Source of the DNA: an uncultured Muribaculaceae bacterium | GTDB taxonomy: Bacteria > Bacillota_I > Bacilli_A > RF39 > UBA660 | Assembly: GCA_964493665.1 (NCBI GenBank) | Contig: CAZBOZ010000001.1 | Coordinates: 24,591-88,590, forward strand | Direction: 5' to 3' | DNA: 64,000 bases | In this document: piece by piece, positions 1 through 64,000 of the stretch | Layout: every line of letters begins with the position of its first letter | Position numbering within the stretch: position 1 is the first letter of the stretch | Translations under genes and position numbers: made by a program | Notes under the pieces: generated by a model | What the model saw: the letters and a program-made list of their open reading frames with translations, nothing else | What the model was told of the DNA's origin: nothing | The model's database searches: none

Positions 1-1205
1 CTTTATTTATAAAAGATAAAAATTTATTAATAAGAAAGCAAGCCTTTAAAAATTATTATAAATTTTATAAAGATCATCATAATACAATTAATAGTTTATT
101 TATAAATAGTATTAAAAATGATGATTTTATAGCAAGAACCAGAAAATATAAAAATGCTTTAACCATGTCTTTACACAATGATGATATAAACTTAAGGGTT
201 TATCAAGATGTTATTAAGTCAGTTCATAAGAATGTTGAATTATTACATGATTATTTAAAATTAAAAAAAACAGCTAATAAATTAGATGAACAGCATATGT
301 ATGACGTGTATTTATTTAGTTCTAAATATGATAAAAAAATTTCCTATGAGGAAGCTCAAAATTTAGTTTCAGAGTCAATAAAAGTACTGGGTAATAATTA
401 TTATAATGACTATAAACAAGCCTTTGAAAAGTATTGGTTAGACCCTTTTTATAGAAAAGGTAAATATAGTGGTGCTTATGCATCTGGTTCATATGATACT
501 TACCCTTATGTTTTATTAAATTATAAAGATGATTTCCGTAGTGTTGAAACTTTGGCTCATGAAATGGGTCACGCTATGCATAGTTATTATTCACGCAAAA
601 ATAATTTATATCAAAATGCTTCTTATCCAATCTTTTTAGCCGAAATAGCTAGTAATGTTAATGAAATATTGTTATTTAATTATATGTTAAATAATACTAG
701 TGATAAAGAAGAAAAAAAATTCTTTATTGAGATAATATTAGATTCTTTTAAAGGGAGTATATTTAGACAAACTCAGTTTGCAGAATTTGAAATGATAATT
801 CATGATAAAATAAATAAAAACATATCTTTATCTAGTAAAGAAGTAAGTGATATTTATTATGATTTAAATAAATATTATTATGGCGATAGTGTTATAAACG
901 ATGATTTAATTAGATATGAATATTTAAGAGTCCCTCATTTTTACTCTTCATTTTATGTTTATAAATATGCAACTGGTTTAGCTCTAGCTTATGTTTTTGC
1001 TAGTCGTATCCTAAATAAAGATAAAAGTTCTTTAGAAAATTATCATCAGTTTTTAAAAAGTGGTGGCAAAGATTATCCTTTAAATATTTTAAAAGAATGT
1101 GGAATAGAAGTTAATAGTAGTTTAATAGATGAAGCAATGACGATATTTAAAAAATATTTAAAAGAATATAAAGATTTAGTAGGTGAAATAAATGGCAACA
1201 AATAA
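1..1205 (+). CDS. pepF: oligoendopeptidase F (M3B family), C-terminal portion; the 5' end lies outside the window
   Basis: The frame runs open from nt 3 through to the stop at 1205. It carries the HEMGHAMH zinc-metalloprotease HEXXH motif and has M3 oligoendopeptidase-like C-terminal helical regions. Confidence 0.75.
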   Translation, partial: LFIKDKNLLIRKQAFKNYYKFYKDHHNTINSLFINSIKNDDFIARTRKYKNALTMSLHNDDINLRVYQDVIKSVHKNVELLHDYLKLKKTANKLDEQHMYDVYLFSSKYDKKISYEEAQNLVSESIKVLGNNYYNDYKQAFEKYWLDPFYRKGKYSGAYASGSYDTYPYVLLNYKDDFRSVETLAHEMGHAMHSYYSRKNNLYQNASYPIFLAEIASNVNEILLFNYMLNNTSDKEEKKFFIEIILDSFKGSIFRQTQFAEFEMIIHDKINKNISLSSKEVSDIYYDLNKYYYGDSVINDDLIRYEYLRVPHFYSSFYVYKYATGLALAYVFASRILNKDKSSLENYHQFLKSGGKDYPLNILKECGIEVNSSLIDEAMTIFKKYLKEYKDLVGEINGNK

Positions 1206-2325
1206 AGATTATTATGAAATATTAGGAGTTAGTAAAACAGCAACTCAAGATGAAATAAAAAGCGCTTTTCGTAAAAAAGCTAAAAAATGTCATCCAGATG
1301 TTAATAAAAATACTGAAGCAGAAGCAGAGTTTAAAGAACTTGGAGAGGCCTATGCAGTATTATCAGATGAAACCAAAAGACGTCAATATGACCAATTTGG
1401 TAAAAGTGCTTTTGATGGTAGAAATGCTGGTGGCCAAGGCTTTGGTGGTTTTTCTTCTGGAGATTTTTCGGGTTTTGAAGATATTGATCTAGGAGATATA
1501 TTTAGTCAATTCTTTGGCAATTCCTATGGCTTTGGTAGTAACAGGAGCAAAAGTAAAAGACCAGTTCGTGGTAGTGATACTTTAATTAAAATGAATTTAA
1601 CTTTTGAAGAAGCTGTTTTTGGCACTAATAAAATTATAAAGCTTGATTTAGAGGAAGCATGTCAAGAATGTGATGGTAAAGGTGGCCATGGTGAAAAAAC
1701 TTGCCCGGATTGTGGTGGCAGAGGTAGAGTAGTGGTAGAGCAAAGGAGCTTATTTGGAGTTTTTCAAACTGAAACTACTTGTTCTAGATGTAATGGTAGT
1801 GGGCATATATTTGAAGAAACTTGTAAAAACTGCCGTGGTAAAGGGCGTGTTATCGAAAATAAAGAAATATCTGTAAAAGTTCCAGAAGGAATTGATAATG
1901 GCGATAAAATTCGTTTATCAGGCAAAGGTGAAGCTGGTTACAATGGTGGATCTAATGGTGATTTATATATTGAATTTAATGTTAAAGAACATCCTTTATT
2001 TAAAAGAGAAGGAAATGATATATATTTAGAATTACCAATTACAATAATTGAGGCTACTTTAGGGGCTAAAAAGGAAATTCCAACTCTAGAAGGTAATGTT
2101 GTTTTAACTATTAAAGATGGTACTCAAAGCGGTGATAAATATAAACTTAAAAATAAAGGTATTAAAAAAGATGAGTCAATGTTTAAAGGAGACCTTTATG
2201 TAATTTGTAAAGTTATTATCCCAACAAAATTAAGTGTTGGTCAAAAACATCTGTTGGAGGAATTAAATAATAAAGATTTACTTAATTCAAATGAATTCAA
2301 AAAATTTAATAGCTTTTTAAAATAA
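1192..2325 (+). CDS. dnaJ: molecular chaperone DnaJ
   Basis: N-terminal J domain (YYEILGV, HPD motif), a Gly/Phe-rich linker, four CxxCxGxG zinc-finger repeats and a C-terminal substrate-binding domain. Confidence 0.9.
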   Translation: MATNKDYYEILGVSKTATQDEIKSAFRKKAKKCHPDVNKNTEAEAEFKELGEAYAVLSDETKRRQYDQFGKSAFDGRNAGGQGFGGFSSGDFSGFEDIDLGDIFSQFFGNSYGFGSNRSKSKRPVRGSDTLIKMNLTFEEAVFGTNKIIKLDLEEACQECDGKGGHGEKTCPDCGGRGRVVVEQRSLFGVFQTETTCSRCNGSGHIFEETCKNCRGKGRVIENKEISVKVPEGIDNGDKIRLSGKGEAGYNGGSNGDLYIEFNVKEHPLFKREGNDIYLELPITIIEATLGAKKEIPTLEGNVVLTIKDGTQSGDKYKLKNKGIKKDESMFKGDLYVICKVIIPTKLSVGQKHLLEELNNKDLLNSNEFKKFNSFLK

Positions 2326-2326
2326 C

Positions 2327-2354
2327 TTGACATTGTTTACAAAATGGTTAAAAT
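2327..2354 (+). promoter_or_regulatory. sigma-A-like promoter candidate (TTGACA, 16-nt spacer, TAAAAT); a second TTGACA sits at 2371
   Basis: Consensus -35 hexamer immediately downstream of the dnaJ stop and upstream of ORF 2462. Confidence 0.35.
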
Positions 2355-2461
2355 ATAGTTTACTTATTAATTGACAAATGCAATGTAAATAAATTATTTG
2401 TTTTATTTAATTATTTATAGTAGTTTGATAAAATAAATATGTATTTGGAGGACCTGTTTGT

Positions 2462-2959
2462 ATGGATGCACTTATAAGTAATATAAAATATTTTGGCTCA
2501 TTATTAGTATTTTCAGATTATATTTATTTTGGCCTTATAATATCTTTAATGATTTTATTGGTTGTTTTGCTTTATTTAATTAGAAGCGGTGAAGAGCATC
2601 TAGAATGGGAAAATGCCAATATTAAAAATGTTGATAACGATCAAAGTGATATTATTAAAATAGCTAGAGAAATAGCTGCATCTGATGAGCAATTAAATAT
2701 TGATTTAACGGCTCATGAAATGAAAGAAGAAGAAGATTCTATAATTAGTTATGAGGAACTATTAAAAAGAAATAATAATCATAGCTTAAATTATGAGGAA
2801 GATTTAAGTAATAGTGATATATCAATTAAAAGAGTAGATATTATTAGTTCAATATCACCCAAAGAAGAAGAAACAAAGTTTAAACCATTAACTTTAAGCT
2901 ATGAAAAAGAGGAAGCCTTACTAGCGGCTTTAAAACAATTACAAAAGAATTTATCTTAA
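2462..2959 (+). CDS. hypothetical membrane-anchored protein with an acidic C-terminal region
   Basis: ORF with an N-terminal hydrophobic helix (LIISLMILLVVLLYLI) and a Glu/Asp-rich tail. No family recognised. Confidence 0.45.
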   Translation: MDALISNIKYFGSLLVFSDYIYFGLIISLMILLVVLLYLIRSGEEHLEWENANIKNVDNDQSDIIKIAREIAASDEQLNIDLTAHEMKEEEDSIISYEELLKRNNNHSLNYEEDLSNSDISIKRVDIISSISPKEEETKFKPLTLSYEKEEALLAALKQLQKNLS

Positions 2960-2980
2960 AGCCTTTAAGGCTTTTTTTAA
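2957..2980 (+). terminator. rho-independent terminator candidate
   Basis: Hairpin aagcctttaaggctt followed by a T-run, directly after the stop of ORF 2462-2959. Confidence 0.5.
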
Positions 2981-2995
2981 GTAAGGAGGGTATAT

Positions 2996-4219
2996 ATGAA
3001 AAAAGTGGAGTTACTAGCACCAGCTGGTTCATTAGAAGTATTAAAAGTAGCTATTATGTATGGCGCTGATGCTGTATATATTGGTGGCGATGCTTTTGGT
3101 CTTAGAGCTAATGCTAAAAATTTCTCTATAGATGATATGAAAGAAGCTATTGATTTTGCTCACCAAAATAATGCTAAGGTTTATGTAACAGCTAATATTA
3201 TTGCTCATAATAATGATTTAGAGGGTATAGAAGAATATTTTAAAGAATTAAATACTATTAAACCAGATGCTCTTATAATATCTGATTTAGGGGTTTTTAA
3301 TATAGCTAAAAAGATCTGTCCAAATATAGATATTCATATTTCTACTCAAGCTAATGCTACTAATTATGAAACATTTAATATGTGGTATAACTTAGGAGCA
3401 TCTAGAGTGGTATGTGCCAGAGAATTGTCTTTAGAGGAAATAAAAGACATTAAAAAATATACTAATAATGGTGAAATAGAAGCTTTTGTTCATGGAGCTA
3501 TGTGTATATCATATTCAGGAAGATGTTTGCTTAGTAGTTACTTTACGCATCGCAGTGCTAATTTAGGAGATTGTTCTCATCCTTGTCGTTGGAAATATCA
3601 TGTAGTAGAAGAAACTAGACCAAATGAATATATGCCTATCTTGGAAAATGAAAGAGGAACATTTATTTTTAACTCTAAAGACTTATGCATGATAGATCAT
3701 TTAGATGATGTAATATCTTCAGGAGTTGATTCATTAAAAGTAGAAGGTAGAATGAAATCGGCTTTATATGTAGCGACAGTTATAAAGGCTTATAGAGAAG
3801 CAATAGATGATTATTATAAAGATAAAGAATTATATAAAGAAAATATTAATAATTATAAATCTCAAATCTATAATTGTACTTATCGAGAATTTACAACTGG
3901 TTTTTACTATGGTAAAACTGATGAAACAAGTCAAATATATGATGAAAGCACTTATAATAAAGGATATACTTATTTAGGGACCATCTTAAGTATCGAAAAT
4001 GGAATGTATAAAATAATCCAACATAATAAATTTGTTAAAGGCGAAACAATTGAAATAATGACCCCAACTAAAGATAATATTAAAGTAAAAGTTAATAGAA
4101 TATTTAATTCTAAAAATGAAGAACTAGAAGAAGCTAATTGCGGAACAGAAGTGTTATTATTAGATTTAGATAATAAGAATTTAAAAGAATTTGATATTTT
4201 AAAAAGAAAAGAAGATTAA
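2996..4219 (+). CDS. peptidase U32 family protein (collagenase-like; possibly tRNA hydroxylation related)
   Basis: The N-terminal MKKVELLAPAGSLEVLKVAIMYGADAVYIGG is typical of U32 peptidases. A Cys-rich central region is present. Confidence 0.8.
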   Translation: MKKVELLAPAGSLEVLKVAIMYGADAVYIGGDAFGLRANAKNFSIDDMKEAIDFAHQNNAKVYVTANIIAHNNDLEGIEEYFKELNTIKPDALIISDLGVFNIAKKICPNIDIHISTQANATNYETFNMWYNLGASRVVCARELSLEEIKDIKKYTNNGEIEAFVHGAMCISYSGRCLLSSYFTHRSANLGDCSHPCRWKYHVVEETRPNEYMPILENERGTFIFNSKDLCMIDHLDDVISSGVDSLKVEGRMKSALYVATVIKAYREAIDDYYKDKELYKENINNYKSQIYNCTYREFTTGFYYGKTDETSQIYDESTYNKGYTYLGTILSIENGMYKIIQHNKFVKGETIEIMTPTKDNIKVKVNRIFNSKNEELEEANCGTEVLLLDLDNKNLKEFDILKRKED

Positions 4220-4220
4220 A

Positions 4221-5486
4221 ATGAGAGTAAAAATAGTTACTTTGGGATGCAAAGTAAATATGTATGAAAGTGAATATATAAAAGAATCTTTTATTAATAA
4301 TGGCGATAAAACAGTGGATGATAACGCCGATGTAGTTGTTATTAATACCTGTAGTGTTACTAATCAAGCTGATCAAAAAAGTCGTAAAATGATTAGAAGA
4401 AATAAAAATGAAAATAAAAAAGCTATAATAGTCGTTTGTGGTTGTATGACTGAAAACCATCAACAAGATTTAAAAGAGCTAAACATTGATATATTAATTG
4501 GTTCTAAAGATAAAAGTAAGATAGTTAATTTGGTAAAAGAGTATTCAAATAATAAAAAATCAATAAAACAATTTTATAATTTAGAGAACATCCCATTTGA
4601 AGATATGTTCATAACTAATTTTGGAAATAAAACCAGAGCTATTGTAAAAATAGAAGATGGTTGTAATAATTTTTGTACATATTGCACAATACCTTATGTA
4701 AGAGGAAGAGAAAGAAGTAAAAATTTTACTAAAATTATTAAAGAAGTAAAAGAACTTACTAAAAATGGTTATCAAGAAATAGTATTAACGGGGATTCATA
4801 CGGGTAATTATCAATATAAGGGGAAGCGTTTAGTAGATGTCATTCATGAAATATCTAAAATAAAAGAATTAAAAAGAATAAGGATTTCTAGTATTGAAAT
4901 TAAAGAAATAGATGATAAATTTTTAAATGAACTTAAAAGCAATCCCAAAATATGTAATCATCTTCATATACCACTTCAAAGTGGTAGCGATAATACTTTG
5001 AAGACTATGCATCGTAGATATAATACTAAAGAGTATTTAAATATTATTAATAAAATAAGACAAGTAAGAAAAGATATAAATATAACTACTGATGTTATAG
5101 TAGGATTTCCTACTGAAACTAATAAAGACTTTTTAGACAGTATAAAATTTATTAAAAAAATTAAATTTTCTAAAATCCATGTATTCCCTTATTCTAAAAG
5201 AGATAATACTTTAGCAGCTAAATTAAACAATATAGTTAGTGATGAAGATAAAAAATCAAGATCTATTAAGTTAATAGATTTATCCAATAAATTGGAATTA
5301 AAATATGCTAAAAAATTTATTAGTAAAAAGTTAGATGTATTAATAGAGAAGAGTGATGCTATTAGTAATGGCCATACTTCTAATTATTTAAATGTTTTCA
5401 TAAAAGAAAAATTAATCAAAAACAAAAAATATAAAATAAAAATAATAAATATTAAAGATGGACAAATATATGGAGAATTAAAATAA
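4221..5486 (+). CDS. mtaB: radical-SAM methylthiotransferase MtaB (tRNA ms2t6A), MiaB-like
   Basis: MTTase N-domain, radical-SAM CNNFCTYCTIP motif, and EIVLTGIHTG / RIRISSIE / NHLHIPLQSGS blocks that match YqeV/MtaB. Confidence 0.8.
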   Translation: MRVKIVTLGCKVNMYESEYIKESFINNGDKTVDDNADVVVINTCSVTNQADQKSRKMIRRNKNENKKAIIVVCGCMTENHQQDLKELNIDILIGSKDKSKIVNLVKEYSNNKKSIKQFYNLENIPFEDMFITNFGNKTRAIVKIEDGCNNFCTYCTIPYVRGRERSKNFTKIIKEVKELTKNGYQEIVLTGIHTGNYQYKGKRLVDVIHEISKIKELKRIRISSIEIKEIDDKFLNELKSNPKICNHLHIPLQSGSDNTLKTMHRRYNTKEYLNIINKIRQVRKDINITTDVIVGFPTETNKDFLDSIKFIKKIKFSKIHVFPYSKRDNTLAAKLNNIVSDEDKKSRSIKLIDLSNKLELKYAKKFISKKLDVLIEKSDAISNGHTSNYLNVFIKEKLIKNKKYKIKIINIKDGQIYGELK

Positions 5487-5540
5487 TACTATTTATTAGT
5501 ATTATTTTTTATGCTAATATGTTATTAGGATAGTGATATT

Positions 5541-6119
5541 GTGAATTCTAAAGATAACTTAAAATATAATTCTATAAACCATGGAGTAGTATCTTATAAC
5601 AGAGGAGCTATCGAAAATGTTAGGGCTAAAAGCTCTGGGAATAAGGCCCATATAAAAAGGAAATCACCTTTAAAAAAGTTTGTTACTAATGTTAAAATAT
5701 TTGGTTTTGTAATGTTGGTAGTAGTTCCAGCTGTTTCAGGAGTTGTATTAGCAGTAGGTTATCGTGGTGAGATGGACAATATAAATAGTTCAACTAAATA
5801 TGAGTATGTTGATAAACTTGGGTCAATAATGAACAACTATTCTGAAACTGATTTTCTAAAAGTTGCCGATGATACTATTGAAGCAATAAAAAAACAAAAA
5901 GGACCAGAAGAAGATCTTTTATATATACAAGAAAGTATTCCTAGAATAGAATACTTAAGAAGTCAAGGGATGACTGAAGAAATGGCTCTAAGATACAAAA
6001 CAATTCTAGCTATAGCCAGTAAATATGGTGTTTTCTTGCCAGGACAGGACTATTCAATGCCAACATTTTTTGAATATATTGAAGATACGTTTGGGAATAA
6101 AGGCCAAAAAATTAATTGA
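5541..6119 (+). CDS. hypothetical protein with one TM helix
   Basis: ORF with a basic N-terminal region followed by one hydrophobic helix (IFGFVMLVVVPAVSGVVLAVGY). Confidence 0.4.
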   Translation: MNSKDNLKYNSINHGVVSYNRGAIENVRAKSSGNKAHIKRKSPLKKFVTNVKIFGFVMLVVVPAVSGVVLAVGYRGEMDNINSSTKYEYVDKLGSIMNNYSETDFLKVADDTIEAIKKQKGPEEDLLYIQESIPRIEYLRSQGMTEEMALRYKTILAIASKYGVFLPGQDYSMPTFFEYIEDTFGNKGQKIN

Positions 6120-6165
6120 CAAAGTCCATTTTTATGCTAAAATACCTATTGCAAATGGAGAAATT

Positions 6166-6921
6166 ATGAAAAAGGCCATATTGATATTACATGGTTTTGG
6201 GGGTAGCCCTAAAAGTCATGATAAATTAATTGAATATATAAGGGATAACTCAAAAGTAGATCCCTTTATTTTTACTATGCCTGGCCATGGAGATAATGAA
6301 ATATGTCATGCTACAAGAAAAGATTATTTAAGCAAATCTGAAAGTGAATTACAAAGATTTATAGATTTAGGGTATGAAGATATCACAGTTTATGGTTTCA
6401 GTATGGGTGGCTCTATTGCTACTTATTTAGCCACTGTTTTTCCAGAAATCACAAGATTAATTATAGCAGCTCCGTCATATGCCTTTCCTAAAAATAAAGA
6501 AAAAAAGCTAATGGATTCAATATCAAGTGATGAAGACAAGACTCATTTAATAGAAAAAAATGCCAGACTAAGTTTTCTTGAGTTTTTAAGAAGATTCCCT
6601 ATAGATGCAAATATCAGCTTTTTAAATTTGAGAAAGTTTTGTAATATGGATGTTCCTTTATTAGATAAACCAACTTTATATTTACATGGTGATATAGATT
6701 ATTTTGCTTCTAAAACAACTTCCTTTTTGGGATTCTTACAAAATAAAAACATAAATAGAACTTATGTAACTCTAAATGGGGCTTCTCATGATATGTATGA
6801 TAGCGAATGGGAAGAATTAATTTATAGTTTAATATGTAAATATGCAAATGGAGAGATTATTCCTTTAGGGTTTTTTGAGCAAACTGATGAATTTATACAA
6901 AAATTACAACTAAAAAGATAA
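6166..6921 (+). CDS. alpha/beta hydrolase (esterase/lipase family)
   Basis: The ILILHGFGGSP oxyanion region and the GFSMGG nucleophile elbow. The start was moved to the internal ATG at 6166. Confidence 0.7.
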   Translation: MKKAILILHGFGGSPKSHDKLIEYIRDNSKVDPFIFTMPGHGDNEICHATRKDYLSKSESELQRFIDLGYEDITVYGFSMGGSIATYLATVFPEITRLIIAAPSYAFPKNKEKKLMDSISSDEDKTHLIEKNARLSFLEFLRRFPIDANISFLNLRKFCNMDVPLLDKPTLYLHGDIDYFASKTTSFLGFLQNKNINRTYVTLNGASHDMYDSEWEELIYSLICKYANGEIIPLGFFEQTDEFIQKLQLKR

Positions 6922-6946
6922 ATAAATTATCTTTTTTTATTTTATA

Positions 6947-6975
6947 TTTACAAACAAATGTATGAATAGTATAAT
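6947..6975 (+). promoter_or_regulatory. promoter candidate TTTACA-17-TATAAT upstream of recD2
   Basis: Near-consensus -35 and -10 hexamers with a 17-nt spacer, about 18 nt upstream of the RBS and ATG at 6993. Confidence 0.45.
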
Positions 6976-6992
6976 TCATATAAGGAGAAACT

Positions 6993-9164
6993 ATGAATTA
7001 TATAAAAGGTAATTTTAGAAGCATTATATTTGAAGGTAATAATGGGTATAAAATAGGTTTATTTAAAATAAAAGAAACCAATGATGAAGAAATGCAAGAT
7101 TTTTTAAATAAAGTAATTACTTTTACTGGTTATTTTACTGATTTAAACAAAGAAGATAAATATCTTTTTTATGGGTCTTTAACTAACCATGAAAGATATG
7201 GTATTCAATATGCTGTGAAAAATTATGAAAAAGTAGTCCCCGAAGGTAAAGAAGCAGTTATTGAATTTTTGTCTTCCTCGTTAATTAAGGGCTGTGGTGA
7301 AAAAACAGCAATTAAAATCGTTGAAACTCTTGGTGAAGAAGCTATTAATAAAATAAAAGAAAATTATCAGAATTTGTTAATTATACCCAGCATAACTGAT
7401 AGCAAAGCTTTGAAAATATATAATTCAATTATGAAATATGCTGCTATAGACGAAATAATTATTCAATTAAAAGAATATGGTTTTAGTACTCCGGAAGTTA
7501 CTAATATTATTAGTATTTATAATGAAAAATCTTTAAATATAGTTAAAGAAAATATTTATTTATTAAAAGAATTAATTTCTTTTGACAAATTAGATAATAT
7601 TTTTATTAAATTTAATGATACTTTAGATAGTGTTAGAATAAAAGCTTGTATATTAGAAGTTATGAATAGATTGACTTTTGTAAATGGTGATACATACCAT
7701 TATTTAAATGAAATTATTAGTGGGTTGAAACAAATGTTTAAAATAATTCTTGAAGAAGATAATTTTAATTATATATTGGAAAGTTTAATAAAAGATAAAT
7801 ATATTATTGTAGATGAAGATAAATATTATTTAAGAGAATTTTATAATATGGAGTTAAATATTAGCAAAAGTTTAATAGAAATAAATGGCAATAAAAAAGC
7901 CAGTTATTCTAAAATAGATTCTATAATTTCTAAAATAGAGGATAAAATTAAATTTGATAAAACTCAAATAGAAGCCATAAAAAAAGCTTTAAATAATAAT
8001 ATAACAATAATTACAGGTGGTCCAGGAACCGGTAAAACAACAATTGTAAAGGCCATATTAAAAGCATTTAATATTTTAAATAACTATAGTGAAGGAGAAA
8101 GTATATTAAATGTGGCATTACTTGCCCCAACTGGTAGAGCTAGCAAAAAATTATCAGAAGTAACAGGTATAGGAGCAATGACTATTCATCGTTTCTTAAA
8201 GTGGTATAAAGAATCAAATACATTTGAATATAATGAAGATAACAAGATATATAAAAAATTAGTTATTATTGATGAAGTTAGTATGATTGATACTTTCTTG
8301 TTTGATTCTTTAATGAAGGGATTAAATCATGATTTAAAGTTAGTTTTAATAGGTGATGAAAACCAATTACCAAGTGTCGGTGGTGGGTTAATCCTAAATG
8401 ATTTGATAGACACAAATATTTTTGATCATATTTTACTTACTAAAATATTTAGACAAAAAAGTGAATCTTTTATACCTTATTTAGCTAAAGAAATAAAAAA
8501 CAGGAAATTAAGTACTGATTATTTTAGCATAAAAGATGACTTTAATTTTATTGAAACTAGCCCTAATAAAATTAAGATGAGTATTGAGAATATTTGTAAA
8601 AGAGGCTTAGAAAAAGGTATAACGGAAAAAGATTTAATAGTTTTGGCTCCCATGTATAAGGGTGAAAATGGCATTGATAATTTAAATGTTGTTTTACAAA
8701 ATTTATATAATGAAAAATCCCCTCATAAAAATGAATTTCATGTTGGCGATGTTACTTTCAGAGAAGGGGACAAAGTAATTCAATTAACTAATGATGTGGA
8801 TCATAATGTTTTTAATGGCGATATAGGATATATATTAGAAATTAATTCTAAAAACAAAGAGGTTTTAATAGTGGATTTTGATGGTAATTTAGTGCCATAC
8901 AAAAAAGAAGATTTAATTCATTTAAAACATGCTTATGCTATATCAGTTCATAAGAGCCAAGGTAGCGAGTTTAATCATGTGATTTTCCCAATCACACCAG
9001 CATTTAGTAAGATGCTTTATAATAAGCTTATTTATACAGGGGTATCTAGAGCTAAAAAAAGTTTAATAATAGTTGGAGATAAGCTATCTTTTGAAAGGGG
9101 AGTTAAGAACAATTATAGTATTAATCGTAAAACCAGCTTAAAAGAAAGGATAAGGGAAATATAA
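6993..9164 (+). CDS. recD2: ATP-dependent RecD-like DNA helicase (RecD2)
   Basis: 723 aa with N-terminal HhH-like regions, Walker A ITGGPGTGKTT, Walker B IIDEVSM and a C-terminal SH3-like helicase domain. Confidence 0.8.
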   Translation: MNYIKGNFRSIIFEGNNGYKIGLFKIKETNDEEMQDFLNKVITFTGYFTDLNKEDKYLFYGSLTNHERYGIQYAVKNYEKVVPEGKEAVIEFLSSSLIKGCGEKTAIKIVETLGEEAINKIKENYQNLLIIPSITDSKALKIYNSIMKYAAIDEIIIQLKEYGFSTPEVTNIISIYNEKSLNIVKENIYLLKELISFDKLDNIFIKFNDTLDSVRIKACILEVMNRLTFVNGDTYHYLNEIISGLKQMFKIILEEDNFNYILESLIKDKYIIVDEDKYYLREFYNMELNISKSLIEINGNKKASYSKIDSIISKIEDKIKFDKTQIEAIKKALNNNITIITGGPGTGKTTIVKAILKAFNILNNYSEGESILNVALLAPTGRASKKLSEVTGIGAMTIHRFLKWYKESNTFEYNEDNKIYKKLVIIDEVSMIDTFLFDSLMKGLNHDLKLVLIGDENQLPSVGGGLILNDLIDTNIFDHILLTKIFRQKSESFIPYLAKEIKNRKLSTDYFSIKDDFNFIETSPNKIKMSIENICKRGLEKGITEKDLIVLAPMYKGENGIDNLNVVLQNLYNEKSPHKNEFHVGDVTFREGDKVIQLTNDVDHNVFNGDIGYILEINSKNKEVLIVDFDGNLVPYKKEDLIHLKHAYAISVHKSQGSEFNHVIFPITPAFSKMLYNKLIYTGVSRAKKSLIIVGDKLSFERGVKNNYSINRKTSLKERIREI

Positions 9165-9235
9165 AGCAATTACTTTTGTTTTATATTTCTTTTTACTTAT
9201 TTTTTGTTATAATTAATTAAAGAAGGGTGATATAG

Positions 9236-10426
9236 ATGAATAAAAAATTATTAGAGAGTAATAATGAAAATACTAATGAAGTAATGACTTTAACTAGTAA
9301 AATATTAAAGATATTATATTTTGTTATTATTATTGGTATAGTTTATCTTTTAATAAGGATTTTAAAAGAATCAGGAGTTTTTGATTTTTTACTAAAATTT
9401 CTTAAAATATTATCGCCATTATTTGCTGGGTTTATTATAGCTTGGTTATTTAATCCTTTAGTTACTAAATTAAGCAAAAAAGGAATGAGCAGGATTATTT
9501 CTACAGGAATTGTTTATATAGTCTTTTTAGGTTTAATATTTTTATTTTTAAGGCTATTAATTCCTAATTTATCTGATCAGATAAATGATCTCATAAATAC
9601 TATTCCTTCTATTTTTAATGGTATTAATAATTTTATTTCTAAAGTTTTTGATAGCTTTAAAGCCATTGATGGCTTTGATGTCATAAAAGCTAAAGCTGAT
9701 GCCATTTCAACAATTAGTGGATATGCTGCCAATATATCTTCTAATTTGCCCAATATATTAATAAATATTGTCACAGCACTAGTTTCTGGTGTTGGTAAAT
9801 TTATTATAAGTTTAGTAATAGGATTTTATATGCTATTTAATTTTGATAGTACTAATAATCATTTAATGAGCTTATTACCTAAAAAACATCGTTATGAAGC
9901 CAGAATTTTAGTAGGTGAAATAAGCACTCAGTTGCATCGGTATGTAAATGGAGTTTTATTAATAGCAGCTGTTATGTCAGTGGCTTGCTCTATTGGCTTT
10001 TGGATAGCAGGATTGAAAGCTCCATATTTATTTGGGGTATTTTGTGGTATAACAGATATTATTCCTTATGTAGGACCATATATGGGTGGCATACCAGCAG
10101 TATTAGTTGGATTTAGCCAAAGTGCTACAGTTGGTACGGTAACTATCTTTGTAATAATAATTATTCAATTATTAGAAAATTATTTATTACAGCCGGTTAT
10201 TATGAGTAAAACAATGAAACTTCATCCAGTAACTATTATGATTGGTTTAATTTCTTTTGGTTACTTCTTTGGTATATGGGGAATGGTTTTAGCTACACCA
10301 ACCATTGCCTTACTTAAAATATTAGGCAATTATTTTATAAACAAATATAACTTGTTTGATTATGACAATGATCCAACTGAAGTAATTGATGTAAAAGAAA
10401 TTAAAAAAAGGGCTAAAGCAAAATAG
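9236..10426 (+). CDS. AI-2E family transporter (PerM-like)
   Basis: Multi-TM protein of about 400 aa with the AI-2E / UPF0118 topology and conserved C-terminal helices. Confidence 0.7.
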   Translation: MNKKLLESNNENTNEVMTLTSKILKILYFVIIIGIVYLLIRILKESGVFDFLLKFLKILSPLFAGFIIAWLFNPLVTKLSKKGMSRIISTGIVYIVFLGLIFLFLRLLIPNLSDQINDLINTIPSIFNGINNFISKVFDSFKAIDGFDVIKAKADAISTISGYAANISSNLPNILINIVTALVSGVGKFIISLVIGFYMLFNFDSTNNHLMSLLPKKHRYEARILVGEISTQLHRYVNGVLLIAAVMSVACSIGFWIAGLKAPYLFGVFCGITDIIPYVGPYMGGIPAVLVGFSQSATVGTVTIFVIIIIQLLENYLLQPVIMSKTMKLHPVTIMIGLISFGYFFGIWGMVLATPTIALLKILGNYFINKYNLFDYDNDPTEVIDVKEIKKRAKAK

Positions 10427-10434
10427 GTGATAAG

Positions 10435-12210
10435 ATGAAAAAAATAACAAGAGAAGAATTAGTAACAATGTACTTTAACTTTTTTAAGGAAAAAGGACAT
10501 ACTATAATTCCCAGTGCTTCAATAGTACCCGAAAATGATCCAACAGTTTTATTTACTTCAGCTGGTATGCACCCTTTAGTACCATATTTATTGGGAGAAA
10601 GGCATCCTGGTGGGGAAAGATTAGTTAATGTCCAAAAATGTTTAAGAACCGGGGATATCGAATCAGTAGGTGACTCTTCTCATTTGACATTTTTTGAAAT
10701 GTTAGGTAATTGGAGTTTAGGAGATTATTTTAAAAAAGAATCAATTGCTTTTAGTTATGAATTTTTAACTAATCCAAAACATTTAAATTTAGACAAAGAA
10801 AGGCTTTATTTTTCTTGCTTTGAAGGAGATACTGAATTTTCTAAAGATGAAGAAAGCTATAATGCTTGGTTAGATAATGGGGTTGATCCTAGTCACATAT
10901 ATTTTCTTTCTAAAGAAAATAATTTTTGGATATTAGGAAGTGGTATAGGTCCTTGTGGTCCAGATACAGAAATATTTTATGATACTTTAAAGGATCCTTG
11001 CAGCCCAAATTGTAATCCATCATGTTCATGTGGCAAATATTTGGAAATATGGAATAATGTTTTTATGGAATACAACAAAAAAAGTGACGGTTCTATTATT
11101 AAATTAGCAAAACCTAATGTTGATACAGGGATGGGTCTAGAAAGGACTTTAGCAGTATTAAATAATCTATCTTCAGTATATGATACTGAGTTATTTGTTA
11201 ATTTAAAAACGAAAATTGAAGAATTATCTAATAAAAAGTATGAAGATAACTTGGAAGCCTTTAGAATAATAATGGATCATTTAAGATCTGCAGTTTTTGT
11301 TTTAGGAGATTATCATGGTATTGTTCCTTCTAATACCGGCCAAGGCTATGTTTTAAGAAGATTAATTAGAAGAGCTTTTCGTTATCTTAAAAATTTAACA
11401 ATAGAAAATCAAATAAAAGAACTTGTTAGTGTAATTATAAATGATTACAAAAATATTTATCCAGAATTAGCAACCAACAAAGATTTTATAATAAATGAAA
11501 TAATCAAAGAAGGAGAAAAATTTAGTAAAACACTCTCTCAAGGAGAAAAATTATTTAATAAAGTTATTAAACAGTCTAAAAACAATCTAATAAGTGGTAC
11601 TGATGCTTTTAAATTATTTGATACTTTTGGCTTTCCTTTGGAAATGACTATTGAACTTGCTAATGAAAGTGGATTTAAAGTGGATAGTGAAGAGTTTTAT
11701 AATAAATTTAAAGAACACCAAGAAAAAAGCAAAACTATTGATGCTGGGGCTTTTAAGGGTGGTTTAGCTGATGATAGTTATGAAACTACTAAATATCATA
11801 CTTTAGCACATTTAATGCTTGCAGCTTTACAAAAAATGTATGGCAAAGACATAGTTCAAAAAGGCTGTAATATAACTAGTGAAAGAATTAGATTTGATTT
11901 TAATTTGGATCATAAAATGAGTGAAGAAGAAAAGTTAGAACTAACTAAATTAGTAAATGAATATATAAAAATGAATATAGATGTTTCTTGTGATGAAATG
12001 AGTTATGAAAATGCTAAAAAAGAAGGAGCTCATGGTACTTTTGAAGATAAGTATGGTGGAGTTGTAAAAGTATATACTATTGGAGATGTATCAAAAGAAA
12101 TATGTGGTGGCCCTCATGTTAAAAATACCTTTGAAATAGGGGAGTTTATTATAACTAAAGAAGAATCATCCAGTGCTGGAGTTAGAAGGATAAAAGCTAT
12201 TATTAAATAG
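10435..12210 (+). CDS. alaS: alanine--tRNA ligase, short form lacking the C-Ala domain
   Basis: Class II catalytic core (FTSAGM, motif 2/3 region), a tRNA-recognition domain, and editing-site motifs HTLAHLM and CGGPH. It ends at 591 aa directly after AGVRRIKAIIK. Confidence 0.8.
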   Translation: MKKITREELVTMYFNFFKEKGHTIIPSASIVPENDPTVLFTSAGMHPLVPYLLGERHPGGERLVNVQKCLRTGDIESVGDSSHLTFFEMLGNWSLGDYFKKESIAFSYEFLTNPKHLNLDKERLYFSCFEGDTEFSKDEESYNAWLDNGVDPSHIYFLSKENNFWILGSGIGPCGPDTEIFYDTLKDPCSPNCNPSCSCGKYLEIWNNVFMEYNKKSDGSIIKLAKPNVDTGMGLERTLAVLNNLSSVYDTELFVNLKTKIEELSNKKYEDNLEAFRIIMDHLRSAVFVLGDYHGIVPSNTGQGYVLRRLIRRAFRYLKNLTIENQIKELVSVIINDYKNIYPELATNKDFIINEIIKEGEKFSKTLSQGEKLFNKVIKQSKNNLISGTDAFKLFDTFGFPLEMTIELANESGFKVDSEEFYNKFKEHQEKSKTIDAGAFKGGLADDSYETTKYHTLAHLMLAALQKMYGKDIVQKGCNITSERIRFDFNLDHKMSEEEKLELTKLVNEYIKMNIDVSCDEMSYENAKKEGAHGTFEDKYGGVVKVYTIGDVSKEICGGPHVKNTFEIGEFIITKEESSSAGVRRIKAIIK

Positions 12211-12253
12211 CTTTTAATAATGAAATGATTTTTAAAAGAAGGAGTATGATACT

Positions 12254-12427
12254 ATGGCAGTAAATAAACCTGTTGGTGATAATGCTAGAGTGGGTGCAGT
12301 AAAAGATAGAAGCCAAACTTATAATCCAAAAACCAAAAAAATAGTCAAACGAAACACCAAAACTGGTGAGTTTATCAAAAATAAAATAACAAAAGGTATA
12401 TTTAAAGGTATAAGAAAAGAAAAATAA
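12254..12427 (+). CDS. small basic protein (57 aa), conserved-hypothetical-like
   Basis: ATG preceded by the RBS aaggag. It translates to MAVNKPVGDNARVGAVKDRSQTYNPKTKKIVKRNTKTGEFIKNKITKGIFKGIRKEK and is followed by a terminator. It is not in the ORF track because it is shorter than 60 aa. Confidence 0.45.
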   Translation: MAVNKPVGDNARVGAVKDRSQTYNPKTKKIVKRNTKTGEFIKNKITKGIFKGIRKEK

Positions 12428-12452
12428 CTTCAGAAGAAGTTATTTTATTTTT
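12426..12452. terminator. bidirectional rho-independent terminator candidate
   Basis: Hairpin aacttcagaagaagtt followed by a T-run, between the convergent small ORF and ORF 12440-13303. Confidence 0.45.
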
Positions 12453-13303
12453 ATCTCACTAAGTATAGGAATCTTAGCAAATATAGAATTGCCACTTTCA
12501 ATTTTTCGGCCATTATATGGAGCGTTACTGAATATTAAATCTAAATATAATTCACTGGCATTATCATATAAATATTTATTACTATATTTGATCATTCTTT
12601 CAGCTTTTTTAATTGATTCATTTAATAATTTTAAATATTTTTTTTCTAAGTAGTTATCTTTATTAAGACAATTATAAAAATAAGGATTGTTATTATATTT
12701 ATCTTTACCAGTAAACATTTTAAATATAAACTGACTTTTATAAAACATATTGACAAATATATTACCGATATTAATAAATAAAACAAATTTTAAATAAGTA
12801 TTACTAACATTAAAATAACTATAAACATCAGCATAAGTAAAATCAATCATTTTTCTCATATCTTTTTTTAATAAAGGCTGGATATTAAAATAGTTATTAT
12901 TGTTTTTAAACTTATTAGTTAAATATATGTCTAAATCACATTCTATAGCGGTATGTGGTGTTAAAAAGGCTTCTTTATCAATGCCATCAACTAAATTATT
13001 AACAAAGCTATGAATTGTAGTATCTAATGTATAATGAGCTATATGGCCGTATAAATAAGCCATAATATCACTGTTATTTTGTAAATTATTTTCTTTTATA
13101 TATTTAATTGTATTAATAAAAAACACTTTAGAATTAACTTTATGGGCATTCTCAAAACACTTTTTATATAAAGCAGTTAAATCTTGCCCAAAAGAAAACA
13201 ACTTCATGTCATTTTTGTTAATTTTAATTCTAAATTTATTTTTATTATTTAGCTTATTAAACAATAATTCACTCATTATTGCATGACTTGCATAATTTGC
13301 CAT
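12440..13303 (-). CDS. hypothetical protein, possibly zinc-dependent phospholipase C-like
   Basis: 287 aa with an N-terminal MANYASHAIM (His near position 7) and several His-containing blocks. The assignment is weak. Confidence 0.4.
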   Translation of the reverse strand: MANYASHAIMSELLFNKLNNKNKFRIKINKNDMKLFSFGQDLTALYKKCFENAHKVNSKVFFINTIKYIKENNLQNNSDIMAYLYGHIAHYTLDTTIHSFVNNLVDGIDKEAFLTPHTAIECDLDIYLTNKFKNNNNYFNIQPLLKKDMRKMIDFTYADVYSYFNVSNTYLKFVLFINIGNIFVNMFYKSQFIFKMFTGKDKYNNNPYFYNCLNKDNYLEKKYLKLLNESIKKAERMIKYSNKYLYDNASELYLDLIFSNAPYNGRKIESGNSIFAKIPILSEIKIK

Positions 13304-13388
13304 ATAACATCCTCCAGATGCATTATAATCTTATACCCAAATTTAAAATAAGTCAAATGAGATTTTTATTATGTTATAATCTAAATAG

Positions 13389-14420
13389 GTGATAATTATG
13401 ATTACTAACAAAGAAATAAAAAAATATTATAATGTTTTATGTAATGGTAATTATCCAACCTTTATAAACAAATATTTAAAAGTTAAAGAACTGCAAAGAT
13501 TGAAAGGAATAGGTCAGTTTTGTGGCTGCGATTATAACAAATTTTATAATATAAAATATTGGTACTCTAGATATGATCATAGTTTGGCAGTTGCTTTAAT
13601 AACCTGGCATTTTACGAAAAATAAAACCCAAACTTTGGCAGCTTTATTTCATGATTTGGGTACTCCAGCCTTTAGCCATTGCATTGATTTTATGTTAGGA
13701 GATTCAATTCATCAGGAAAGCTCGGAATTGAGTGTAAAAAATATTATAATTAATTCTCCAGAAATAATGAATTTTTTAAAAGAAGATAAAGTATCAGTAA
13801 CTAATGTAACTGATTTAACAAAGTACCCAATAATTGAAAATAAAAGCCCAAAATTATGTGCGGATAGGCTAGAAGGGGTATTACATACAGTTTTAATATG
13901 GCTAAATATATGGTCATTGAAAGATGTTGAAAAGGTTTATAGGTCAATAATTGTTTTAAAAAATGAAGAATCTAAGTTAGAACTCGGATTTAAAAACATT
14001 GCATCTGGAGAATTTTTTTCTAAAGCTGTTTTTGAATATAGTATGGCTCTTCAAAATAGTAAAAACAAATTTACTATGCAATATACAGCTGATCAACTAA
14101 GAATGTTAATTAATAATCATATTATTAATATAGAAGATTTATATATTCAAAGTGAAGATTATATATTGAATTTATTAAATTTATATTCAGAAACTTGGCA
14201 TATATATATAAACGCTGAAGATATAATAAGAAATGAAAGAAGGCCAAAAGGTAATTATTGGGTATCCATTGAATCTAAAAAAAGGTATGTTATTCCCTTG
14301 TGTAATGTAAATAATAAATCTTTAAGAATAGATAATGTTTCTAATAAAGCAAAGAAATTATTAGATAAATATAATAACTTAAAAGAAGCTAAATATTGTT
14401 ATATTAAAGGCATGAAATAA
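13389..14420 (+). CDS. HD-domain phosphohydrolase
   Basis: The HSLAVA ... LFHDLGTPAFSH motif pair is the H...HD signature of the HD superfamily. Confidence 0.65.
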   Translation: MIIMITNKEIKKYYNVLCNGNYPTFINKYLKVKELQRLKGIGQFCGCDYNKFYNIKYWYSRYDHSLAVALITWHFTKNKTQTLAALFHDLGTPAFSHCIDFMLGDSIHQESSELSVKNIIINSPEIMNFLKEDKVSVTNVTDLTKYPIIENKSPKLCADRLEGVLHTVLIWLNIWSLKDVEKVYRSIIVLKNEESKLELGFKNIASGEFFSKAVFEYSMALQNSKNKFTMQYTADQLRMLINNHIINIEDLYIQSEDYILNLLNLYSETWHIYINAEDIIRNERRPKGNYWVSIESKKRYVIPLCNVNNKSLRIDNVSNKAKKLLDKYNNLKEAKYCYIKGMK

Positions 14421-14459
14421 TGTTTTTTATGATATACTTTAATAGTAAGAGGTTTATAT

Positions 14460-15290
14460 ATGATAAAAGTAGAGAATTTTACAAAAAAATATGGTGATTT
14501 TGTAGCTGTTGATAACATTAATTTTGCTATAAAAGAAAACGAAATAGTTGGTTTTGTGGGCAAAAATGGAGCTGGGAAAACAACTACTATTAGAGTCATT
14601 ATGAATATGCTGTTTCCAACATTTGGTAAAATTACTATAAATGGCTTAGATTCTATAAAAGATACTAAAAAAATTAAAGAATTTACTAGTTATATGCCTA
14701 GTGATATAGTATTTTACGAAAACTTAAAAGCAATTGATATATTTAAATTTTGTTTAAAATTTTCTCATAAGGATTTTAGTGAAGTAGAAAGACTAGCAAA
14801 ATATTTTGAGCTGGATTTAAATAAAAAAATATATGAATTAAGTACAGGTAATAAAAAGAAAGTAGCTATAATTGAGGCATTACTTAAAGAAAATGAAGTT
14901 ATTATATTAGATGAACCAACTAATGGCCTAGATCCTCTAATGCAAAAAAAGTTTTTTGATTTAATTTTAAAAGAAAAAGCAAAGGGAATAACAATCTTTT
15001 TATCAAGTCATAATTTAGGTGAAATAGAAAAGTATTGTGACCGAGTAATAATGATTAAAGATGGTAAGATAGTTGAAACTATTGATCTAAATAAAAAAAA
15101 TAACAAAATAAAATATATAGTTTCGTATGAAGATAAAAACAAGAACAAAGCTAAATACGAATATGAAGGTGACATTCAAACGCTTATCAAAAAACTAGGA
15201 GAATTAAATTTAAAAGATTTGGAGATAAGAAAAAAAACAATCGAAGAGGAGTTTATTTCTTATTACGAAAGCGGTGAAGATAATGAATAG
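14460..15290 (+). CDS. ABC transporter ATP-binding protein
   Basis: Walker A GKNGAGKTT, signature LSTGNKKK and Walker B ILDEPT. Confidence 0.85.
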   Translation: MIKVENFTKKYGDFVAVDNINFAIKENEIVGFVGKNGAGKTTTIRVIMNMLFPTFGKITINGLDSIKDTKKIKEFTSYMPSDIVFYENLKAIDIFKFCLKFSHKDFSEVERLAKYFELDLNKKIYELSTGNKKKVAIIEALLKENEVIILDEPTNGLDPLMQKKFFDLILKEKAKGITIFLSSHNLGEIEKYCDRVIMIKDGKIVETIDLNKKNNKIKYIVSYEDKNKNKAKYEYEGDIQTLIKKLGELNLKDLEIRKKTIEEEFISYYESGEDNE

Positions 15291-16095
15291 AATGAGTGGT
15301 AGAAACATTTTAAATGCTACTAAATTTAATTTAAAAGTTAATAAAAGTAGTATATTAGGCTGGAGTATTGCTATTTTTTCAATAATGTTTGTTTATATGA
15401 CCCTTTTTCCCATAATTAAGGATATTGGTATGGCCAAAATGGAGTTAATGCCCGAGGCTATGTTAGAGTTTGTAGGATTAAATAGTATTAGTGATATGAA
15501 TAATTTTATAAGTTATTTTGGGATGATTTTTAATATTATATTAATTGCCATATCAATATTTTCAGCGACATTTAGTGCAAAAATTATATGTAAAGAGGAA
15601 CATACTAAATCAATTGAATTTTTAGATGCTTTAAATATAAGTAGAGATGAAATATATGTTTCTAAATTATTAACAGCTTTTATTTCTGTAACGCTAGTAC
15701 TTATAAGTGCAATGTCAGCAACTTTAATAAGTGGCTTTATAAACGGCGGATCAACGTTTGTATTAACAGATTTTATAAAAATAATAAAAGTAAGTAGCAT
15801 GTCAGCATATGTTTTTATGGCTTTGTCATTTTTAATATCAGGAATTACTTCTAAAATCAATGTTTCATCTATATCAGCAATTGGCGTATTGGTACTTTAT
15901 ATGATTGGGTACTTAGGAATTTTAGTAGATAAAAAAATATTAACATATTTTAGTCCATTTGAGAGCTTAAGTCCTACTAAAGCCTTAATCTTATCAAATC
16001 ATACTATTTTAATGCTTTTAATATATTTGATGGTAATAATAATATTTATTGTCATCGGAAATAAATTCTATAAAAAAAGAGATTTTAATATTTAG
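15274..16095 (+). CDS. ABC-2 family permease
   Basis: Overlaps the ATPase gene. It is about 270 aa with six predicted TM helices. Confidence 0.65.
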   Translation: MKIMNRMSGRNILNATKFNLKVNKSSILGWSIAIFSIMFVYMTLFPIIKDIGMAKMELMPEAMLEFVGLNSISDMNNFISYFGMIFNIILIAISIFSATFSAKIICKEEHTKSIEFLDALNISRDEIYVSKLLTAFISVTLVLISAMSATLISGFINGGSTFVLTDFIKIIKVSSMSAYVFMALSFLISGITSKINVSSISAIGVLVLYMIGYLGILVDKKILTYFSPFESLSPTKALILSNHTILMLLIYLMVIIIFIVIGNKFYKKRDFNI

Positions 16096-16105
16096 GAGTT
16101 TTAAT

Positions 16106-16339
16106 ATGAAGAAAAAATGGCTTGTTGGAATAATTGGGGGAATAATAGGCTTTATAATTGGTACTTTGGGTGGCGGATATATAGGGTTAGTAATAGGTGG
16201 TAATTTTTTAGGCAGTCTGAATATTCATGAAACCCTTGGGATTGAAGGCTATGCTTTAACTACTTATATAGGTGCCATAGTAGGAGCTATTGTTTTGACA
16301 ATTTTAGGAATAAAATCTGCTCTTAAAAGGAAAAAATAA
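16106..16339 (+). CDS. small glycine-zipper membrane protein (77 aa)
   Basis: An internal ATG at 16106 has an AGGAG RBS. GxxxG repeats (GIIGGIIGFIIGTLGGGYIGLVIGG) are present. Confidence 0.5.
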   Translation: MKKKWLVGIIGGIIGFIIGTLGGGYIGLVIGGNFLGSLNIHETLGIEGYALTTYIGAIVGAIVLTILGIKSALKRKK

Positions 16340-16364
16340 TTGTCCCAAAGAATTTGAGGTTAAC

Positions 16365-17690
16365 ATGAAATATTATTTAATAGGAATAAAAGGAGCAGGA
16401 GTAAGTGCTTTAGCACTTTTACTTAATGATTTAGGTAATGAAGTCATTGGTTATGATGATGCTAAAGATCATCGTTTTACTGAAGATAATTTAAATACTA
16501 GAAATATAAAAATATATACTGATCCTAATGTTTATAAGTTAGAAAAAGATACTATTGTGGTTAGAAGCCCAGCTATTAGAGATAACCATCCAGAAATGCT
16601 TAGAGCTTTTAAATTAGGCTTAATAAATTATGAATATCAAGAAATGCTTGGCAGATTAAGTGAGTCTTTTGAAACAGTAGGAGTAGCTGGATGCCATGGT
16701 AAAACAACTACATCTTCGATGCTATCTCATGTATTAAATAGCACTATTGGCTGTAATTATATAATTGGTGATGGTCATGGTTATGCTAATAAAAATAATA
16801 AATTGTTTATTTTAGAATCTTGTGAGTACCGTCGCCATTTTTTAGATTATAAAATTGCTTATGCCATTATTACCAATATTGAACTGGATCATACTGATTA
16901 TTATAAAGATATAAATGATGTTATGGATGCTTATCAATCTTTTGCTAATAATGCCTCAAAAGCTGTTATAGCTTGGGGTAATGACCCTTATATTAGAAAA
17001 TTAAATATAAATAAGAAAATATACTATTATGGTATTGAAAATGATAATGATATTATTGCTAAAAATATTGATTACCGAAATGATGGAACTAGCTTTGATG
17101 TTTATATAGATAATAAATATTATGGTCATTTTGATATATCATTATATGGGAAGCATATGTTATTAAATGCTTTGGCGGTGATAACTATATGTTATTTAAA
17201 AAATATAAGTGTTGAAAATATATCTAAATATTTAGATACATTTAAAGGAGCATCAAGAAGGTTTAAAGAAACTTTTATAGAAGATAATATTGTTATTGAT
17301 GATTATGCCCATCATCCTACGGAAGTAAAAGTTACTATTTTAGCAGCTAAGCAAAAATATCCCGATAAAAAAATAATTGCTATATTTAAGCCTCATACTT
17401 TTTCTAGAGTAAAAGAATTTCATAAAGAGTTCGCCAAGTCTCTAAACTTGGCTGATTATACTTATATTATGGATATAAACTATGATCGAGAATTACCCAG
17501 TGAATATCCAAATACAACTCCATATACCATAATAAACGAGCTTAAAAATGGTGATTATATAGGTGAAAAAGAAACATTCAAATTATTAAAGCATAACAAT
17601 AGTGTATTATTATTTATGAGCAGCAAAGAAATTTATTTGTTAGAAGAATTATATATAAAAGAATATAATAATTCCAAAATTAAAAAATAA
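16365..17690 (+). CDS. murC: UDP-N-acetylmuramate--L-alanine ligase
   Basis: N-terminal MKYYLIGIKGAGVSALA Rossmann motif, Mur ligase P-loop GCHGKTTT, and DDYAHHP in the C-terminal domain. Confidence 0.85.
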   Translation: MKYYLIGIKGAGVSALALLLNDLGNEVIGYDDAKDHRFTEDNLNTRNIKIYTDPNVYKLEKDTIVVRSPAIRDNHPEMLRAFKLGLINYEYQEMLGRLSESFETVGVAGCHGKTTTSSMLSHVLNSTIGCNYIIGDGHGYANKNNKLFILESCEYRRHFLDYKIAYAIITNIELDHTDYYKDINDVMDAYQSFANNASKAVIAWGNDPYIRKLNINKKIYYYGIENDNDIIAKNIDYRNDGTSFDVYIDNKYYGHFDISLYGKHMLLNALAVITICYLKNISVENISKYLDTFKGASRRFKETFIEDNIVIDDYAHHPTEVKVTILAAKQKYPDKKIIAIFKPHTFSRVKEFHKEFAKSLNLADYTYIMDINYDRELPSEYPNTTPYTIINELKNGDYIGEKETFKLLKHNNSVLLFMSSKEIYLLEELYIKEYNNSKIKK

Positions 17691-17754
17691 TTTGCATTTT
17701 CTAAAAAAGGTGTTAAAATAATAAACAAAATAAATTTATTTGGGGGTGTGTCAT

Positions 17755-18465
17755 ATGGGGAATCATGATTCTATGCCAAAAAGGCCAATGTCTACTATAA
17801 CAGGAATTGGCAGAAAAGCACAAAAGGATGAAAATTCTGCTAGAGTAGCAGCAGCTCGTGCAAATTCAGCTTTTAAAGAAAAAACTTCTGAATTAAAGCA
17901 AACACAATCTGAAATAACAGCCAATATGCTTGAAGAGGGAGTTGTTAAACCAGAATTTTATCAGGCCGTTAATGAAATTATGTGCTCTTACAACAATCGT
18001 TTGTGGGAAGACTTGGTTGAGGGAATGTTGAATTTTTCGATAACCAACAAAGATGTCGTGTTTTTAGATGCTCATGGCTTAAAAAGAGAGGCCTTAAGAA
18101 TTTTATTTTATGTTTGTTGTGCTGAAGATATTGATGTTTTCTATACAACACTTTTCATGTTTAAAAATGGCTTCTTTACTATCGAGGAGATTTTCTTTAA
18201 TTTAAATTTAAGTAATCCGGTTTCGTTTTATAATCCTAATATTAATGTTGAGGGATTAACGGCCGGAGATAGAAGCAAACTTGCTAAAATACCAGAAGAA
18301 ATTAAAATTAAACCAATTGAGGAATTAAAAGCCTATGTTGAAGATAGGTTTGATAAATTAAAGAAAAAAGTTAAAAAAGATTTTAATAAAAGAATAAGCC
18401 CTAGCATATATACAGAATCAGACCAAGAAAGAAAATTATATAGGGTTCCAAAAACTGAAGATTAA
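17755..18465 (+). CDS. hypothetical protein
   Basis: An ORF with a GGGGGTG RBS before the ATG at 17755. The ORF track starts it at an upstream TTG. No recognisable family. Confidence 0.45.
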   Translation: MGNHDSMPKRPMSTITGIGRKAQKDENSARVAAARANSAFKEKTSELKQTQSEITANMLEEGVVKPEFYQAVNEIMCSYNNRLWEDLVEGMLNFSITNKDVVFLDAHGLKREALRILFYVCCAEDIDVFYTTLFMFKNGFFTIEEIFFNLNLSNPVSFYNPNINVEGLTAGDRSKLAKIPEEIKIKPIEELKAYVEDRFDKLKKKVKKDFNKRISPSIYTESDQERKLYRVPKTED

Positions 18466-18550
18466 TAATAAAAAGCAACTATTTTATAGTTGTTTTTTAT
18501 ATACAAAATGACACTTATATCATATAATTATTTTAGAATAGGAGGGTAAA

Positions 18551-19153
18551 ATGAAAAGGACTTTAAAAAACATATTGATGATTTTACTTATATTGGTTTT
18601 AGCATTTCTAACATATTTTACTTTAGGCTATATGAAAGGAGATCTTTCATTTACTAATGTTTTAGCCGAGTTTAATACTAAATCAGTATTTTTTAACGAA
18701 GAAAACAATGATGTTAATGAAGCCTCAGTCTCTTCTGAAACTGTTACTATAAGCGGCACTTCTTCTGAAGAAGTAACTGCTACTGGAGAAGAGGAAGCAC
18801 CAGGATCTGAAACAGTTATATATACCAATGATGAACCAGAATATTATGTTACAGGTGAAGAAGAACAAATATTAGATTCTATTGATGAAGAAGCTAATGA
18901 TGTAAGCCTAGAAAAAAGTTTAGCTTTAGATGCTGATTTTAAGTTAAGTGACATATCAACTATATACTATATAGCTTTTGGATTAGAAGGATTGACAATG
19001 TCATTAACTATAGCTTATTTAGCTTACTCGAAGTTTAATAAATATAATTTTAAAGAAACATTTAATACAGCCAAAAGAACTTTTTTCTACATTGCGTATT
19101 CTATTTTATGGCTACTTAGTTATGCCTTAGTATTATATAAATATTTTTTATAA
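18551..19153 (+). CDS. hypothetical membrane protein with an acidic low-complexity linker
   Basis: N-terminal TM helix, then a Ser/Thr/Glu-rich segment, then C-terminal TM helices. It ends 22 nt before the rhodopsin gene. Confidence 0.45.
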   Translation: MKRTLKNILMILLILVLAFLTYFTLGYMKGDLSFTNVLAEFNTKSVFFNEENNDVNEASVSSETVTISGTSSEEVTATGEEEAPGSETVIYTNDEPEYYVTGEEEQILDSIDEEANDVSLEKSLALDADFKLSDISTIYYIAFGLEGLTMSLTIAYLAYSKFNKYNFKETFNTAKRTFFYIAYSILWLLSYALVLYKYFL

Positions 19154-19174
19154 AAAATTGAATAGGAGATTTAT

Positions 19175-19933
19175 ATGAAAAAATTGATTAATTTTAATTT
19201 AACGATGGGGGTTATTCATTTTATACAAGGAGTTACAATGCTTATTTTAGCTCTTACAGTAAGTAAAATAATGGATTTTAAACCAATAATATATACATCT
19301 TTTTTAAAATTTGATTATACTTCTATGAGCCTAGTAACAAATTTTAAAGAAGTCTTTGCTTTGCCATTTGCTTTACTAGTAAGCTGCTTTTTATTTTTAT
19401 CAGCCTTATTTCATTTTATGATAATTGTTTTTCATAAAAAATATGCAGAAGATTTGAATAAAAATATAAATAAGTTTAGATGGTATGAATATGCATTATC
19501 TTCTTCATTAATGATAGTTTTAATAGCAGTATTATTTGGGGTTTATGATTTAGGAGCTCTAATATTAATATTTGCGTTAAATGCCACCATGAATTTATTT
19601 GGCTTGCTAATGGAAAAAATGAATCAAGGTAAATCAAAACCCGATTGGACTCCATTTTTGTTTGGATCGTTTGCTGGCATTATTCCTTGGGTAGTAATTA
19701 TTATGTTTGCCTTTGGGAATTCTGATCCTTCATCAGTCCCATGGTTTGTCTATGCTATTTTTGGCTCATACTTTATCTTTTTCAACTTATTTCCAATCAA
19801 TATGATTTTACAATATAAAAAGATAGGTAAGTGGAAAGATTATCTTTACGGAGAAAAATGGTACATCATATTAAGTCTATCAGCTAAAACGGTATTGGCT
19901 TGGTTAGTCTTTTTTGGAGTAATGCAACCATAA
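19175..19933 (+). CDS. heliorhodopsin-like 7-TM retinal protein
   Basis: 252 aa with 7 predicted TM helices and a Lys in helix 7 (LSLSAKTVLAW). Blocks LSALFHF, FRWYEYALSSSLMIVLIA, FGSFAGIIPW and QYKKIGKW match my recollection of heliorhodopsin family motifs. Confidence 0.7.
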   Translation: MKKLINFNLTMGVIHFIQGVTMLILALTVSKIMDFKPIIYTSFLKFDYTSMSLVTNFKEVFALPFALLVSCFLFLSALFHFMIIVFHKKYAEDLNKNINKFRWYEYALSSSLMIVLIAVLFGVYDLGALILIFALNATMNLFGLLMEKMNQGKSKPDWTPFLFGSFAGIIPWVVIIMFAFGNSDPSSVPWFVYAIFGSYFIFFNLFPINMILQYKKIGKWKDYLYGEKWYIILSLSAKTVLAWLVFFGVMQP

Positions 19934-19958
19934 AGTCAGTTTAAACTGACTTTTTAAA
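19932..19958 (+). terminator. rho-independent terminator
   Basis: Perfect palindrome aaagtcagtttaaactgacttt plus a T-run, overlapping the stop of the rhodopsin gene. Confidence 0.6.
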
Positions 19959-19986
19959 TTGTATCTTTTTTTAACTATGATATAAT
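19959..19986 (+). promoter_or_regulatory. promoter candidate TTGTAT-16-TGaTATAAT (extended -10)
   Basis: Lies upstream of the SDR gene RBS aggagtg. Confidence 0.45.
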
Positions 19987-20005
19987 TTAAAATAGGAGTG
20001 ATAAG

Positions 20006-20794
20006 ATGAAAATTAAAAACAAAAAAATAATTGTTACAGGAGCTGGCAGTGGAATTGGTAGAGATTTAACAAAGGAGTTAATAGCAAAGGGAGCTTATGT
20101 TGTTGCTCTTGATATTAATAAAGAAAATTTAGATAAATTATCTTCGGAATTAAATAGTAATAATCTATCTATCTATAAAGTAGATGTTTCTAATCAAGAC
20201 GAACTAAATAAATTCAAATCTTTATATATGGAAAAAGAAAGAGAAATAGATGGTTTAATAAACAATGCGGGAATTATTCAACCTTTTATTAATGTTGAAA
20301 ACATAACCGATGAAATTATAAATAAAGTAATAAATATTAATTTTTTTGGACCTCTTTATTTAACAAAGCTTTTTTTACCAGAACTTTTAAAAAGAAAAGA
20401 AGCTCATATAACAAATATATCAAGTATGGGAGGTTTTTTTCCATTCCCTGGACAAACTATATATGGAGCTTCGAAAGCAGCCTTAAAACTGTTTACAGAA
20501 GGCTTATATGCTGAGCTTTTAAATACCAACATTAAAGTAATGGTAGTATTCCCTGGAGCAGTTGCTACTAATATAGCAAAAAATTCTAATGTTGAAATAG
20601 CTGGTGGTGAAGGATATAAATCGTTATCTTCTTTGAAAGCAGCTCAAACAATAATAAAAGGAATTGAAAAAGATAAGTTCCAGCTATTTGTTGGTCAAGA
20701 TTCTAAAATGATGAATTTTATGTATAAAATGAATGCTAAAAAAGCCATTAATTATATAAATAAAATGATGAATAAAGCTATGTCTAAAAAATAA
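20006..20794 (+). CDS. SDR family oxidoreductase
   Basis: TGAGSGIGR Rossmann motif, NNAG, and a YGASK catalytic Tyr/Lys. Confidence 0.85.
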   Translation: MKIKNKKIIVTGAGSGIGRDLTKELIAKGAYVVALDINKENLDKLSSELNSNNLSIYKVDVSNQDELNKFKSLYMEKEREIDGLINNAGIIQPFINVENITDEIINKVININFFGPLYLTKLFLPELLKRKEAHITNISSMGGFFPFPGQTIYGASKAALKLFTEGLYAELLNTNIKVMVVFPGAVATNIAKNSNVEIAGGEGYKSLSSLKAAQTIIKGIEKDKFQLFVGQDSKMMNFMYKMNAKKAINYINKMMNKAMSKK

Positions 20795-20841
20795 TTGTCT
20801 TAGCTTTTAAATAATGATACAATAAGGTTACAAGTAAGGAA

Positions 20842-21099
20842 GTGAATACTATGGATAAAACAATGATGTTTAATATTAAAGAAATCGAAGAAGCTTATAT
20901 CCATGAAACTTTGCTTGAAGTATATGATGCTTTAAAAGAAAGAGGATATAATCCAACTAACCAATTAGTAGGATATTTAATTAGTGGTGATCCAGGATAT
21001 ATTTCTAGCTATAAAAATTCTCGAAACAAAATATGTAAACTTGATAGAGTAGAAATATTAGAAATACTAGTTAATGGCTATATGAAAAATAAAAAATGA
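20842..21099 (+). CDS. ireB: IreB family regulatory phosphoprotein (UPF0297)
   Basis: GYNPTNQLVGYLISGDPGYISSYKNSRN matches the UPF0297 core. It lies upstream of ruvX as in Bacilli. Confidence 0.75.
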   Translation: MNTMDKTMMFNIKEIEEAYIHETLLEVYDALKERGYNPTNQLVGYLISGDPGYISSYKNSRNKICKLDRVEILEILVNGYMKNKK

Positions 21100-21506
21100 G
21101 AATATTAGGTTTAGATTTAGGAACCAAAACACTTGGACTAGCAATAAGTGATCGTCTTGGTTTGATTGCTAATCCTTATAAAACTATAAAATTTAACAAT
21201 AAAGAAGAACTGCTAATTAGTTTAGACGAAATTATAAATAAGGAGCAAATTACTAAAATTGTTTTAGGCAATCCGAAAAACATGAATAATTCTGAAACAA
21301 TTGCTTCTAAAAGATCAATTGATTTTAAAAACATTATAGAAAAAAGGTATAATTTAGAAGTTGTATTAGTAGATGAAAGATTATCTACACAAGAAGCTGA
21401 AAAAATACTTATTTCTGGTGATATGAGCCGTTCTAAAAGAAAAAATGTAATAGATAAAATGGCTGCTACAATAATACTTGCTAATTATTTAAATAGAAAA
21501 AGGTGA
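21096..21506 (+). CDS. ruvX: Holliday junction resolvase-like RuvX (YqgF)
   Basis: MRILGLDLGTKTLGLAISD RNase H-like N-terminus. Confidence 0.85.
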   Translation: MRILGLDLGTKTLGLAISDRLGLIANPYKTIKFNNKEELLISLDEIINKEQITKIVLGNPKNMNNSETIASKRSIDFKNIIEKRYNLEVVLVDERLSTQEAEKILISGDMSRSKRKNVIDKMAATIILANYLNRKR

Positions 21507-21510
21507 AACA

Positions 21511-21810
21511 ATGGAAGAAACCAAAAAAAACACGTTTCAAGTTATAAACGATGAAGGCAAAGAAGTAACTTGTGAAATACTGTTTACATTTGACTCTGAT
21601 GAAACTAAAAAAAGTTATATTGCTTATACCGATAACACTTTAGATGAGGTTGGTAATGTTAAGGTATATGCTTCAATATATGATAAAAATGGTGAATCAA
21701 AAGAACTGTTGCCAATTGAGAGTGAAAAAGAATGGCAAATAATTGAAAATATATTTAGTAAACTACAAGATAAAGTGGCTGAAACAGAGGAAGAGGACAC
21801 TGAAAATTAA
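21511..21810 (+). CDS. DUF1292 family protein (YrzB-like)
   Basis: The EILFTFDSDETKKSYIAYTD block and its conserved position after ruvX. Confidence 0.7.
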   Translation: MEETKKNTFQVINDEGKEVTCEILFTFDSDETKKSYIAYTDNTLDEVGNVKVYASIYDKNGESKELLPIESEKEWQIIENIFSKLQDKVAETEEEDTEN

Positions 21811-21812
21811 AT

Positions 21813-22859
21813 ATGAAAAAGATAGTTTTAAAGTTAACGATTCTTTTTTTATCTATAGGGATAATAGCTGTTGCTATCTTTTTATTTTTGCTTGGCCCAG
21901 TAGATAAAAATGGTAAAGCAATATATTTTAAAGTCGAGACGGGCAGTGCCACTAGAGAAGTTTTAAAGAATCTAAAAGAGAAAAATTTAATAAAAAGTGA
22001 ATTTGCATCTTTATTGTATGCTAAGATTCATCCTAATTATACAATTAAAGCCGGTACCTTTTCTTTATCTCCAGCTTATAGCACAGAAAAAATTTTTCAA
22101 CTCCTAAATGCTGGTGATACTATTGAAAAAGAAGGTGTAAATATAACTTTTGTTGAAGGTAAAAGACTTAGCTATTATGTTGATTTAATTAGTGATACCT
22201 TTAGCTATGAAAAAGAAGAAATATACAATGTTTTAAGTGATGAAGAATATTTACAAAGTCTTATAGATGATTATTGGTTTATAACCGATGAAATATTAGA
22301 TTCTAAGTTATATTATCCTTTGGAGGGTTATTTATACCCAGAAACATATAATTTTGCGACTGATTCAAGCATAAAAACGATTATTAATAAATTGATTTAC
22401 ACATTGGGTGAAAATCTAGAGCCTTATAAAGAGGAAATAGAAAATAGTAAATTTACTTTCCATCAAATACTATCATTAGCAAGTGATGTTGAAATAGAAG
22501 GAAATAATGAAACAGACCGTAAACTAATTGCTGGAGTCTTTTTAAGTAGACTAAGATTAGGTATGCAATTAGGTAGTGATGTTACTACTTACTATGCGGT
22601 AAAAAAAGATTTAAGTGAAAAACTATGGTATTATGATATAAGCTATGTTAGTGATTATAACACAAGGCTTACTAGTATGGCTGGTAAAATCAATATTGGC
22701 CCAATATGTAATCCTTCAATCATGTCTATAAAAGCCATATTGAATCCAACTAATAGTGACTATTTATATTTTTATGCAGATTGGCAAGGCGATGGCAAAG
22801 TATATTATAGTAAAACATATCAAGAACATTCAGCCATTGTTGCCAGTTTTGAAAGGTAG
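21813..22859 (+). CDS. mltG: endolytic murein transglycosylase MltG (YceG-like)
   Basis: N-terminal TM helix, a YceG domain with LASDVEIEGNNETDRKLIAGVF, and Bacilli synteny. Confidence 0.8.
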   Translation: MKKIVLKLTILFLSIGIIAVAIFLFLLGPVDKNGKAIYFKVETGSATREVLKNLKEKNLIKSEFASLLYAKIHPNYTIKAGTFSLSPAYSTEKIFQLLNAGDTIEKEGVNITFVEGKRLSYYVDLISDTFSYEKEEIYNVLSDEEYLQSLIDDYWFITDEILDSKLYYPLEGYLYPETYNFATDSSIKTIINKLIYTLGENLEPYKEEIENSKFTFHQILSLASDVEIEGNNETDRKLIAGVFLSRLRLGMQLGSDVTTYYAVKKDLSEKLWYYDISYVSDYNTRLTSMAGKINIGPICNPSIMSIKAILNPTNSDYLYFYADWQGDGKVYYSKTYQEHSAIVASFER

Positions 22860-22866
22860 ATGAAAA

Positions 22867-23454
22867 ATGAAAGAAATTTTAATGGAAATAGAAGATTATG
22901 CTAAAAATCACAATGTGCCAATAATTGCTAAAGACTCTATTGCTTTTATAATGAAATATATTAAATTAAATAAAATAAAAGAGATTTTAGAATTAGGCTC
23001 AGCAATTGGTTATTCGGCTATATTAATGGCTAGCGCTGATCCTGATACCAAAGTAACAACTATTGAAAAAAATGAAAATAGATATTTAGAATGTTTAAAT
23101 AATATAAAAAAGTGTAAGCTTGAAACAAAAATAAATGTGGTTTTTCAAGATGCTTTAGATTTAAATTTAATTGGTGTATCATATGATTTGATTTTTATTG
23201 ATGCTGCGAAAAGCGATTATCTTAAATTATTTGAAAAATATAAGTATTTTTTAAAACCAGGTGGGGTAATAATAACTGATAATATTAATTTTCATGGTTA
23301 TGTTGGTAATCAAAAAAACATTCAAGATGAAAATTTAAAAAGAATTGTTTCCAAAATAGAAGAATATATTGATTTTTTAGAAAATAATTCTGAATATAAA
23401 ACTGAATTTTTCCGTAATATTGGCGATGGTTTATCAATAAGTACCAAAAAATAA
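22867..23454 (+). CDS. class I SAM-dependent O-methyltransferase (YrrM/TrmR-like)
   Basis: ILELGSAIGYSA motif I and FIDAAK motif. It follows mltG as yrrM does in B. subtilis. Confidence 0.7.
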   Translation: MKEILMEIEDYAKNHNVPIIAKDSIAFIMKYIKLNKIKEILELGSAIGYSAILMASADPDTKVTTIEKNENRYLECLNNIKKCKLETKINVVFQDALDLNLIGVSYDLIFIDAAKSDYLKLFEKYKYFLKPGGVIITDNINFHGYVGNQKNIQDENLKRIVSKIEEYIDFLENNSEYKTEFFRNIGDGLSISTKK

Positions 23455-23543
23455 TAGGATTTTCCCATAATACAAAATGATTGACTTTTTAAGTGAAATA
23501 TAGTATTCTTAACTAGTTGATTTTTTATTGAGGTGAATTAAAA

Positions 23544-24014
23544 ATGACAGAAAAAAAAGAAATCTTCTTAACCCCTGAAGGGTTTTTAGAAATTGAAAAT
23601 GAATTAACTGATTTAAAGTTAAATAAACGTCCAGAAGTTATTCAGGCTTTACAAGAAGCTAGGGCTCTTGGCGACTTATCAGAAAATGCTGACTATGATG
23701 CAGCTCGTAATGAACAAGCAAAATTAGAAGCTAGAATAAAAGAACTAGATTATATGTTGGAACATGCCAAAATTGCCGAAAATCATAATACTAATACAGT
23801 TACAGTAGGTACTACTGTAACTATTGATTATGTTGATGATTCTGAATCAGTTGAATATAAAGTAGTAGGATCTTTAGAGGCCGATCCATTTAATAATAAA
23901 ATATCTAATGAATCACCAATAGGAAGTGCTATTATGAATCGTAAAGTTGGCGATGTTATATCGGTAGATAGTCCTAATGGTGCTTATAAAGTAAAGATTA
24001 CTAAAATCGCTTAA
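23544..24014 (+). CDS. greA: transcription elongation factor GreA
   Basis: Coiled-coil N-terminus with the acidic DLSENADYDAA tip, and a C-terminal FKBP-like domain. Confidence 0.9.
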   Translation: MTEKKEIFLTPEGFLEIENELTDLKLNKRPEVIQALQEARALGDLSENADYDAARNEQAKLEARIKELDYMLEHAKIAENHNTNTVTVGTTVTIDYVDDSESVEYKVVGSLEADPFNNKISNESPIGSAIMNRKVGDVISVDSPNGAYKVKITKIA

Positions 24015-24028
24015 AGGCGATTTTTTCT
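24004..24028 (+). terminator. terminator candidate
   Basis: aatcgc ttaaag gcgatt hairpin plus a T-run at the greA stop. Confidence 0.45.
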
Positions 24029-24081
24029 TGTATTAAAAGGCTTAATATATTATAATAAATAAGTCGTAAAGGAGAAACATT

Positions 24082-25326
24082 ATGAAGAATGTCAAAGAAA
24101 TAGAAATAGAGTTAAAAGGTAAAGAGTGGAAAGAAATTCTTGATGAAACCTTCAAAAAGAAAGTAAAAGAAATAAGGGTAGATGGTTTTAGAAAAGGTAG
24201 TGTGCCTAAAGAAGTTTATATTAAAAAATTTGGTATAGAATCACTTTATATGGATGCTACTGATGCTGCTTTACAAACGGCTTATAAAAAGTTATTAGAA
24301 GGTAACAAAATAGAGCCAGTAGTAGAACCTAGAGTAGATATAAAACATATTTGTGAAGAAGATGTTACATTTATATTTAAAATTATATCTCGTCCTAGTA
24401 TTAAATTGGGCGCTTATAAAGCTTTAAAAGTAAAAAAAGAAGAATCAAAAGTAACTAAAGAAGAAATAGATGCTGAAATAGAAGTGTTAAGAAATAAATT
24501 TGCTGAAATAGTAGTAAAGGAAGATGGTGAGGTGGCTGTTGGGAATACTGCGATAATTGATTTTGAAGGATTTGTTGATGGTAATCCTTTAGAAGGTGGT
24601 AGTGGGACAGATTTCCCTTTAGAAATAGGCAGTAATACTTTTATACCAGGATTTGAAGATGGTCTAGTTGGAATGAAAGTAGGGGAATCTAAAGAATTAA
24701 AACTAAAATTTCCTGAAAATTATACTGAGAGTTTAAAAAACAAAGAGGTTTTATTTAAAGTTACTATAAAAGAAATTAAAGATCGTGTTTTGCCAGAACT
24801 TAATAAAGATTTTTATGCAGATTTAGGTTATGAAAAAATAACTGATGAAAAGGGATTAAGAAAAGAAGTAGAAGAATCTTTAAAAGCAAGAAAAACAATT
24901 GATATAGAAAATATGTATATTGAAAATTTATTAGAAAAAGCTTCAAATAATATGAAAGTTGATATAAATCCAGAAATAGTTGAGGATGAAATTCATCGTA
25001 TGATACATCAATATGAAGATCAACTAAGGATGCAAGGAATATCTTTAAACCAGTATTTAGAATTTACTAAATCAAGTATGGAAGATTTAGAAAAAAATAT
25101 GAATCCAGAAGCGCTTAAAAGAATTAAATATCGTTACTTATTAGAAGAAATAGCTAAAAAAGAAAAAATTGAAATAACTGATGCTGATGCCAAAAAAGAA
25201 GCCAAGAAATTAGCTGAAAATTACAATTTAGAAGAAGCTGACTTTTTATCTAAATTTGGTGGCATAGAAATGGTAAAATATGACTTGCAAATGAGAAAAG
25301 CAATCGAAATTCTAAAGAACAATTAA
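24082..25326 (+). CDS. tig: trigger factor
   Basis: N-terminal ribosome-binding GFRKGSVPK motif, a central PPIase domain, and a C-terminal arm. Confidence 0.9.
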   Translation: MKNVKEIEIELKGKEWKEILDETFKKKVKEIRVDGFRKGSVPKEVYIKKFGIESLYMDATDAALQTAYKKLLEGNKIEPVVEPRVDIKHICEEDVTFIFKIISRPSIKLGAYKALKVKKEESKVTKEEIDAEIEVLRNKFAEIVVKEDGEVAVGNTAIIDFEGFVDGNPLEGGSGTDFPLEIGSNTFIPGFEDGLVGMKVGESKELKLKFPENYTESLKNKEVLFKVTIKEIKDRVLPELNKDFYADLGYEKITDEKGLRKEVEESLKARKTIDIENMYIENLLEKASNNMKVDINPEIVEDEIHRMIHQYEDQLRMQGISLNQYLEFTKSSMEDLEKNMNPEALKRIKYRYLLEEIAKKEKIEITDADAKKEAKKLAENYNLEEADFLSKFGGIEMVKYDLQMRKAIEILKNN

Positions 25327-25351
25327 ACTAGATAAAATATCTAGTTTTTTT
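25325..25351 (+). terminator. rho-independent terminator
   Basis: aaactagataaaatatctagttt hairpin plus a T-run. Confidence 0.55.
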
Positions 25352-25421
25352 ATACTCTTTTCTTTGACAATATATTTAAAAATGATTATAATAAAAATCA
25401 ATTACTTGTGGGAGGGATAAT

Positions 25422-27746
25422 ATGAAAAATAATTTACCAGTTATCTTACTAAAAGGTTTAATTGTCCTTCCATACCAAGAAGTTCGTTTAGAATTAAGTA
25501 ATGAAATAAGTTTAAGAGTTATAGATATATCAGCTTTAAGACATTTAAATCATATACTAATAGTATGTCCTAAAAACCAAATAGAAGAAAGCCCAGAAGT
25601 AAGTGATTTACCTAAAGTAGGGGTAATTGGTAAAATAAGAACTAAAATAGAACTTCCTAATGGTCATTTTAGAATTGTCATAGGTGGTTTAGAAAGAGTT
25701 AAAATTGATGAATATTATAATTATCATGGAGAGTTAGATGTTTTAGAAGCTACTGTAACCAAAATAGAACTTCCTAAGTTTAAAGAAGTAGAAGAAACCG
25801 CCAAAAAGAAGATGTTATTATCGGTTTTAACTAAATATATTAATAGTTCACCAAGTTTGTCTAATTATATTTTAGGGAATATTAAAAATGTTGAAAATTT
25901 AGATAAATTAACGGACATGATTACAACCTTTGTACCAATTTCTTTTGAAAAAAAACTAGAATATATGGCTGAATTAAATCCATTAAAAAGAGCTGATAAA
26001 TTAATAATTGATTTAAATATTGAACTAGAAATAATTGCTTTAGATAAAAAAATTGAAAAGGATTTAAAAAAAGGATTAGAAGCAAGTCAAAAAGAATTTA
26101 TTTTAAAAGAAAAAATAAAAGAAATAAAAAAAGAACTTGGTGAAGATGATTATAAAGATAAAGAAGTATTAAGTTTTATAGAAAAACTTAATAATTTAAA
26201 TATTGATTCTAAAATAAAAGCCAAGTTTAATTCCGAAATAACTAAATATGAATTAAGCTCTTTAAATAGTCCAGAAACAGGGATAATTAGAAATTATTTA
26301 GATACAGTATTAAATTTACCTTGGAATAATTTTAGTGTTGATGAAACTAATTTAAACAAAATTACTAAATCTTTAGATAAAACTCATTTTGGTCTAGAAA
26401 AAATAAAAACCAGAATAATAGAATATATTGCTGTTAAAAAGCGTAATAAAGATATAATAAGCCCTATAATATGTTTGGTAGGACCTCCAGGAGTAGGAAA
26501 GACCACATTAGCTATTTCGATTGCTAAAGCTTTAAACAAAGAGTTTTACAAAATAAGCGTTGGAGGTTTAAACGACTCTAATGAATTAACTGGTCACAGA
26601 AGAACTTATTTAGGAGCTAATCTTGGTAAAATAATGCAAGGTATAAAAAAATGTAATACTAAAAACCCTTTAATATTAATTGATGAAGTAGATAAAATGG
26701 TTAAAGATTTTAAGGGAGATCCTGCTAGTACTTTATTAGATATTTTGGATACAAGCCAAAATAATATGTTTGTTGATAATTATGTAGAAGAACCCTTTGA
26801 TCTTAGCCAAGTTTTATTTATTTTAACAGCCAATAACGAAGAAGCTATTCCTTTTGAGCTAAAAGATCGTTTGGAAATTATAAATCTTAATTCTTATACT
26901 GAATTAGATAAATTAAATATTGCTAAATATTATTTAATGCCCAAAATATATAAAGATCATTTAGTAAGTGATAAAGAAATTACATTTAAAGATAGTATAA
27001 TCTTAAATATTATTAATAACTATACTTTGGAAGCAGGAGTAAGAGAATTAGAAAGAGAATTAAGTGCCCTTGTTAGAAAAATTATTACGGAAAATGATAA
27101 AACTAAAAGTAAATTAAAAATAAATATTACTAAAACATCATTATTAAAACATTTAGGATTACCTAAATATGAAAAAGAACTTAATAAAATTGAAAAACCA
27201 GGCATTATTAATGGATTGGCTTATACTCCTTTTGGAGGAGTTGTAACTCAAATAGAGTGTTCTTCTTATCCGGGTAATGGTAATATTAAATATACAGGCC
27301 AGCTAGGAGAAGTTATGCAAGAAAGCATTGATGTGGCTCTTAGTTATATAAAAGCAAATAGTAAATATTTTGAAATATCTGAAAAAAAACTACAAGAATT
27401 AGATTTTCATATTCATCTTTTAGAAGCATCAGTAAAAAAAGATGGACCAAGTTCAGGTATAGCTATTGTTACAGCCATTTTAAGTAATATATTAAACAAA
27501 AAAGTAAGCAATAATATATCTATGACTGGAGAAATTTCTTTATCAGGTAATATTCTAAAAATAGGGGGTCTTAAAGAAAAATCTATTGGGGCTTATAATG
27601 CTGGAATTAATAAAATTTATATTCCTTATACTAACAAAAATGATTTAGAAGATATTCCTAATTTAATTAAAACAAAAATAGAATTTATTTTAGTAAAAGA
27701 TTACAAAGAAATATATAAAGATATTTTTAATCCAAAAACCATTTAA
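25422..27746 (+). CDS. lon: ATP-dependent Lon protease
   Basis: LON N-domain, AAA+ Walker A GPPGVGKTT, and an S16 proteolytic domain with DGPSSGIAIVTA (Ser) and a Lys dyad. Confidence 0.9.
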   Translation: MKNNLPVILLKGLIVLPYQEVRLELSNEISLRVIDISALRHLNHILIVCPKNQIEESPEVSDLPKVGVIGKIRTKIELPNGHFRIVIGGLERVKIDEYYNYHGELDVLEATVTKIELPKFKEVEETAKKKMLLSVLTKYINSSPSLSNYILGNIKNVENLDKLTDMITTFVPISFEKKLEYMAELNPLKRADKLIIDLNIELEIIALDKKIEKDLKKGLEASQKEFILKEKIKEIKKELGEDDYKDKEVLSFIEKLNNLNIDSKIKAKFNSEITKYELSSLNSPETGIIRNYLDTVLNLPWNNFSVDETNLNKITKSLDKTHFGLEKIKTRIIEYIAVKKRNKDIISPIICLVGPPGVGKTTLAISIAKALNKEFYKISVGGLNDSNELTGHRRTYLGANLGKIMQGIKKCNTKNPLILIDEVDKMVKDFKGDPASTLLDILDTSQNNMFVDNYVEEPFDLSQVLFILTANNEEAIPFELKDRLEIINLNSYTELDKLNIAKYYLMPKIYKDHLVSDKEITFKDSIILNIINNYTLEAGVRELERELSALVRKIITENDKTKSKLKINITKTSLLKHLGLPKYEKELNKIEKPGIINGLAYTPFGGVVTQIECSSYPGNGNIKYTGQLGEVMQESIDVALSYIKANSKYFEISEKKLQELDFHIHLLEASVKKDGPSSGIAIVTAILSNILNKKVSNNISMTGEISLSGNILKIGGLKEKSIGAYNAGINKIYIPYTNKNDLEDIPNLIKTKIEFILVKDYKEIYKDIFNPKTI

Positions 27747-27762
27747 AATGGTTTTTTCTTTT
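27735..27762 (+). terminator. rho-independent terminator
   Basis: aaaaccatttaaaatggtttt hairpin overlapping the lon stop, followed by a T-run. Confidence 0.55.
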
Positions 27763-27818
27763 ACTTGAAGTTATTTAAATATTTTATTATAATAATTTTA
27801 TAAGATAGGTGAGTAGTC

Positions 27819-30686
27819 ATGAAAGAAAAAAAGGGTTTTGCTTTAGTTGAATCTATTTTTATGATAGTGTTTCTTTCTGTGGCACTTCTTTTAGTATATA
27901 AAGCTTTTGCTTCTTCTTTTCAAGACGAAAGAAGAAGAATAAAATATGATAATACTACAAGTATTTATGAATTATATTTTATTAAACAATACTTTGAAGA
28001 AAATGGTATTTTAGATTATTTAACCACTGCTACTTTAACTGATGGGTATTTGGAAATAAATTGTTCTACAATAACCTCTAATAATAGTGAATATTGTGAT
28101 TTTTTAACATCATTTGATAGTTTTGATGTTAATAAAATATATATCACTAAATATGATATGGATGGAGTAGCATATGATAATTTAGATCCAACCACCATTG
28201 ATTATTTTAAAACTTTATCAGGCACGGATACAATTTCATATAGAATTATTGTTTGGTTTAATAATGACCAGTATGCTAGTATGAAATTAGGTGTTCCATA
28301 CCATAATTTACTTGTTTTATTAAATGGTGGTACTTGGACAGGGACTAATAGTCAAACTCTCATAGAAGGTGAAACAACAAATATTTTAAATCCTGTGAAA
28401 GATGGTTATATATTTTTAGGTTGGAGCATAAACGGAGCGGGCAGCAGTGTAGTTGATACTACTTTTACAATGGGGACTGAAGATACAATTATAGTTGCAA
28501 CCTGGATGGATTATTCGGTAATTTATACTTACACAGGAGATTATCAGACGTTTTCTATACCATTAACCGGCTATTATCAACTAGAAGTTTGGGGAGCCGA
28601 GGGAGGAAGTTACGATCCAACTCTAGGTCAACAAAAAGGAGCATATGCTAGTGGTTATATTAGTTTAAACAAAGATGATGTAATATATATTTATGTTGGA
28701 GGAGCAGGCACTACTAATGGGAATGGGACTACCATTCCTGGAGGGTTTAATGGTGGTGGCACTGCTTTGGGTTATAGTGATTCAAATAATGGTTCCGGGG
28801 GTGGAGCTACTGATATTAGATTAGATACTAGCTTGAACTCAAGAATATTAATAGCGGCCGGCGGTGGTGGCACAGTAGGACCAACAGTTGCTAGCGGAAA
28901 TTATGGGGGGTCTTTAATAGCAACAAATGCTGTTTGGACAGCAGGCAGTACATATACTGCTACAGGCGGAACACAAATTAGTGCTGGCGGTGGTACTGTA
29001 AGTGGAGCATTTGGTCAAGGAGCTAATGGTGGGACAACATATCGTGCTGGCGGTGGCGGTGGATATTATGGTGGTGGGGTTCATACATATACTGGTGCTG
29101 GGGGGTCCTCATTTATAAGTGGGTATGCTGGATCTAATGCTATAACAAGTTCATCATCTACTACGGCCACAAACAATACAATTCATTATAGTAATAATTA
29201 TTTTATCAATGGTTCTATGGCAACTAGTGTAAATTCTGGAAATGGCTATGCCAAAATAACGTTTATTGGAGAAGAAGCTCCAACTAGAATAAACACTAAT
29301 TTAAATAATGTAAGATACATAAAAGATTGCGTAAACGGTAATACTACTGATACTACAGCTTCTTGGGTGGAGTTACAAGCAATATATCAAGGGATAAATG
29401 TTGCCAAAGGCAAAACTGTAACAGGAACATCAGCTCAGAATGCTAGTTATCCTTATACAAGAATAGTGGATGGCGATATAACGCCAGCTAATTTTGCTAT
29501 TTCATCAGTAAACGGTGCACAATGTGTGACGGTAGATCTTGGGCAAACATATAATTTAGATGAAGTAGCTGTATGGCATTATTGGCTAGATGGCAGAACT
29601 GTATATAGCAATGTAACGTCAGTATCAAATGACAATTCTAGCTGGTCTACAGCAATCAGTTCTTTATATGCTGAAAATAGTCAAGGCAAAAGAATAAATG
29701 CTTATCAAAATGATTATCCATATACAGGGGCAGTTCAAACATTTACAGTGCCATATACTGGCAATTATAAAATTGAATTATGGGGAGCCAGTGGTGGTAA
29801 TGGTAGTGCAACATACACTGGCGGTATGGGCGGCTATACAAAAGGTGAAATATATTTAACAAAAGATACCGATTTATATATATATGTTGGTGGGGTTGGG
29901 CCAGCAGTAGGAACTGCAACGAACACAGCTGGTGGATATAACGGTGGTGGTAATTGCTACTCTTATGCAGCAAATTATGTTACAGGATGTGGTGGCGGAG
30001 CAACAGATATTAGAACTACATCAGGTGTATGGAACAATTCCACATCACTTGCTTCAAGAATCATGGTAGCTGGTGGTGGTGGTGGTGGCCATTATCGTTC
30101 TGATACTTCAAGCAAAGGTGGCCAAGGTGGTGGGTTAACCGGAAATATATCTTATGGCGAAACCTCGGCTTATGGCAAACTATATCCAACTGGCGGATCT
30201 CAAACTGCTGGTGGTGCAAAAGGCTATGTAGACGCTTCTTCAAGGATAACTTCTTTAACAGATTCTGGATTTGGCTATGGTGGTTCAGTTAATGCCTCCG
30301 CATTAACATGGAACCTTATAGGTGGCGGAAGTGGCTATTGGGGTGGTGGAGCCGGAGTATTTATGGCTGGATCTGCGGGTTCGTCATATATTAGTGGCCA
30401 TACGGGTTGTATAGCAATAACTTCATCATCAAGCACATCGCCAAGAACAGGAACAGCAGGGGCACCATGTTCACAAGGCGGAACAGATAATTTATGTAGC
30501 ATTCATTATAGTGGCAATTATTTTACGAACACTTTAATGATAGATGGTGCTGACTACACTTGGACAAATATTAAAGCCTCTAAAGTTGGAACAAATGCTA
30601 TGCCACGACCAAATGGAGGCAGTTATCAGCCTGGATATGGTAACACTGGTAATGGTTATGCCAAAATAACTTATATTGGTAACTAA
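27819..30686 (+). CDS. giant prepilin-type modular surface protein (pilin-like N-terminus, Listeria-Bacteroides repeat, 2 Gly-rich modules, discoidin-like domain)
   Basis: KKGFALVESIFMIVFLSV is a class III signal peptide with the G-F-x-x-x-E motif. DGYIFLGWSINGAG...TIIVATW is a flg_new-like repeat. Two paralogous modules of about 250-320 aa run from YTGxxQTF..WGAxGG to GNGYAKIT(F/Y)IG. VDLGQTYNLDEVAVWHYW is F5/8 type C-like. Confidence 0.6.
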   Translation: MKEKKGFALVESIFMIVFLSVALLLVYKAFASSFQDERRRIKYDNTTSIYELYFIKQYFEENGILDYLTTATLTDGYLEINCSTITSNNSEYCDFLTSFDSFDVNKIYITKYDMDGVAYDNLDPTTIDYFKTLSGTDTISYRIIVWFNNDQYASMKLGVPYHNLLVLLNGGTWTGTNSQTLIEGETTNILNPVKDGYIFLGWSINGAGSSVVDTTFTMGTEDTIIVATWMDYSVIYTYTGDYQTFSIPLTGYYQLEVWGAEGGSYDPTLGQQKGAYASGYISLNKDDVIYIYVGGAGTTNGNGTTIPGGFNGGGTALGYSDSNNGSGGGATDIRLDTSLNSRILIAAGGGGTVGPTVASGNYGGSLIATNAVWTAGSTYTATGGTQISAGGGTVSGAFGQGANGGTTYRAGGGGGYYGGGVHTYTGAGGSSFISGYAGSNAITSSSSTTATNNTIHYSNNYFINGSMATSVNSGNGYAKITFIGEEAPTRINTNLNNVRYIKDCVNGNTTDTTASWVELQAIYQGINVAKGKTVTGTSAQNASYPYTRIVDGDITPANFAISSVNGAQCVTVDLGQTYNLDEVAVWHYWLDGRTVYSNVTSVSNDNSSWSTAISSLYAENSQGKRINAYQNDYPYTGAVQTFTVPYTGNYKIELWGASGGNGSATYTGGMGGYTKGEIYLTKDTDLYIYVGGVGPAVGTATNTAGGYNGGGNCYSYAANYVTGCGGGATDIRTTSGVWNNSTSLASRIMVAGGGGGGHYRSDTSSKGGQGGGLTGNISYGETSAYGKLYPTGGSQTAGGAKGYVDASSRITSLTDSGFGYGGSVNASALTWNLIGGGSGYWGGGAGVFMAGSAGSSYISGHTGCIAITSSSSTSPRTGTAGAPCSQGGTDNLCSIHYSGNYFTNTLMIDGADYTWTNIKASKVGTNAMPRPNGGSYQPGYGNTGNGYAKITYIGN
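28527..29276 (+). repeat. internal Gly-rich module copy 1 (intragenic duplication)
   Basis: Protein-level repeat from YTYTGDYQTFSIPLTGYYQLEVWGAEGG to GNGYAKITFIGEE. The terminal about 30 nt are also near-identical to copy 2 at the DNA level. Confidence 0.6.
29718..30686 (+). repeat. internal Gly-rich module copy 2
   Basis: Runs from YPYTGAVQTFTVPYTGNYKIELWGASGG to GNGYAKITYIGN, with the same order of Gly runs, DIR motif and NYF motif as copy 1. Confidence 0.6.
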
Positions 30687-30689
30687 AAA

Positions 30690-31691
30690 ATGGTGATTAT
30701 ATTAAAAAATAAAATATTGAATTTTTTAAAATTTAATTATAAATATATAATATTGAGTTTTTTTACATTTTTACTAATAACTATAAAACTTCCTTATGTA
30801 ATTTATATTCCTGGCGGAACTATAGATTTAACAGATAGAGTCATCGTTTCTAATAACAATAATTTAAGTGGCTCATTTAATATGGCTTATGTATCAATGT
30901 TAGATGGACATGTCCTTTTAATATTATTAAGTTATATTATGCCTAATTGGGATTTAGTAAAAAGTGCTGATATAGTATATGAAGATGAAAGTGTTGAAGA
31001 AATGCTTGAAACTGACAAAATATTTTATGAAGAATCAATAAATAGTGCTATAGTAATTGCTTATCAAGAGGCGAATGCTAATATTATTATAAATGGCCTT
31101 AAAAACGAAATAGTATTTATTTCTTCTTATGCTGAAACCGACTTGAAATTAGGCGATATATTAATTCAAGCTGATAATATCAATATAGAGGATTTAGATA
31201 AATATAAAGATGTTATTGAAAGTCATGTCGTAGGTGATGAAATTAATTTAATTGTATTAAGGAATAATAAAGAAACAACTGCTAACATTATGGTTAAAAA
31301 TATTGATGGTGAAAAGAAAACGGGAATAGCAGTAGTATCACTATATGATTTTTCTGCCGATCCAAAAATAGAAGTAAAGATGGTAGAAAGCGAATCTGGC
31401 CCTTCCGGGGGTTTAATGATAGCTTTAGACATATATGATAAACTAACAGACTTTGATTTAAGCCGTACTAGAAGAATAGCCGGTACAGGAACAATTGATA
31501 ATGAAGGCAATGTTGGCGAAATAGGAGGAATTAAGTACAAGATCTTAGGAGCTATAAATGATGAAGTTGATGTTTTTCTTTGTCCATCTGCTAATTACGA
31601 AGAAGCTAAAGTTATATTAGACAAAGAAAGTTCAACTATGAAGCTAATAAGTGTTAACTCTTTAAAAGAAGCAATTGAAGCCTTAAGTTAA
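30690..31691 (+). CDS. YlbL/SepM-like membrane protease (PDZ plus Lon-like S16 domain)
   Basis: N-terminal TM helix with the PYVIYIPGG motif, a PDZ-like middle, and a C-terminal ESGPSGGLMIALDIY...IAGTGTIDNEGNVGEIGGI that parallels B. subtilis YlbL. Confidence 0.8.
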   Translation: MVIILKNKILNFLKFNYKYIILSFFTFLLITIKLPYVIYIPGGTIDLTDRVIVSNNNNLSGSFNMAYVSMLDGHVLLILLSYIMPNWDLVKSADIVYEDESVEEMLETDKIFYEESINSAIVIAYQEANANIIINGLKNEIVFISSYAETDLKLGDILIQADNINIEDLDKYKDVIESHVVGDEINLIVLRNNKETTANIMVKNIDGEKKTGIAVVSLYDFSADPKIEVKMVESESGPSGGLMIALDIYDKLTDFDLSRTRRIAGTGTIDNEGNVGEIGGIKYKILGAINDEVDVFLCPSANYEEAKVILDKESSTMKLISVNSLKEAIEALS

Positions 31692-31730
31692 ATTGCTTTT
31701 TTATTTGTAAAAAGGTATAATAATTACTAG

Positions 31731-34274
31731 GTGTTTTATATGAATAGGAAAGACGTTAATATAAATGATTTAAGTCCAATGATGAAACAATATATGGAAA
31801 TAAAATCTCGTTATGAAAATGAGCTTTTGTTTTTTCGTTTGGGAGATTTTTATGAACTTTTCTTTGAAGATGGAATTTTAGCGTCTAAAGAATTAGAATT
31901 AACTTTAACTGGGAAGAATGCTGGTTTAAAAGAAAGAATTCCAATGTGTGGAGTTCCTTATCATTCAGTTAAACCCTATATTGAAAAATTAATATCTAAA
32001 GGCTATAAAGTGGCTATTTGTGAGCAATTAGAAGATCCTCGCAGTGTAAAAGGTATGGTAAAACGTGATGTTATTCAAGTGGTAAGTAAAGGAACTTTCA
32101 TTGATTTAGATTTTTTAAATGATTATGATCACAATTATATTGGTAGTTTGCTTGATTTTAATCATAGCTATGTTTTAACTTATACAGATATATCAACAGG
32201 ATCTTTATATTCATTAATGCTTCCTCATATTAAAGAAAAAGCTATAAATGAAATTTTAAGTTTAGGACTAAAAGAAGTTATATTACTAGATTCTAATGAT
32301 TTAGAATTAATAGAAACTTTAAAAGATAAAAACAATATTAGTATAGATACATCTGATAAATATTTGGAAGAGGAATATAAGTATTTATATAATAATATCG
32401 AAGAACCGAAAATAATTGCTGGTATAAAGCATATTCTTTATTATTTAGTAGTAAAAGAATTAAAAGATTTAAGTCATTTTAATGAAGCTATTATTGTAAA
32501 TCCTAATCTTTATTTAGAATTAGATATTCATACTATAAGAAATTTAGAATTAATTGAGACAATTAGATTAAAAGAACGTAATAATAGTTTAATATGGTTA
32601 ATGGATAAAACTAAAACAGCAATGGGGTCTAGGCTTTTAAAAACTTGGCTATTAAATCCTTTAAAAGATATTAAAGAATTAAATAAAAGATATGACCAAA
32701 TAGAAAAGTTAAATAGTGAGTTTTTAATAAAAGAAGAATTGAGAAGAGATTTAAATGAAGTTTATGACATTGAAAGATTATGTGGCAAAGTAGTGGCTGG
32801 TAATTTAAATGCTCGTGACTTAATTCAAATTAAAAATTCTTTAGATGCTTTGCCTGATATTAAAAACAATTTAAATAAATTAGGATTTAAATATAAATTA
32901 AATATTGAAAACAAACTAAAAGAATTATTAGAAAATTCTATTTCTTTAGAAGCTCCAATTACCTTACATGATGGTGGATTAATAAAACATGGTTATAATA
33001 AAGATTTAGATGAACTAAAGAGCATTCGTAGTGGCGGTAAAGATTATTTAGCTAAAATAGAGCAAGATACCAAAGAGCAAACTGGTATTAAAAATTTAAG
33101 AGTAGGGTATAATAAGGTATTTGGTTATTTTATTGAAGTATCTAAAGGCCAAATAAAAAATGTTAATCCAGCTTTTGGTTGGGAAAGAAGACAAACTTTA
33201 ACGGACAAAGAAAGATATATAACTCCTGAATTAAAAGAAAAAGAATCATTAATATTAAATGCTGAGGAAAAAATAATTAATTTAGAATATGAATTGTTTT
33301 TAGAAATTAAAGAAGAAGTTAAAAAAGAGATATTTAATTTAAAACAAATTGCTAATGTTTTAAGCGAAATAGATGCTTTGTGTTCTTTATCAGTCGCCAG
33401 TGAAGAATATAGTTTAGTAAGACCTTTATTAACTGAAAAAAGAGAGATTGTAGTTAAAGATGGTAGACATCCAGTAGTAGAAAGACTTAGTCACCATGAA
33501 TATGTTGCTAATGATATTTTGCTGCCAGAAGAAATTCACACATTATTAATAACTGGTCCTAATATGGCTGGTAAAAGTACTTATATGAGGCAACTGGCTT
33601 TAATAGTCATAATGGCCCAAATGGGTTCTTTTGTTCCTGTTAAAGAAGCCAAATTACCTATATTTGATAAAATATTTACTAGAATAGGGGCTAGTGATGA
33701 TTTAGTTGGCGGAGAATCTACTTTTATGGTAGAAATGAAAGAAGCCGAAAATGCTATTCGTAATGCTACTAAAGATAGTCTAATATTATTTGACGAACTT
33801 GGTAGAGGGACTGCTACATATGATGGAATGAGTTTGGCAGAATCAATTTTAGAATATATAAATAACAAAATAAAATGTAAAACGTTATTCTCAACTCATT
33901 ACCATGAATTAACTGACTTAGAAAAAAGATTTCCTGGTATAAAAAACGTTCATGTGAGTGCTTTAGAAGAAGATGGCAATATTATCTTTCTACATAAAGT
34001 AAAAGATGGATCCGTAGATAAAAGCTATGGGATTCATGTTGCTAAATTAGCTAATATGCCTAATGATGTAATAGCTAGAGCTAGCGAAATATTAAATCAA
34101 TATGAAAAAGCTAATGGTAAAAAGATTAAACGTGATGAAAGCCAAGTTAAATTTGATTTTGTTGAAGAAAAACCAAATTTAGTAAAAGAAAAGCTAGATA
34201 GTATAGACCCACTTAAAATAACTCCTTTAGAAGCATTAAATATTTTATATGAATTAAAACAAGAAAATAAATAG
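31731..34274 (+). CDS. mutS: DNA mismatch repair protein MutS
   Basis: N-terminal mismatch-binding LSPMMKQY...GDFYELF, an ABC ATPase GPNMAGKST, and a DELGRGT Walker B. Confidence 0.9.
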   Translation: MFYMNRKDVNINDLSPMMKQYMEIKSRYENELLFFRLGDFYELFFEDGILASKELELTLTGKNAGLKERIPMCGVPYHSVKPYIEKLISKGYKVAICEQLEDPRSVKGMVKRDVIQVVSKGTFIDLDFLNDYDHNYIGSLLDFNHSYVLTYTDISTGSLYSLMLPHIKEKAINEILSLGLKEVILLDSNDLELIETLKDKNNISIDTSDKYLEEEYKYLYNNIEEPKIIAGIKHILYYLVVKELKDLSHFNEAIIVNPNLYLELDIHTIRNLELIETIRLKERNNSLIWLMDKTKTAMGSRLLKTWLLNPLKDIKELNKRYDQIEKLNSEFLIKEELRRDLNEVYDIERLCGKVVAGNLNARDLIQIKNSLDALPDIKNNLNKLGFKYKLNIENKLKELLENSISLEAPITLHDGGLIKHGYNKDLDELKSIRSGGKDYLAKIEQDTKEQTGIKNLRVGYNKVFGYFIEVSKGQIKNVNPAFGWERRQTLTDKERYITPELKEKESLILNAEEKIINLEYELFLEIKEEVKKEIFNLKQIANVLSEIDALCSLSVASEEYSLVRPLLTEKREIVVKDGRHPVVERLSHHEYVANDILLPEEIHTLLITGPNMAGKSTYMRQLALIVIMAQMGSFVPVKEAKLPIFDKIFTRIGASDDLVGGESTFMVEMKEAENAIRNATKDSLILFDELGRGTATYDGMSLAESILEYINNKIKCKTLFSTHYHELTDLEKRFPGIKNVHVSALEEDGNIIFLHKVKDGSVDKSYGIHVAKLANMPNDVIARASEILNQYEKANGKKIKRDESQVKFDFVEEKPNLVKEKLDSIDPLKITPLEALNILYELKQENK

Positions 34275-34282
34275 GAGGAAAT

Positions 34283-34564
34283 ATGAAGGAAGTAAAAACC
34301 ATATGGGGAAGAAAATTAAATAGCAAGGATATGAAAAAAAGAATAAAAACATATCTATTTGAATCTTTGTTTTTTTCTTTAGCAATGTCTGCTTTAGATG
34401 TTTTGGGAATATTTGCTAGTAAAAATAAATCAGTATTTTATTTTTTTGATAACTATACAATTAATTTTGTTATTACAGTATTCATAACAGCTTTAATCCT
34501 TTTTGCTATATCATTTGGTTTCAATTATTTATTATGTGAAAAGGAATTTAAAAAAGTAAAATAA
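34283..34564 (+). CDS. small hypothetical membrane protein
   Basis: 93-aa ORF with two hydrophobic helices. No family recognised. Confidence 0.35.
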   Translation: MKEVKTIWGRKLNSKDMKKRIKTYLFESLFFSLAMSALDVLGIFASKNKSVFYFFDNYTINFVITVFITALILFAISFGFNYLLCEKEFKKVK

Positions 34565-34590
34565 TTTTTTGATATGTTATAATGGAGTAG

Positions 34591-35004
34591 GTGAAATGTA
34601 TGGGTAAAACGAGAAGTGAATTAAGAGAAAAATGCATGGTTATTTTGTACCAAGTAGAATTATTAGAAAAAAATAACATTGAATATAATGTTGATTCTTT
34701 AATAAAGGATAATATTGAAGTAGAAAATGAATTTGTTAAAGAGATCGTTTATGGAGTTACTACTCATTATGATGAACTAAATAACATAATAAATAAATAT
34801 TTAATTAATTGGGATATAACTAGGATAGATAAAACTGGAGCAGCTATTTTAAGAATAGCTGCTTATGAGCTTATTTATACTGAAACTCCACCATTAGTCG
34901 TAATAAATGAAGCAATTAATTTAGCTAAAAAATATAGCGATGATTCAATAAGAAAAATTATAAATGCTTCTTTAGATAGAATGAGAAAAGAATATGAACG
35001 ATAA
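34591..35004 (+). CDS. nusB: transcription antitermination factor NusB
   Basis: About 135 aa with an all-helical NusB fold and the AAILRIAAYEL motif. It lies upstream of xseAB as in Bacilli. Confidence 0.75.
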   Translation: MKCMGKTRSELREKCMVILYQVELLEKNNIEYNVDSLIKDNIEVENEFVKEIVYGVTTHYDELNNIINKYLINWDITRIDKTGAAILRIAAYELIYTETPPLVVINEAINLAKKYSDDSIRKIINASLDRMRKEYER

Positions 35005-36190
35005 ATATTTTACTGTCAGTGATATAAATAAGCATATTAAAGGCTTGGTAGATGGTGATAACTTTTTAAATAAAATATATTTAAAAGGTGAAATATCTAA
35101 TTTTAAGTTTCATAGTAGAGGACATCTTTATTTTTCTTTGAAAGATGAAGAAAGCAAGATAAATGCGGTTATGTTTGAGTTTAATCGTTTAAAAGGATTG
35201 GATTTTGAACCAACAGATGGTATGAATGTTTTAATAGAAGGCAAAATAAGTGTTTACATTCCTAATGGTGGTTATCAAATATATGTCGAAAAAATGACTC
35301 AAGATGGACTTGGCAATTTATATATTGAATTTGAAAAATTAAAAAAGAAATTAGAATTAGAAGGTTTATTTGGTATAGAACATAAGAAGCCAATTCCTAA
35401 GTTTCCAAATAAAATTGGGATTATAACGGCTTCTACAGGAGCTGCTATAAAAGATATATTAAGTACTATAAAAAGACGTTATCCAATATGTGAAACTATT
35501 TTATTCCCATCTTTAGTTCAAGGCGATGGTGCTAAGGAAAACATTGTTAAACAGATCAAAGAAGCTAACAATTATGATTTAGATGTGATCATATTAGGCC
35601 GTGGCGGCGGTTCTATAGAAGATTTATGGGCATTTAATGAAGAAATAGTAGCCAGAGCCATATATGATTCTAAAATACCAATAATAAGTGCTGTAGGCCA
35701 TGATGTCGATTTTACTATAAGTGATTTTGTGGCTGATTTAAGAGCAGCAACTCCTACTGGTGGTGCTGAACTAGCAGTGCCAAATATAACTGATTTAATT
35801 ACTTTAATAAAACAATATGAAATCAGAAGTTATCAAACAATAAATAATTATCTAAATAGTTATTTAAATAAATTAAAAGCTATAAAGGAATCATATATAC
35901 TTAAAAACCCTTTAGCTTTATATGAGATAAAAGAACAAAAACTAAGTAATTATATGGATAGATTAAATACTTATATTGATAATAAATTAGAAAAACATAA
36001 ATTTAGTTATAAAATATTACTTAATAAAATAAATCTGCTTAATCCTTTAAAAATATTAGAAAAAGGATACGGAGTAGTATCTAAAGATAAAGAAATAATT
36101 AAATCTACTAAAAAGCTAAAGGTAAATGATGAAGTAATTATTAAATTATATGAAGGTAAATTGAAAGCTTTAGTAAAAGAAATTTTATAG
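34994..36190 (+). CDS. xseA: exodeoxyribonuclease VII large subunit
   Basis: OB-fold N-terminus (LKGEISNFKFHSRGHLYFSLKD) and a catalytic RGGGS motif. Confidence 0.9.
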   Translation: MNDKYFTVSDINKHIKGLVDGDNFLNKIYLKGEISNFKFHSRGHLYFSLKDEESKINAVMFEFNRLKGLDFEPTDGMNVLIEGKISVYIPNGGYQIYVEKMTQDGLGNLYIEFEKLKKKLELEGLFGIEHKKPIPKFPNKIGIITASTGAAIKDILSTIKRRYPICETILFPSLVQGDGAKENIVKQIKEANNYDLDVIILGRGGGSIEDLWAFNEEIVARAIYDSKIPIISAVGHDVDFTISDFVADLRAATPTGGAELAVPNITDLITLIKQYEIRSYQTINNYLNSYLNKLKAIKESYILKNPLALYEIKEQKLSNYMDRLNTYIDNKLEKHKFSYKILLNKINLLNPLKILEKGYGVVSKDKEIIKSTKKLKVNDEVIIKLYEGKLKALVKEIL

Positions 36191-36199
36191 GAGGAATAT

Positions 36200-36424
36200 A
36201 TGGAAAAGAAAGAAGTTAAGTTTGAAGAAAAATTCAAAGAATTAGAGCAAATAGTTAATGAATTAGAAAAAGGTGAGGCTGATCTAGATTTATCTATCGA
36301 AAAATACACAAAAGCTATGAAACTAGCTAAAGAATGTGGAGATAAATTAACTGAAGCCAGCAAGAAAGTAAATAAAATAATTGATGAAGATGGTATGTTA
36401 AAAGATTTTGATATTGTTGAATAA
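36200..36424 (+). CDS. xseB: exodeoxyribonuclease VII small subunit
   Basis: 74-aa helical protein with the FEEKFKELEQIVNELEKGE motif, directly after xseA. Confidence 0.85.
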   Translation: MEKKEVKFEEKFKELEQIVNELEKGEADLDLSIEKYTKAMKLAKECGDKLTEASKKVNKIIDEDGMLKDFDIVE

Positions 36425-36450
36425 AAAACACTTTGTTAAGTGTTTTTTAA
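36425..36450. terminator. bidirectional rho-independent terminator
   Basis: aaaacactttgttaagtgtttt perfect hairpin with T-runs on both strands, between xseB and a convergent small ORF. Confidence 0.6.
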
Positions 36451-36453
36451 TTA

Positions 36454-36549
36454 CTATCTTATTAAATATGCAATTACCATGGCTACAACGCCAGATACCA
36501 TAATAAATAAAGATATCCAGGCAACGATCTTCAACGTCTTTTTATTCAT
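36454..36549 (-). CDS. small hydrophobic peptide (31 aa), candidate
   Basis: The minus strand reads ATG preceded by GAGGTG and encodes MNKKTLKIVAWISLFIMVSGVVAMVIAYLIR, a single TM helix. It is not in the ORF track. Confidence 0.3.
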   Translation of the reverse strand: MNKKTLKIVAWISLFIMVSGVVAMVIAYLIR

Positions 36550-36593
36550 TTATTCACCTCTTGTACTAATAATAATTTACCATAATTTTTTAT

Positions 36594-36622
36594 TTGTGTA
36601 AATAAGTTAAAAATGATATAAT
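36594..36622 (+). promoter_or_regulatory. promoter candidate TTGTGT-17-TGaTATAAT upstream of mnmA
   Basis: Extended -10 TGATATAAT about 20 nt before the mnmA RBS. Confidence 0.45.
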
Positions 36623-36643
36623 TTCTCCGAGGTGTAAACCAAA

Positions 36644-37753
36644 ATGGCGAAAAAAGTTGTTGTTGGACTTAGTGGAGGAGTAGATTCTGCTGTAGCTCTT
36701 TATCTACTTAAAAAAGAGGGTTATGATGTTATAGCTCTTTTTATGCGTAATTGGGATAGTAGTATCAATAATGATACTTTAGGTAATCCTAATATAAGTA
36801 ATAATATTTGCCCTCAAGAAGAAGATTATAATGATGCTAAAGAAGTGGCAGATAAGTTAAATGTTCCTTTGTATAGAGTAGATTTTATTAAAGAATATTG
36901 GGATTATGTATTTAGTTATTTTTTAGAAGAATTAAAGCTAGGTAGAACGCCTAATCCTGATTTAATGTGTAATAAATATATAAAGTTTGATTTGTTTATC
37001 AAAGAAGCTTTAAAATATGGGGCAGAGTATATAGCTACAGGACATTATGCTAGAACTAAAAATAACCACCTTTATAGAGGAATTGATTCAAATAAAGATC
37101 AATCATACTTTTTAGCTCAATTGTCTTCTAAACAGCTTTCAAATGTCTTATTTCCAGTAGGTGAGTTAAAAAAAGAAGAAGTAAGAAAGATAGCTGAAGA
37201 GATAGGGCTTAATGTAGCAACTAAAAAAGATTCTACTGGTATTTGTTTTATTGGTGAAAGACATTATCAAGATTTTTTAAAAAATTATTTAAAACCAAAT
37301 CCTGGAAAAGTTATTGATATAGAAACTAATGATGTAGTAGGGGAACATACTGGTTTAATGAATTATACTATTGGTCAAAGAAAAAATGTCGGATTAAGTG
37401 GCAACAAAGAAAAGCATTTTGTAGTAGGAAAAGATATTAAAAACAATATTTTATATGTAGCTTTTAAAGAAGACAATGAATATCTATATTCTGATGCTTG
37501 TTTAATTGATAATGTTAATTTTATTAGTGATTTAAGACCTGAAAATTGCACAGCTAAATTTAGATATCGTGGCGAAGATCATCAAGTTATTTTAGAATAT
37601 TTAGATAACAATGAAATATTAGTTAAATATCCTTCTAAAGCAAAAGCTGTTACTCCTGGCCAAGCTTGTGTTTTATATTTAGAAGAAGAATGTTTAGGTA
37701 GCGGGATAATTAAAGAAATATATAAAAATAATGCAAAATTATGGTACTTATAA
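36644..37753 (+). CDS. mnmA: tRNA-specific 2-thiouridylase MnmA
   Basis: PP-loop VVVGLSGGVDSAV and catalytic cysteines. 369 aa. Confidence 0.9.
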   Translation: MAKKVVVGLSGGVDSAVALYLLKKEGYDVIALFMRNWDSSINNDTLGNPNISNNICPQEEDYNDAKEVADKLNVPLYRVDFIKEYWDYVFSYFLEELKLGRTPNPDLMCNKYIKFDLFIKEALKYGAEYIATGHYARTKNNHLYRGIDSNKDQSYFLAQLSSKQLSNVLFPVGELKKEEVRKIAEEIGLNVATKKDSTGICFIGERHYQDFLKNYLKPNPGKVIDIETNDVVGEHTGLMNYTIGQRKNVGLSGNKEKHFVVGKDIKNNILYVAFKEDNEYLYSDACLIDNVNFISDLRPENCTAKFRYRGEDHQVILEYLDNNEILVKYPSKAKAVTPGQACVLYLEEECLGSGIIKEIYKNNAKLWYL

Positions 37754-37829
37754 GTACCATTTTTTATTGACAAGAAACTGTTAAGTAATATATAATTAGT
37801 ATGTAAAATAGAAAGTAGGGAAGTTAGTA

Positions 37830-38606
37830 ATGGATAGATTAGGCGAGTTATTACAAGAATTAGGAATATCCAAAGTTAGATTAGCTAAATATTTAGGCGT
37901 ATCTAGACAAATGGTTTATAATTATTTAGAAATGGATAGTATAAATAAATGGCCAAAAGAAAAGAAAATTTTATTTTTTAAGTTATTAAATATTGAAGAT
38001 GGTGATGACACCACTATTAAAGCAATAAAAGTAAATGCTGATTATTTAATGGAAGTAGAAAGTAGATTAAATCAAGGAGTAAAAGATCTATCTGATTTAG
38101 ATAACTATTTTGATTTTAATGGCCTTAAAAAAGAAGAACAAGAATTAATAGCTGATATTACATATTTATTAAAAGAAAAATTATTAGATGAGAAAAAAGG
38201 AGCTGAAAATTTTCAAGCCTTAACATATTTATATCATTTGTTGCAAGCGTATGAAAATGTTCCAGAAATTAAGTATATTTTTGGTTATATGTCAAAAGCT
38301 ACAGGATTTACTAATCCCAATACTTTTGCTTTTAATGAAGATAAACAATTTATATTTGAAGGAATATTATATTCAGCCTTAACCCTATACAATAGTGGGG
38401 GAACAAGCAAGAGTAAGTTAATTGATTCACATAAAAGATTTGTTCAAGAGATAGAACAAAGGAATGAAGAAAAACTAACCCGTACTCAACAATTAAGCAC
38501 TTTAAGAATTCAAGCTTTAAAAGAGCTTAATTATACTAAAATAGACGAATCTAATGCTGCCGAGATATTTGAAAAGATGGCAGAGATAGAGTCTAGGAAA
38601 GTATAA
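37830..38606 (+). CDS. XRE-type helix-turn-helix domain protein with a long C-terminal domain
   Basis: N-terminal ISKVRLAKYLGVSRQMVYNYL HTH. The C-terminal 200 aa are uncharacterised. Confidence 0.55.
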   Translation: MDRLGELLQELGISKVRLAKYLGVSRQMVYNYLEMDSINKWPKEKKILFFKLLNIEDGDDTTIKAIKVNADYLMEVESRLNQGVKDLSDLDNYFDFNGLKKEEQELIADITYLLKEKLLDEKKGAENFQALTYLYHLLQAYENVPEIKYIFGYMSKATGFTNPNTFAFNEDKQFIFEGILYSALTLYNSGGTSKSKLIDSHKRFVQEIEQRNEEKLTRTQQLSTLRIQALKELNYTKIDESNAAEIFEKMAEIESRKV

Positions 38607-38670
38607 TAAATAACAGCATATAATATATATTATGTTAACCAAAGTTAATTTAATGTAATAAAATATAAAG

Positions 38671-38710
38671 AAAAAAGAACTAAATAAATATAATAATTAT
38701 TAGTTCTTTT
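38671..38710. terminator. inverted repeat / bidirectional terminator candidate between convergent genes
   Basis: aaaagaactaa ... ttagttctttt 11-bp arms around a 16-nt AT loop. Confidence 0.35.
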
Positions 38711-38761
38711 TATATAACTTATTATAAAAATATAATGAAAATATTATTAAATAAAAATAAA

Positions 38762-39664
38762 TTAATTATCTAAATGACTATGTGGATGATATTCTTCATA
38801 GTCTTTTTTTAACTGTTCATTTACTAAATGAGCATATATTTGAGTAGTAGTTATATCACTATGACCAAGTAACTCTTGAATTATACGCAAATCTGCCCCA
38901 TTTTGAAGTAGGTGGGTAGCGAAAGTGTGTCTAATAATATGTGGCGATATATCTTTCTTAATACCTTTTTTAAGACATTCTAATTTAATAAATTTAAATA
39001 TTGATTGGCGACTTAAAGATTTTCCATAACGATTTATAAAAATAAATTCCGTATTTTTGTCTTTTAAAATAATTGGTCTATATTTATATATATATTCTTC
39101 TAAATGTTTTTTAGCTTCATCAGTAATAGGTATAATTCTTTCTTTGCTCCCCTTCCCCATAACTCTAACTAGGTCTTCTTTAAAATCAATATTATTTATT
39201 TTAAGGTTAACTAATTCACTAATTCTAATACCTGTAGCATATAAAAGCTCTAAAATAGCTTTATTACGATAATCATAAGGATTTTTACATTCAATATCTA
39301 ATAATTTAGTTATTTCTTCAATAGTTAAATAAACTGGTAATAATTTATCTTTTTTGGGCATTTTAAGACTTATACAAGGACTTTTTGCTAGTAATCCATC
39401 GCTTACTAGAAAATTATAAAAACTCTTTAATACAGTTATTTTATGAGTAATAGATGTTACTTTAATATTTTTAGTTTCTTTTTGGATATAATTTTTAATA
39501 TTATCAGTAGTAATATCTAATATATTTTGGTTTTTAAAATACATTTGAAATAACTTTAATTCATACATATAACTATCTATAGTATTATTTGAATACTTAC
39601 ATTCATATTTCAAATAATCTAAATATTTTAATATTAAAGGATCATAATTAAATGTTTTCTTCAT
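38762..39664 (-). CDS. tyrosine recombinase, XerC/XerD family
   Basis: C-terminal catalytic box HIIRHTFATHLL...LGHSDITTTQIYAHL with R..H..R..Y. 300 aa with an N-terminal SAM-like core-binding domain. Confidence 0.8.
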   Translation of the reverse strand: MKKTFNYDPLILKYLDYLKYECKYSNNTIDSYMYELKLFQMYFKNQNILDITTDNIKNYIQKETKNIKVTSITHKITVLKSFYNFLVSDGLLAKSPCISLKMPKKDKLLPVYLTIEEITKLLDIECKNPYDYRNKAILELLYATGIRISELVNLKINNIDFKEDLVRVMGKGSKERIIPITDEAKKHLEEYIYKYRPIILKDKNTEFIFINRYGKSLSRQSIFKFIKLECLKKGIKKDISPHIIRHTFATHLLQNGADLRIIQELLGHSDITTTQIYAHLVNEQLKKDYEEYHPHSHLDN

Positions 39665-39773
39665 ATTTATCTACTCCATTTATATTATACCATTTTATTT
39701 ATAAAAAATAAACGAACATTTATTTGCCATCTTGTTTTTATATGTTATAATAATTATGGATGTGATAATAATT

Positions 39774-40970
39774 ATGGAATTACTAGCTAATATATTAAAA
39801 CCAACTAAATTAAAAGATGTTATAGGCCAAGAACATTTAATAGGTCCTAATAAAATACTTAGTACTTTAATTAAAGAAAATAAGATGTTTTCCATTATTT
39901 TATATGGTAAACCTGGCATAGGTAAAACTAGTATAGCAAATGCTATAGTAAATGAATTAAATAAACCATATCGATTTTTAAATGCTGTAATTAATAATAA
40001 ACAAGATTTTGATATTGTCATAGAAGAAGCTAAAATGGAAGGTGAAATGTTACTTGTTATAGATGAATTACATCGTATGAATAAAGATAAACAAGATTTA
40101 CTCCTACCCTATATTGAAAATGGTTTAATTATTTTAATTGGATTAACTACTGCTAATCCATATCATAAAATAAATCCTGCAATTAGAAGTAGATGTCAAA
40201 TATTTGAATTACATGAATTAACTACTCTTGATATTAAAAAAGGTCTTAAAAAGGCTTTAAAAAGCCTTAAAGAAGTTAAAATAGATGAAGATTCACTCAA
40301 CTTTATTACCATTAGTTCTTCAGGAGACTTTAGAAGTGCTTTAAACTTACTTGAAATGGCTTATTATGCTAGTAAAGATCATAACATTAATATTACTTTA
40401 TTAGAAAGTATTCATGCTAAAAAAGTGTTTTATCATGATAAAGATCAAGATGGTCATTATGATGTCTTAAGTGCTTTTCAAAAATCAATTAGAGGTAGTG
40501 ATGTTGATGCTTCTCTACACTATTTAGCAAGACTTATTGAAGCCGAAGATTTAGACAGTATTTATAGAAGAATGACAGCATGTGCCTATGAAGACATAGG
40601 CCTTGCAAATCCTGGTATGGGGCCTAAAGTAATGGCTGCTATAGAGGCATCTGAATTATTAGGGCTTCCTGAAGCTAGGCTTCCTTTAGCAGTAGTAGTT
40701 ACTGAACTTGCTTTATCTCCTAAAAGTAATAGTGCTTATTTAGGTATAGATAAAGCTCAAAGTGATATTAGAAAAGGTAGTACAGGAAATGTTCCAGATC
40801 ATTTAAAAAATCCTAGTTCTACCTATAAATATCCTCATGATTATCCAAAATATTATATCAAACAACAATACTTACCAGATTTAATTAAAGACCATAAATA
40901 TTATCAAGCTAAGAATAATAAATATGAAGAAAACCTAGTAAAAATAAATAATGAAATGAAAAAAGACTAA
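39774..40970 (+). CDS. rarA: replication-associated recombination protein A (RarA/MgsA AAA+ ATPase)
   Basis: Start moved to the internal ATG MELLANILKPTKLKDVIGQEHL. Walker A GKPGIGKTS, Walker B LLVIDELHR, and the MgsA C-terminal helical domain. Confidence 0.85.
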   Translation: MELLANILKPTKLKDVIGQEHLIGPNKILSTLIKENKMFSIILYGKPGIGKTSIANAIVNELNKPYRFLNAVINNKQDFDIVIEEAKMEGEMLLVIDELHRMNKDKQDLLLPYIENGLIILIGLTTANPYHKINPAIRSRCQIFELHELTTLDIKKGLKKALKSLKEVKIDEDSLNFITISSSGDFRSALNLLEMAYYASKDHNINITLLESIHAKKVFYHDKDQDGHYDVLSAFQKSIRGSDVDASLHYLARLIEAEDLDSIYRRMTACAYEDIGLANPGMGPKVMAAIEASELLGLPEARLPLAVVVTELALSPKSNSAYLGIDKAQSDIRKGSTGNVPDHLKNPSSTYKYPHDYPKYYIKQQYLPDLIKDHKYYQAKNNKYEENLVKINNEMKKD

Positions 40971-40997
40971 TTAATTATTAGTCTTTATTTTTTTTAA
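40961..40997 (+). terminator. rho-independent terminator
   Basis: agactaat taatt attagtct hairpin overlapping the rarA stop, followed by a run of about 10 T. Confidence 0.6.
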
Positions 40998-40999
40998 TA

Positions 41000-41200
41000 A
41001 AAAGTACCCAAAGGAGAGTATGTAGTGATAAAAACCCGTTCGCAAACAGGTGGGCATCACATTAACATCTTTAGGATTCTAACACACTTAATGGGCTAGC
41101 ATTCAACACGGATATTAAATTAGATTCCCAATAAAATCACTTAGTCGGTTTTATATAAACACACCCTACCCTCAGGCATTTTAATTATACCATTTTTTAG
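41000..41200 (-). ncRNA. candidate structured small RNA (possibly 6S/SsrS-like), minus strand
   Basis: An intergenic island of about 200 nt that is clearly GC-richer than any other non-coding stretch in the window. On the minus strand, about 10-15 nt downstream of the aspS stop, there is an extended -10 TGGTATAAT. I know of no ORF there and saw no tRNA-like motifs. Confidence 0.3.
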
Positions 41201-41218
41201 GTTATAAAAAAAGATAAT

Positions 41219-42967
41219 TTACTTATTATCTTTTAATTTTATACCCAGTTCATCTAATTGTTTTAAATCTACTATATTAGGACATTCGTTCATCAAATCA
41301 GTAGCACTAGCTGTCTTTGGAAATGCAATAACATCTCGTATATTATCTGTTCCAGATAATAACATTACTAATCTGTCAAGGCCAAGAGCAATACCACCAT
41401 GAGGAGGAGTTCCATATTTAAACGCACTCATTAAGAAACCAAATTTTTGTTCTGCTTCCTCTTTTGTAAATCCTAAAGCTTCAAACATTTTACTTTGAGT
41501 TACAGCATCATGAATACGAATACTACCGCCACCAGCCTCATAACCATTTATAACTATGTCATAAGCTTTAGAATAACAGTTGCCTTTATCAGTAAGTAGT
41601 TTATCTATGTCTTCGTCTTTAGGAGCTGTAAATGGATGATGTGTAGCATAATATCTTTGATCTTCTTCACTATATTCAAAAGCCGGAAAATCTATAACCC
41701 ATAATAATTTATAACTAGATTCATCAATTAAATTTAAATTTTTACCTAGTTTCAGTCTTAAAGCTCCTAGGGCTGTTTTAACAGTTTTTTTAGCTCCACA
41801 TGTTATAAAGACAATATCATTATCATTAATATTTAAATTGTTTTTTAAAGTACCTAATTCATCTTTAGACATTGATTTAGCAATGTTACCAGTAATTTCT
41901 TCATTAAACTTAATATAAAATAAATTATTAGCACGATAAGTTTTAATTACTTCTTCTAATTTTTCGATATCTTTACGAGAAAATTTATCAGCACAGTTTT
42001 TACCAACTACGGCATTAATAATTCCGTTATTTTTTAAGGTATCTTTAAATATTGAAAAATCACTATTTTCAAATATTTCAGTAACATCATTTATTTTCAT
42101 GTCAAATCTTAAGTCTGGTTTATCAGATCCATATAAATTAATAGCATCATCATATTTCATTTTCATTAAAGGCAGATTAATATCAATATTTTTAGTTTTT
42201 TTAAATACATAAGCCACCATTTTCTCAGTAATATCCATAATATCATTTTCTTCAATAAAACTCATTTCGACATCTATTTGAGTAAATTCCGGTTGACGAT
42301 CAGCTCTTAAATCCTCATCTCTAAAGCATTTTGCTATTTGAAAATATCTTTCCATACCTGCAACCATTAACAATTGCTTAAATATTTGCGGAGATTGTGG
42401 TAAAGCATAAAAATTACCTTTGCTTACTCTACTTGGTACTAAATAGTCTCTTGCTCCTTCTGGAGTACTTCTGCCTAATATTGGAGTTTCTATTTCAATA
42501 AAATTCTCTTTATCAAAATATTCTCTTACTGCCATAGTTATTTTATGTCTTAATATTAATTTCTCTTTAATTATATTCCTTCTAATATCTAAATAGCGAT
42601 ATTTAAGTCTTAATTCTTCTGCTACATTAGAATCATTTGTTATTTCAAATGGCAATTCAGAAGCACTATTAATTAAGCTTAGCTCTTTTACATCAACTTC
42701 AATATCCCCAGTAGGCAAATTAGAATTTTTATTGCTTCTTTCCTTTATTTCCCCTACTACTTTTATAACATATTCATTTTTTAAAGTTAAAGCTAAATCA
42801 TAATTTTTATTACCTGGATTAATTATTAATTGGATTAAGCCACTTCGGTCTCTTAAATCTATAAATATTACGCCACCTAAATTTCTTTTTTTAGATACCC
42901 AACCATATAATTCTACTGTTTCACCAACATTTTTAATATTGTAGCTATTATTATTGTTTTTTTTCAT
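41219..42967 (-). CDS. aspS: aspartate--tRNA ligase
   Basis: OB-fold anticodon-binding N-terminus, class II motifs (FRDEDLRADRQPEFTQID, GGGSIRIH) and a GAD insertion domain. 582 aa. Confidence 0.9.
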   Translation of the reverse strand: MKKNNNNSYNIKNVGETVELYGWVSKKRNLGGVIFIDLRDRSGLIQLIINPGNKNYDLALTLKNEYVIKVVGEIKERSNKNSNLPTGDIEVDVKELSLINSASELPFEITNDSNVAEELRLKYRYLDIRRNIIKEKLILRHKITMAVREYFDKENFIEIETPILGRSTPEGARDYLVPSRVSKGNFYALPQSPQIFKQLLMVAGMERYFQIAKCFRDEDLRADRQPEFTQIDVEMSFIEENDIMDITEKMVAYVFKKTKNIDINLPLMKMKYDDAINLYGSDKPDLRFDMKINDVTEIFENSDFSIFKDTLKNNGIINAVVGKNCADKFSRKDIEKLEEVIKTYRANNLFYIKFNEEITGNIAKSMSKDELGTLKNNLNINDNDIVFITCGAKKTVKTALGALRLKLGKNLNLIDESSYKLLWVIDFPAFEYSEEDQRYYATHHPFTAPKDEDIDKLLTDKGNCYSKAYDIVINGYEAGGGSIRIHDAVTQSKMFEALGFTKEEAEQKFGFLMSAFKYGTPPHGGIALGLDRLVMLLSGTDNIRDVIAFPKTASATDLMNECPNIVDLKQLDELGIKLKDNK

Positions 42968-43156
42968 ATCTTCCTCCTAATAAAAAATACTTATTTATAA
43001 TAAGGACGGATATTTCCGCGGTGCCACCTTAATTTACATAAGTACTCTCAATTTAATTTATCGCATTTATTACGTTCTGTCTTATATAAAAGCGTCACCT
43101 TTTAAAACAGAAATTACTATTTAATTTTAACTTCTTTATTTAAAATAGTCAATAGA
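42968..43156 (-). promoter_or_regulatory. T-box riboswitch leader upstream of aspS
   Basis: The minus strand contains AAGGTGGCACCGCGG, the conserved T-box motif. It is followed by a hairpin with a U-run and then the AGGAGG RBS of aspS. AGAG-containing Stem I-like sequence lies upstream. Confidence 0.55.
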
Positions 43157-43591
43157 TTAATTTTCTAGTGTAATTGTAACTGGCCCATCATTAATGATAT
43201 TTACTTCCATATTTGAATGAAATATACCAGTTTCTACATTTATATATTTTTTAAGTTCATTATTAAATTTATCATATAAAGCACTAGCTTCTTCTTTATT
43301 TAAAGCATCTACATATGAAGGACGATTTCCTTTAGTGGTATTAGCATATAAAGTAAATTGAGATATAGAAAGAATTTCGCCATTTATATCTAAAACACTT
43401 TTATTCATTACACCAGCTTCATCATCAAATATTCTTAAATTGATTATTTTATTTACCATATTTGTAATATTAGTTTCATTATCACTATGAGTAAAGCCTA
43501 CTAATAATACTAACCCTTTTTTTATGTTTCCGACTATTTTATTATCTACTCTAACAAAACTATTTTTACTTCTTTGGACTATTACTTTCAA
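43157..43591 (-). CDS. dtd: D-aminoacyl-tRNA deacylase
   Basis: 144 aa with the SQFTL motif and C-terminal NDGPVT. It overlaps the relA stop by 4 nt, the usual relA-dtd arrangement. Confidence 0.85.
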   Translation of the reverse strand: MKVIVQRSKNSFVRVDNKIVGNIKKGLVLLVGFTHSDNETNITNMVNKIINLRIFDDEAGVMNKSVLDINGEILSISQFTLYANTTKGNRPSYVDALNKEEASALYDKFNNELKKYINVETGIFHSNMEVNIINDGPVTITLEN

Positions 43592-45741
43592 TTACTTCGC
43601 CTACTTACTTTTTTAATATATTTTAATTTGATTAAATCATTTATATAAGCATCTAAATCTTTTAGACATTTTATTTTAACATTTAAAATATAATCAATAC
43701 CATATTCTTGTTCTTTTTTATTTATTGACTCAATGTGAATATCTTTTTGACCACTTTTACTTAAAATGTCCATTAAATTATCACTTAAAGAATTGGTTTC
43801 TATTAATATGTCGGTATAATAATAATTGTTTGTTTCTTGATCATTCCAACATACGTCTACTACTCTTTCTTCATTTGAAGAAATGTTTGTACAATCTTTT
43901 CTATGGATACTTAACCCCCTACCTTTAGTAATATATCCTACTATTGGATCATCTTTTATAGGTTTGCAACAATTAGCAATATTTACTTTAATATTATCAA
44001 TACCACCAACAATAATATTACCACAGTAATTTTCAGGCTTTATATTTCTTAAAGATTGATTTATTAAAGGGTCTTTTAGATTTTTATTTTCATTATTTAT
44101 TTCAATTACAGTACCTGGAAGATATTTTACCATTCCAAGGCCTAAATATAGTTCTTCTAAGTCTTTTATTTTTAAATACTTAAATATTTTTTCCAAATTT
44201 TCTTCACTTAATACTTCGCTAATTACAAGTTTTCTTCTTTTAATTTCTTTTTCAAAAAGCTCTTTACCATTTTCAATGTATGATTGGCGATCTTGTTTAC
44301 TAAAATAAGCTTTTATACGATTTTTAGCTCCACTAGTTTTAACAATTTTTAACCAATTTTGACGAGGTTTAGCATCGTTAGCAGTTTTAACTTTTACAAT
44401 ATCCCCGTCATTTAGCTCGTAATTTAGAGGGACTATGTTATCATTAACAATTGCTCCAACCATTTTATCTCCAACATCGGAATGAATGCGATAAGCAAAA
44501 TCAATTGGGGTTGCTCCCTTAGGAAGTTCAACTACATCTCCTTTTGGAGTATAAACATATATTAAATCATTGATAAATTCTTTAGAAACATCCATAGCAA
44601 AATTAGGATCATCTAAAGATTCTTTATTTGCTTCAATAAGCCCTCTAAATAGTTCTAATTTTTGTTCCATTATCGTTTGAATCTTTTTTGAACCAGTTTC
44701 TTTATAAGTCCAATGAGAAGCTATGCCTTTTTCAGCTATTTCATCCATTTCCGCTGTCCTTAATTGAATTTCAAATAAATAGCCATCTACTCCAAAAACA
44801 GTTGTATGTAAACTTTGATACATGTTTTCTTTAGGAGCAGCAATATAATCTTTAAACCTTTTTGGTATAGGACGATATTTTGCATGGATTAAACCAATTG
44901 CTAAATAACAATCGCTTTCTTTTTCTAATATAACTCTTAATGCCAGAATATCATATATATCATTAAACTTTTTGCCTTTATTTAATTTTTCATATATACT
45001 ACTAATACTTTTTACACGACCTTTTATTTCAAATTTTAAACCATAATCTTTTAATATATTAGTTACACTATCTTTCATATCATTTAAAATAATATTTAAG
45101 TCTTCTTTAGAGTCATTTAATTTCTCGGAAATATCATTATATATATCCGGTTTTAGATATTTTAAACATAAATCTTCTAGTTCACTTTTAATTTTATTAA
45201 TACCTAATCTATGGGCGATAGGTATTAATACTTTTACTGTTTCATTAGCCTTTTGTTTTTGCTTTTCAGGAGTTAAGGCCCATATTGTTCTCATATTATG
45301 TAAACGATCAGCTAATTTAATAAATAAAACTCTAACATCTTCAGTTAAACCTACTAATATTTTCCTTAAATAAATGCTTGAAGATTCTGAATCATCAGTT
45401 AATTCCAATTTGTTTATTTTAGAAATAGAACTAACCATTTTAGCTATATCTTCGCCAAATTTTTCTTTTATTTCGTTTAAATTACCATTGCCATGATTAA
45501 TTACTTCATGCAAAAGAGCACCGATGATAGTTTTATAATCGACATTTAATCCCGCTAATATATAAGCTACGTTTAAAGGATGAAATATATAATTTTCACC
45601 ACTTTTTCTTTTTAAGCCTTCATGAGCTTCTTTTGCGTAAAAATAAGCATCATTTATCATGTTTAATTCATCTTTATTTTGAATATAGGCATCACATTTT
45701 TTTAATAAATCAGCTATTCTTAGTTCGTTTTCTTCTTTCAT
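43588..45741 (-). CDS. relA: bifunctional (p)ppGpp synthetase/hydrolase RelA/SpoT
   Basis: HD hydrolase domain (HPLNVAYIL...LLHEV), a synthetase domain, and TGS and ACT-like C-terminal domains. 717 aa. Confidence 0.9.
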   Translation of the reverse strand: MKEENELRIADLLKKCDAYIQNKDELNMINDAYFYAKEAHEGLKRKSGENYIFHPLNVAYILAGLNVDYKTIIGALLHEVINHGNGNLNEIKEKFGEDIAKMVSSISKINKLELTDDSESSSIYLRKILVGLTEDVRVLFIKLADRLHNMRTIWALTPEKQKQKANETVKVLIPIAHRLGINKIKSELEDLCLKYLKPDIYNDISEKLNDSKEDLNIILNDMKDSVTNILKDYGLKFEIKGRVKSISSIYEKLNKGKKFNDIYDILALRVILEKESDCYLAIGLIHAKYRPIPKRFKDYIAAPKENMYQSLHTTVFGVDGYLFEIQLRTAEMDEIAEKGIASHWTYKETGSKKIQTIMEQKLELFRGLIEANKESLDDPNFAMDVSKEFINDLIYVYTPKGDVVELPKGATPIDFAYRIHSDVGDKMVGAIVNDNIVPLNYELNDGDIVKVKTANDAKPRQNWLKIVKTSGAKNRIKAYFSKQDRQSYIENGKELFEKEIKRRKLVISEVLSEENLEKIFKYLKIKDLEELYLGLGMVKYLPGTVIEINNENKNLKDPLINQSLRNIKPENYCGNIIVGGIDNIKVNIANCCKPIKDDPIVGYITKGRGLSIHRKDCTNISSNEERVVDVCWNDQETNNYYYTDILIETNSLSDNLMDILSKSGQKDIHIESINKKEQEYGIDYILNVKIKCLKDLDAYINDLIKLKYIKKVSRRSN

Positions 45742-45749
45742 ATTATCAC

Positions 45750-46037
45750 CTATAGTAAGTTATTTTCATCAACGATTAAATCCCTTTTTATATTCTTAAA
45801 ACTTTTTTTAACATATTCTTCTATTACATATGGGTCTACTTCTAAAATGTCATTAACCATATCAATTAAAGTTAAATTGTTTTCTTTATTCCATTTATAA
45901 GTTTTTAAATAATTCCAAATATCTTCTTCTTTCACATAAAAAACTTCTAATCTTTTTATTTCTTTAACTCTAGTAGCCAAAGCTGGCTTAAGACGATTAT
46001 ATAACTCTTGTAATGATGTAAATTTTATATCATCCAT
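45750..46037 (-). CDS. ComN-like post-transcriptional regulator family protein (candidate)
   Basis: 95 aa. The EDIWNYLKTYKWNKENNLTLIDMVNDIL block resembles the YrzD/ComN W-x-YL...KW motif, and the position near tgt/relA fits Bacilli synteny. Confidence 0.45.
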   Translation of the reverse strand: MDDIKFTSLQELYNRLKPALATRVKEIKRLEVFYVKEEDIWNYLKTYKWNKENNLTLIDMVNDILEVDPYVIEEYVKKSFKNIKRDLIVDENNLL

Positions 46038-46054
46038 ATTAACACCTCTAATTT

Positions 46055-46363
46055 TTATTCAAATATATTAATTACTATATCGCCATTTTCTTTAGTAACA
46101 TATGAAGAAGCACTTATAGCTTTTTTAGTAATTGGATCTATAACTTCATCTAAATAGCCTATTTCATATAAATCACTTAAATAAACAATATCATTTAAGC
46201 ATCTATTTTCATTCCAACATTGAATGGCTTTAACTTTAATTTTATTTTTTATAGTTAAATCTACTCTACTTTCATATCTATCACTTACTTTATTATAAGT
46301 TGGTATGCCAATAATTAAAATAACAGCAATAATAGTTATAAATACAACTAATCTATTTGTCAT
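46055..46363 (-). CDS. hypothetical membrane-anchored protein
   Basis: 102-aa ORF with an N-terminal TM helix (LVVFITIIAVILIIGI) and two Cys in the soluble part. Confidence 0.4.
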   Translation of the reverse strand: MTNRLVVFITIIAVILIIGIPTYNKVSDRYESRVDLTIKNKIKVKAIQCWNENRCLNDIVYLSDLYEIGYLDEVIDPITKKAISASSYVTKENGDIVINIFE

Positions 46364-46366
46364 AAG

Positions 46367-47506
<1,140 letters not shown>

Positions 47507-47520
47507 TTATATATTAAAGC

Positions 47521-47545
47521 ATTAAAAAAAGCCATAAGGCTTTTA
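47521..47545 (-). terminator. rho-independent terminator after the RimK-like gene
   Basis: On the minus strand, a gtaaaagccttatggctttt hairpin then a U-run. A TATAAT for tgt follows. Confidence 0.5.
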
Positions 47546-48442
47546 CTTGTTTTCATTTATTTTGTCTCTTAAAAGAGTTAAAAATATATCTTCTTCGTAT
47601 GTTCCACGAGTCCTTTTTAATGATTTAAATCCGGGAACGGAATTAACTTCACAAATATAATAGCTATTATTTTCGCCAATTAAAATATCTATGCCACATA
47701 TATCTAATTTCATTGCTTTTGCTACTTTAATAGATAGTTCTTTTAATTCCGGAGTTGCTTCATAATATAAAGCTTCTCCTCCTTGAGCTAAATTACTTCT
47801 AAAATCTTTACCATTACTAGTTCTAATAGCACTACCAATAAATTTACCCCCTACTACATAGCATCTAATATCTTTACCATAGGATGATTTAATATATTCT
47901 TGGAATATTACTTTTCCTTTATAACGACTATATTTTAAATCAAATGTTTCTTTATTATCTATTAGAAAGACACTTTTACCTTCACGGCCTTTAATATATT
48001 TTAAAATAAATATAGGACTATTAAAAATTTTAGTAATATCTTCATATTCCAATAGTTGCTTGCCAGTTTTTCTTACTGAATATAAGGTCTTAGGACTTTT
48101 TATATTATATTCAGTTAATATTTGATGAGTTTTAAGTTTGTTTTTAGCATCTACCATTGCTTGAGAAGAATTAAATACTTTTACACCAAGGGTTTCTAGC
48201 TGTCTTATAAAAAATATATCTAATTTACGACTTATAGCGTATCTAGGAAATACCTTTATTTCTTTTCCTTCGTAATAGATGGTATTTTTATCACCTGTTG
48301 AAATAATAAATTTAGATAAATTATATACTTCTAAATCAATATCATAATGATTTTTGGCTTTAGTAATAAGCCTTTCAATAAAACCATTATTTATCTTACG
48401 ATTATAAGTCCAATTTGAATAAAAAAACCATACTTTTTCCAT
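47543..48442 (-). CDS. RimK-family ATP-grasp alpha-L-glutamate ligase-like protein
   Basis: ATP-grasp fold. DFRSNLAQGG matches the RimK DFRSN..GG motif. EVNSVPGF and a Lys-rich B-loop are present. Confidence 0.7.
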   Translation of the reverse strand: MEKVWFFYSNWTYNRKINNGFIERLITKAKNHYDIDLEVYNLSKFIISTGDKNTIYYEGKEIKVFPRYAISRKLDIFFIRQLETLGVKVFNSSQAMVDAKNKLKTHQILTEYNIKSPKTLYSVRKTGKQLLEYEDITKIFNSPIFILKYIKGREGKSVFLIDNKETFDLKYSRYKGKVIFQEYIKSSYGKDIRCYVVGGKFIGSAIRTSNGKDFRSNLAQGGEALYYEATPELKELSIKVAKAMKLDICGIDILIGENNSYYICEVNSVPGFKSLKRTRGTYEEDIFLTLLRDKINENK

Positions 48443-49303
48443 TTATTCTTCACCTAGTTCTTTTATTTTATTTCTTATACGACCATTTGGAAAAACAATT
48501 TTAGGACCCTTATTGGTGAACAAAACAATCATCATTTCATCATCTAATGCTTTTTTAATAGTCTTACTGTTGTTTTTCTGCCATATTCTTGACATTATCT
48601 TAGTCAAATCTTTAGTAGCTTTTTTTTCTACTTTTATTTCTCTTTTATCAAAATAGATAGCATCTAAAAGTAAATTCATAACCTTTTCTAATTCACCGGC
48701 TGTTAATCCTACTTTAATATTCCTAACTTCTATTAATTTTTTATTTAAATAATTAATTGCGGTATATTTAGCACTTACGTTTCTTTGAAATTCTAAATAT
48801 TCTTTAAAATCAAAATCATATACAACTTGTTTATAGACATTTTCTTCAAAATATTTTGGTTCTTCTTTCATTAATAAAAGTAATCTTTGATGAGAAGGAT
48901 CGGGATTGGTCATATCATATTGATTAAAATTCATATGAATACCACAATTATGACCTTTATCCATTAAAATACTGCCATCAGAGAAGTTCATTATTCTAAG
49001 TAGTGTACTATATATCTTCTTTATTTTTTTAACTGGTAATGGATCTAAAACTATTTCAAATGAATAGTTTCCAATAATAGTTCCATCACTAGTAAAATAG
49101 CCATTATCTCCTACAGCTTGTTTAATTTTTTTAAGTAAAGTTCTAATAAAAGTATATCTTTCTCTTTCATAATTAACTGATATTTCAATCTCTAAACCAA
49201 TTGAGTTAAAATCTACTGGCTTTTTAATTCTATCTATTCCATAAGATGGCTGAACATCAAGTAATTCATCATATCTTTTACTATAATTAATTTCTTCAAT
49301 CAT
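48443..49303 (-). CDS. hypothetical protein, candidate glutamine-synthetase-like amidoligase (Amidoligase_2/GCS2-like)
   Basis: 286 aa. SIGLEIEIS resembles the N-terminal G-x-E-x-E strand of GS-like carboxylate-amine ligases. It is otherwise unrecognised. The assignment is motif-level only. Confidence 0.4.
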   Translation of the reverse strand: MIEEINYSKRYDELLDVQPSYGIDRIKKPVDFNSIGLEIEISVNYERERYTFIRTLLKKIKQAVGDNGYFTSDGTIIGNYSFEIVLDPLPVKKIKKIYSTLLRIMNFSDGSILMDKGHNCGIHMNFNQYDMTNPDPSHQRLLLLMKEEPKYFEENVYKQVVYDFDFKEYLEFQRNVSAKYTAINYLNKKLIEVRNIKVGLTAGELEKVMNLLLDAIYFDKREIKVEKKATKDLTKIMSRIWQKNNSKTIKKALDDEMMIVLFTNKGPKIVFPNGRIRNKIKELGEE

Positions 49304-50978
49304 TGTTATATTCCCTTTCTATTACCCTAATTATTCTTTTCATTTTTTTAATTAATTTACTAAAATACCAAGCGTTATGATTTAATCTTCGATATTTTTT
49401 CCCTATTTCTAATTGTATAGTTGGTATACCTAACTCTTTATTAATATAATAACTAATTGTTTTAGTTCTTGCTAAAAACTTAGTATCAATAGTAACTTTT
49501 TTATTACCAACTTGTAATTTTTTTTGAATTTTATTAATTAAACTTATATTGCCATTTACATTTTGATAATTATTCACGCCAATTTCAAAATCGCGATCAT
49601 CATCATATTCTAAACCATGAATATCAATTAAAAATTTTATTTTATTTTCTAAAATAAATTTTTTTAATTCTTCTTTATAAATGTTGTTTTTAATATGATT
49701 ATAGTCCTCTCCATCATTATTAGTAAAAATGATGTTAGAATTAGTAGTTAAATGCAATACTTTAACTAAACTATTAGTATGATATTCTCTTACTTTATGT
49801 TTATCATTTCTTAAATGATAGTGAGCATGAGGAGCTGATAAAATAACATTATTGGTTCCTTTATATATTTCAAAATTAGCTATTTTCTTAGTTGATTTTA
49901 AATTATTAAATTCTTTTAATAATTCTAATGTTTTCTTTGGTTTATCTATAAACATAGCATCCCCGAAAGAAAAGAATCGATAATTATGTTTTTTGGCTTC
50001 TTTATAAGCATTTAATATATTATCTCTACCAGCTAAAGCACTAACTAGCATTAATAAAGTTGATTTTGGCAAGTGAAAATTAGTAATAAGTGAATCTATA
50101 GCTTTAAATTCATATCCAGGATATATAAATATATCAGTTTCACCAAAATCTTCTTTAAAAATATTATGTTTATTATAAGTTGCTTCAAGAACTCTTGTCG
50201 AAGTAGTACCAACTGCTATTATTTTACTATTTCTTTTTTTAGCATTATTTAATATTTCAGCGGTTTCTTTACTTAATTCATAATATTCACTATGCATTTT
50301 GTGATCTAAAATATTACTTTCTGAAACTGGTTTAAAAGTGCCAATCCCAACATGTAAGGTTATATAAGTAATTATGATGCCTTTTCTTTTTATTGATTCT
50401 AATAATTTTTTAGTAAAATGAAGCCCAGCAGTTGGTGCAGCAGCACTACCAAAATATTTGGCATATACGGTTTGATATCTATTATTATCTTCTAATTTTT
50501 CATGGATATAAGGTGGTGTTGGCATTTCACCTAAAGAATCTAATATTTCATATAAAATGCCTTCATATATTAATTCTATTTCAATTATGCCGTCTTCTTT
50601 TTTATTTAAAACTTTAGCTTTTAAAGCATTCTTTTTAAATATTATAATATCATTTATGTTAAGTCTTCTGGAATTTCTAATTAAAGCTTCCCACGTATTA
50701 TTTTTAATGTTTTTAAGTAATAATACTTCTACTTTAGCATCAGTTTTTTCTTTGACGCCATAAAGTCTGGCGGGGATTACTTTAGTATCATTTAATACTA
50801 AAACATCACCAGGATTTAAATAATTAATAATATTATAAAATCTAGTATGTTTAATTTTACCATTTTCTTTATTTAATACTAATAATTTAGAATGGGTTCT
50901 TTTTTCAATTGGAGTTTGAGCAATATATTTTTTATCTAAATTATAATTGTAATAATTAATGTCTAGGTGTTTTTCCAT
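49296..50978 (-). CDS. queA: S-adenosylmethionine:tRNA ribosyltransferase-isomerase QueA fused to a C-terminal FGase/AstE-AspA-like Zn-amidohydrolase-type domain
   Basis: The N-terminal 345 aa or so are collinear with QueA (PGDVLVLNDTKVIPARL, AAPTAGLHF, VGTTSTR, FHLPKSTLLMLVSA, YRFFSFGDAMFI). A further 215 aa or so follow in the same frame and contain ILSAPHAHYH and LIDIHGLEYDDD. Confidence 0.75.
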   Translation of the reverse strand: MEKHLDINYYNYNLDKKYIAQTPIEKRTHSKLLVLNKENGKIKHTRFYNIINYLNPGDVLVLNDTKVIPARLYGVKEKTDAKVEVLLLKNIKNNTWEALIRNSRRLNINDIIIFKKNALKAKVLNKKEDGIIEIELIYEGILYEILDSLGEMPTPPYIHEKLEDNNRYQTVYAKYFGSAAAPTAGLHFTKKLLESIKRKGIIITYITLHVGIGTFKPVSESNILDHKMHSEYYELSKETAEILNNAKKRNSKIIAVGTTSTRVLEATYNKHNIFKEDFGETDIFIYPGYEFKAIDSLITNFHLPKSTLLMLVSALAGRDNILNAYKEAKKHNYRFFSFGDAMFIDKPKKTLELLKEFNNLKSTKKIANFEIYKGTNNVILSAPHAHYHLRNDKHKVREYHTNSLVKVLHLTTNSNIIFTNNDGEDYNHIKNNIYKEELKKFILENKIKFLIDIHGLEYDDDRDFEIGVNNYQNVNGNISLINKIQKKLQVGNKKVTIDTKFLARTKTISYYINKELGIPTIQLEIGKKYRRLNHNAWYFSKLIKKMKRIIRVIEREYNND

Positions 50979-51906
50979 ATATTCTGCCCTTCTCTTCATC
51001 CATTAGATTACCTAAAAAATCTATTGATCCACCTAAAAACATTCTAGCTTTTTCTTCTTCTGACACTGGTCTTCTAAAAATCCCATTAACTTCAGCTTGA
51101 AAAGTTTGAATACCATAACTTGTTTGAATTCCAGCATATCTATATACTTGATTACACAATGCACGCTTTTTACTGGCTTGAAACTTAGTATTAAATTTTA
51201 AATTAATAATGCCATATGGTATATAACTACTTCTAGCGATGTTTTGAAAAGAAATATATTCTCTAATGTATTCTCCATGGTTAGTTCCAAAAGCTATATC
51301 AAAATCATTTTTATGGGCATCCTCAAAATGTTTTGCTCCATGTAAATCCATATGTAATAAAATATTATTATCTTTTAAAAACTTTATAAATTGCGGATTT
51401 TGATGATCAACTGCAGCATTGGCTTCTAAATTGTTGTTTCTAACATAAGCAAAACAATTTAAAACTTTAGCTAAATATAAAGCATAAGCGCCAGTATAAG
51501 GCTCATCCAATTTTTCTTCTTCATCAGCAGTCTTATAATAATAATAGGTTAAAACATGAGGATTTAAACCAAAGTCTTCAGCAATAAACTCAATTTTTTT
51601 CTTTTCGCCATTTATTAGGATTGCGTTAATATCTAAGTCTTCTGGGCTAGTTATTATCTCTTGAGTTATTATTTTATTTAATATGTCATCTTCATCTTTT
51701 TTAGCTAAGTCTATAGCTTTTATTATATCTCTAGTAGCCATAACTTTTTCAGTCGTTTTTACTGAATGAGGAGATGAAATTATAATAGGAATTTTTCCAA
51801 TTACCACTTTAAAACTTGGCTTATCATTATCTCCTGAATACCTATTTTTTTTAAAAGGTAATTCATCAAATCTTATTTCTTCAATTGAAACATTTGTAAG
51901 TGTCAT
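50956..51906 (-). CDS. FGase-like (N-formylglutamate amidohydrolase / AstE-AspA superfamily-like) hydrolase candidate
   Basis: 316 aa. IIISSPHS and LHMDLHGAKH resemble the HutG-type S-x-PH and D-x-H zinc-ligand blocks. It is a paralog of the C-terminal domain of the QueA fusion. Confidence 0.5.
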   Translation of the reverse strand: MTLTNVSIEEIRFDELPFKKNRYSGDNDKPSFKVVIGKIPIIISSPHSVKTTEKVMATRDIIKAIDLAKKDEDDILNKIITQEIITSPEDLDINAILINGEKKKIEFIAEDFGLNPHVLTYYYYKTADEEEKLDEPYTGAYALYLAKVLNCFAYVRNNNLEANAAVDHQNPQFIKFLKDNNILLHMDLHGAKHFEDAHKNDFDIAFGTNHGEYIREYISFQNIARSSYIPYGIINLKFNTKFQASKKRALCNQVYRYAGIQTSYGIQTFQAEVNGIFRRPVSEEEKARMFLGGSIDFLGNLMDEEKGRIYGKTPRH

Positions 51907-51942
51907 AATAAATCACACCCCTTGCCCGAACATTATATGATA

Positions 51943-51970
51943 AAAAGGCGGATTTGTCCACCTTTTTGGG
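51943..51970 (-). terminator. rho-independent terminator after ruvB
   Basis: On the minus strand, a CCAAAAAGGUGGACAAAUCCGCCUUUUU hairpin with one G-U pair, then a U-run. A TATAAT for the downstream cluster follows. Confidence 0.5.
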
Positions 51971-51994
51971 CTAATTTCGCTAAATTTTTAGTTT

Positions 51995-52996
51995 TTAAAA
52001 TAATGATATATTTTGGTCAATTTTTAAATGTTTATAGCTCTTTTCAGTTGCTACTCTTCCGCTTCTAGTTCTTTTTATGAATCCTTCTTGTAGTAAATAA
52101 GGTTCAACAACGTCTTCTATGGTAGTTACCTCTTCACCAATTGAAGTAGCTATAGTTTCTACTCCTACTGGGCCACCATTAAATTTTGTTATTAAAGACG
52201 TTAAATATTCGACATCTATTTGATCAAGACCATAATTATCTACACTAAGTCTTTTTAATGATTTTTTTAAAACTTCTTCATTTATAGAATTATTACCTTC
52301 TACTAAAGCAAAATCACTGATTCTTTTAAACAATCTATTAGCTATTCTTGGCGTTTTACGACATCTTTCAGCTAATATTTTAGCAGCTTCACTAGTTATA
52401 TCAGTTTTTAATACTTTGCTAGTTCTTTTTATAATATCAGTTAATTCTTCTACTGAATAATAGTTTAATTTTGATACAATACCAAATCGGTCTCTTAAAG
52501 GACTTGAAATATCACCAGCTCTAGTAGTTGCTCCAATTAAAGTAAATGGCGGTAGTTCTATTTTAATGTTTTTGCTAGTTCCTTCACTACCTATAATTAT
52601 ATCAATTTCAAAATCTTCCATAGCCGGATATAGTATTTCTTCAATAAATTTAGGCATTCTATGAATTTCATCAATAAATAAAACATCTCCTGGTTCCAAA
52701 GATGATAAAATGGCTGCTAAATCACCACTTTTTTCAATAGCTGGTCCACTAGTAGTTTTAATATTTGTACCAAGCTCATTTGCTACTATATGGGCAAGGG
52801 TGGTTTTTCCAAGTCCTGGAGGGCCATAAAGTAAAATGTGGTCTAGAGCTTCCCCTCTTATTTTACAGGCTTTAATAAAGACATCAATATTATCTTTTAC
52901 TTCTTTTTGACCTATATATTCTTTTAAATATTTAGGTCTTAAATTTAAATCAAAATCGTCATCTTTTATATAACTTTCCGTAATTATTCTTTCCAT
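51995..52996 (-). CDS. ruvB: Holliday junction branch migration helicase RuvB
   Basis: AAA+ Walker [10 protein letters not shown], Walker B LFIDEIHR, and a winged-helix C-terminus. Confidence 0.9.
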
Positions 52997-53004
52997 AACA
53001 TCCC

Positions 53005-53559
53005 CTACTTCATTAATAATTTTAAGGCTTCTTTTACTTGGTCTTCTATTTTTAATTCGGAATTTACATTAGGTAATACCTTTTTAATATCTAAAATTTT
53101 ATATCCTAAACTCTCTAATACACTTACTAATTCTTCAAAATCACTATTATTTGTTACATTCCCTTGCTTTCCTAATTTTCCTTTTAAATCTAATATGATT
53201 TGTCTAGCTACTTTTTCACCAATTTTAGGGAATTTAGTTAAATATAAAATATTTTCTCTTTCAATAGCATCATAAACACCATTTATACTACCTGTAGCAA
53301 GCACTGGTAAAGCCATTTTAGGACCGATTCCTTTAACATTTATTAGTTTTAGAAATAATTCCTTTTCCTCATCATTTTTAAAGCCATATAAAGAGTATTC
53401 ATCTTCTCTAACATGAGTATATATATATACTTTATATTCCTTTTCTAATTCATAAGAATAAGGATTAGCTACTTTTATTTCATAACCAATATAATTTGCT
53501 TCCAAAACAATATAATTAGCTTTAATATCTTTTATTTTTCCTATAATATAATTGTACAT
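53005..53559 (-). CDS. ruvA: Holliday junction DNA helicase RuvA
   Basis: OB-fold N-terminus (MYNYIIGKI...[12 protein letters not shown]) and HhH motifs ([10 protein letters not shown]). Confidence 0.9.
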
Positions 53560-53634
53560 ACTATCACCTATTAAAAGTATATCATAAAAAATAATTATCT
53601 ATAAAATAAAAAATTCAAGTAATCTTGAATTTTT

Positions 53635-53961
53635 TTAATCTACATCCCAATTTGTGACTGGTAAATCATTAGAATCTTTAAATTCACCGGCTAAAATAAG
53701 TATCCAGTCGATTAGAGTTCCTATACCAAATAAACCAATAGTAAAGAGCCATAATATTCCAGTTCCAGTTTTACCTACATAGAATCTATGCACTCCTAAT
53801 GTACCTAAAAATGTACAAAGTAGAAATGTAACTAAACGAGATTTTGGTGATATTCCCTTCTTTGTTTTTAATTTTTCTATTGCTTTTCCGCAATTAAGGC
53901 AAACATCGGCCCCTTCTTTTAATTCTTTACCACAATTTGAACAAAACTTTATCATGAACAT
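53635..53961 (-). CDS. zinc-ribbon plus TM2-domain membrane protein
   Basis: CSNCG...CLNCG zinc ribbon followed by [27 protein letters not shown], a TM2 domain. Confidence 0.55.
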
Positions 53962-53968
53962 TCTCTCC

Positions 53969-54361
53969 TTACTCGCACTCTAAAGCGTCTATATTTGTAT
54001 AATATCTGTTATTTTTAAAATAAATTATAACATCTTTATCATTCATTGATGAACCATCTCTGGGATCAGTTAAAAGTATTCCTTTATTGGGTTCAATATA
54101 TTTATTTAATATTAAATCTTCAATAGTTAAGTTTTTGCAACTGTATGTTTCGCTATTAATAACACAATTTTCATCCAAGGTATTTTCCTGGCCATAAATA
54201 ATCCCAGCTTTTTTTATCATAGCAATTTTTGTGCAGTACATATGAGTTCTTACTTTTTGAGATATAGAAATTACAGCTGGTACAGCTGCTGTTATCATTA
54301 ATGATATTATTACTATTACTGCTAAAAGCTCAATTAATGTAAAACCCTTTTTTATTTTCAT
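53969..54361 (-). CDS. prepilin-type N-terminal cleavage/methylation domain protein (type IV pilin/pseudopilin-like)
   Basis: [27 protein letters not shown] is the classic G-F-T-L-I-E class III signal plus hydrophobic helix. 130 aa with two C-terminal Cys. Confidence 0.7.
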
Positions 54362-54391
54362 AGTTCCCTCTTATAATTTATTATATTACAA

Positions 54392-55660
54392 TTAAGCTTT
54401 AAACTCAAATATATAATCAAATATTTTTACTTCATCGCCTTTTTTAGCTCCAAGTTTTTCTAATTCCTCGTCTACACCCATTTTATTTAATTTAATAGCA
54501 AATCTTTTTACTGAATCATCAACATCAAATCTAGTCATTTTAAATAGTTTTTCTATTTTACCACCACTAATAACCCAAATATCATTTTCTTTAGTTATAT
54601 TAAATGGTTTTTCTTCTTCGTATTTATATAAAACGAAATTATCATTATTAGTGCTTTTTTTGTTTTTTTCAACTTCATCTAAAGAATTTGCAAAAATATT
54701 TAGCATTCCATCAATACCTAAATTGTTTAAAGCACTTATTGGAATAATGTTTATATTAGGGTACACTTTTTTAAATTTTTTTAAATTGTTTTCAGCATTT
54801 GGCAAATCCATTTTATTGGCAACAACAATTTGAAGTTTATTTTTTAAATCATCACTATATTTAAATAATTCATTATTAATTTCTTCATAGTCTTTTATAG
54901 GATTTCTGCCTTCTTCACTTCCCATATCTAAAATATGAGCTATTATTTTAGTTCTAGAAGTGTGTTTTAAGAATTTATCTCCAAGGCCTATTCCCTCACT
55001 AGCACCTTTAATTAATCCTGGTAGATCAGCAATTACAAAAGAACGATGATCTTTAAGTTTGACTAAACCTAGATTAGGACTTAAAGTTGTAAAATGATAA
55101 GCTGCTATTTTAGGTTTTGAAGCACTAATTAGAGCCAATATAGAGCTTTTACCAACACTTGGCATACCAACTAAACCAATATCAGCTAGAACATGTAATT
55201 CGCACTTTATTAATTTTTCTTCTCCTGGTTCACCAAGTTCACTTATTCTAGGAGCCTTATCAAATTTAGTAGCAAAAGCTTTATTTCCTTTTCCGCCTCT
55301 ACCACCTTTACAAACTATAAATTCTTCGCCATCATTTATTAAATCAGCAATAATTTTATTATTATCAAGATCAATTATAGTAGTTCCCTCTGGTACTTTT
55401 ATAACAACTGGCTCTGCTCCCTTACCATATCTATTTGATCCTTCCCCGTTTTGACCTTTATTTCCTTTAATATGCTTTTGATATTTTAAATCAACAAGAG
55501 TTTTTAAACTTTTATCTACTTTAAAAATAATGTCGGCTCCTTTACCACCATTACCACCATCTGGACCACCTAATTCAACATATTTTTCATGACGAAAAGA
55601 AGTGCATCCATCGCCACCTTTACCAGCCGTTATTTTTATAGTAATTTCATCAATAAACAT
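54392..55660 (-). CDS. obg: GTPase Obg/CgtA
   Basis: Gly-rich Obg fold N-terminus (GGDGG..GGKGG), G1 GMPSVGKSS, G3 DLPG and G4 NKMD motifs, and a TGS-like C-terminus. Confidence 0.9.
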   Translation of the reverse strand: MFIDEITIKITAGKGGDGCTSFRHEKYVELGGPDGGNGGKGADIIFKVDKSLKTLVDLKYQKHIKGNKGQNGEGSNRYGKGAEPVVIKVPEGTTIIDLDNNKIIADLINDGEEFIVCKGGRGGKGNKAFATKFDKAPRISELGEPGEEKLIKCELHVLADIGLVGMPSVGKSSILALISASKPKIAAYHFTTLSPNLGLVKLKDHRSFVIADLPGLIKGASEGIGLGDKFLKHTSRTKIIAHILDMGSEEGRNPIKDYEEINNELFKYSDDLKNKLQIVVANKMDLPNAENNLKKFKKVYPNINIIPISALNNLGIDGMLNIFANSLDEVEKNKKSTNNDNFVLYKYEEEKPFNITKENDIWVISGGKIEKLFKMTRFDVDDSVKRFAIKLNKMGVDEELEKLGAKKGDEVKIFDYIFEFKA

Positions 55661-55713
55661 AATTATTCACCAAATTAATAATAGCATTTTTTATATATAA
55701 AAACTAGAATATT

Positions 55714-57024
55714 TTATTCTAGTTTATTTATTAATTCTTCAAGACTTAATTTTTCTTGATTACCGGTTTTCATATTTTTAAGAGTGATATAGTTGTTATT
55801 TACTTCATCTTCACCAATTATTAATATATATTTAACATTTGATTTATCGGCATATCTTAATTTCTTTTTAAAATCTTTTTCTAAATAACAAATATTTGCT
55901 GATAAATTATTGTCTCTTAAATTCTTAGCAATTTTATTAATATATTCCATGTTTTCAACCATTGGAATTATCATTATTAAAGAAGATGCTGATTCATCAA
56001 TTTTAATAATATTGGTTTCTCTTAACTGATAAAAAAGCCTTGTAAGCCCTATAGAAATACCAACACCAGGAAGACGCTTGTCAGTATAATATTCTGCCAA
56101 ATTATCATATCTACCGCCAGAACAAACACTTCCAATAGATGGATAATCTTTTAATATGGTTTCATATATTGTACTAGTGTAATAGTCTAAACCTCTAGTT
56201 ATGCTAAAGCTTATTTCAACATTATTATCATTTACACCAAAATCACTAAGGTTATTTATAACAGTTTCCAATTCTCTAATTCCATTATTAAATATATTGT
56301 TTTTAATATTTAAATTACTTAAATAGCTTAATTTTTCTTGATTAGTACCAGCAAATGTTATAAATTCTAAAATGCTAGCCACTAAATCTTTTGAACTAAC
56401 AAGTCCATATAACTCTTTTTCTAAATCATTAATACTTATTTTATCTTTTTTATCAATAACTCTTAAAATGTCAATAATATTATTAGTAAGACCTAATTCC
56501 TCAAAAAAGCCTTTTAAAACTTTGCGATTATTTATTTTAATTATAAAATCACCAAAATTTAGTTTTTTAAATATGTCATAAATTACTAGAGGCATTTCGG
56601 CATCATACATTAAAGATAATGATTCATCCCCTATTACATCTATATCACATTGATAAAACTCTCTATATCGTCCTTTTTGGGATCTTTCTCCCCTAAATAC
56701 TTTGCCTATTTGATATCTTTTAAAAGGAAAAACCAAATCATTATATCTAGAAGCTACATATTTAGCTAAAGGAACAGTTAAATCAAATCTTAATGATAAA
56801 TCAGTATCTCCTTTGTTAAAACGATATATTTGTTTTTCAGTTTCACCACCAGCTTTAGCTAATAACACTTCGGAATATTCAATAATTGGTGTATCTAACG
56901 GCCAAAAACCATATTTTTCATATGTCTCTTTTATTGTTTCCATCATTTTATTAAACATTACTTGTTCTTCAGGATATAATTCCATAAATCCAGCTAATGT
57001 TTTAGGCTCTATTTTATTTATCAT
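55714..57024 (-). CDS. hisS: histidine--tRNA ligase
   Basis: Class II motifs (FRGERSQKGRYREFYQCD) and an anticodon-binding C-terminal domain. 436 aa. Confidence 0.9.
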   Translation of the reverse strand: MINKIEPKTLAGFMELYPEEQVMFNKMMETIKETYEKYGFWPLDTPIIEYSEVLLAKAGGETEKQIYRFNKGDTDLSLRFDLTVPLAKYVASRYNDLVFPFKRYQIGKVFRGERSQKGRYREFYQCDIDVIGDESLSLMYDAEMPLVIYDIFKKLNFGDFIIKINNRKVLKGFFEELGLTNNIIDILRVIDKKDKISINDLEKELYGLVSSKDLVASILEFITFAGTNQEKLSYLSNLNIKNNIFNNGIRELETVINNLSDFGVNDNNVEISFSITRGLDYYTSTIYETILKDYPSIGSVCSGGRYDNLAEYYTDKRLPGVGISIGLTRLFYQLRETNIIKIDESASSLIMIIPMVENMEYINKIAKNLRDNNLSANICYLEKDFKKKLRYADKSNVKYILIIGEDEVNNNYITLKNMKTGNQEKLSLEELINKLE

Positions 57025-57063
57025 AATAATCTTCTCCTACTTGAAATTATCTATTAAAACAAG

Positions 57064-57094
57064 CAAAAAGTCAAATTATTTAGTTTGACTTTTT
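57064..57094 (-). terminator. rho-independent terminator after the helicase gene
   Basis: aaaagtcaaa ttatttag tttgactttt hairpin overlapping the helicase stop codon. Confidence 0.5.
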
Positions 57095-59123
57095 AATTAC
57101 ATATTATTAATTGATGTTGAGCTCTAGTACAAGCAACATACAATAAATATTTTTCTTGATCATTAAAATTATTATCTTTTGTATTTATTACTATTACAAC
57201 GTCAAATTCTAATCCTTTAGCTAGATAGGTTGGTAAAATAACTAATTCTTTAGAAAAACTATCTTTTTCACTGTTAATAAGTTTTATTTCTACTTTATCC
57301 TTTAATTTATTATATATAACATTAGCATAATTACTATCTTTAGTAATAATAGCAATTGATTTATATTCTTTAGAAACTTCTTTAATAGTTTCGTGAAGTT
57401 TATCAATATCATTTATAAAGGTTATTGGTTTTTGATTTTCTTTTCTAATAGCACTTACATGATTAAGTCCTAATATTTTATTTGTATAAGCTATTATTTC
57501 AGCACTAGAACGATAGGTTTTAGTTAATTCAATATAATTATTAAATCCTTTAAATACATTACCCAAAATGTTTAAATTATTATATTTATAATATGGATTA
57601 ATGGTTTGATTAATATCACCCAAAATGGTTATTTTAGCTTTTTTAAATATATTAGCAATTATTTCATATTGAATAACACTATAATCTTGGGCTTCATCTA
57701 TCACTATTTGATATATACTGTTTTCATAACCAAATCCCTCTAATAAACCTTTCAAATAAACAAATAACAAAGCATCTTCATATTTTATATATTTATTATC
57801 TAATATATTTGTTAAATCAGTGTTATTTGATTTAACTTTAGAATAATCACTTTTTAAAAATTCCACATATATTTCTCGGTAATTATTGTTAAACCCCAAA
57901 GCTTCTTTAATTAATCTTTTATATGTGCTAATTTTTCCTCTTGAACCACGATAATTATTATAAGACATCTTAGTAGCCATCTCATCTATTCTAGACATTA
58001 ATGGTAATTTTGAATATCTGTTTTTAAATAAATCATTTAGTTCTTCTTTGGTGTATTCATATATATGATTTTCTACGAAACCAGTTTTAAATTCTAGCTT
58101 CTCAACTAAATTATTTACAAAACTTTTAATATCATTAATAATTGCATTACTTTGTTTATATTTTACTAGTGATTGATTGATTTCTTCACCTTTATAATAT
58201 CTTGATATAAAATTAATAAATGATTCTACTTTTTTATATTCTTTAATATTTTTATTTAAATATTCATGAAAAGTGGTTTGTAGAGTGTTTTCTTCGCCAA
58301 GTTCTGGTAGAACATTGGAAATATATTCAGTAAATATTTGATTTGGAGAGAAGATTAAAATATTGTTAGAAGTTAAATTTTTAATTTTATAAAGTAAAAA
58401 GGCAATTCTATGTAGAGCTACTGAGGTTTTACCGCTTCCGGCTATTCCCTGTACTATTAATACATCATCTTCAATATTTCTTATTACTTTGTTTTGTTCT
58501 TGTTGAATAGTATTAACAATGTTTTTCATTTTCTCAGAGCTTTCTTTTGCTAGTACTTCTTGTAATAAATCATCATTAATATTCAAAGAATTATCAAATA
58601 GACTAATTAATTTGCAATCTACTATTTTATATTGCCTTTTTCTAATTAAATTTCCAATTATTGTTTCTTTTGGCGCTATATAACTACAAGACCCAACTTC
58701 ATAATCATAAAATAAACTACATATTGGACTACGCCAGTCATATAAGACATTATCATTATTTTCATCTGTTAAATATGTAAGACTGATGTATATATTGTAT
58801 TGCTTTTTTTCTTCATCTTCAAAAATAATTGAAGCAAAGTAAGGGCTTTTTTGAATATGCATTAATTTTTTAAAATAGGCCCCTTTTTCCATCATCTCAT
58901 ATGCATCTTTAGCATCAGCAGTTAAAAGCGATTTCATTTCTGTCGGATCAAAGTCTTGTTTGTTGTCCCAAGTAAATTTTCTAAATTCAGTTAATTTTTC
59001 TTCTTTATCAAACATATCTTGACTAAGAACAGATATTTTTTTACGAAGAATTTCATTAATTTCTTCTAGTTTTTTCCTTTCATATACTATTTCTTTTTCA
59101 TTAATTGCCATAAATAACCCCAT
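57093..59123 (-). CDS. UvrD/Rep-like superfamily I DNA helicase (HelD-like)
   Basis: Walker A IVQGIAGSGKTSVALHRIAFLL, and later VIDEAQD and TKTYRS-type SF1 motifs. The N-terminal 200 aa or so are non-helicase, as in HelD. Confidence 0.6.
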   Translation of the reverse strand: MGLFMAINEKEIVYERKKLEEINEILRKKISVLSQDMFDKEEKLTEFRKFTWDNKQDFDPTEMKSLLTADAKDAYEMMEKGAYFKKLMHIQKSPYFASIIFEDEEKKQYNIYISLTYLTDENNDNVLYDWRSPICSLFYDYEVGSCSYIAPKETIIGNLIRKRQYKIVDCKLISLFDNSLNINDDLLQEVLAKESSEKMKNIVNTIQQEQNKVIRNIEDDVLIVQGIAGSGKTSVALHRIAFLLYKIKNLTSNNILIFSPNQIFTEYISNVLPELGEENTLQTTFHEYLNKNIKEYKKVESFINFISRYYKGEEINQSLVKYKQSNAIINDIKSFVNNLVEKLEFKTGFVENHIYEYTKEELNDLFKNRYSKLPLMSRIDEMATKMSYNNYRGSRGKISTYKRLIKEALGFNNNYREIYVEFLKSDYSKVKSNNTDLTNILDNKYIKYEDALLFVYLKGLLEGFGYENSIYQIVIDEAQDYSVIQYEIIANIFKKAKITILGDINQTINPYYKYNNLNILGNVFKGFNNYIELTKTYRSSAEIIAYTNKILGLNHVSAIRKENQKPITFINDIDKLHETIKEVSKEYKSIAIITKDSNYANVIYNKLKDKVEIKLINSEKDSFSKELVILPTYLAKGLEFDVVIVINTKDNNFNDQEKYLLYVACTRAQHQLIICN

Positions 59124-59258
59124 TTCTAAAAGTTACTCCAAATAATAATAAAGAAGTAATCTCTTCTTGCAACTAAGTAAAATAATATTATCAGGTAAGT
59201 TTACGCTGTAGATAACAATCTATCATAAATAAAAATAATATGCAATAGTTTTTGCATA

Positions 59259-60689
59259 TTATTTTCTTTTTTCTAGTTCTTCTTTTACTAGTTTTAATGT
59301 TATTTCAGGATTAGCCTGCATATTAGTTTTTTTCATAACCATACCAACAAAGAAATTGGCTAATGCTTCCTTGCCAGAGTAATAAATTTCTACTTGTTTA
59401 GGATTTTCATTTATTGCCTCATCTATATATTTTAGTAATTCCTCTTTACTATCTATTTGTTTAATACCTTTTTCAGCAATTAACTCTATTGGATCTTTTT
59501 TATAAATAATAGCCTCATTTAGTATTTCTTTAGCATTTAAAGCTGATATTTCACCTGCATCTATTTTATTGATTATATTAGCAAGCATTGCTGGAGTTAA
59601 AAACCAATTATTGATATTTTCATTACTTTTGTTTAAAGCTCCAAGAACAAAGGTAATTAACCATTTACGAGCTGATTCTTTATTATTAGTTAAAGATTCT
59701 AATGAATCAAAATAATTAGAAATATCCAAATCTTTTGCTATGGTTTCAGCATCTATCAAAGACATGCCATTATTTATATACCTTTTAATTATATTATATT
59801 GTAGTTCAGGTATTTCTTCTTTTATTTCTTTTAAATATTCTTCTTCTAATGATATAGAAGGTATATTAGGTTCAATAAAATATTTATAATCAATAGCATC
59901 TACCTTCTCACGCATTCCATAAGTTTTACCATCATCAGCAATTCTTCTTGTCTCTTGAATTACTTTTTCACCTTTATCTAGGATTTCTGTTTGTCTTTTA
60001 ATTTCATACTCAATAGCCGATCTTACTCCTAAAAAGGAATTGATGCCTTTAATTTCTGCTCTTGTTCCAAGTACTTTGGCATTTTCTTCCATTAAAGATA
60101 TATTAACATCACACCTTATTTGGCCTTTATCACTACGAGCTTCACTAATGTTACAAAATATTAGTAAATTTCTAAGATACTCTAAAAAAGCAATTGCCTC
60201 ATCAGCGCTATATATACATGGTTCAGTTACTATTTCAATTAAAGGAATGCCAGCTCTATTATAATCAATTAAAGAAAAATCTTTGCACCCTTCTATTGTT
60301 GCTGTATCTTCTTCTAGGTGAATATCATGAATTAAAACTGTTTTTTCTATGCCATTTAAGAAGTATTTTAGATTGCCATTTATACCAAAAGGTTTTGTAC
60401 TTTGAGTGATTTGATAGCCTTTTGGGAGATCTGGATAATAATAATTCTTACGATCAAATAAAACTTCGTTGGCTATTTGACAATTTAATGCTATTGCTGT
60501 TTTAATAGCTTTTCTAATAGCTTCTTTATTAACTACTGGAAGGATTCCTGGTAATCCTAAATCAATTGCATTAACGTTAATATTTGGGGTCTTTGTGTAA
60601 TCATTTTTGGCATTTGAAAAATTTTTAGTAATAGTATTTAATTCGGCATGAATTTCTAATCCAATTACAACCTTATACATTATCATCAC
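59259..60689 (-). CDS. gatB: Asp-tRNA(Asn)/Glu-tRNA(Gln) amidotransferase subunit B
   Basis: YKVVIGLEIHAEL N-terminus, a GatB central domain, and a YqeY-like tail. Confidence 0.9.
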   Translation of the reverse strand: MMIMYKVVIGLEIHAELNTITKNFSNAKNDYTKTPNINVNAIDLGLPGILPVVNKEAIRKAIKTAIALNCQIANEVLFDRKNYYYPDLPKGYQITQSTKPFGINGNLKYFLNGIEKTVLIHDIHLEEDTATIEGCKDFSLIDYNRAGIPLIEIVTEPCIYSADEAIAFLEYLRNLLIFCNISEARSDKGQIRCDVNISLMEENAKVLGTRAEIKGINSFLGVRSAIEYEIKRQTEILDKGEKVIQETRRIADDGKTYGMREKVDAIDYKYFIEPNIPSISLEEEYLKEIKEEIPELQYNIIKRYINNGMSLIDAETIAKDLDISNYFDSLESLTNNKESARKWLITFVLGALNKSNENINNWFLTPAMLANIINKIDAGEISALNAKEILNEAIIYKKDPIELIAEKGIKQIDSKEELLKYIDEAINENPKQVEIYYSGKEALANFFVGMVMKKTNMQANPEITLKLVKEELEKRK

Positions 60690-62130
60690 CTACTATTTGA
60701 CCTTTATAAGTCATTGTTTCCTCTATCTCGTGAGCTATATTTAATACTAAATCATCATTCATCGCTGCGCCGGTAATATTTATACCAATTGGCATCCCAT
60801 TAATAAATCCTGAAGGAATCGTAATACTTGGATAACCCCCAAAATTACCTATAACTAGATGATTGCCTAATATTAGATATTGATCAGATAATTTATCGCT
60901 TTTTTCATCAAATTTAGGAGCAATAGAGTCTAAAGCTGGCATTATAAAGCCATCGTATTTATTAAATAAATTATTAAATTCTTCTACTATAAGTCTTCTT
61001 ACGCGGGCAGCATTTAAAAATAATTTTTCTTGATTTTCTCTTTGCAAAACATAACTACCAATTACAAATCTTCTTTTAATAAATTCTGAAAATCCTTTGG
61101 TTCTAGCATCAAACATAATTTCATTTATATTGTTCCCTTTACCACGAATACCGAAAGGAATTCCAGTTAAATTAGAATTATTACTAGTAGCTTCGGCACA
61201 AGAGATAGTATTATATACTGGATATAAAGCGTTTAATAAATCTTTATCTATTTTTTCTTCTTTTACCTCAATACCAATTTTTTTACAATTTTTAATAACT
61301 TCTTCAAAATTTTTCAAAATATTTTCTAACTCCGAAGTTTTATTCTTATAAAAATTAATATTACAAATATCTTTTAAGTAAAATAATTTTTTACCCTTTA
61401 TACTTAAATTTAAATTATCGGCATATTTAATATCATCATCTGGTAAACTGGTCATATCATTTTCATCATAGCCTTTTAGGATATCTGTTACTATTGCTAT
61501 GTCTCTTACACTCCTAGCAAAGACTCCAACATGATCTAAACTGGAGGCAAAAGCAAACAAACCATATCTAGATATTCTTCCATAAGTTGGCTTAAATCCT
61601 ACAACACCACCATATGCTGCTGGTCTTCTAACTGAATCTCCTGTATCACTGCCTATAGCAAAAGGTACTATCCCTAAAGCTACAGCAGCAGCACTACCTG
61701 CGCTTGATCCACCAATCATTCTTTCCTCATCCCAAGGATTCTTAACAATTCCAGTATGGCCTGTAGTTCCGGTTCCACCCATAGCAAGTTCATCTAATAC
61801 TGTTTTACCAACTAAAACAGCTCCAGCTTCTTTTAGTTTTTTATATACTGTAGAATCATATACAGGAATATAATTTTTTAATATATTTGAAGATGCCGTA
61901 GTTAAAATACCATTAGTAGAGTAATTATCTTTTAAAGCATAAGGAATATTACTAATCAAGGTACTTTTAATTCCTTCATTTTTATATTGGCTCATTATGG
62001 TTACAAAAATATTATATTTATCTTGATTTTTATTAGCCAAATCAACTGCATTATTAAATAAATTTAATCCACTTAATTCATTTGAATCTAATTTGTTTCT
62101 AAGTTCATCAATCATCATTTTTGAATACAT
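60673..62130 (-). CDS. gatA: Asp-tRNA(Asn)/Glu-tRNA(Gln) amidotransferase subunit A
   Basis: Amidase signature GGSSAGSAAAVA with the Ser-cisSer-Lys triad region. Confidence 0.9.
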   Translation of the reverse strand: MYSKMMIDELRNKLDSNELSGLNLFNNAVDLANKNQDKYNIFVTIMSQYKNEGIKSTLISNIPYALKDNYSTNGILTTASSNILKNYIPVYDSTVYKKLKEAGAVLVGKTVLDELAMGGTGTTGHTGIVKNPWDEERMIGGSSAGSAAAVALGIVPFAIGSDTGDSVRRPAAYGGVVGFKPTYGRISRYGLFAFASSLDHVGVFARSVRDIAIVTDILKGYDENDMTSLPDDDIKYADNLNLSIKGKKLFYLKDICNINFYKNKTSELENILKNFEEVIKNCKKIGIEVKEEKIDKDLLNALYPVYNTISCAEATSNNSNLTGIPFGIRGKGNNINEIMFDARTKGFSEFIKRRFVIGSYVLQRENQEKLFLNAARVRRLIVEEFNNLFNKYDGFIMPALDSIAPKFDEKSDKLSDQYLILGNHLVIGNFGGYPSITIPSGFINGMPIGINITGAAMNDDLVLNIAHEIEETMTYKGQIVGDDNV

Positions 62131-62420
62131 TATTCCACCACCTTAGGAACTTTTACTTGATTGCTTTCCACTTCACTAGCATTTTTTAAAACGTCTGTAA
62201 CAGCTAGATTATTTATTTTTTCATCATTTCTATAATTTATATTTGGAATTGGGAATGGAAAAAACATTGGTTTAACTTTGTTTATACCATTTATTTCCCC
62301 TATTAAGTCCATTTGTTTTAAAATAATTTCAAACTCTTCTTCTAATGTTTGGTATTCATCATCGCTCATATCAAACATTAATAAATTGGCATATTTTTTT
62401 AACATATCTTTAGTAATCAT
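62130..62420 (-). CDS. gatC: Asp-tRNA(Asn)/Glu-tRNA(Gln) amidotransferase subunit C
   Basis: 96 aa with a 1-nt overlap onto gatA, in gatCAB order. Confidence 0.8.
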   Translation of the reverse strand: MITKDMLKKYANLLMFDMSDDEYQTLEEEFEIILKQMDLIGEINGINKVKPMFFPFPIPNINYRNDEKINNLAVTDVLKNASEVESNQVKVPKVVE

Positions 62421-62495
62421 AATTTCACCTCATAATAAAAAATTATAAAATTATTCTTTATTAAATTATAGCATAATATGGCATAAAAAAAGCAT

Positions 62496-62780
62496 TTATT
62501 TTGTATAAACGCTTACTTTTTTCTTATCTCTTCCAAGTCTTTCATATTTTACAATACCTTCAATTTTTGCAAATAGAGTATGATCTTTACCCATTCCTAC
62601 ATTTGTTCCTGGATAAATTTTTGTTCCCCTTTGGCGATATAGAATGCTACCTGCTGTAACAAATCCACCATCACTAGCTTTTGCTCCAAGTCTACGGCCA
62701 GCTGAATCACGACCATTTTGAGTAGATCCTTGAGCTTTAACATGAGCAAATAATTGAATATTTAACATTAATAGTTTCAT
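62496..62780 (-). CDS. rpmA: 50S ribosomal protein L27 with a cleavable N-terminal extension
   Basis: [11 protein letters not shown] | [21 protein letters not shown]. The F|A site is the Prp cleavage motif typical of Firmicutes. Confidence 0.9.
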
Positions 62781-62782
62781 AT

Positions 62783-63079
62783 TTATTTTTCCTCTTTCAT
62801 TGTTATATTTTTAGGATACTTAATCACTAATTCTTTTAATAAAAAAGTCATATTAGTAAGTAAAGTATCGGTTAAATTGTCTTTTTTTATGTTTGTTATA
62901 TGTATATAACCATCTTTTTCATCGTATTTAATGGCATCTTTATCAAGTCTTATAATAGCATTAATGGTTGTAATAACAATTCCACTAACACTAGCACAAA
63001 CTATGTCTTTACCACTTATATCATTATAAGCATGGCCAGATATAGTAATATCATTTGCTTTTACTATTACTTTTATCAT
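62783..63079 (-). CDS. prp: ribosomal-processing cysteine protease Prp
   Basis: [21 protein letters not shown] carries the catalytic His/Cys. It sits between rplU and rpmA. Confidence 0.8.
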
Positions 63080-63080
63080 A

Positions 63081-63383
63081 TTATTTTAATTCTATTTTTT
63101 TAACTAATAATTTAGTATAAGGTTGACGATGACCTTGTTTATTACGATATTTCTTTTTTGGTTTATACTTAAAAACAACAATTTTCTTTTGCTTGCCATG
63201 TTTTACTATTTCACAAACTACTTTTGCGCCTTTAACTGTAGGTACTCCATAAATACCATTAGCATATAAAACATCAGTAAATTCAACTTCGCTACCGGCT
63301 TCACCATCTAATTTTTCAACATAAATAGTATCGCCTTCAGCTACATAGTATTGTTTACCACCAGTTATAAATATAGCTTTCAT
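63081..63383 (-). CDS. rplU: 50S ribosomal protein L21
   Basis: [25 protein letters not shown] is the L21 N-terminus. 100 aa. Confidence 0.9.
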
Positions 63384-63527
63384 AATATTCCCTCACTTTC
63401 ATTTTTGTAAGACTCGCCTTTAAGGTACATATAAATGTTTGAAAACCTTTTTAGTGCGGTTTTTAAAGAAAGCTCTTTAAAACATAATAAATATTACCAA
63501 TAAATGCCTTATTTGTCAAACAAATAT
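63384..63527 (-). promoter_or_regulatory. rplU promoter (TTGACA-17-TAATAT at 63491-63519) and about 100-nt leader, possibly L21-leader-type autoregulatory RNA
   Basis: On the minus strand, consensus -35 and a good -10, with a structured-looking leader before the GAGGGA RBS. Confidence 0.45.
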
Positions 63528-64000
63528 CTATTTTATTTGATCATTTTCTAAAAAACTATAATATTCATTTTTACCAATAATTATATGATCTAACAATGGA
63601 ATAAGCATTAGTTTACTTATTTCTAATAATTTATTAGTAAAAATTATATCTTCATTACTGGGACTACTAATACCAGAAGGGTGATTATGAACACAAATAA
63701 TAAAAGAAGCTGACATTAAATAAGCATTTTTAAATATTTCTCTAGGGTGGACTGTACTTTGATCTATTGTTCCAATAAATAAAACTTTGTAATCAATTAG
63801 TTGTTTTTTAGTATCTAAATAAATTACTAAAAAGTGTTCTTGTTTTAAATTAATAAAATAATCTTTAAAATATTGATAAACTAAATCAACACTATTAATT
63901 TTAATATTTTCTTTAACGATTTCTTTAGTAAAAAGCCTTTTACCTAATTCTATACTGGCAAGTAAAGTAATGGCTTTTACTTCCCCTATTCCTTTAATTT
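63528..64000 (-). CDS. radC: RadC-like JAMM domain protein (UPF0758), C-terminal part; the 5' end lies outside the window
   Basis: HNHPSG...S..D is the JAMM motif. The frame stays open upstream of the listed Met to the window edge (EHFLVIYLDTKKQLIDYKVLFIGT...). Confidence 0.7.
   Translation of the reverse strand, partial: IKGIGEVKAITLLASIELGKRLFTKEIVKENIKINSVDLVYQYFKDYFINLKQEHFLVIYLDTKKQLIDYKVLFIGTIDQSTVHPREIFKNAYLMSASFIICVHNHPSGISSPSNEDIIFTNKLLEISKLMLIPLLDHIIIGKNEYYSFLENDQIK

Follow-up and report, generated by a model that had tools for sequence, protein, structure and literature searches.

A short-form alanyl-tRNA synthetase without C-Ala in a Bacilli genome is a member of a catalogued prokaryotic family

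The 64-kb window (the whole stretch of DNA that was analysed) carries a short alaS gene at positions 10435 to 12210 of the forward strand. It was identified from the ORF, Pfam and the NF002436 profile, runs from ATG to TAA and encodes an alanyl-tRNA synthetase (AlaRS) of 591 aa; an NCBI protein with 100% identity to it exists. A Shine-Dalgarno-like AGGTGA (10425 to 10430, forward strand), read from the sequence and probably functional, lies 4 nt upstream of the ATG and overlaps the TAG stop of a gene for an AI-2E family transporter (9236 to 10426, forward strand; Pfam). The alaS ATG stands 8 nt past the end of this gene and the next downstream ORF starts at 12254, in agreement with the tight packing described in an earlier sequence-only reading of this DNA. 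The transporter gene is probably co-transcribed with alaS, and the order of the two is kept in an 82%-identical relative (GCA_035379765.1). The downstream ORF (12254 to 12427, forward strand; from the ORF list) has its own AAGGAG, encodes a very basic protein of 57 aa (pI 10.7) and is found at the equal position in the same relative with 91% identity. A putative bidirectional terminator (12423 to 12449), read from the sequence, lies between the 57-aa ORF and a convergent phospholipase C-like gene. It consists of a 9-bp AT-rich hairpin, AATAACTTC-AGAA-GAAGTTATT, followed by a T-run. With fewer than 3 GC pairs, it was not called by the consensus terminator scan.

On a larger scale, a recD2-type helicase gene (YrrC; 6993 to 9164) served as upstream synteny marker, and the block ireB-ruvX-DUF1292-mltG-O-methyltransferase-greA (20842 to 24014) follows downstream, all on the forward strand and assigned with Pfam. 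The canonical alaS of Listeria has the same surroundings, with a recD2 homologue upstream and the ireB-to-greA genes after it, and no canonical alaS adjoins ireB in the window. This synteny with the ancestral Bacilli alaS neighbourhood argues that the short gene is the housekeeping copy. The GC3 of the short alaS (14%) is close to that of the neighbouring recD2 (15.5%), indicating a host-like composition in a genome that is AT-rich (27% GC) and gene-dense. The window also contains dtd, encoding a D-aminoacyl-tRNA deacylase (DTD), on the reverse strand (43157 to 43591; PF02580, E=4e-55).

An alignment to the 876-aa AlaRS of E. coli showed which parts of the enzyme are present. Residues 1-437 (10435 to 11745) align to E. 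coli residues 1-437 with 38% identity and form the aminoacylation domain, that is, the class II catalytic core with the helical tRNA-recognition domain, as supported by PDB matches to AlaRS catalytic fragments (E=3e-95), conservation and the structural model. Residues 455-591 (11797 to 12207) form an AlaX-S-like editing core, identified with tRNA_SAD, the AlaXM profile (positions 90-231) and Foldseek, and residues 455-589 align to E. coli 564-698 with 41% identity. The two parts are joined by a linker of residues 438-454 (11746 to 11796), seen as a gap in the E. coli alignment and in the model, in place of the canonical beta-barrel of about 110 aa. Pfam accordingly detected tRNA-synt_2c (PF01411) at 9-437 and tRNA_SAD (PF07973) at 544-586, and no DHHA1/C-Ala domain in the 591-aa protein. 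With respect to the E. coli enzyme, about 110 aa are missing that correspond to the N-terminal beta-barrel half of the editing domain (E. coli about 450-560), and about 175 aa that correspond to the helical linker and C-Ala. Barrel probes gave no match to the 591-aa protein, and the model has the 17-residue linker at that place. From the canonical AlaRS set (TIGR00344) the protein thus retains the catalytic and tRNA-recognition domain with the G3:U70 readers, and lacks both the full editing domain and the helical linker with C-Ala.

The sequence-only reading had described intact catalytic and tRNA-recognition domains, retained HxxxH and CGGPH motifs and an end just after AGVRRI, and all of this was seen in the ORF, Pfam and E. 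coli alignments: the zinc motifs are HTLAH at residues 455-459 (11797 to 11811) and CGGPH at 557-561 (12103 to 12117), and the C terminus reads ...AGVRRIKAIIK. It had also placed a loss in the editing domain in addition to that of C-Ala. Both losses are real, but the missing part is the beta-barrel at the N-terminal end of the editing domain and not its C-terminal end.

Residue conservation was scored over 63 representatives of short-form AlaRS. The catalytic residues R71, W165, N207, D230, G232 and G234 and the editing residues H455, H459, Q475, C557 and H561 were invariant (63/63). R585 was arginine in 62 of the 63 and R584, which is equivalent to the G3:U70-reading R693 of the E. coli editing core, in 58. 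The G3:U70 readers of the aminoacylation domain, N300 and D396, are kept as well. Within the linker a motif F-K-G-G-L-A-D (residues 440-446; 11752 to 11772) is conserved in the short family, with F in 57, the two G in 55 and 58, and L in 55 of the representatives. Two other candidate signatures, a 4-residue deletion relative to E. coli G-K-H-N (73-76) and a Cys cluster (C189/C193/C197/C199), were also frequent in canonical AlaRS, so neither is diagnostic of the short family. In an AF2 model searched with Foldseek, the N-terminal part resembled the AlaRS catalytic fragments 3hxu and 9jdn (TM about 0.8), and the editing core superposed on AlaX-S (1wnu) with a TM of 0.85 and an rmsd of 1.7 A over 147 columns. 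The pLDDT was below 50 at residues 429-446, and parts of the catalytic domain were also of low confidence. By model and residue conservation the editing core is whole: its fold is AlaX-S-like, and none of the known zinc and catalytic residues is missing.

These features can be set beside known enzymes. Canonical AlaRS (E. coli AlaS, 876 aa; Listeria AlaS, 879 aa) has the aminoacylation and tRNA-recognition domain in common with the short form at 38-42% identity, and all catalytic residues, N300/D396, HxxxH, CxxxH, Q and RR are kept, whereas the beta-barrel, the helical linker and the DHHA1-like C-Ala are missing. In canonical AlaRS, C-Ala contacts the elbow of the tRNA and is responsible for oligomerisation. 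The whole of AlaX-S (P. horikoshii PH0574; 1wnu, 1v4p) superposes on the C-terminal 140 residues, with a match in sequence and the same zinc motifs; AlaX-S is free-standing, whereas in the short AlaRS a single ORF encodes this module together with the aminoacylation domain, in cis. AlaX-M (TM 0.53) and the canonical editing domain, in contrast, have the extra N-terminal beta-barrel.

Profile analysis assigned the protein to an already catalogued family of short AlaRS that many gut microbes possess; the gene is real but not new. It scored 853 bits with the NCBIfam model NF002436 (PRK01584, an 'alanine--tRNA ligase' equivalog; cutoff 529), residues 5-590 aligning end to end with positions 2-592 of 595. 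No architectural difference from this family was seen, and the score is slightly below the 900-916 bits reached by members from a plasmid, an archaeal MAG and a 6.4-Mb genome (Anaerocolumna among these members). The protein has the short-form architecture of about 590-600 aa with the aminoacylation domain and editing core only. The 120 closest homologues were all 581-627 aa long, as were the more than 100 with 67-83% identity, and every homologue found had the same pair PF01411 and PF07973. At 80 species loci alaS was of essentially equal length; the exceptions came from the choice of start codon and from one gene that is split. Genomes of at least 80 species encode this architecture, among them Clostridia of up to 6.4 Mb and Methanomassiliicoccales archaea, and it is also found on two Bacillales plasmids; host genomes include sizes of 2.4-6.4 Mb. 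Complete genomes with a member of the family include those of Christensenellaceae (OY762936.1, OY776633.1, OY762290.1 and OY771363.1) and Anaerocolumna (NZ_CP133190.1). A lead for comparison is the AlaRS of Borrelia and Treponema, which is probably about 594-605 aa long and probably the sole AlaRS of those genomes.

Based on these results we consider it likely that the gene is the working AlaRS of the organism, as a member of NF002436/PRK01584. Alanine--tRNA ligase activity is predicted, as implied by the equivalog model and the conservation of all active-site residues. Within the 64-kb window, tblastn with E. coli probes (genetic codes 11 and 4) found no second AlaRS, AlaX or C-Ala, and the short alaS is probably the housekeeping enzyme and sole AlaRS of the genome. 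It would then be a long-standing chromosomal gene in the ancestral alaS surroundings of Bacilli, and this small, AT-rich Bacilli genome most likely has no other alaS. The enzyme would activate alanine and charge tRNAAla via the acceptor stem, with G3:U70 read by N300 and D396, and would not have to touch the tRNA elbow. Since oligomerisation and binding of the elbow are the tasks of C-Ala, the enzyme is probably monomeric. The tethered editing core would hydrolyse Ser-tRNAAla and perhaps Gly-tRNAAla, as its own G3:U70 reader R584 is kept. DTD is known to act in the clearance of Gly-tRNAAla, and the DTD encoded in the window is a possible back-up for this task.

Charging by the acceptor stem alone has precedents, since the Tupanvirus mini-AlaRS and the N453 fragment of A. 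aeolicus AlaRS charge tRNAAla efficiently without C-Ala (PMC10036535). Natural reductions of C-Ala have been described in the mitochondrial AlaRS of C. elegans, which has a residual C-Ala, in the Tupanvirus enzyme and in the split AlaRS of N. equitans, and they too show that recognition of the acceptor stem can be enough (PMC8887476, PMC10036535). The C. elegans enzyme (CeAlaRSm) serves T-arm-less tRNAs, whereas in 8 other genomes that have tRNAAla genes next to short alaS, these tRNAs are of the canonical type: they have G3:U70, their D-loop contains GG and their T-loop is standard. The Tupanvirus enzyme (TuAlaRS) lacks the editing domain, C-Ala and the N/D readers, whereas the AlaRS studied here keeps editing and the N/D readers. 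The short family is prokaryotic and widespread. When C-Ala is deleted from the AlaRS of E. coli or of A. fulgidus, activity falls sharply (PMC8887476); this effect and the accessory family copies found elsewhere are points against the reading as the working AlaRS.

Such accessory copies bring up the alternative that the short enzyme is a paralogue, with a canonical alaS elsewhere in the genome. Possible roles would be an inhibitor-insensitive AlaRS for self-resistance, or the supply of Ala-tRNA for secondary metabolites, like AcmD in ascamycin. In the ascamycin cluster AcmD is an AlaRS homologue and AcmF a truncated AlaRS-like transferase (PMC12945691), and this precedent is resembled, by gene arrangement, by the plasmid copies of Exiguobacterium and Peribacillus, which adjoin an AcmF-like 'AlaRS-related protein' of about 385 aa in biosynthetic-looking clusters. 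The same clusters hold genes for AsnA, an ATP-grasp protein, a methyltransferase, an MFS protein and an MccF-like S66 peptidase. With 54-55% identity, these plasmid-encoded AlaRS belong to the nearest neighbours of the AlaRS in the window, and the copies in the large genomes of Shimazuella, C. yunnanense and Anaerocolumna also stand in non-housekeeping contexts. The gene in the window, however, has neither partner nor cluster: its neighbours are recD2, the AI-2E transporter gene, the 57-aa ORF and the PLC-like gene, and an AcmF-like partner was found at 0 of 80 chromosomal loci. The ancestral neighbourhood with no canonical alaS by ireB, the fully host-like composition and the close relatives that keep both position and length further oppose a paralogue, and two AlaRS genes would be unexpected in a small AT-rich genome. 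We therefore regard this alternative as unlikely.

A broader proposal on the origin of the family is that it represents a horizontally mobile 'resistance-type' AlaRS with its origin or its maintenance in gene clusters for aminoacyl-nucleoside antibiotics, of which the Exiguobacterium and Peribacillus plasmid clusters with their AcmF-like protein and MccF-like S66 peptidase would be examples. Several gut lineages, among them this Bacilli genome and the Methanomassiliicoccales, would later have exchanged their canonical enzyme for it, and it would now act there as the sole, monomeric AlaRS on ordinary L-shaped tRNAAla, with need of neither C-Ala nor the beta-barrel. We put this forward as a distinctly improbable scenario; if true, it would parallel the spread of the mupirocin-resistant IleRS2.

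The sequence-only reading had favoured streamlining of this genome, in which the lineage trimmed its own canonical alaS and editing was weakened or moved to a trans factor. The AT-rich, gene-dense genome and the ancestral position of alaS are in line with such a reduction. It finds no support, however, because the architecture is that of a curated family present in large genomes, archaea and plasmids. To classify architectures, 155 sequences were used (the 150 nearest 50%-identity cluster representatives and five added references), and the short form made up 70 of these and 67 of the 150 representatives. The same architecture and linker motif recur in more than 60 diverse 50%-identity clusters. 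The 66 canonical AlaRS grouped as one pure clade when a neighbour-joining tree was built, with every short form outside it. The AlaRS in the window had a median identity of 46% to short forms versus 40% to canonical ones (42.5% to Listeria). Nor does the sequence call for editing that is reduced or complemented in trans, as the editing core is complete with its zinc and catalytic residues. Stand-alone genes for a beta-barrel, C-Ala or AlaX were absent within 10 kb on either side of 82 short-alaS loci. Taken as a whole, a lineage-specific reduction is very improbable. As a separate matter, the 57-aa basic ORF was considered as a family-wide trans substitute for C-Ala and rejected, being kept in the closest relatives only and absent at all other loci.

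An assembly error or decay that left a truncated or frameshifted alaS, suggested by the unusual length only, has next to no probability given the clean ORF with a ribosome-binding site, the end-to-end NF002436 match, the equal length in hundreds of independent assemblies, the downstream space taken by the conserved 57-aa ORF and the convergent gene, and the lack of any C-Ala-like coding downstream in any frame (tblastn with E. coli probes for the beta-barrel and for C-Ala, codes 11 and 4, 64 kb), a result that also agrees with the sequence-only view that the gene is not truncated by error.

As a correctly sized member of a modelled and named family, the protein should be annotated as alanine--tRNA ligase (short form) and not as truncated. 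For the window itself this is of small importance, the family having already been modelled and named by NCBI. There is a wider point that is modest but real. Recent AlaRS papers describe a four-domain 'prototype' conserved throughout biology, and the only exceptions they name are one enzyme of nematode mitochondria, one of a giant virus and the split enzyme of N. equitans (PMC8887476, PMC10036535). In the AlaRS literature searched we found no mention of a prokaryotic short family without C-Ala and no biochemical characterisation of any NF002436 member, and searches on PRK01584, BB0220, Borrelia AlaRS and Methanomassiliicoccales AlaRS returned nothing relevant. The sequence databases nevertheless hold a large prokaryotic AlaRS family that lacks C-Ala and the editing beta-barrel. 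The short form is probably the sole AlaRS in some small-genome gut bacteria, and is also plasmid-borne in biosynthetic-looking clusters. It bears on how far C-Ala is needed for charging and editing of L-shaped tRNAAla.

Additionally, T-box control of the short alaS was considered and found no supporting evidence. The core motif was missing at all 81 loci, and an Rfam gathering scan of the window returned a 6S RNA and an L21 leader only, with no T-box. The 64-kb window contains no tRNA genes. One 'phage-borne' short AlaRS was encountered in an UNVERIFIED record (MT835476.1); its neighbours (TrkA, a sigma factor, a SpoU methylase, Ppx/GppA and an ABC-F protein) identify it as bacterial DNA, and the phage reading was dismissed.

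The short alaS gene lies at 10435..12210 on the plus strand of the window and runs from ATG to TAA, encoding exactly the 591 amino acids that a sequence-only reading had described. Its tight packing was also borne out: an AGGTGA motif 4 nt 5' of the ATG overlaps the stop codon of an AI-2E transporter gene, and the next ORF starts 43 nt after the alaS stop. A tblastn search with E. coli and Listeria probes, using genetic codes 11 and 4, found no frameshifted continuation past 12210 and no coding for the beta-barrel or C-Ala 3' of alaS or elsewhere in the 64 kb, and tblastn detected no second AlaRS or AlaX in the window. The space 3' of alaS is taken by a 57-aa basic ORF and a convergent phospholipase C-like gene; this occupied space and the lack of any C-Ala or beta-barrel remnant in 64 kb rule out an artefact. 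The 57-aa ORF (12254-12427, plus strand; pI 10.7, 13 Lys and 4 Arg), directly 3' of alaS, has its own AAGGAG motif and is better conserved than AlaRS, since it is 91% identical to the copy of the closest relative and AlaRS is 82% identical in the same pair. Neither Pfam nor NCBIfam gave a match for it, and the 80 more distant loci contained no homologue.

Pfam analysis assigned residues 9-437 of the protein to tRNA-synt_2c and 544-586 to tRNA_SAD, with no DHHA1/C-Ala domain. In a PDB sequence search the protein matched catalytic fragments of AlaRS (E ~1e-95), and residues 453-576 matched the free-standing editing protein AlaX-S. When aligned to E. coli AlaS (from NC_000913), window residues 1-437 covered E. 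coli 1-437 with 38% identity and residues 455-589 covered 564-698 with 41% identity. In comparison to the E. coli enzyme, the protein thus lacks about 450-560, the beta-barrel subdomain forming the N-terminal half of the editing domain, and 700-876, the helical linker and C-Ala. The absence of C-Ala was therefore as first read. The editing domain is indeed partly missing; however, the gap precedes the HxxxH motif and does not follow the AGVRRI segment, where it had been placed. The AlphaFold2 model (mean pLDDT 75.5) consisted of the aminoacylation domain, a helical tRNA-recognition domain, a disordered linker (429-446) and a compact alpha/beta editing core (449-590). With Foldseek the modelled core superposed on the entire P. 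horikoshii AlaX-S (1wnu; TM 0.85, rmsd 1.7 A), whereas it covered only half of AlaX-M.

Next to this, 63 short-form and 66 canonical (four-domain) sequences were aligned to determine residue conservation; the set was made up of the nearest cluster representatives, the window protein, the copies from two plasmids and the enzymes of E. coli and Listeria. The catalytic residues R71, W165, N207, D230, G232 and G234 were invariant in 63/63 short forms, in agreement with the intact catalytic domain noted earlier. The editing residues H455, H459, Q475, C557 and H561 were likewise invariant, and arginine was found at R585 in 62 and at R584 in 58 of the 63. N300 (E. coli N303) was conserved. At D396, equivalent to E. 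coli D400, one of the two readers of G3:U70, the window protein has D, as do 62/66 canonical enzymes, whereas in the short family D, E and Q occur in 17 sequences each. With this variation, the short family may contact the acceptor stem somewhat differently. A linker motif, F-K-G-G-L-A-D (residues 440-446), was found family-wide.

The 595-position 'alanine--tRNA ligase' equivalog NF002436 (PRK01584) fits the protein end to end with 853 bits (cutoff 529). More than 100 clusters with 67-83% identity, all of 581-627 aa, share both Pfam domains of the window protein, and any name given to them reads alanine--tRNA ligase [Bacilli bacterium] or [Bacillota bacterium]; the homologues of this length and the end-to-end match agree with the earlier view that the gene was not truncated by error. 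With an identical NCBI protein also present in a large protein database, the gene is already catalogued and is itself no discovery.

With each GTDB species represented by one genome, a scan gave 80 loci with 53-65% identity and an essentially constant gene length (584-625 aa in 69 of 75 ORF calls); the other calls reflected start-codon choices and one split gene. The bacterial hosts were Christensenellaceae (chromosomes 2.4-3.7 Mb), Oscillospiraceae, other Clostridia, Bacilli MAGs, Shimazuella soli, Clostridium yunnanense, Anaerocolumna sp. (6.4 Mb), gut Alphaproteobacteria and one Spirochaetaceae MAG, and the archaeal hosts were Methanomassiliicoccales. The archaeal-MAG, plasmid and Anaerocolumna copies scored 900-916 bits on NF002436. 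Bacterial-type short AlaRS in Methanomassiliicoccales/Thermoplasmata MAGs (loci L010, L011, L016, L019, L028, L029, L052-L054 and L072; 54-56% identical to the window protein, L016 with 900 bits) implies inter-domain transfer.

When 1.84 billion cluster representatives were searched exhaustively with HMMER, the 150 nearest 50%-identity clusters were obtained. Together with the window protein, two plasmid copies and the E. coli and Listeria enzymes, these were classified with E. coli and Listeria domain probes; 70 of the 155 had the short architecture (67 of them representatives) and 68 were canonical. In a neighbour-joining tree (575 shared columns) 66/66 canonical sequences formed one pure clade. 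The median identity of the window AlaRS was 46% to short forms and 40% to canonical ones (Listeria 42.5%). From this distribution, classification and tree we infer that the short architecture is a distinct, old and widespread lineage and not a truncation by the source genome. Streamlining, as proposed in the sequence-only reading, does not fit the same architecture in 80 loci, in genomes of up to 6.4 Mb, in archaea and on plasmids, with the canonical clade separate in the tree. The earlier observation was thus confirmed and its interpretation partly supported.

The family is clearly an extra copy in other organisms, which speaks for the window gene being a secondary copy as well. Short alaS is carried on plasmids of the Bacillales Exiguobacterium sp. 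Helios (NZ_CP053558.1, 73620-93395) and Peribacillus psychrosaccharolyticus (NZ_CP068052.1, 34392-54173); the Shimazuella copy adjoins PvcA-like and methyltransferase genes, the C. yunnanense copy is flanked by EamA transporter and ECF sigma genes, and the Anaerocolumna copy precedes a sodium:alanine symporter. Both plasmids have, beside short alaS, a ~385-aa 'AlaRS-related protein', asparagine synthetase A (AsnA), a SAM methyltransferase, an ATP-grasp enzyme, an MFS transporter and an S66 (MccF-like) peptidase, and the Exiguobacterium locus additionally a glycosyltransferase. The pairing of short AlaRS with the related protein is similar to AcmD/AcmF of the ascamycin cluster (PMC12945691), and the plasmid loci look like an uncharacterised aminoacyl-nucleoside-type biosynthetic cluster, by analogy. 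However, the AlaRS-related partner was found in 0/80 chromosomal loci and is absent from the window, which holds ordinary chromosomal genes (pepF, dnaJ, U32 peptidase, mtaB, recD2, murC, mltG, greA, tig, lon, mutS, xseA, mnmA, rarA, 6S RNA, aspS, dtd, relA, queA, helD, gatB, gatA). The locus is also syntenic with that of canonical alaS in Listeria (recD2 ... alaS - ireB - ruvX - DUF1292 - mltG - O-methyltransferase - udk - greA): the window has recD2 - AI-2E - short alaS, about 8.6 kb of other genes, and ireB - ruvX - DUF1292 - mltG - O-methyltransferase - greA, with no canonical alaS beside ireB. The order is the same in the 82%-identical relative GCA_035379765.1, and the GC3 of alaS (14%) is near that of recD2 (15.5%). 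It is improbable that the window gene is a secondary copy, and the 64-kb window gives fairly strong, indirect support for short alaS as the housekeeping AlaRS.

Directly 5' of short alaS, two relatives have genes of 174-179 aa with weak DNMK/phosphomevalonate-kinase-like matches (L086 2819-3358, L088 7476-8000), L002 has a 174-aa ORF (9474-9998) and the Exiguobacterium plasmid a dTMP-kinase-like gene (L082 8342-8983). The window lacks this small gene; there alaS directly follows the AI-2E transporter gene.

Because C-Ala is missing, the enzyme would be expected to be a monomer and to read tRNAAla via the acceptor stem only. Such charging is efficient in the Tupanvirus mini-AlaRS and the A. aeolicus N453 fragment (PMC10036535). 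Deletion of C-Ala from E. coli, A. fulgidus or C. elegans cytoplasmic AlaRS sharply lowers activity (PMC8887476), and the short family must therefore compensate somehow. The editing core, present in cis, is AlaX-S-like and has retained the counterpart of E. coli arginine R693; re-binding and clearance of Ser-tRNAAla therefore probably proceed much as in a free AlaX. The dtd gene (43157-43591, minus strand) could assist against Gly-tRNAAla, a role that the literature ascribes to dtd.

Of 17 tRNA genes lying no more than 10 kb from short alaS at 60 loci, 8 were tRNA-Ala, an apparent enrichment (L019 6601-6674, L029 15586-15660, L036 7732-7807, L043 7693-7768, L052 9016-9091, L053 11871-11946, L057 682-757, L058 2400-2475). 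In L019, a Thermoplasmata archaeon MAG, only ~90 nt separate the gene from the alaS stop. G3:U70, a normal D-loop with GG and a normal T-loop are common to all eight. As tRNAAla beside short alaS is canonical in these eight other genomes, C-Ala loss does not appear to go together with elbow-less tRNAs as it does in nematode mitochondria.

In the AlaRS papers examined (among them PMC8887476 and PMC10036535) the four-domain prototype is described as conserved 'throughout biology', with only nematode mitochondrial, Tupanvirus and N. equitans enzymes named as exceptions. Our literature search found no biochemical work on the short family, which is under-studied.

The window also holds a heliorhodopsin gene (19175-19933, plus strand; NF038020 HeR, E=1e-91) on this AT-rich Bacilli chromosome; the 82%-identical relative has one at the equivalent position (L086, from 12652). 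A 955-aa protein (27819-30686, plus strand) combines an ALK/LTK-type glycine-rich domain (PF12810, E=7e-85) with a Listeria-Bacteroides repeat and had no NCBIfam match; its region is the sole GC-elevated stretch in the window (33-37% vs ~26%). Around 38000-41200 GC skew turns from positive to negative and gene orientation from plus to minus, and this switch at ~40 kb looks like a replication terminus. Beside it are an XerC/D-type tyrosine recombinase (38762-39664, minus strand), rarA (39732-40970) and 6S RNA (41001-41181, minus strand). The queA ORF (49296-50999, minus strand) encodes 567 aa, of which QueA models (~345 aa) match residues 14-352 only; the C-terminal ~215 residues are unassigned and may stem from a fusion, from an extension or from the way the ORF was called.

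Follow-up and report, generated by a model that had tools for sequence, protein, structure and literature searches.

The window (the whole 64,000-nucleotide stretch of DNA analysed here) carries a gene that, as judged from its sequence, encodes a canonical heliorhodopsin (HeR) of a large Bacillota subfamily, and this gene forms a tight, lineage-restricted pair with the gene directly upstream of it, which codes for a small membrane protein that we term memb200. On the basis of synteny in one narrow lineage, memb200, and not the SDR oxidoreductase gene downstream, is the gene coupled to HeR. We have high confidence in the account as a whole, according to which a canonical Bacillota HeR would carry retinal on K238 and act as a sensor or regulator, would form a unit with memb200, and would owe its SDR neighbour to descent. 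Because the function of HeRs is still debated and seemingly depends on the partner, the memb200 linkage provides a hypothesis that can be tested cheaply. The features of the region are collected in Table 1.

Table 1 Features of the HeR region (positions are counted from the first nucleotide of the window)
Feature	Position	Strand	Basis and remarks
Terminator-like hairpin and U-run closing the upstream unit (orf241)	18468..18500	+	dG -12.7 kcal/mol, z -5.9, 0/200 shuffles equal; AT-rich
Promoter-like site TATACA-17-TATAAT and RBS AGGAGGG before memb200	18500..18550	+	Best-scoring site on the + strand, 10/12 matches
memb200, 200 aa, three predicted TM helices	18551..19153	+	ORF; no Pfam/NCBIfam family; always directly upstream of HeR
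memb200-HeR junction, 21 nt, RBS AGGAGA	19154..19174	+	No hairpin (dG -0.1, z +0.3), no promoter room
Heliorhodopsin (HeR) gene	19175..19933	+	ATG to TAA, 252 aa; PF18761, NF038020, PDB HeRs
Terminator-like palindromic hairpin and U-run right after the HeR stop codon	19932..19957	+	dG -9.5 kcal/mol, z -4.4, 0/200 shuffles equal
Promoter-like site TTTAAA-17-TATGAT and RBS AGGAGTG before the SDR gene	19953..20005	+	Promoter scan and sequence reading
Classical SDR oxidoreductase, 262 aa	20006..20794	+	adh_short PF00106, 175.9 bits; TGAGSGIG at residues 11-18

Heliorhodopsin identity, chromophore site, and host range

The initial annotation had called the ORF a heliorhodopsin and proposed a Pfam Heliorhodopsin search and an alignment with the HeRs 48C12 and TaHeR as checks, both of which bore the call out. 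The translation matched PF18761 (Heliorhodopsin) over its full length with 325.1 bits (cut-off 26.7), residues 5–250 aligning with positions 2–242 of the 242 profile positions, and the E value of 3e-97 places this match far beyond chance. The NCBIfam equivalog NF038020 ("heliorhodopsin HeR") was matched with 306.8 bits against a cut-off of 100. PF18761 was the only family found in the Pfam scan of the ORF at E values up to 0.1, in which PF01036 (Bac_rhodopsin) was not matched. The solved structures matched in a full-length PDB search were heliorhodopsins only (1e-52 to 1e-61), with Cv06 (9VFC) as the best match (1.5e-61, 48% identity) and with TaHeR (6IS6) and 48C12 (6SU3) at 1e-57 and 9e-53, respectively.

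Hydropathy blocks at approximately residues 9–35, 57–88, 105–146, 160–183, 188–212, and 230–250 correspond to seven helices, the block at 105–146 being composed of two helices with a tight GVYD turn between them. The N-terminus is basic (MKK) and K238 lies in helix 7 within the stretch LSLSAKTVLAW (residues 233–243), so that the length, helix number, basic N-terminus, and helix-7 lysine given initially all agree with the ORF. Lysine and arginine are distributed unevenly: the BC, DE, and FG loops together with the N-terminus contain 14 of them, and the AB, CD, and EF loops contain 2. By the positive-inside rule, a cytoplasmic N-terminus (N-in, inverted topology) is predicted, and the inverted topology with which the sequence had been considered compatible is thereby favoured.

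Seventeen positions described as "highly conserved in all HeRs" (PMC7049168) were mapped via a HMMER alignment to 48C12, and 16 of them, plus K238, were identical. K238 aligns with the Schiff-base lysines K241 of 48C12 and K238 of TaHeR, and E105 in helix 3, the sole Glu counterion, aligns with E107 of 48C12. The Ser triad S76/S109/S234 (S76/S111/S237 in 48C12) and the His pair H15/H80 (H23/H80 in 48C12) are identical, as are N16, Y92, N101, R104, W105, Y108, E149, Q216, Y226, and E230 (48C12 numbering); N16, Y92, N101, R104, Y108, and E230 line the Schiff-base cavity along with the His pair. The single mismatch is at Q213 of 48C12, which is replaced by Met210 here and by Met in TaHeR as well. 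At the positions of the D85/D212 counterions of bR, this protein has Glu and Ser, as is typical of HeRs, and not the Asp pattern of type-1 rhodopsins. All listed chromophore-site positions, M210 and P207 included, were invariant when 84 related HeRs of the Bacillota type (56–100% identity) were aligned, and this invariance indicates purifying selection on chromophore binding.

The fenestration motif is complete (F161/S165/G168/F203/N204/P207) and, within the clade of these 84 relatives, invariant except at position S165. A preprint from 2025 defines the fenestration and carotenoid site by aromatic residues at 162 and 206, small residues at 166 and 210, Gly169, and Asn207. By these criteria, which are unreviewed and based on docking, the protein would be classed as carotenoid-binding. 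It does not have the profile of the proton-transporting viral HeRs of subfamily 2, given that the fenestration motif, which according to the preprint those HeRs lack, is present and that the gene, unlike theirs, is of neither viral nor eukaryotic origin but is surrounded by bacterial housekeeping genes. We consider it improbable that the protein mainly harvests light as a two-antenna, carotenoid-binding HeR or transports ions (protons, as in V2HeR3-like proteins) instead of acting as a sensor. The complete and largely invariant motif would fit such a function, as would the argument of the preprint that HeRs of this kind recruit exogenous xanthophylls, but the carotenoid idea derives from docking and motif counts, and ion transport has been shown for the viral subfamily only, which is devoid of the fenestration motif. 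The internal architecture is moreover of the 48C12/TaHeR type, for which we know of no report of transport.

Genes for retinal supply were searched for in 59 of the 67 listed window ORFs of at least 90 aa; the ORFs left out of this Pfam scan were mainly nested in or overlapping with longer genes, plus the ORF at 62783..63079, and eleven of the scanned ORFs were without any Pfam match. None of the 59 ORFs encoded a Blh protein, carotenoid oxygenase, phytoene synthase/desaturase, or lycopene cyclase, in agreement with the earlier observation that retinal and carotenoid synthesis genes are missing from the window. Since the window holds no such genes, retinal is probably taken up from outside, as far as can be judged from this stretch of the genome. 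The same finding would suit a non-photoactive relic in a dark-living anaerobe, which had lost retinal binding for want of chromophore, and the isolate names of several related MAGs hint at digesters or sediments as their origin; were the habitat dark, light sensing would be less easily defended as a role. Such a relic is nevertheless highly improbable, considering that 84 relatives, in which up to 44% of the other positions differ, have all kept the lysine, the counterion, and the complete set of pocket residues.

Homologs of the protein are numerous. A word-indexed search yielded more than 6,198 of them, named ones including "heliorhodopsin HeR [Lactococcus garvieae]" and proteins of Clostridia MAGs, and a protein identical to the HeR ORF is present in NCBI and Logan. 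Scanning of species-representative genomes revealed 320 HeR loci, the best of which (71–77% identity) are located on MAGs labelled Bacilli, Mollicutes, or (five contigs) Muribaculaceae, next in order being Izemoplasmatales, Acholeplasmataceae, Alkalibacterium, Proteiniclasticum, and many Clostridia. HeRs have been described in Firmicutes, strict anaerobes included, and have been reported as confined to monoderms (PMC8612252), and a function has been published for the HeR of Trichococcus flocculiformis, a member of the Bacillota (PMC9769723). The suggestion that the gene represents a new host context was thus not upheld, given both this literature and the abundance of the subfamily in low-GC Bacilli, Mollicutes-like, and Clostridia genomes.

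The window itself has a low GC content (24–29%) and a Bacillota-type housekeeping gene content, which includes DnaJ, RecD2/YrrC, AlaRS, MurC, the IreB-RuvX-DUF1292-YceG-O-methyltransferase-GreA genes, trigger factor, Lon, MutS, NusB, XseA, MnmA, AspRS, RelA, Tgt, QueA, RuvAB, Obg, HisRS, GatCAB, L21-L27, and a ComN-like regulator, along with 6S RNA and an L21 leader. The relative closest to the window by synteny bears the label Bacilli bacterium. The HeR is an unremarkable addition to a known family, within the known host range, and is matched by the NF038020 rule. Taken by itself it is of little weight, as its family already counts thousands of sequences, is represented by several crystal structures, and is annotated automatically by rule, and HeRs of this phylum are already known and partly characterised.

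The upstream membrane protein memb200 and its linkage to HeR

The arrangement of predicted signals (Table 1) suggests that memb200 and HeR are probably co-transcribed as a bicistronic unit bracketed by hairpins, and that the SDR gene is transcribed separately from HeR. Promoter and terminator calls were pattern- and energy-based; neither hairpin was picked up by a consensus terminator scan, owing to its requirement for three G-C pairs. The layout is matched in the syntenic relative L004 with differing hairpin sequences: HeR is followed there by a GC-richer terminator, GCCAAAGA-TAA-TCTTTGGC-TTTTT, and an extended -10 site, TGTTATAAT, is found at the equivalent place before the SDR gene. Further upstream, an ABC-2 transporter (14460-16095) lies 3 kb from HeR, with MurC and orf241 between them and the terminator-like hairpin after orf241.

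The upstream gene had been noticed initially as coding for a membrane protein with an acidic linker, and the ORF of memb200 confirms this description. No Pfam or NCBIfam family was assigned to the protein, and hits below threshold (FtsK_4TM, PFF1_TM, SpoIIIAH, and others) were regarded as noise. Close relatives are rare, amounting to 10 proteins in 5.8 billion (34–46% identity, 193–219 aa). In the alignment of this family, the N-terminal helix is near-invariant (MKRTLKNILMIL...), the S/T/E-rich acidic linker is variable, helix 2 contains a conserved intramembrane glutamate (E146), and the loop that leads from helix 2 to helix 3 is almost invariant (YLAYSKFNKxxFKExF). An AlphaFold2 model with a mean pLDDT of 53 has helices at residues 2–28, 117–163, and 174–199 (pLDDT ~65–78) and a disordered linker (pLDDT <50). 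The alignment indicates that TM1, TM2, and the cytoplasmic loop are under selection. In matched genome pairs, memb200 is 31–76% identical versus 75–96% for HeR and thus diverges about three times faster.

Because its N-terminus and loop are basic, memb200 is predicted to be oriented N-in, with the linker and the C-terminus outside, and its cytoplasmic part would consist of a single loop of ~18 residues. HAMP, methyl-accepting, or other signalling domains were found neither with Pfam and NCBIfam nor in the AlphaFold2 model. A profile search of 1.84 billion representatives (225 hits, E up to 1e-3) showed that memb200 is a short variant within a larger family that has no name, in which CotH kinase or right-handed beta-helix domains frequently come after the three-TM module. 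These domains are usually extracytoplasmic, which fits the predicted C-out topology.

In all 11 lineages examined (the window, L004, and nine other members of the memb200 family, leaving out P0124 on a contig of 979 bp), memb200 lies directly upstream of HeR on the same strand at a distance of 15–72 nt. HeR is a complete ORF of 252 aa in nine of these lineages and is cut by the contig end in the other two, where it is 72–75% identical to the query. Genes on either side of the pair have been inserted or replaced among lineages, the downstream gene being the SDR, a DEAD helicase, or another. Members of the short memb200 subfamily without HeR were not seen among the 11 lineages examined. Outside of them, HeR was found within 4 kb in 0/47 metagenome loci of the wider memb200-like family, by which a general HeR linkage of that family is ruled out, and the memb200 HMM detected no member beside the other 79 HeR loci. 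For L001, L003, and L008, the acidic TM proteins encoded upstream of HeR were considered as divergent forms of memb200 and rejected, as they are signal-anchored globular proteins without a memb200 HMM hit.

A neighbour-joining tree placed the memb200-linked HeRs in one low-GC clade, which also holds HeRs in other contexts without memb200 (L001, L002, L003, L005, and L008). Those of L001, L003, L005, and L008 are 71–77% identical, and their existence demonstrates that HeR can occur without memb200. All memb200-HeR pairs belong to one narrow low-GC lineage and share a MurC ... SDR-IreB-RuvX backbone, and their adjacency could for this reason be inherited rather than functional. There is somewhat less than an even chance that HeR acts alone or with an unlinked partner and that memb200, a free-standing version of a common Bacillota membrane-anchor module, has remained next to it by vertical inheritance. 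The common chromosomal backbone and the memb200-free relatives agree with this explanation, as do the wider family, in which the three-TM module serves as an anchor for CotH or beta-helix domains at loci without a neighbouring HeR, and the great overall variability of HeR neighbourhoods. It accounts less well for the short spacing maintained in 11 lineages despite turnover of the flanking genes, for the position of both genes between hairpins with no promoter space between them, and for the constant company of HeR in the short subfamily. With these observations in mind, we tentatively regard memb200 as the most likely lineage-specific partner or accessory subunit of HeR.

The SDR gene and other HeR neighbours

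That an SDR oxidoreductase gene lies downstream of HeR, as the initial annotation stated, is correct, but the adjacency looks like backbone synteny and the neighbour class is already listed. In a published survey (PMC11109279), SDR family oxidoreductases figure among ten classes of genes that recur beside HeR in operons. The gene follows HeR directly in the window, L004, and L138 and belongs to a conserved SDR-IreB-RuvX-DUF1292-YceG backbone. In L082, L084, and L088, a DEAD-box helicase gene takes its place after HeR; in L082 and L084, the helicase is followed by an ABC-F gene and the SDR gene stays with IreB-RuvX-DUF1292-YceG. Of 80 related loci, only 9 have an SDR-like gene at a distance of up to 10 kb from HeR, by our own estimate about as many as expected for so common a family. 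The protein scored below every specific NCBIfam equivalog cut-off, and its PDB matches are generic SDRs, so that its identification as a specific retinol dehydrogenase is a weak lead at most. Given the intervening helicase and ABC-F genes in relatives, the frequency in 80 loci, and the generic matches, the adjacency is probably mostly a matter of chromosomal descent.

A residual functional link between the SDR and HeR is possible, because an unrelated SDR gene directly follows HeR in L013 and because L005 has an orthologue (50% identity) 1.8 kb from HeR in the absence of the backbone genes. The best full-length PDB matches of the SDR include HSD17B13 and DHRS4, for which retinoid activity has been reported. 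These points, together with the listing as a recurrent neighbour class and the direct adjacency of the genes in three loci, would agree with an SDR that is the functional partner, either as an enzyme regulated by HeR, in the way published for glutamine synthetase, photolyase, and ABC transporters, or as an oxidoreductase acting on retinol/retinal to provide or regenerate the chromophore. We regard this as unlikely in view of the terminator-like hairpin and the separate promoter-like site and RBS that stand between HeR and the SDR gene in both the window and L004, in addition to the variable gene order and generic matches described above. The SDR adjacency should accordingly not be over-read.

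When ORFs located up to 5 kb from HeR were clustered for 80 loci, no dominant neighbour emerged, which excludes a universal operon partner of HeR across Bacillota. Recurrent neighbours were an OYE-type flavin oxidoreductase, LigT, M20 peptidase, ADP-ribosylglycohydrolase, photolyase, DUF2177, a DNA-alkylation repair protein, and SDRs.

Putative mechanism and comparison with known systems

By homology, all-trans-retinal would be attached to K238 of HeR through a protonated Schiff base, for which E105 would serve as the counterion; S76, S109, and S234 would stabilise E105, and a water-filled cavity formed by H15/H80/N99/R102/E227 would lie behind it. Light would isomerise the retinal, as in known HeRs, and the Schiff-base proton would move to the E105/H15/H80 hydrogen-bond network and stay within the protein. 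A long-lived intermediate could then alter the cytoplasmic surface and thereby modulate a bound partner, and by analogy HeR would function as a slow-cycling light sensor or regulator and not as an ion pump. This scheme draws on previous work on HeRs (PMC7049168, PMC9726877, PMC9529153, PMC9769723, PMC11109279). The best candidate for the partner in this lineage is memb200, or else it may be an unlinked target or the SDR. We cautiously suggest, well aware that it is doubtful, that memb200 is an undescribed lineage-specific accessory subunit or transducer, in which E146 and the SKFNKxxFKE loop would contact HeR and the linker would couple its light state to the cell surface.

The protein shares the Schiff-base lysine, Glu counterion, Ser triad, His pair, gate Arg, and cavity residues with 48C12 and TaHeR, the founding HeRs with solved structures. 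It differs in the length and sequence of the AB loop, has Pro207 where both of them have Ala, and carries Thr239 in place of Ser242, Leu244 in place of Gln247, and, at the dimer interface, Phe178 in place of Tyr179. With Cv06 from Chromera velia (9VFC; preprint 10.1101/2025.11.27.691015), it has five fenestration positions in common (F/G/F/N/P), and the sixth is Ser here and Cys in Cv06. Cv06 is a eukaryotic protein of 317 aa, whose N-terminal extension and several loop insertions are absent here.

A photoreceptor beside a membrane protein with few TM helices, with a possible TM-TM interface, is likewise found in the type-1 sensory rhodopsin II/HtrII system. HeR, however, is from a different rhodopsin family and has the opposite topology to sensory rhodopsin II, and memb200, having no HAMP or methyl-accepting domain and only a short cytoplasmic loop, does not qualify as an Htr-like transducer. 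TfHeR of Trichococcus flocculiformis, which helps photolyase (PMC9769723), is from the same phylum, Bacillota, and is compared here by phylum and gene context. Photolyase is a recurrent neighbour of related HeRs (L054), and no photolyase gene was found by Pfam among the 59 scanned ORFs of the window.

Glutamine synthetase is the partner of AbHeR (PMC9529153), and the ABC exporter OmrDE is that of OcHeR (PMC11109279). In these systems, HeR shares an operon with a protein that it binds and modulates, which is the idea considered here for memb200. Unlike those partners, memb200 is a membrane protein of 200 aa with no enzymatic domain and falls outside the ten published neighbour classes (PMC11109279). 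If the proposed role of memb200 is true, HeR would for the first time have a partner that is neither an enzyme nor a transporter but a small membrane protein dedicated to it.

Membrane protein and ORF upstream of the heliorhodopsin gene

The 200-aa three-TM membrane protein encoded directly upstream of the heliorhodopsin (HeR) gene, memb200, is a member of a wider family (P0133–P0279; loci L091–L137) that has neither a Pfam nor an NCBIfam model. The three-TM module of this family opens with an MKRxIKNIIMI helix, which is separated by a low-complexity, PPEKP-rich linker from a second helix carrying an embedded Glu, followed by an SKFNKxxLKETF loop and the third helix. On low-GC gut- and rumen-type contigs, fusions of the module with a CotH kinase or right-handed beta-helix domain are frequent. 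Further upstream, orf241 yielded no match in a search for its protein family, and homologues with 31–39% identity recur near the memb200–HeR cassette in the syntenic relative L004 and in the compared loci L086 and L089.

Other features of the window

The GC skew changes from positive to negative at ~39–41 kb (window 38000–42000), the same place at which gene orientation changes from the plus to the minus strand, and cumulative skew has its maximum at ~40 kb. This pattern looks like a replication terminus.

Features located in the window
Feature	Position	Strand	Remarks
Alanyl-tRNA synthetase ORF, 591 aa	10435–12210	+	Class-II core model and SAD domain
orf241	17740–18465	+	Upstream of memb200–HeR unit; TTG start uncertain
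955-aa protein with ALK/LTK glycine-rich domain	27819–30686	+	PF12810, 285 bits
XerC/D-type tyrosine recombinase	38762–39664	-	At skew/orientation switch
MgsA/RarA ATPase	39732–40970	+	At skew/orientation switch
6S RNA	41001–41181	-	60 bits; at skew/orientation switch
RimK-like ATP-grasp ligase (298 aa) and 285-aa ORF	47543–49303	-	Between Tgt and QueA
QueA ORF, 566 aa	49296–50999	-	Queuosine_synth domain, residues 14–350 only
315-aa ORF	50956–51906	-	Upstream of QueA ORF and overlapped by it
TM2-domain protein and small pilin-motif protein	53635–54361	-	Between Obg and RuvA

Alanyl-tRNA synthetases usually have a length of ~870 aa. As the ORF of the window has only 591 aa and aligns to the class-II core model at positions 2–433 of 552, with its SAD domain at the extreme C-terminus (residues 544–586), the usual C-terminal region appears to be missing from the predicted protein; the following gene sits on the opposite strand. 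In QueA, the ~215-aa tail beyond the Queuosine_synth domain is without an assigned domain, and the 315-aa ORF had no family match. The 285-aa ORF lies directly upstream of the RimK-like ligase gene and had no match in Pfam; the two could be a peptide-ligase pair. The TM2-domain protein carries an N-terminal zinc ribbon, and its small neighbour has a type-IV-pilin N-terminal methylation motif.

The 955-aa protein additionally contains a Listeria-Bacteroides repeat, and its gene lies in a region of 33–37% GC, compared with ~26% elsewhere in the window. PF12810 takes its name from the ALK/LTK receptors of animals, and such a strong match in a bacterium therefore looks unusual.

Heliorhodopsin contigs labelled Muribaculaceae

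Five HeR-bearing contigs (L001, L002, L005, L011 and L043) have the record title "uncultured Muribaculaceae bacterium". Muribaculaceae belong to the Bacteroidota, which are diderms. The G+C content of L001 and L005 is 26–28%, and L005 and L011 encode a short-chain dehydrogenase/reductase 50–67% identical to the one downstream of HeR in the window. The taxonomy given for these third-party MAGs is probably incorrect. This point matters because HeRs have been reported to be absent from diderms (PMC8612252).

Follow-up and report, generated by a model that had tools for sequence, protein, structure and literature searches.

Does a protein of 955 amino acids that begins like a type IV prepilin, and continues into a series of repeat, glycine-rich and lectin-like domains, belong to a filament, or does it reach the cell surface by some other route? 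The gene that raises this question was analysed within a window of 64,000 nucleotides, by which we mean the whole stretch of DNA under study. The open reading frame occupies 27819..30686 (+), from its ATG start up to and including the stop codon, and the encoded 955-aa protein has 100% identity to a public sequence, P0001. A Shine-Dalgarno-like AGGTGAG, read from the sequence, lies 5 nt 5' of the ATG (27807..27813, +), and a consensus scan placed its top-scoring site of the region, the promoter-like TTGAAG-17-TATAAT (27765..27793, +; 10/12 consensus matches), in the 72-bp gap 3' of lon. The promoter evidence is weak, because the total of promoter-like sites is not above that of shuffled sequence (26 versus 23.2).

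In translation the N-terminus reads MKEKKG/FALVESIFMIVFLSVALLLVY, where the slash marks the predicted cleavage site: a positively charged leader peptide ending in glycine (MKEKKG, residues 1-6; 27819..27836, +) precedes a hydrophobic tract that opens with phenylalanine and carries a glutamate at position 5 (Glu5). A scan for the class III motif across all six frames of the window returned two sites only, both of them N-termini (the second at 54346, -), as compared to none in 400 shuffles. Residues G6 (G-1), F7 (F+1), L9 (L+3) and E11 (E+5) are invariant across the 15 sequences of an alignment (A2) spanning two subfamilies whose overall identity to each other is no more than 24-29%. Neither PF07963 (N_methyl) nor TIGR02532 matched the 955-aa protein at E<=1 in searches of Pfam and NCBIfam, the sole HMM hint for the N-terminus being ComGF (E=0.045-0.17, 12-14 bits); PF07963 is present in several homologues that share the glycine-rich domain (GRD) described below. 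With both models below threshold, the signal therefore rests on motif, conservation and homology. The preliminary description had read a class III signal, KKG/FALVE, and had proposed an N_methyl HMM search as a check on it; the reading was borne out on these three grounds and in translation, whilst the proposed check came back negative. A class III prepilin signal on the 955-aa protein, with predicted prepilin-peptidase cleavage after Gly6, is thus supported at the level of sequence.

The sub-threshold prepilin HMMs also speak for a second reading of the same residues, namely a Sec-dependent secreted or wall-associated protein with a long Gram-positive signal peptide, cut by signal peptidase I, in which G/FxxxE would be a coincidence; an AxA-like site, K28-A-F-A31/S-S, does lie past the hydrophobic stretch. 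This site is not conserved, however, with A, T, V, L or I at -3 and A, S, T or N at -1, in contrast to the invariant G6, F7, L9 and E11. A conserved Glu within the hydrophobic core is atypical of Sec signals, the class III motif did not arise in the shuffles, and standalone homologues with canonical class III signals adjoin PF07963 pilins. We consider a Sec-processed protein very unlikely.

Beyond the leader, AlphaFold predicts an alpha-1 helix (residues 7-41, comprising FALVE with Glu5 and then the hydrophobic tract; 27837..27941, +), modelled at residues 6-41 in the full-length protein or 5-40 in the module alone with a pLDDT of about 80-90, followed by a globular part of helices and four beta-strands (residues 42-165; 27942..28313, +). 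A word-indexed search with this N-terminal module alone retrieved 3 proteins, and the family emerged only by exhaustive profile search, which yielded 1289 cluster representatives, 376 of them at E<=1e-10, with alignments that always start at residue 1. Many of these homologues are standalone proteins of 145-190 aa that end where the ~160-aa module ends and bear canonical class III signals of the type KKGF.L.ET (e.g. KKGFTLMET, KGFVMVET). Their best NCBIfam matches, to ComGD, ComGF and ComGE, are all weak, the top standalone relative reaching 27.9 bits for ComGD, below the equivalog cut-off of 70-80 bits, and comparison of the module with the PDB gave no significant structural neighbour. This analysis shows that the N-terminal ~165 residues make up an entire module of pilin size, class III signal included, beyond which the 955-aa protein carries ~790 residues of added domains.

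We then turn to the genomic setting. A second, canonical small pilin of 130 aa, beginning MKIKKG/FTLIELL, is encoded within the window at 53969..54361 (-); it matches PF07963 (E=2e-7) and TIGR02532 (31.4 bits versus 16.3), its N-terminus resembles ComGC/GspG, and type IV filament subunits are therefore encoded in the genome. Searches of the 64-kb window by tblastn, and by Pfam on its ORFs, found neither an ATPase nor a platform protein nor a prepilin peptidase; the Pfam search covered 54/58 of the ORFs of at least 100 aa, the ones left out being short opposite-strand overlaps of longer ORFs. The earlier statement that the window lacks pilus assembly genes (ATPase, prepilin peptidase, platform) accordingly stands, although the gene for the 130-aa pilin had been missed.

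The locus of the 955-aa gene itself consists of housekeeping genes and is syntenic in a relative whose neighbour genes are 77-92% identical. Four nucleotides past the stop codon begins the gene for a PDZ + Lon_C protease (YlbL/SepM-like; 30690..31691, +), and an arrangement with this protease neighbouring pilin genes is kept in four other loci (L041, L042, L044 and L045). We claim no functional partnership with the protease, as its position alone is conserved and it scores 133.9 against an equivalog cut-off of 200. Two standalone homologues of the pilin module, P0159 and P0161, are found at the same locus, in a row of pilin, second N_methyl pilin, membrane protein, ylbL and mutS; by position, the 955-aa gene is therefore orthologous to a small minor pilin. 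Three relatives (L042, L007 and L021) have a T2SSE ATPase gene close by. It is directly upstream of, and divergent from, a GRD-pilin gene in both L042 and L007, the row in L007 being T2SSE, GRD pilin, small pilin and non-E5 GRD pilin, and in L021 a T2SSE gene is situated about 2 kb away from the GRD gene. Another GRD pilin, P0065, sits between recA and comEA-comEC, with T2SSF and a prepilin peptidase less than 10 kb away. Among the 120 best of the ~1700 homologues, about half begin with a prepilin-like N-terminus.

In the lineage of the 955-aa gene, the locus lacks two features of its relatives, namely a neighbouring second pilin and the T2SSE gene. Along with a window free of assembly genes and the very large size of the subunit, this absence favours a membrane-anchored surface adhesin that borrows a pilin N-terminus. 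Such a protein would enter the membrane, and might be cut, in the manner of a prepilin, and would remain tethered by alpha-1 with its domains passing through the wall, unpolymerised. Many GRD homologues moreover have other N-terminal anchors or signals, and the GRD family as such therefore needs no filament display. Such an anchor fits poorly, however, with the invariance of E5, a residue whose role is in filament assembly rather than anchoring, with the conservation of the entire globular pilin module beyond the helix, and with the genomic linkage of the module family to other pilins and to T2SSE. An unpolymerised adhesin of this kind appears unlikely to us.

The part of the protein that follows the pilin module had been described as an InlB-B/flg_new-like repeat, two paralogous glycine-rich modules and an F5/8-type-C discoidin-like domain. 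These calls hold up, those of the repeat and the discoidin-like domain as probable assignments. The first is a probable Flg_new / InlB B-repeat (residues 169-227; 28323..28499, +), which matches PF09479 (E=1.4e-6, 28.8 bits versus a cut-off of 27), remains below threshold for NCBIfam TIGR02543 (17.2 versus 20.95), and is paired by Foldseek with the InlB B-repeat 7pv9 (probability 0.96, E=0.087); it likely serves as a spacer. The two glycine-rich modules are GRD1 (residues ~233-485; 28515..29273, +), whose boundaries were set from the AlphaFold model and alignment, and GRD2 (residues 633-955, best stretch 647-953; 29715..30683, +). Both belong to PF12810 (ALK_LTK_GRD), which matches in two stretches with 285.4 bits against a gathering threshold of 24.5 (E=6.9e-85), and as an internal repeat they share 48% identity across 119 aa (E=5e-20). 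Between them lies a CBM32/discoidin-like beta-sandwich (residues ~498-632; 29310..29714, +), modelled with a pLDDT above 90. As a single sequence this module scores 22.1 bits for PF22633, below the cut-off of 27.8, whilst a profile of 24 homologue segments matched the CBM32/discoidin structures 4a3z, 4zy9, 2rv9 and 4lks at E=2.6e-4 to 7e-3.

The glycine-rich family had been called poorly characterised in the preliminary description, a label that no longer applies, PF12810 now being structurally defined as the TNF-like + polyglycine-II ligand-binding domain of ALK/LTK. GRD1 is predicted with a pLDDT mostly above 85, and Foldseek aligned the GRD fold (model pLDDT 86) with 21 ALK/LTK chains at E=1.8e-8 to 1.9e-6 and probability 1.0. 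The check by AlphaFold proposed at the outset is thus in agreement with the ALK/LTK domain structures. By sequence, GRD2 matches the C. elegans ALK homologue 7lir at E=5e-4. The predicted fold of the glycine-rich domains matches the TNF-like + glycine-rich fold of ALK/LTK; on the bacterial side, our literature search for PF12810 found no relevant paper.

Two phage structures are among the Foldseek matches as well, the Bxb1 tail-tip protein (9d93_Qa, E=1.5e-3) and the fibre of cyanophage Pam3, and TNF-like + glycine-rich domains are used by phage fibres (PMC9608196), as would be expected of a chromosomal remnant of a captured phage receptor-binding protein or tail fibre. These structural matches arise because the GRD fold is shared. 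No phage genes flank the 955-aa gene, which sits in a housekeeping, syntenic locus, and its N-terminus is a pilin module rather than a fibre shaft or baseplate adaptor. A phage origin was rejected on gene context and synteny, and we regard it as extremely improbable.

Comparison with the ortholog shows how change is distributed along the protein. At 55% identity, the 955-aa gene evolves faster than its neighbour genes (77-92%); the signal and alpha-1 are its most conserved part, and GRD2 the least (47% identity, 60 gaps). This gradient of sequence conservation fits a conserved assembly module bearing a variable, presumed binding module. The GC content of the gene is raised (37% versus 26%), yet its pilin module has 25% GC and the increase in GC3 is slight. 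Horizontal transfer, which the raised GC content might suggest, is not favoured, since the glycine codons of the GRDs explain most of the increase and the locus is syntenic.

Taken together, this analysis leads us to predict, with a probability of roughly 0.68, that the product of the gene is a modular minor type IV pilin, by which adhesin modules are presented on a filament. Following cleavage after Gly6 by a prepilin peptidase, the protein would be held in the membrane by its alpha-1 helix, and a T2SSE ATPase and platform, encoded elsewhere in the genome, would build it into a pilus of the Com type or a type IV pilus. We posit that it is a low-abundance subunit, most likely placed at or near the filament tip because of its mass of ~100 kDa. 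Its distal modules would probably serve to attach the filament to sugars or proteins in the gut, with glycans bound via the CBM32 module or other ligands via the glycine-rich domains; this would parallel what the TNF-like + glycine-rich domains of phage tail fibres and ALK do. Several points count against the pilin model: the prepilin HMMs stay below threshold on this N-terminus, the 64-kb window has no gene for an ATPase, platform protein or prepilin peptidase, and, at ~100 kDa, the subunit would be double the largest modular pilin characterised so far. The original proposal of an oversized prepilin-type protein, either an adhesin at the tip or a surface protein exported along the pilin route, gains support from the invariant motif, the standalone homologues and the T2SSE neighbours.

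This is no new kind of system, for the pilin + PF12810 architecture has already been catalogued and the principle of modular pilins is established; the value of the 955-aa protein is that of a well-documented example and of an entry point to a family that is large and uncharacterised. If the modular pilin reading is true, uncultured gut Bacilli whose genomes are small and AT-rich equip their type IV filaments with large adhesins of several domains, obtained through the extension of a small minor pilin whose chromosomal locus is conserved. The reading would also provide a bacterial setting, and a testable binding role, for a glycine-rich domain best known from human ALK/LTK and phage receptor-binding proteins. 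A broader and doubtful extension is that most of the adhesins of uncultured low-GC gut Bacilli are GRD pilins, which have so far escaped notice in this role. That extension, to be taken as a whole and with the same doubt throughout, would comprise a tip complex of ALK-type TNF-like/polyglycine-II pilins, both E5 and non-E5 (cap-like) as in L007, served by the T2SSE gene at the same locus. It would further hold that the family has grown to at least 8 paralogues per genome with subunits of more than 2000 aa, and that the bacterial GRD is a general ligand-recognition scaffold common to pili, phage fibres and metazoan ALK/LTK.

Amongst known systems, ComGD and ComGF, minor pilins of the competence pilus in Bacilli, provide the best, though weak, HMM matches of the N-terminal module family; at 14-28 bits against equivalog cut-offs of 70-80, and outside a comG operon context, the 955-aa protein is not a member of these families. 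A parallel also exists with modular pilins, defined by the presence, after the pilin module, of one or more domains that are not peculiar to type IV pilus biology (PMC8179133); experiments have established that pilins of this class bearing lectin or vWA modules are adhesins (PMC8179133, PMC9934059). The 955-aa protein falls under this definition, with Flg_new, two PF12810 domains and a CBM32-like module after its pilin module. Streptococcus sanguinis PilB (vWA) and PilC (lectin) likewise come from a monoderm and have a class III signal with Glu5 (PMC8179133, PMC9934059). In all three, a small pilin module has one or more binding modules fused to its C-terminus (a prediction in the present case), among them a carbohydrate-binding one, the lectin of PilC, for which the CBM32-like module would be the counterpart here; a location at the tip, alongside other minor pilins, is proposed. 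They differ in that the mature 955-aa protein is ~100 kDa as compared to ~50 kDa for PilB, bears four grafted modules (B-repeat, GRD, CBM32, GRD) where PilB and PilC have one, and is encoded among housekeeping genes rather than in a pil operon. Its pilin module is of a different family, with only weak ComGD/ComGF-like similarity, and it is described from sequence and a model, PilB and PilC from experiment.

For the glycine-rich domains, one comparison is with phage: the gp24 fibre of cyanophage Pam3 recognises its receptor by means of a TNF-like + glycine-rich domain, and gp38 of Salmonella phage S16 is cited in the same paper as also being a TNF-like + polyglycine receptor-binding protein (PMC9608196). 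The phage fibres are trimers and have a chaperone, whereas the GRD described here is on a predicted bacterial filament subunit and is a weak structural match to them. The TG ligand-binding domain of ALK/LTK (7lir, 7lrz, 7nx1, 7n00) has the PF12810 family and the predicted fold in common with our GRDs, which are, in contrast, bacterial, duplicated and carried on a pilin rather than on a receptor tyrosine kinase. To our knowledge, ALKAL-type ligands are absent from bacteria. The combination of pilin and PF12810 itself was listed by Raynaud et al. 2021, in whose Dataset S1 the architectures IPR012902-PF12810 and IPR012902-PF12810x3 account for 3 proteins, listed and not analysed, and Dataset S2 holds one PilY1 with a PF12810 module (PMC8179133). 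Like the entries of Dataset S1, the 955-aa protein carries PF12810 behind a prepilin motif; unlike them, it is missed by IPR012902-type models and adds Flg_new and CBM32 modules. Judged by the homologues gathered here, the putative GRD-pilin family is far larger than that catalogue suggests.

The ORF at 27819..30686 (+) is uninterrupted, and its identical 955-aa product is also found in public data on two contigs, one of 125 kb from NCBI and one of 12 kb from Logan. Both PF07963 (N_methyl), the HMM check named in the preliminary description, and TIGR02532 remained below threshold on its N-terminus, where the sole HMM hint was ComGF (E=0.045-0.17). We scanned a six-frame translation of the window for a strict prepilin motif (Met, basic leader, G, [FMILVYW]xxxE, hydrophobic tract), which occurred twice, both times at an ORF N-terminus, and not once in 400 shuffles. 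When the pilin modules of two subfamilies (24-29% identical) were aligned, G6, F7, L9 and E11 were invariant; a candidate signal-peptidase-I site, AFA31|S, was unconserved in the same alignment. An ordinary Sec signal peptide, the reading to which this site and the sub-threshold HMMs would lend themselves, is quite improbable beside the invariant prepilin residues.

Screening 1.84 billion cluster representatives with a profile of the pilin module retrieved 1289 proteins (376 at E<=1e-10) in alignments that all begin at residue 1. Many of these hits stand alone at 145-190 aa, carry a canonical signal (MKKKGFVMVETIVM or MKNKKGFTLMETIVM, for example) and stop exactly at the end of the module (...GYRLVIWFNDNNIASLKLG versus ...SYRIIVWFNNDQYASMKLG); their top NCBIfam matches, all weak, were ComGD, ComGF and ComGE. 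A GFF[LV][SV]ET subfamily likewise carries a pilin module homologous to that of the window protein. The prepilin-type N-terminus originally proposed from sequence inspection is thus upheld by the motif count, the invariant residues and homology to small pilins.

Two of these standalone proteins, which share 41-42% identity with residues 1-158, occupy the chromosomal locus of the window gene. Genes there run in the order small pilin, PF07963 pilin, minus-strand membrane protein, ylbL and mutS, the last two being 44-46% and 70% identical to their window counterparts. At both loci (L044, 536..3570; L045, 594..3501), two small pilins, of 160 aa and then ~190-200 aa with PF07963, lie upstream of ylbL-mutS, where the window has a single 955-aa gene. 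This marks the position as a conserved minor-pilin locus and, judged by sequence and gene order, the window gene corresponds in position to a small minor pilin, with ~790 residues added, which is how a modular pilin is defined (PMC8179133).

As for the added residues, Pfam detected PF12810 (ALK_LTK_GRD) in two stretches (E=6.9e-85) and Flg_new at 28.8 bits (cut-off 27), whilst a NedA-like F5/8-type-C domain scored 22.1 bits on the single sequence, below the cut-off of 27.8. GRD1 and GRD2, the two glycine-rich domains, align with each other as paralogues (48% identity over 119 aa, E=5e-20), and a plain sequence search matches GRD2 to the C. elegans ALK homologue 7lir (E=5e-4). For the middle domain, a profile made from 24 homologues matches the CBM32/discoidin structures 4a3z, 4zy9, 2rv9 and 4lks (E=2.6e-4 to 7e-3). 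An AlphaFold2 model computed from a 50-sequence alignment (mean pLDDT 86, pTM 0.75) matched 21 ALK/LTK TNF-like plus glycine-rich structures in the PDB by Foldseek (E=1.8e-8 to 1.9e-6); the InlB B-repeat, the tail tip of mycobacteriophage Bxb1 and the fibre of cyanophage Pam3 matched more weakly. That the protein is the remnant of a phage fibre, as the two phage matches might hint, is scarcely credible given the pilin module, the housekeeping genes around it and the GRD fold that phage fibres share. Pfam, internal paralogy, Foldseek and the CBM32 profile together support all four domain calls of the preliminary description; the glycine-rich family that it called poorly characterised is the one whose structure is now defined by the ALK/LTK ligand-binding domain.

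Assembly genes had been reported absent from the window, and we likewise found no T2SSE, T2SSF or Peptidase_A24 in the 64 kb, using Pfam on 54 of the 58 ORFs that reach 100 aa (all except short opposite-strand overlaps of longer ORFs), tblastn with relatives' proteins and a Walker-A motif search. A canonical 130-aa pilin that had been overlooked, MKIKKG|FTLIELL, is encoded at 53969..54361 (-) (PF07963 E=2e-7; TIGR02532 31.4 bits versus 16.3). Its N-terminus is ComGC/GspG-like, and its gene is isolated, with obg on one side and a TM2/zinc-ribbon gene plus ruvA on the other. At 46055..46363 (-), a 102-aa ORF is hydrophobic at its N-terminus (MTNRLVVFITIIAVILIIGIPTYNKV) and contains the ComGC-like motif 'L.DLYEIGYLDEVIDP', but lacks a G|FxxxE signal and had no match in Pfam or NCBIfam; it may be a degenerate pilin-like protein.

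In relatives, a T2SSE gene lies directly upstream of, and divergent from, the GRD-pilin gene in L042 (8464..13246) and L007 (4586..10198; Pfam E=2e-124), and ~2 kb from the GRD gene in L021 (3196..4476). The L007 row comprises T2SSE, a 680-aa GRD pilin that has E5, a 176-aa pilin (NNAFSLVELL) and a 515-aa GRD + CBM32 protein whose class III-like N-terminus has no E5; in its gene content it resembles a minor-pilin tip set or tip-complex cassette. Another GRD pilin (P0065) sits between recA and comEA-comEC, with T2SSF and prepilin peptidase within 10 kb. Some, such as P0009, are orphans amid housekeeping genes, as is the window gene. A membrane-tethered adhesin that is never polymerised would suit a window free of assembly genes; set against the T2SSE and pilin neighbours in relatives, we regard it as unlikely, though the most serious of the alternatives to a polymerised modular pilin.

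The GRD family comprises >1674 homologues, nearly all in MAGs of uncultured organisms ('Bacilli bacterium') from gut, rumen or caecum. Among the best 120, ~34 have class III N-termini with E5 and 26 class III-like N-termini without it, the other 60 having different anchors (many SipW-type in look) or being fragments without an N-terminus. SipW-like N-termini (...GTSYA[AI]L..., ...GSSFALLQD...) replace the pilin signal in many homologues, including P0095, P0098, P0101, P0111, P0114 and P0118, so at least two export routes appear to serve the same adhesin modules. One rabbit-gut Bacilli MAG, Lapin-016 bin44, holds at least seven or eight GRD paralogues (L013, L018, L019, L021, L027, L031, L033), a strong lineage-specific expansion. 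Tandem ORFs of 2376 and 2025 aa with the same 13-residue start (L022, 3914..17244) are putative giant prepilin-type proteins related to the family. The ortholog P0004 shows exact synteny (ruvX, yceG, greA, tig, lon, GRD pilin, ylbL, mutS); neighbours are 77-92% identical (ylbL 61%) and the GRD pilin 55%. Within it, the signal and alpha-1 are most conserved (78%) and GRD2 least (47%, with 60 gap positions), the pattern expected of a conserved assembly module bearing a diversifying, presumably exposed binding module.

GC content is 38% in the pilin gene and ~26% in the window; the excess sits in the glycine-rich part (41%, versus 25% in the pilin module). Between lon and the pilin gene lie 72 bp, with an AT-rich hairpin that covers the stop codon of lon, a sigma-70-like site, TTGAAG-17-TATAAT, that is the top match in the region, and a ribosome-binding site, AGGTGAG; these signals hint that the gene could be expressed independently.

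Elsewhere, the window encodes a heliorhodopsin (19175..19933 (+); PF18761, E=3e-97) in a 26%-GC genome with relatives from gut and rumen, an unexpected habitat type for a light-sensing or light-driven protein. Both gene orientation and GC skew change sign at ~38000..41000, beside a gene for a tyrosine recombinase of the XerC/XerD type (38762..39664 (-)); the region is probably where replication terminates, though it could be the origin. In the region 47543..51906 (-), Queuosine_synth covers only residues 15-351 of a 567-aa QueA, whose ~210-aa extension had no match; 316-aa and 286-aa ORFs without Pfam match and a RimK-like ATP-grasp gene flank it, upstream of tgt. Contigs L005-L007, L030, L032 and L041, titled 'uncultured Muribaculaceae bacterium', have the Firmicute-type order tig, lon, ylbL, mutS, and L041 proteins are 77-92% identical to the window's, so the Bacteroidota label of these records looks wrong.

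Domain architecture, signal conservation, module homology to small pilins and, in relatives, the genomic tie to pilins and T2SSE are shown by these comparisons. Beyond them, we propose that prepilin peptidase would cut after Gly6, and that the protein, once pulled from the membrane, would become a low-abundance subunit of a type IV or Com-type pilus, probably located close to its tip. There the CBM32 module would bind glycans and the GRDs some ligand; ALK/LTK and the Pam3 phage fibre offer precedent for a TNF-like plus glycine-rich domain as a binding module (PMC9608196). Bacterial PF12810 proteins were not discussed in the literature searched. Pilin plus PF12810 is an architecture already catalogued by Raynaud et al. 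2021 (PMC8179133), whose Dataset S1 lists IPR012902-PF12810 (2 proteins), IPR012902-PF12810x3 (1), IPR012902-IPR013378x2 (9) and IPR012902-IPR000421 (1), and whose Dataset S2 has one PilY1 with a PF12810 module. The window protein thus joins a known class, the new details being its module combination, its size, the breadth of its family and its origin in a small pilin whose locus is conserved. It is like PilB and PilC of S. sanguinis, the precedent for modular pilins as tip adhesins (PMC8179133; PMC9934059), in being a modular pilin with a proposed tip-adhesin role.
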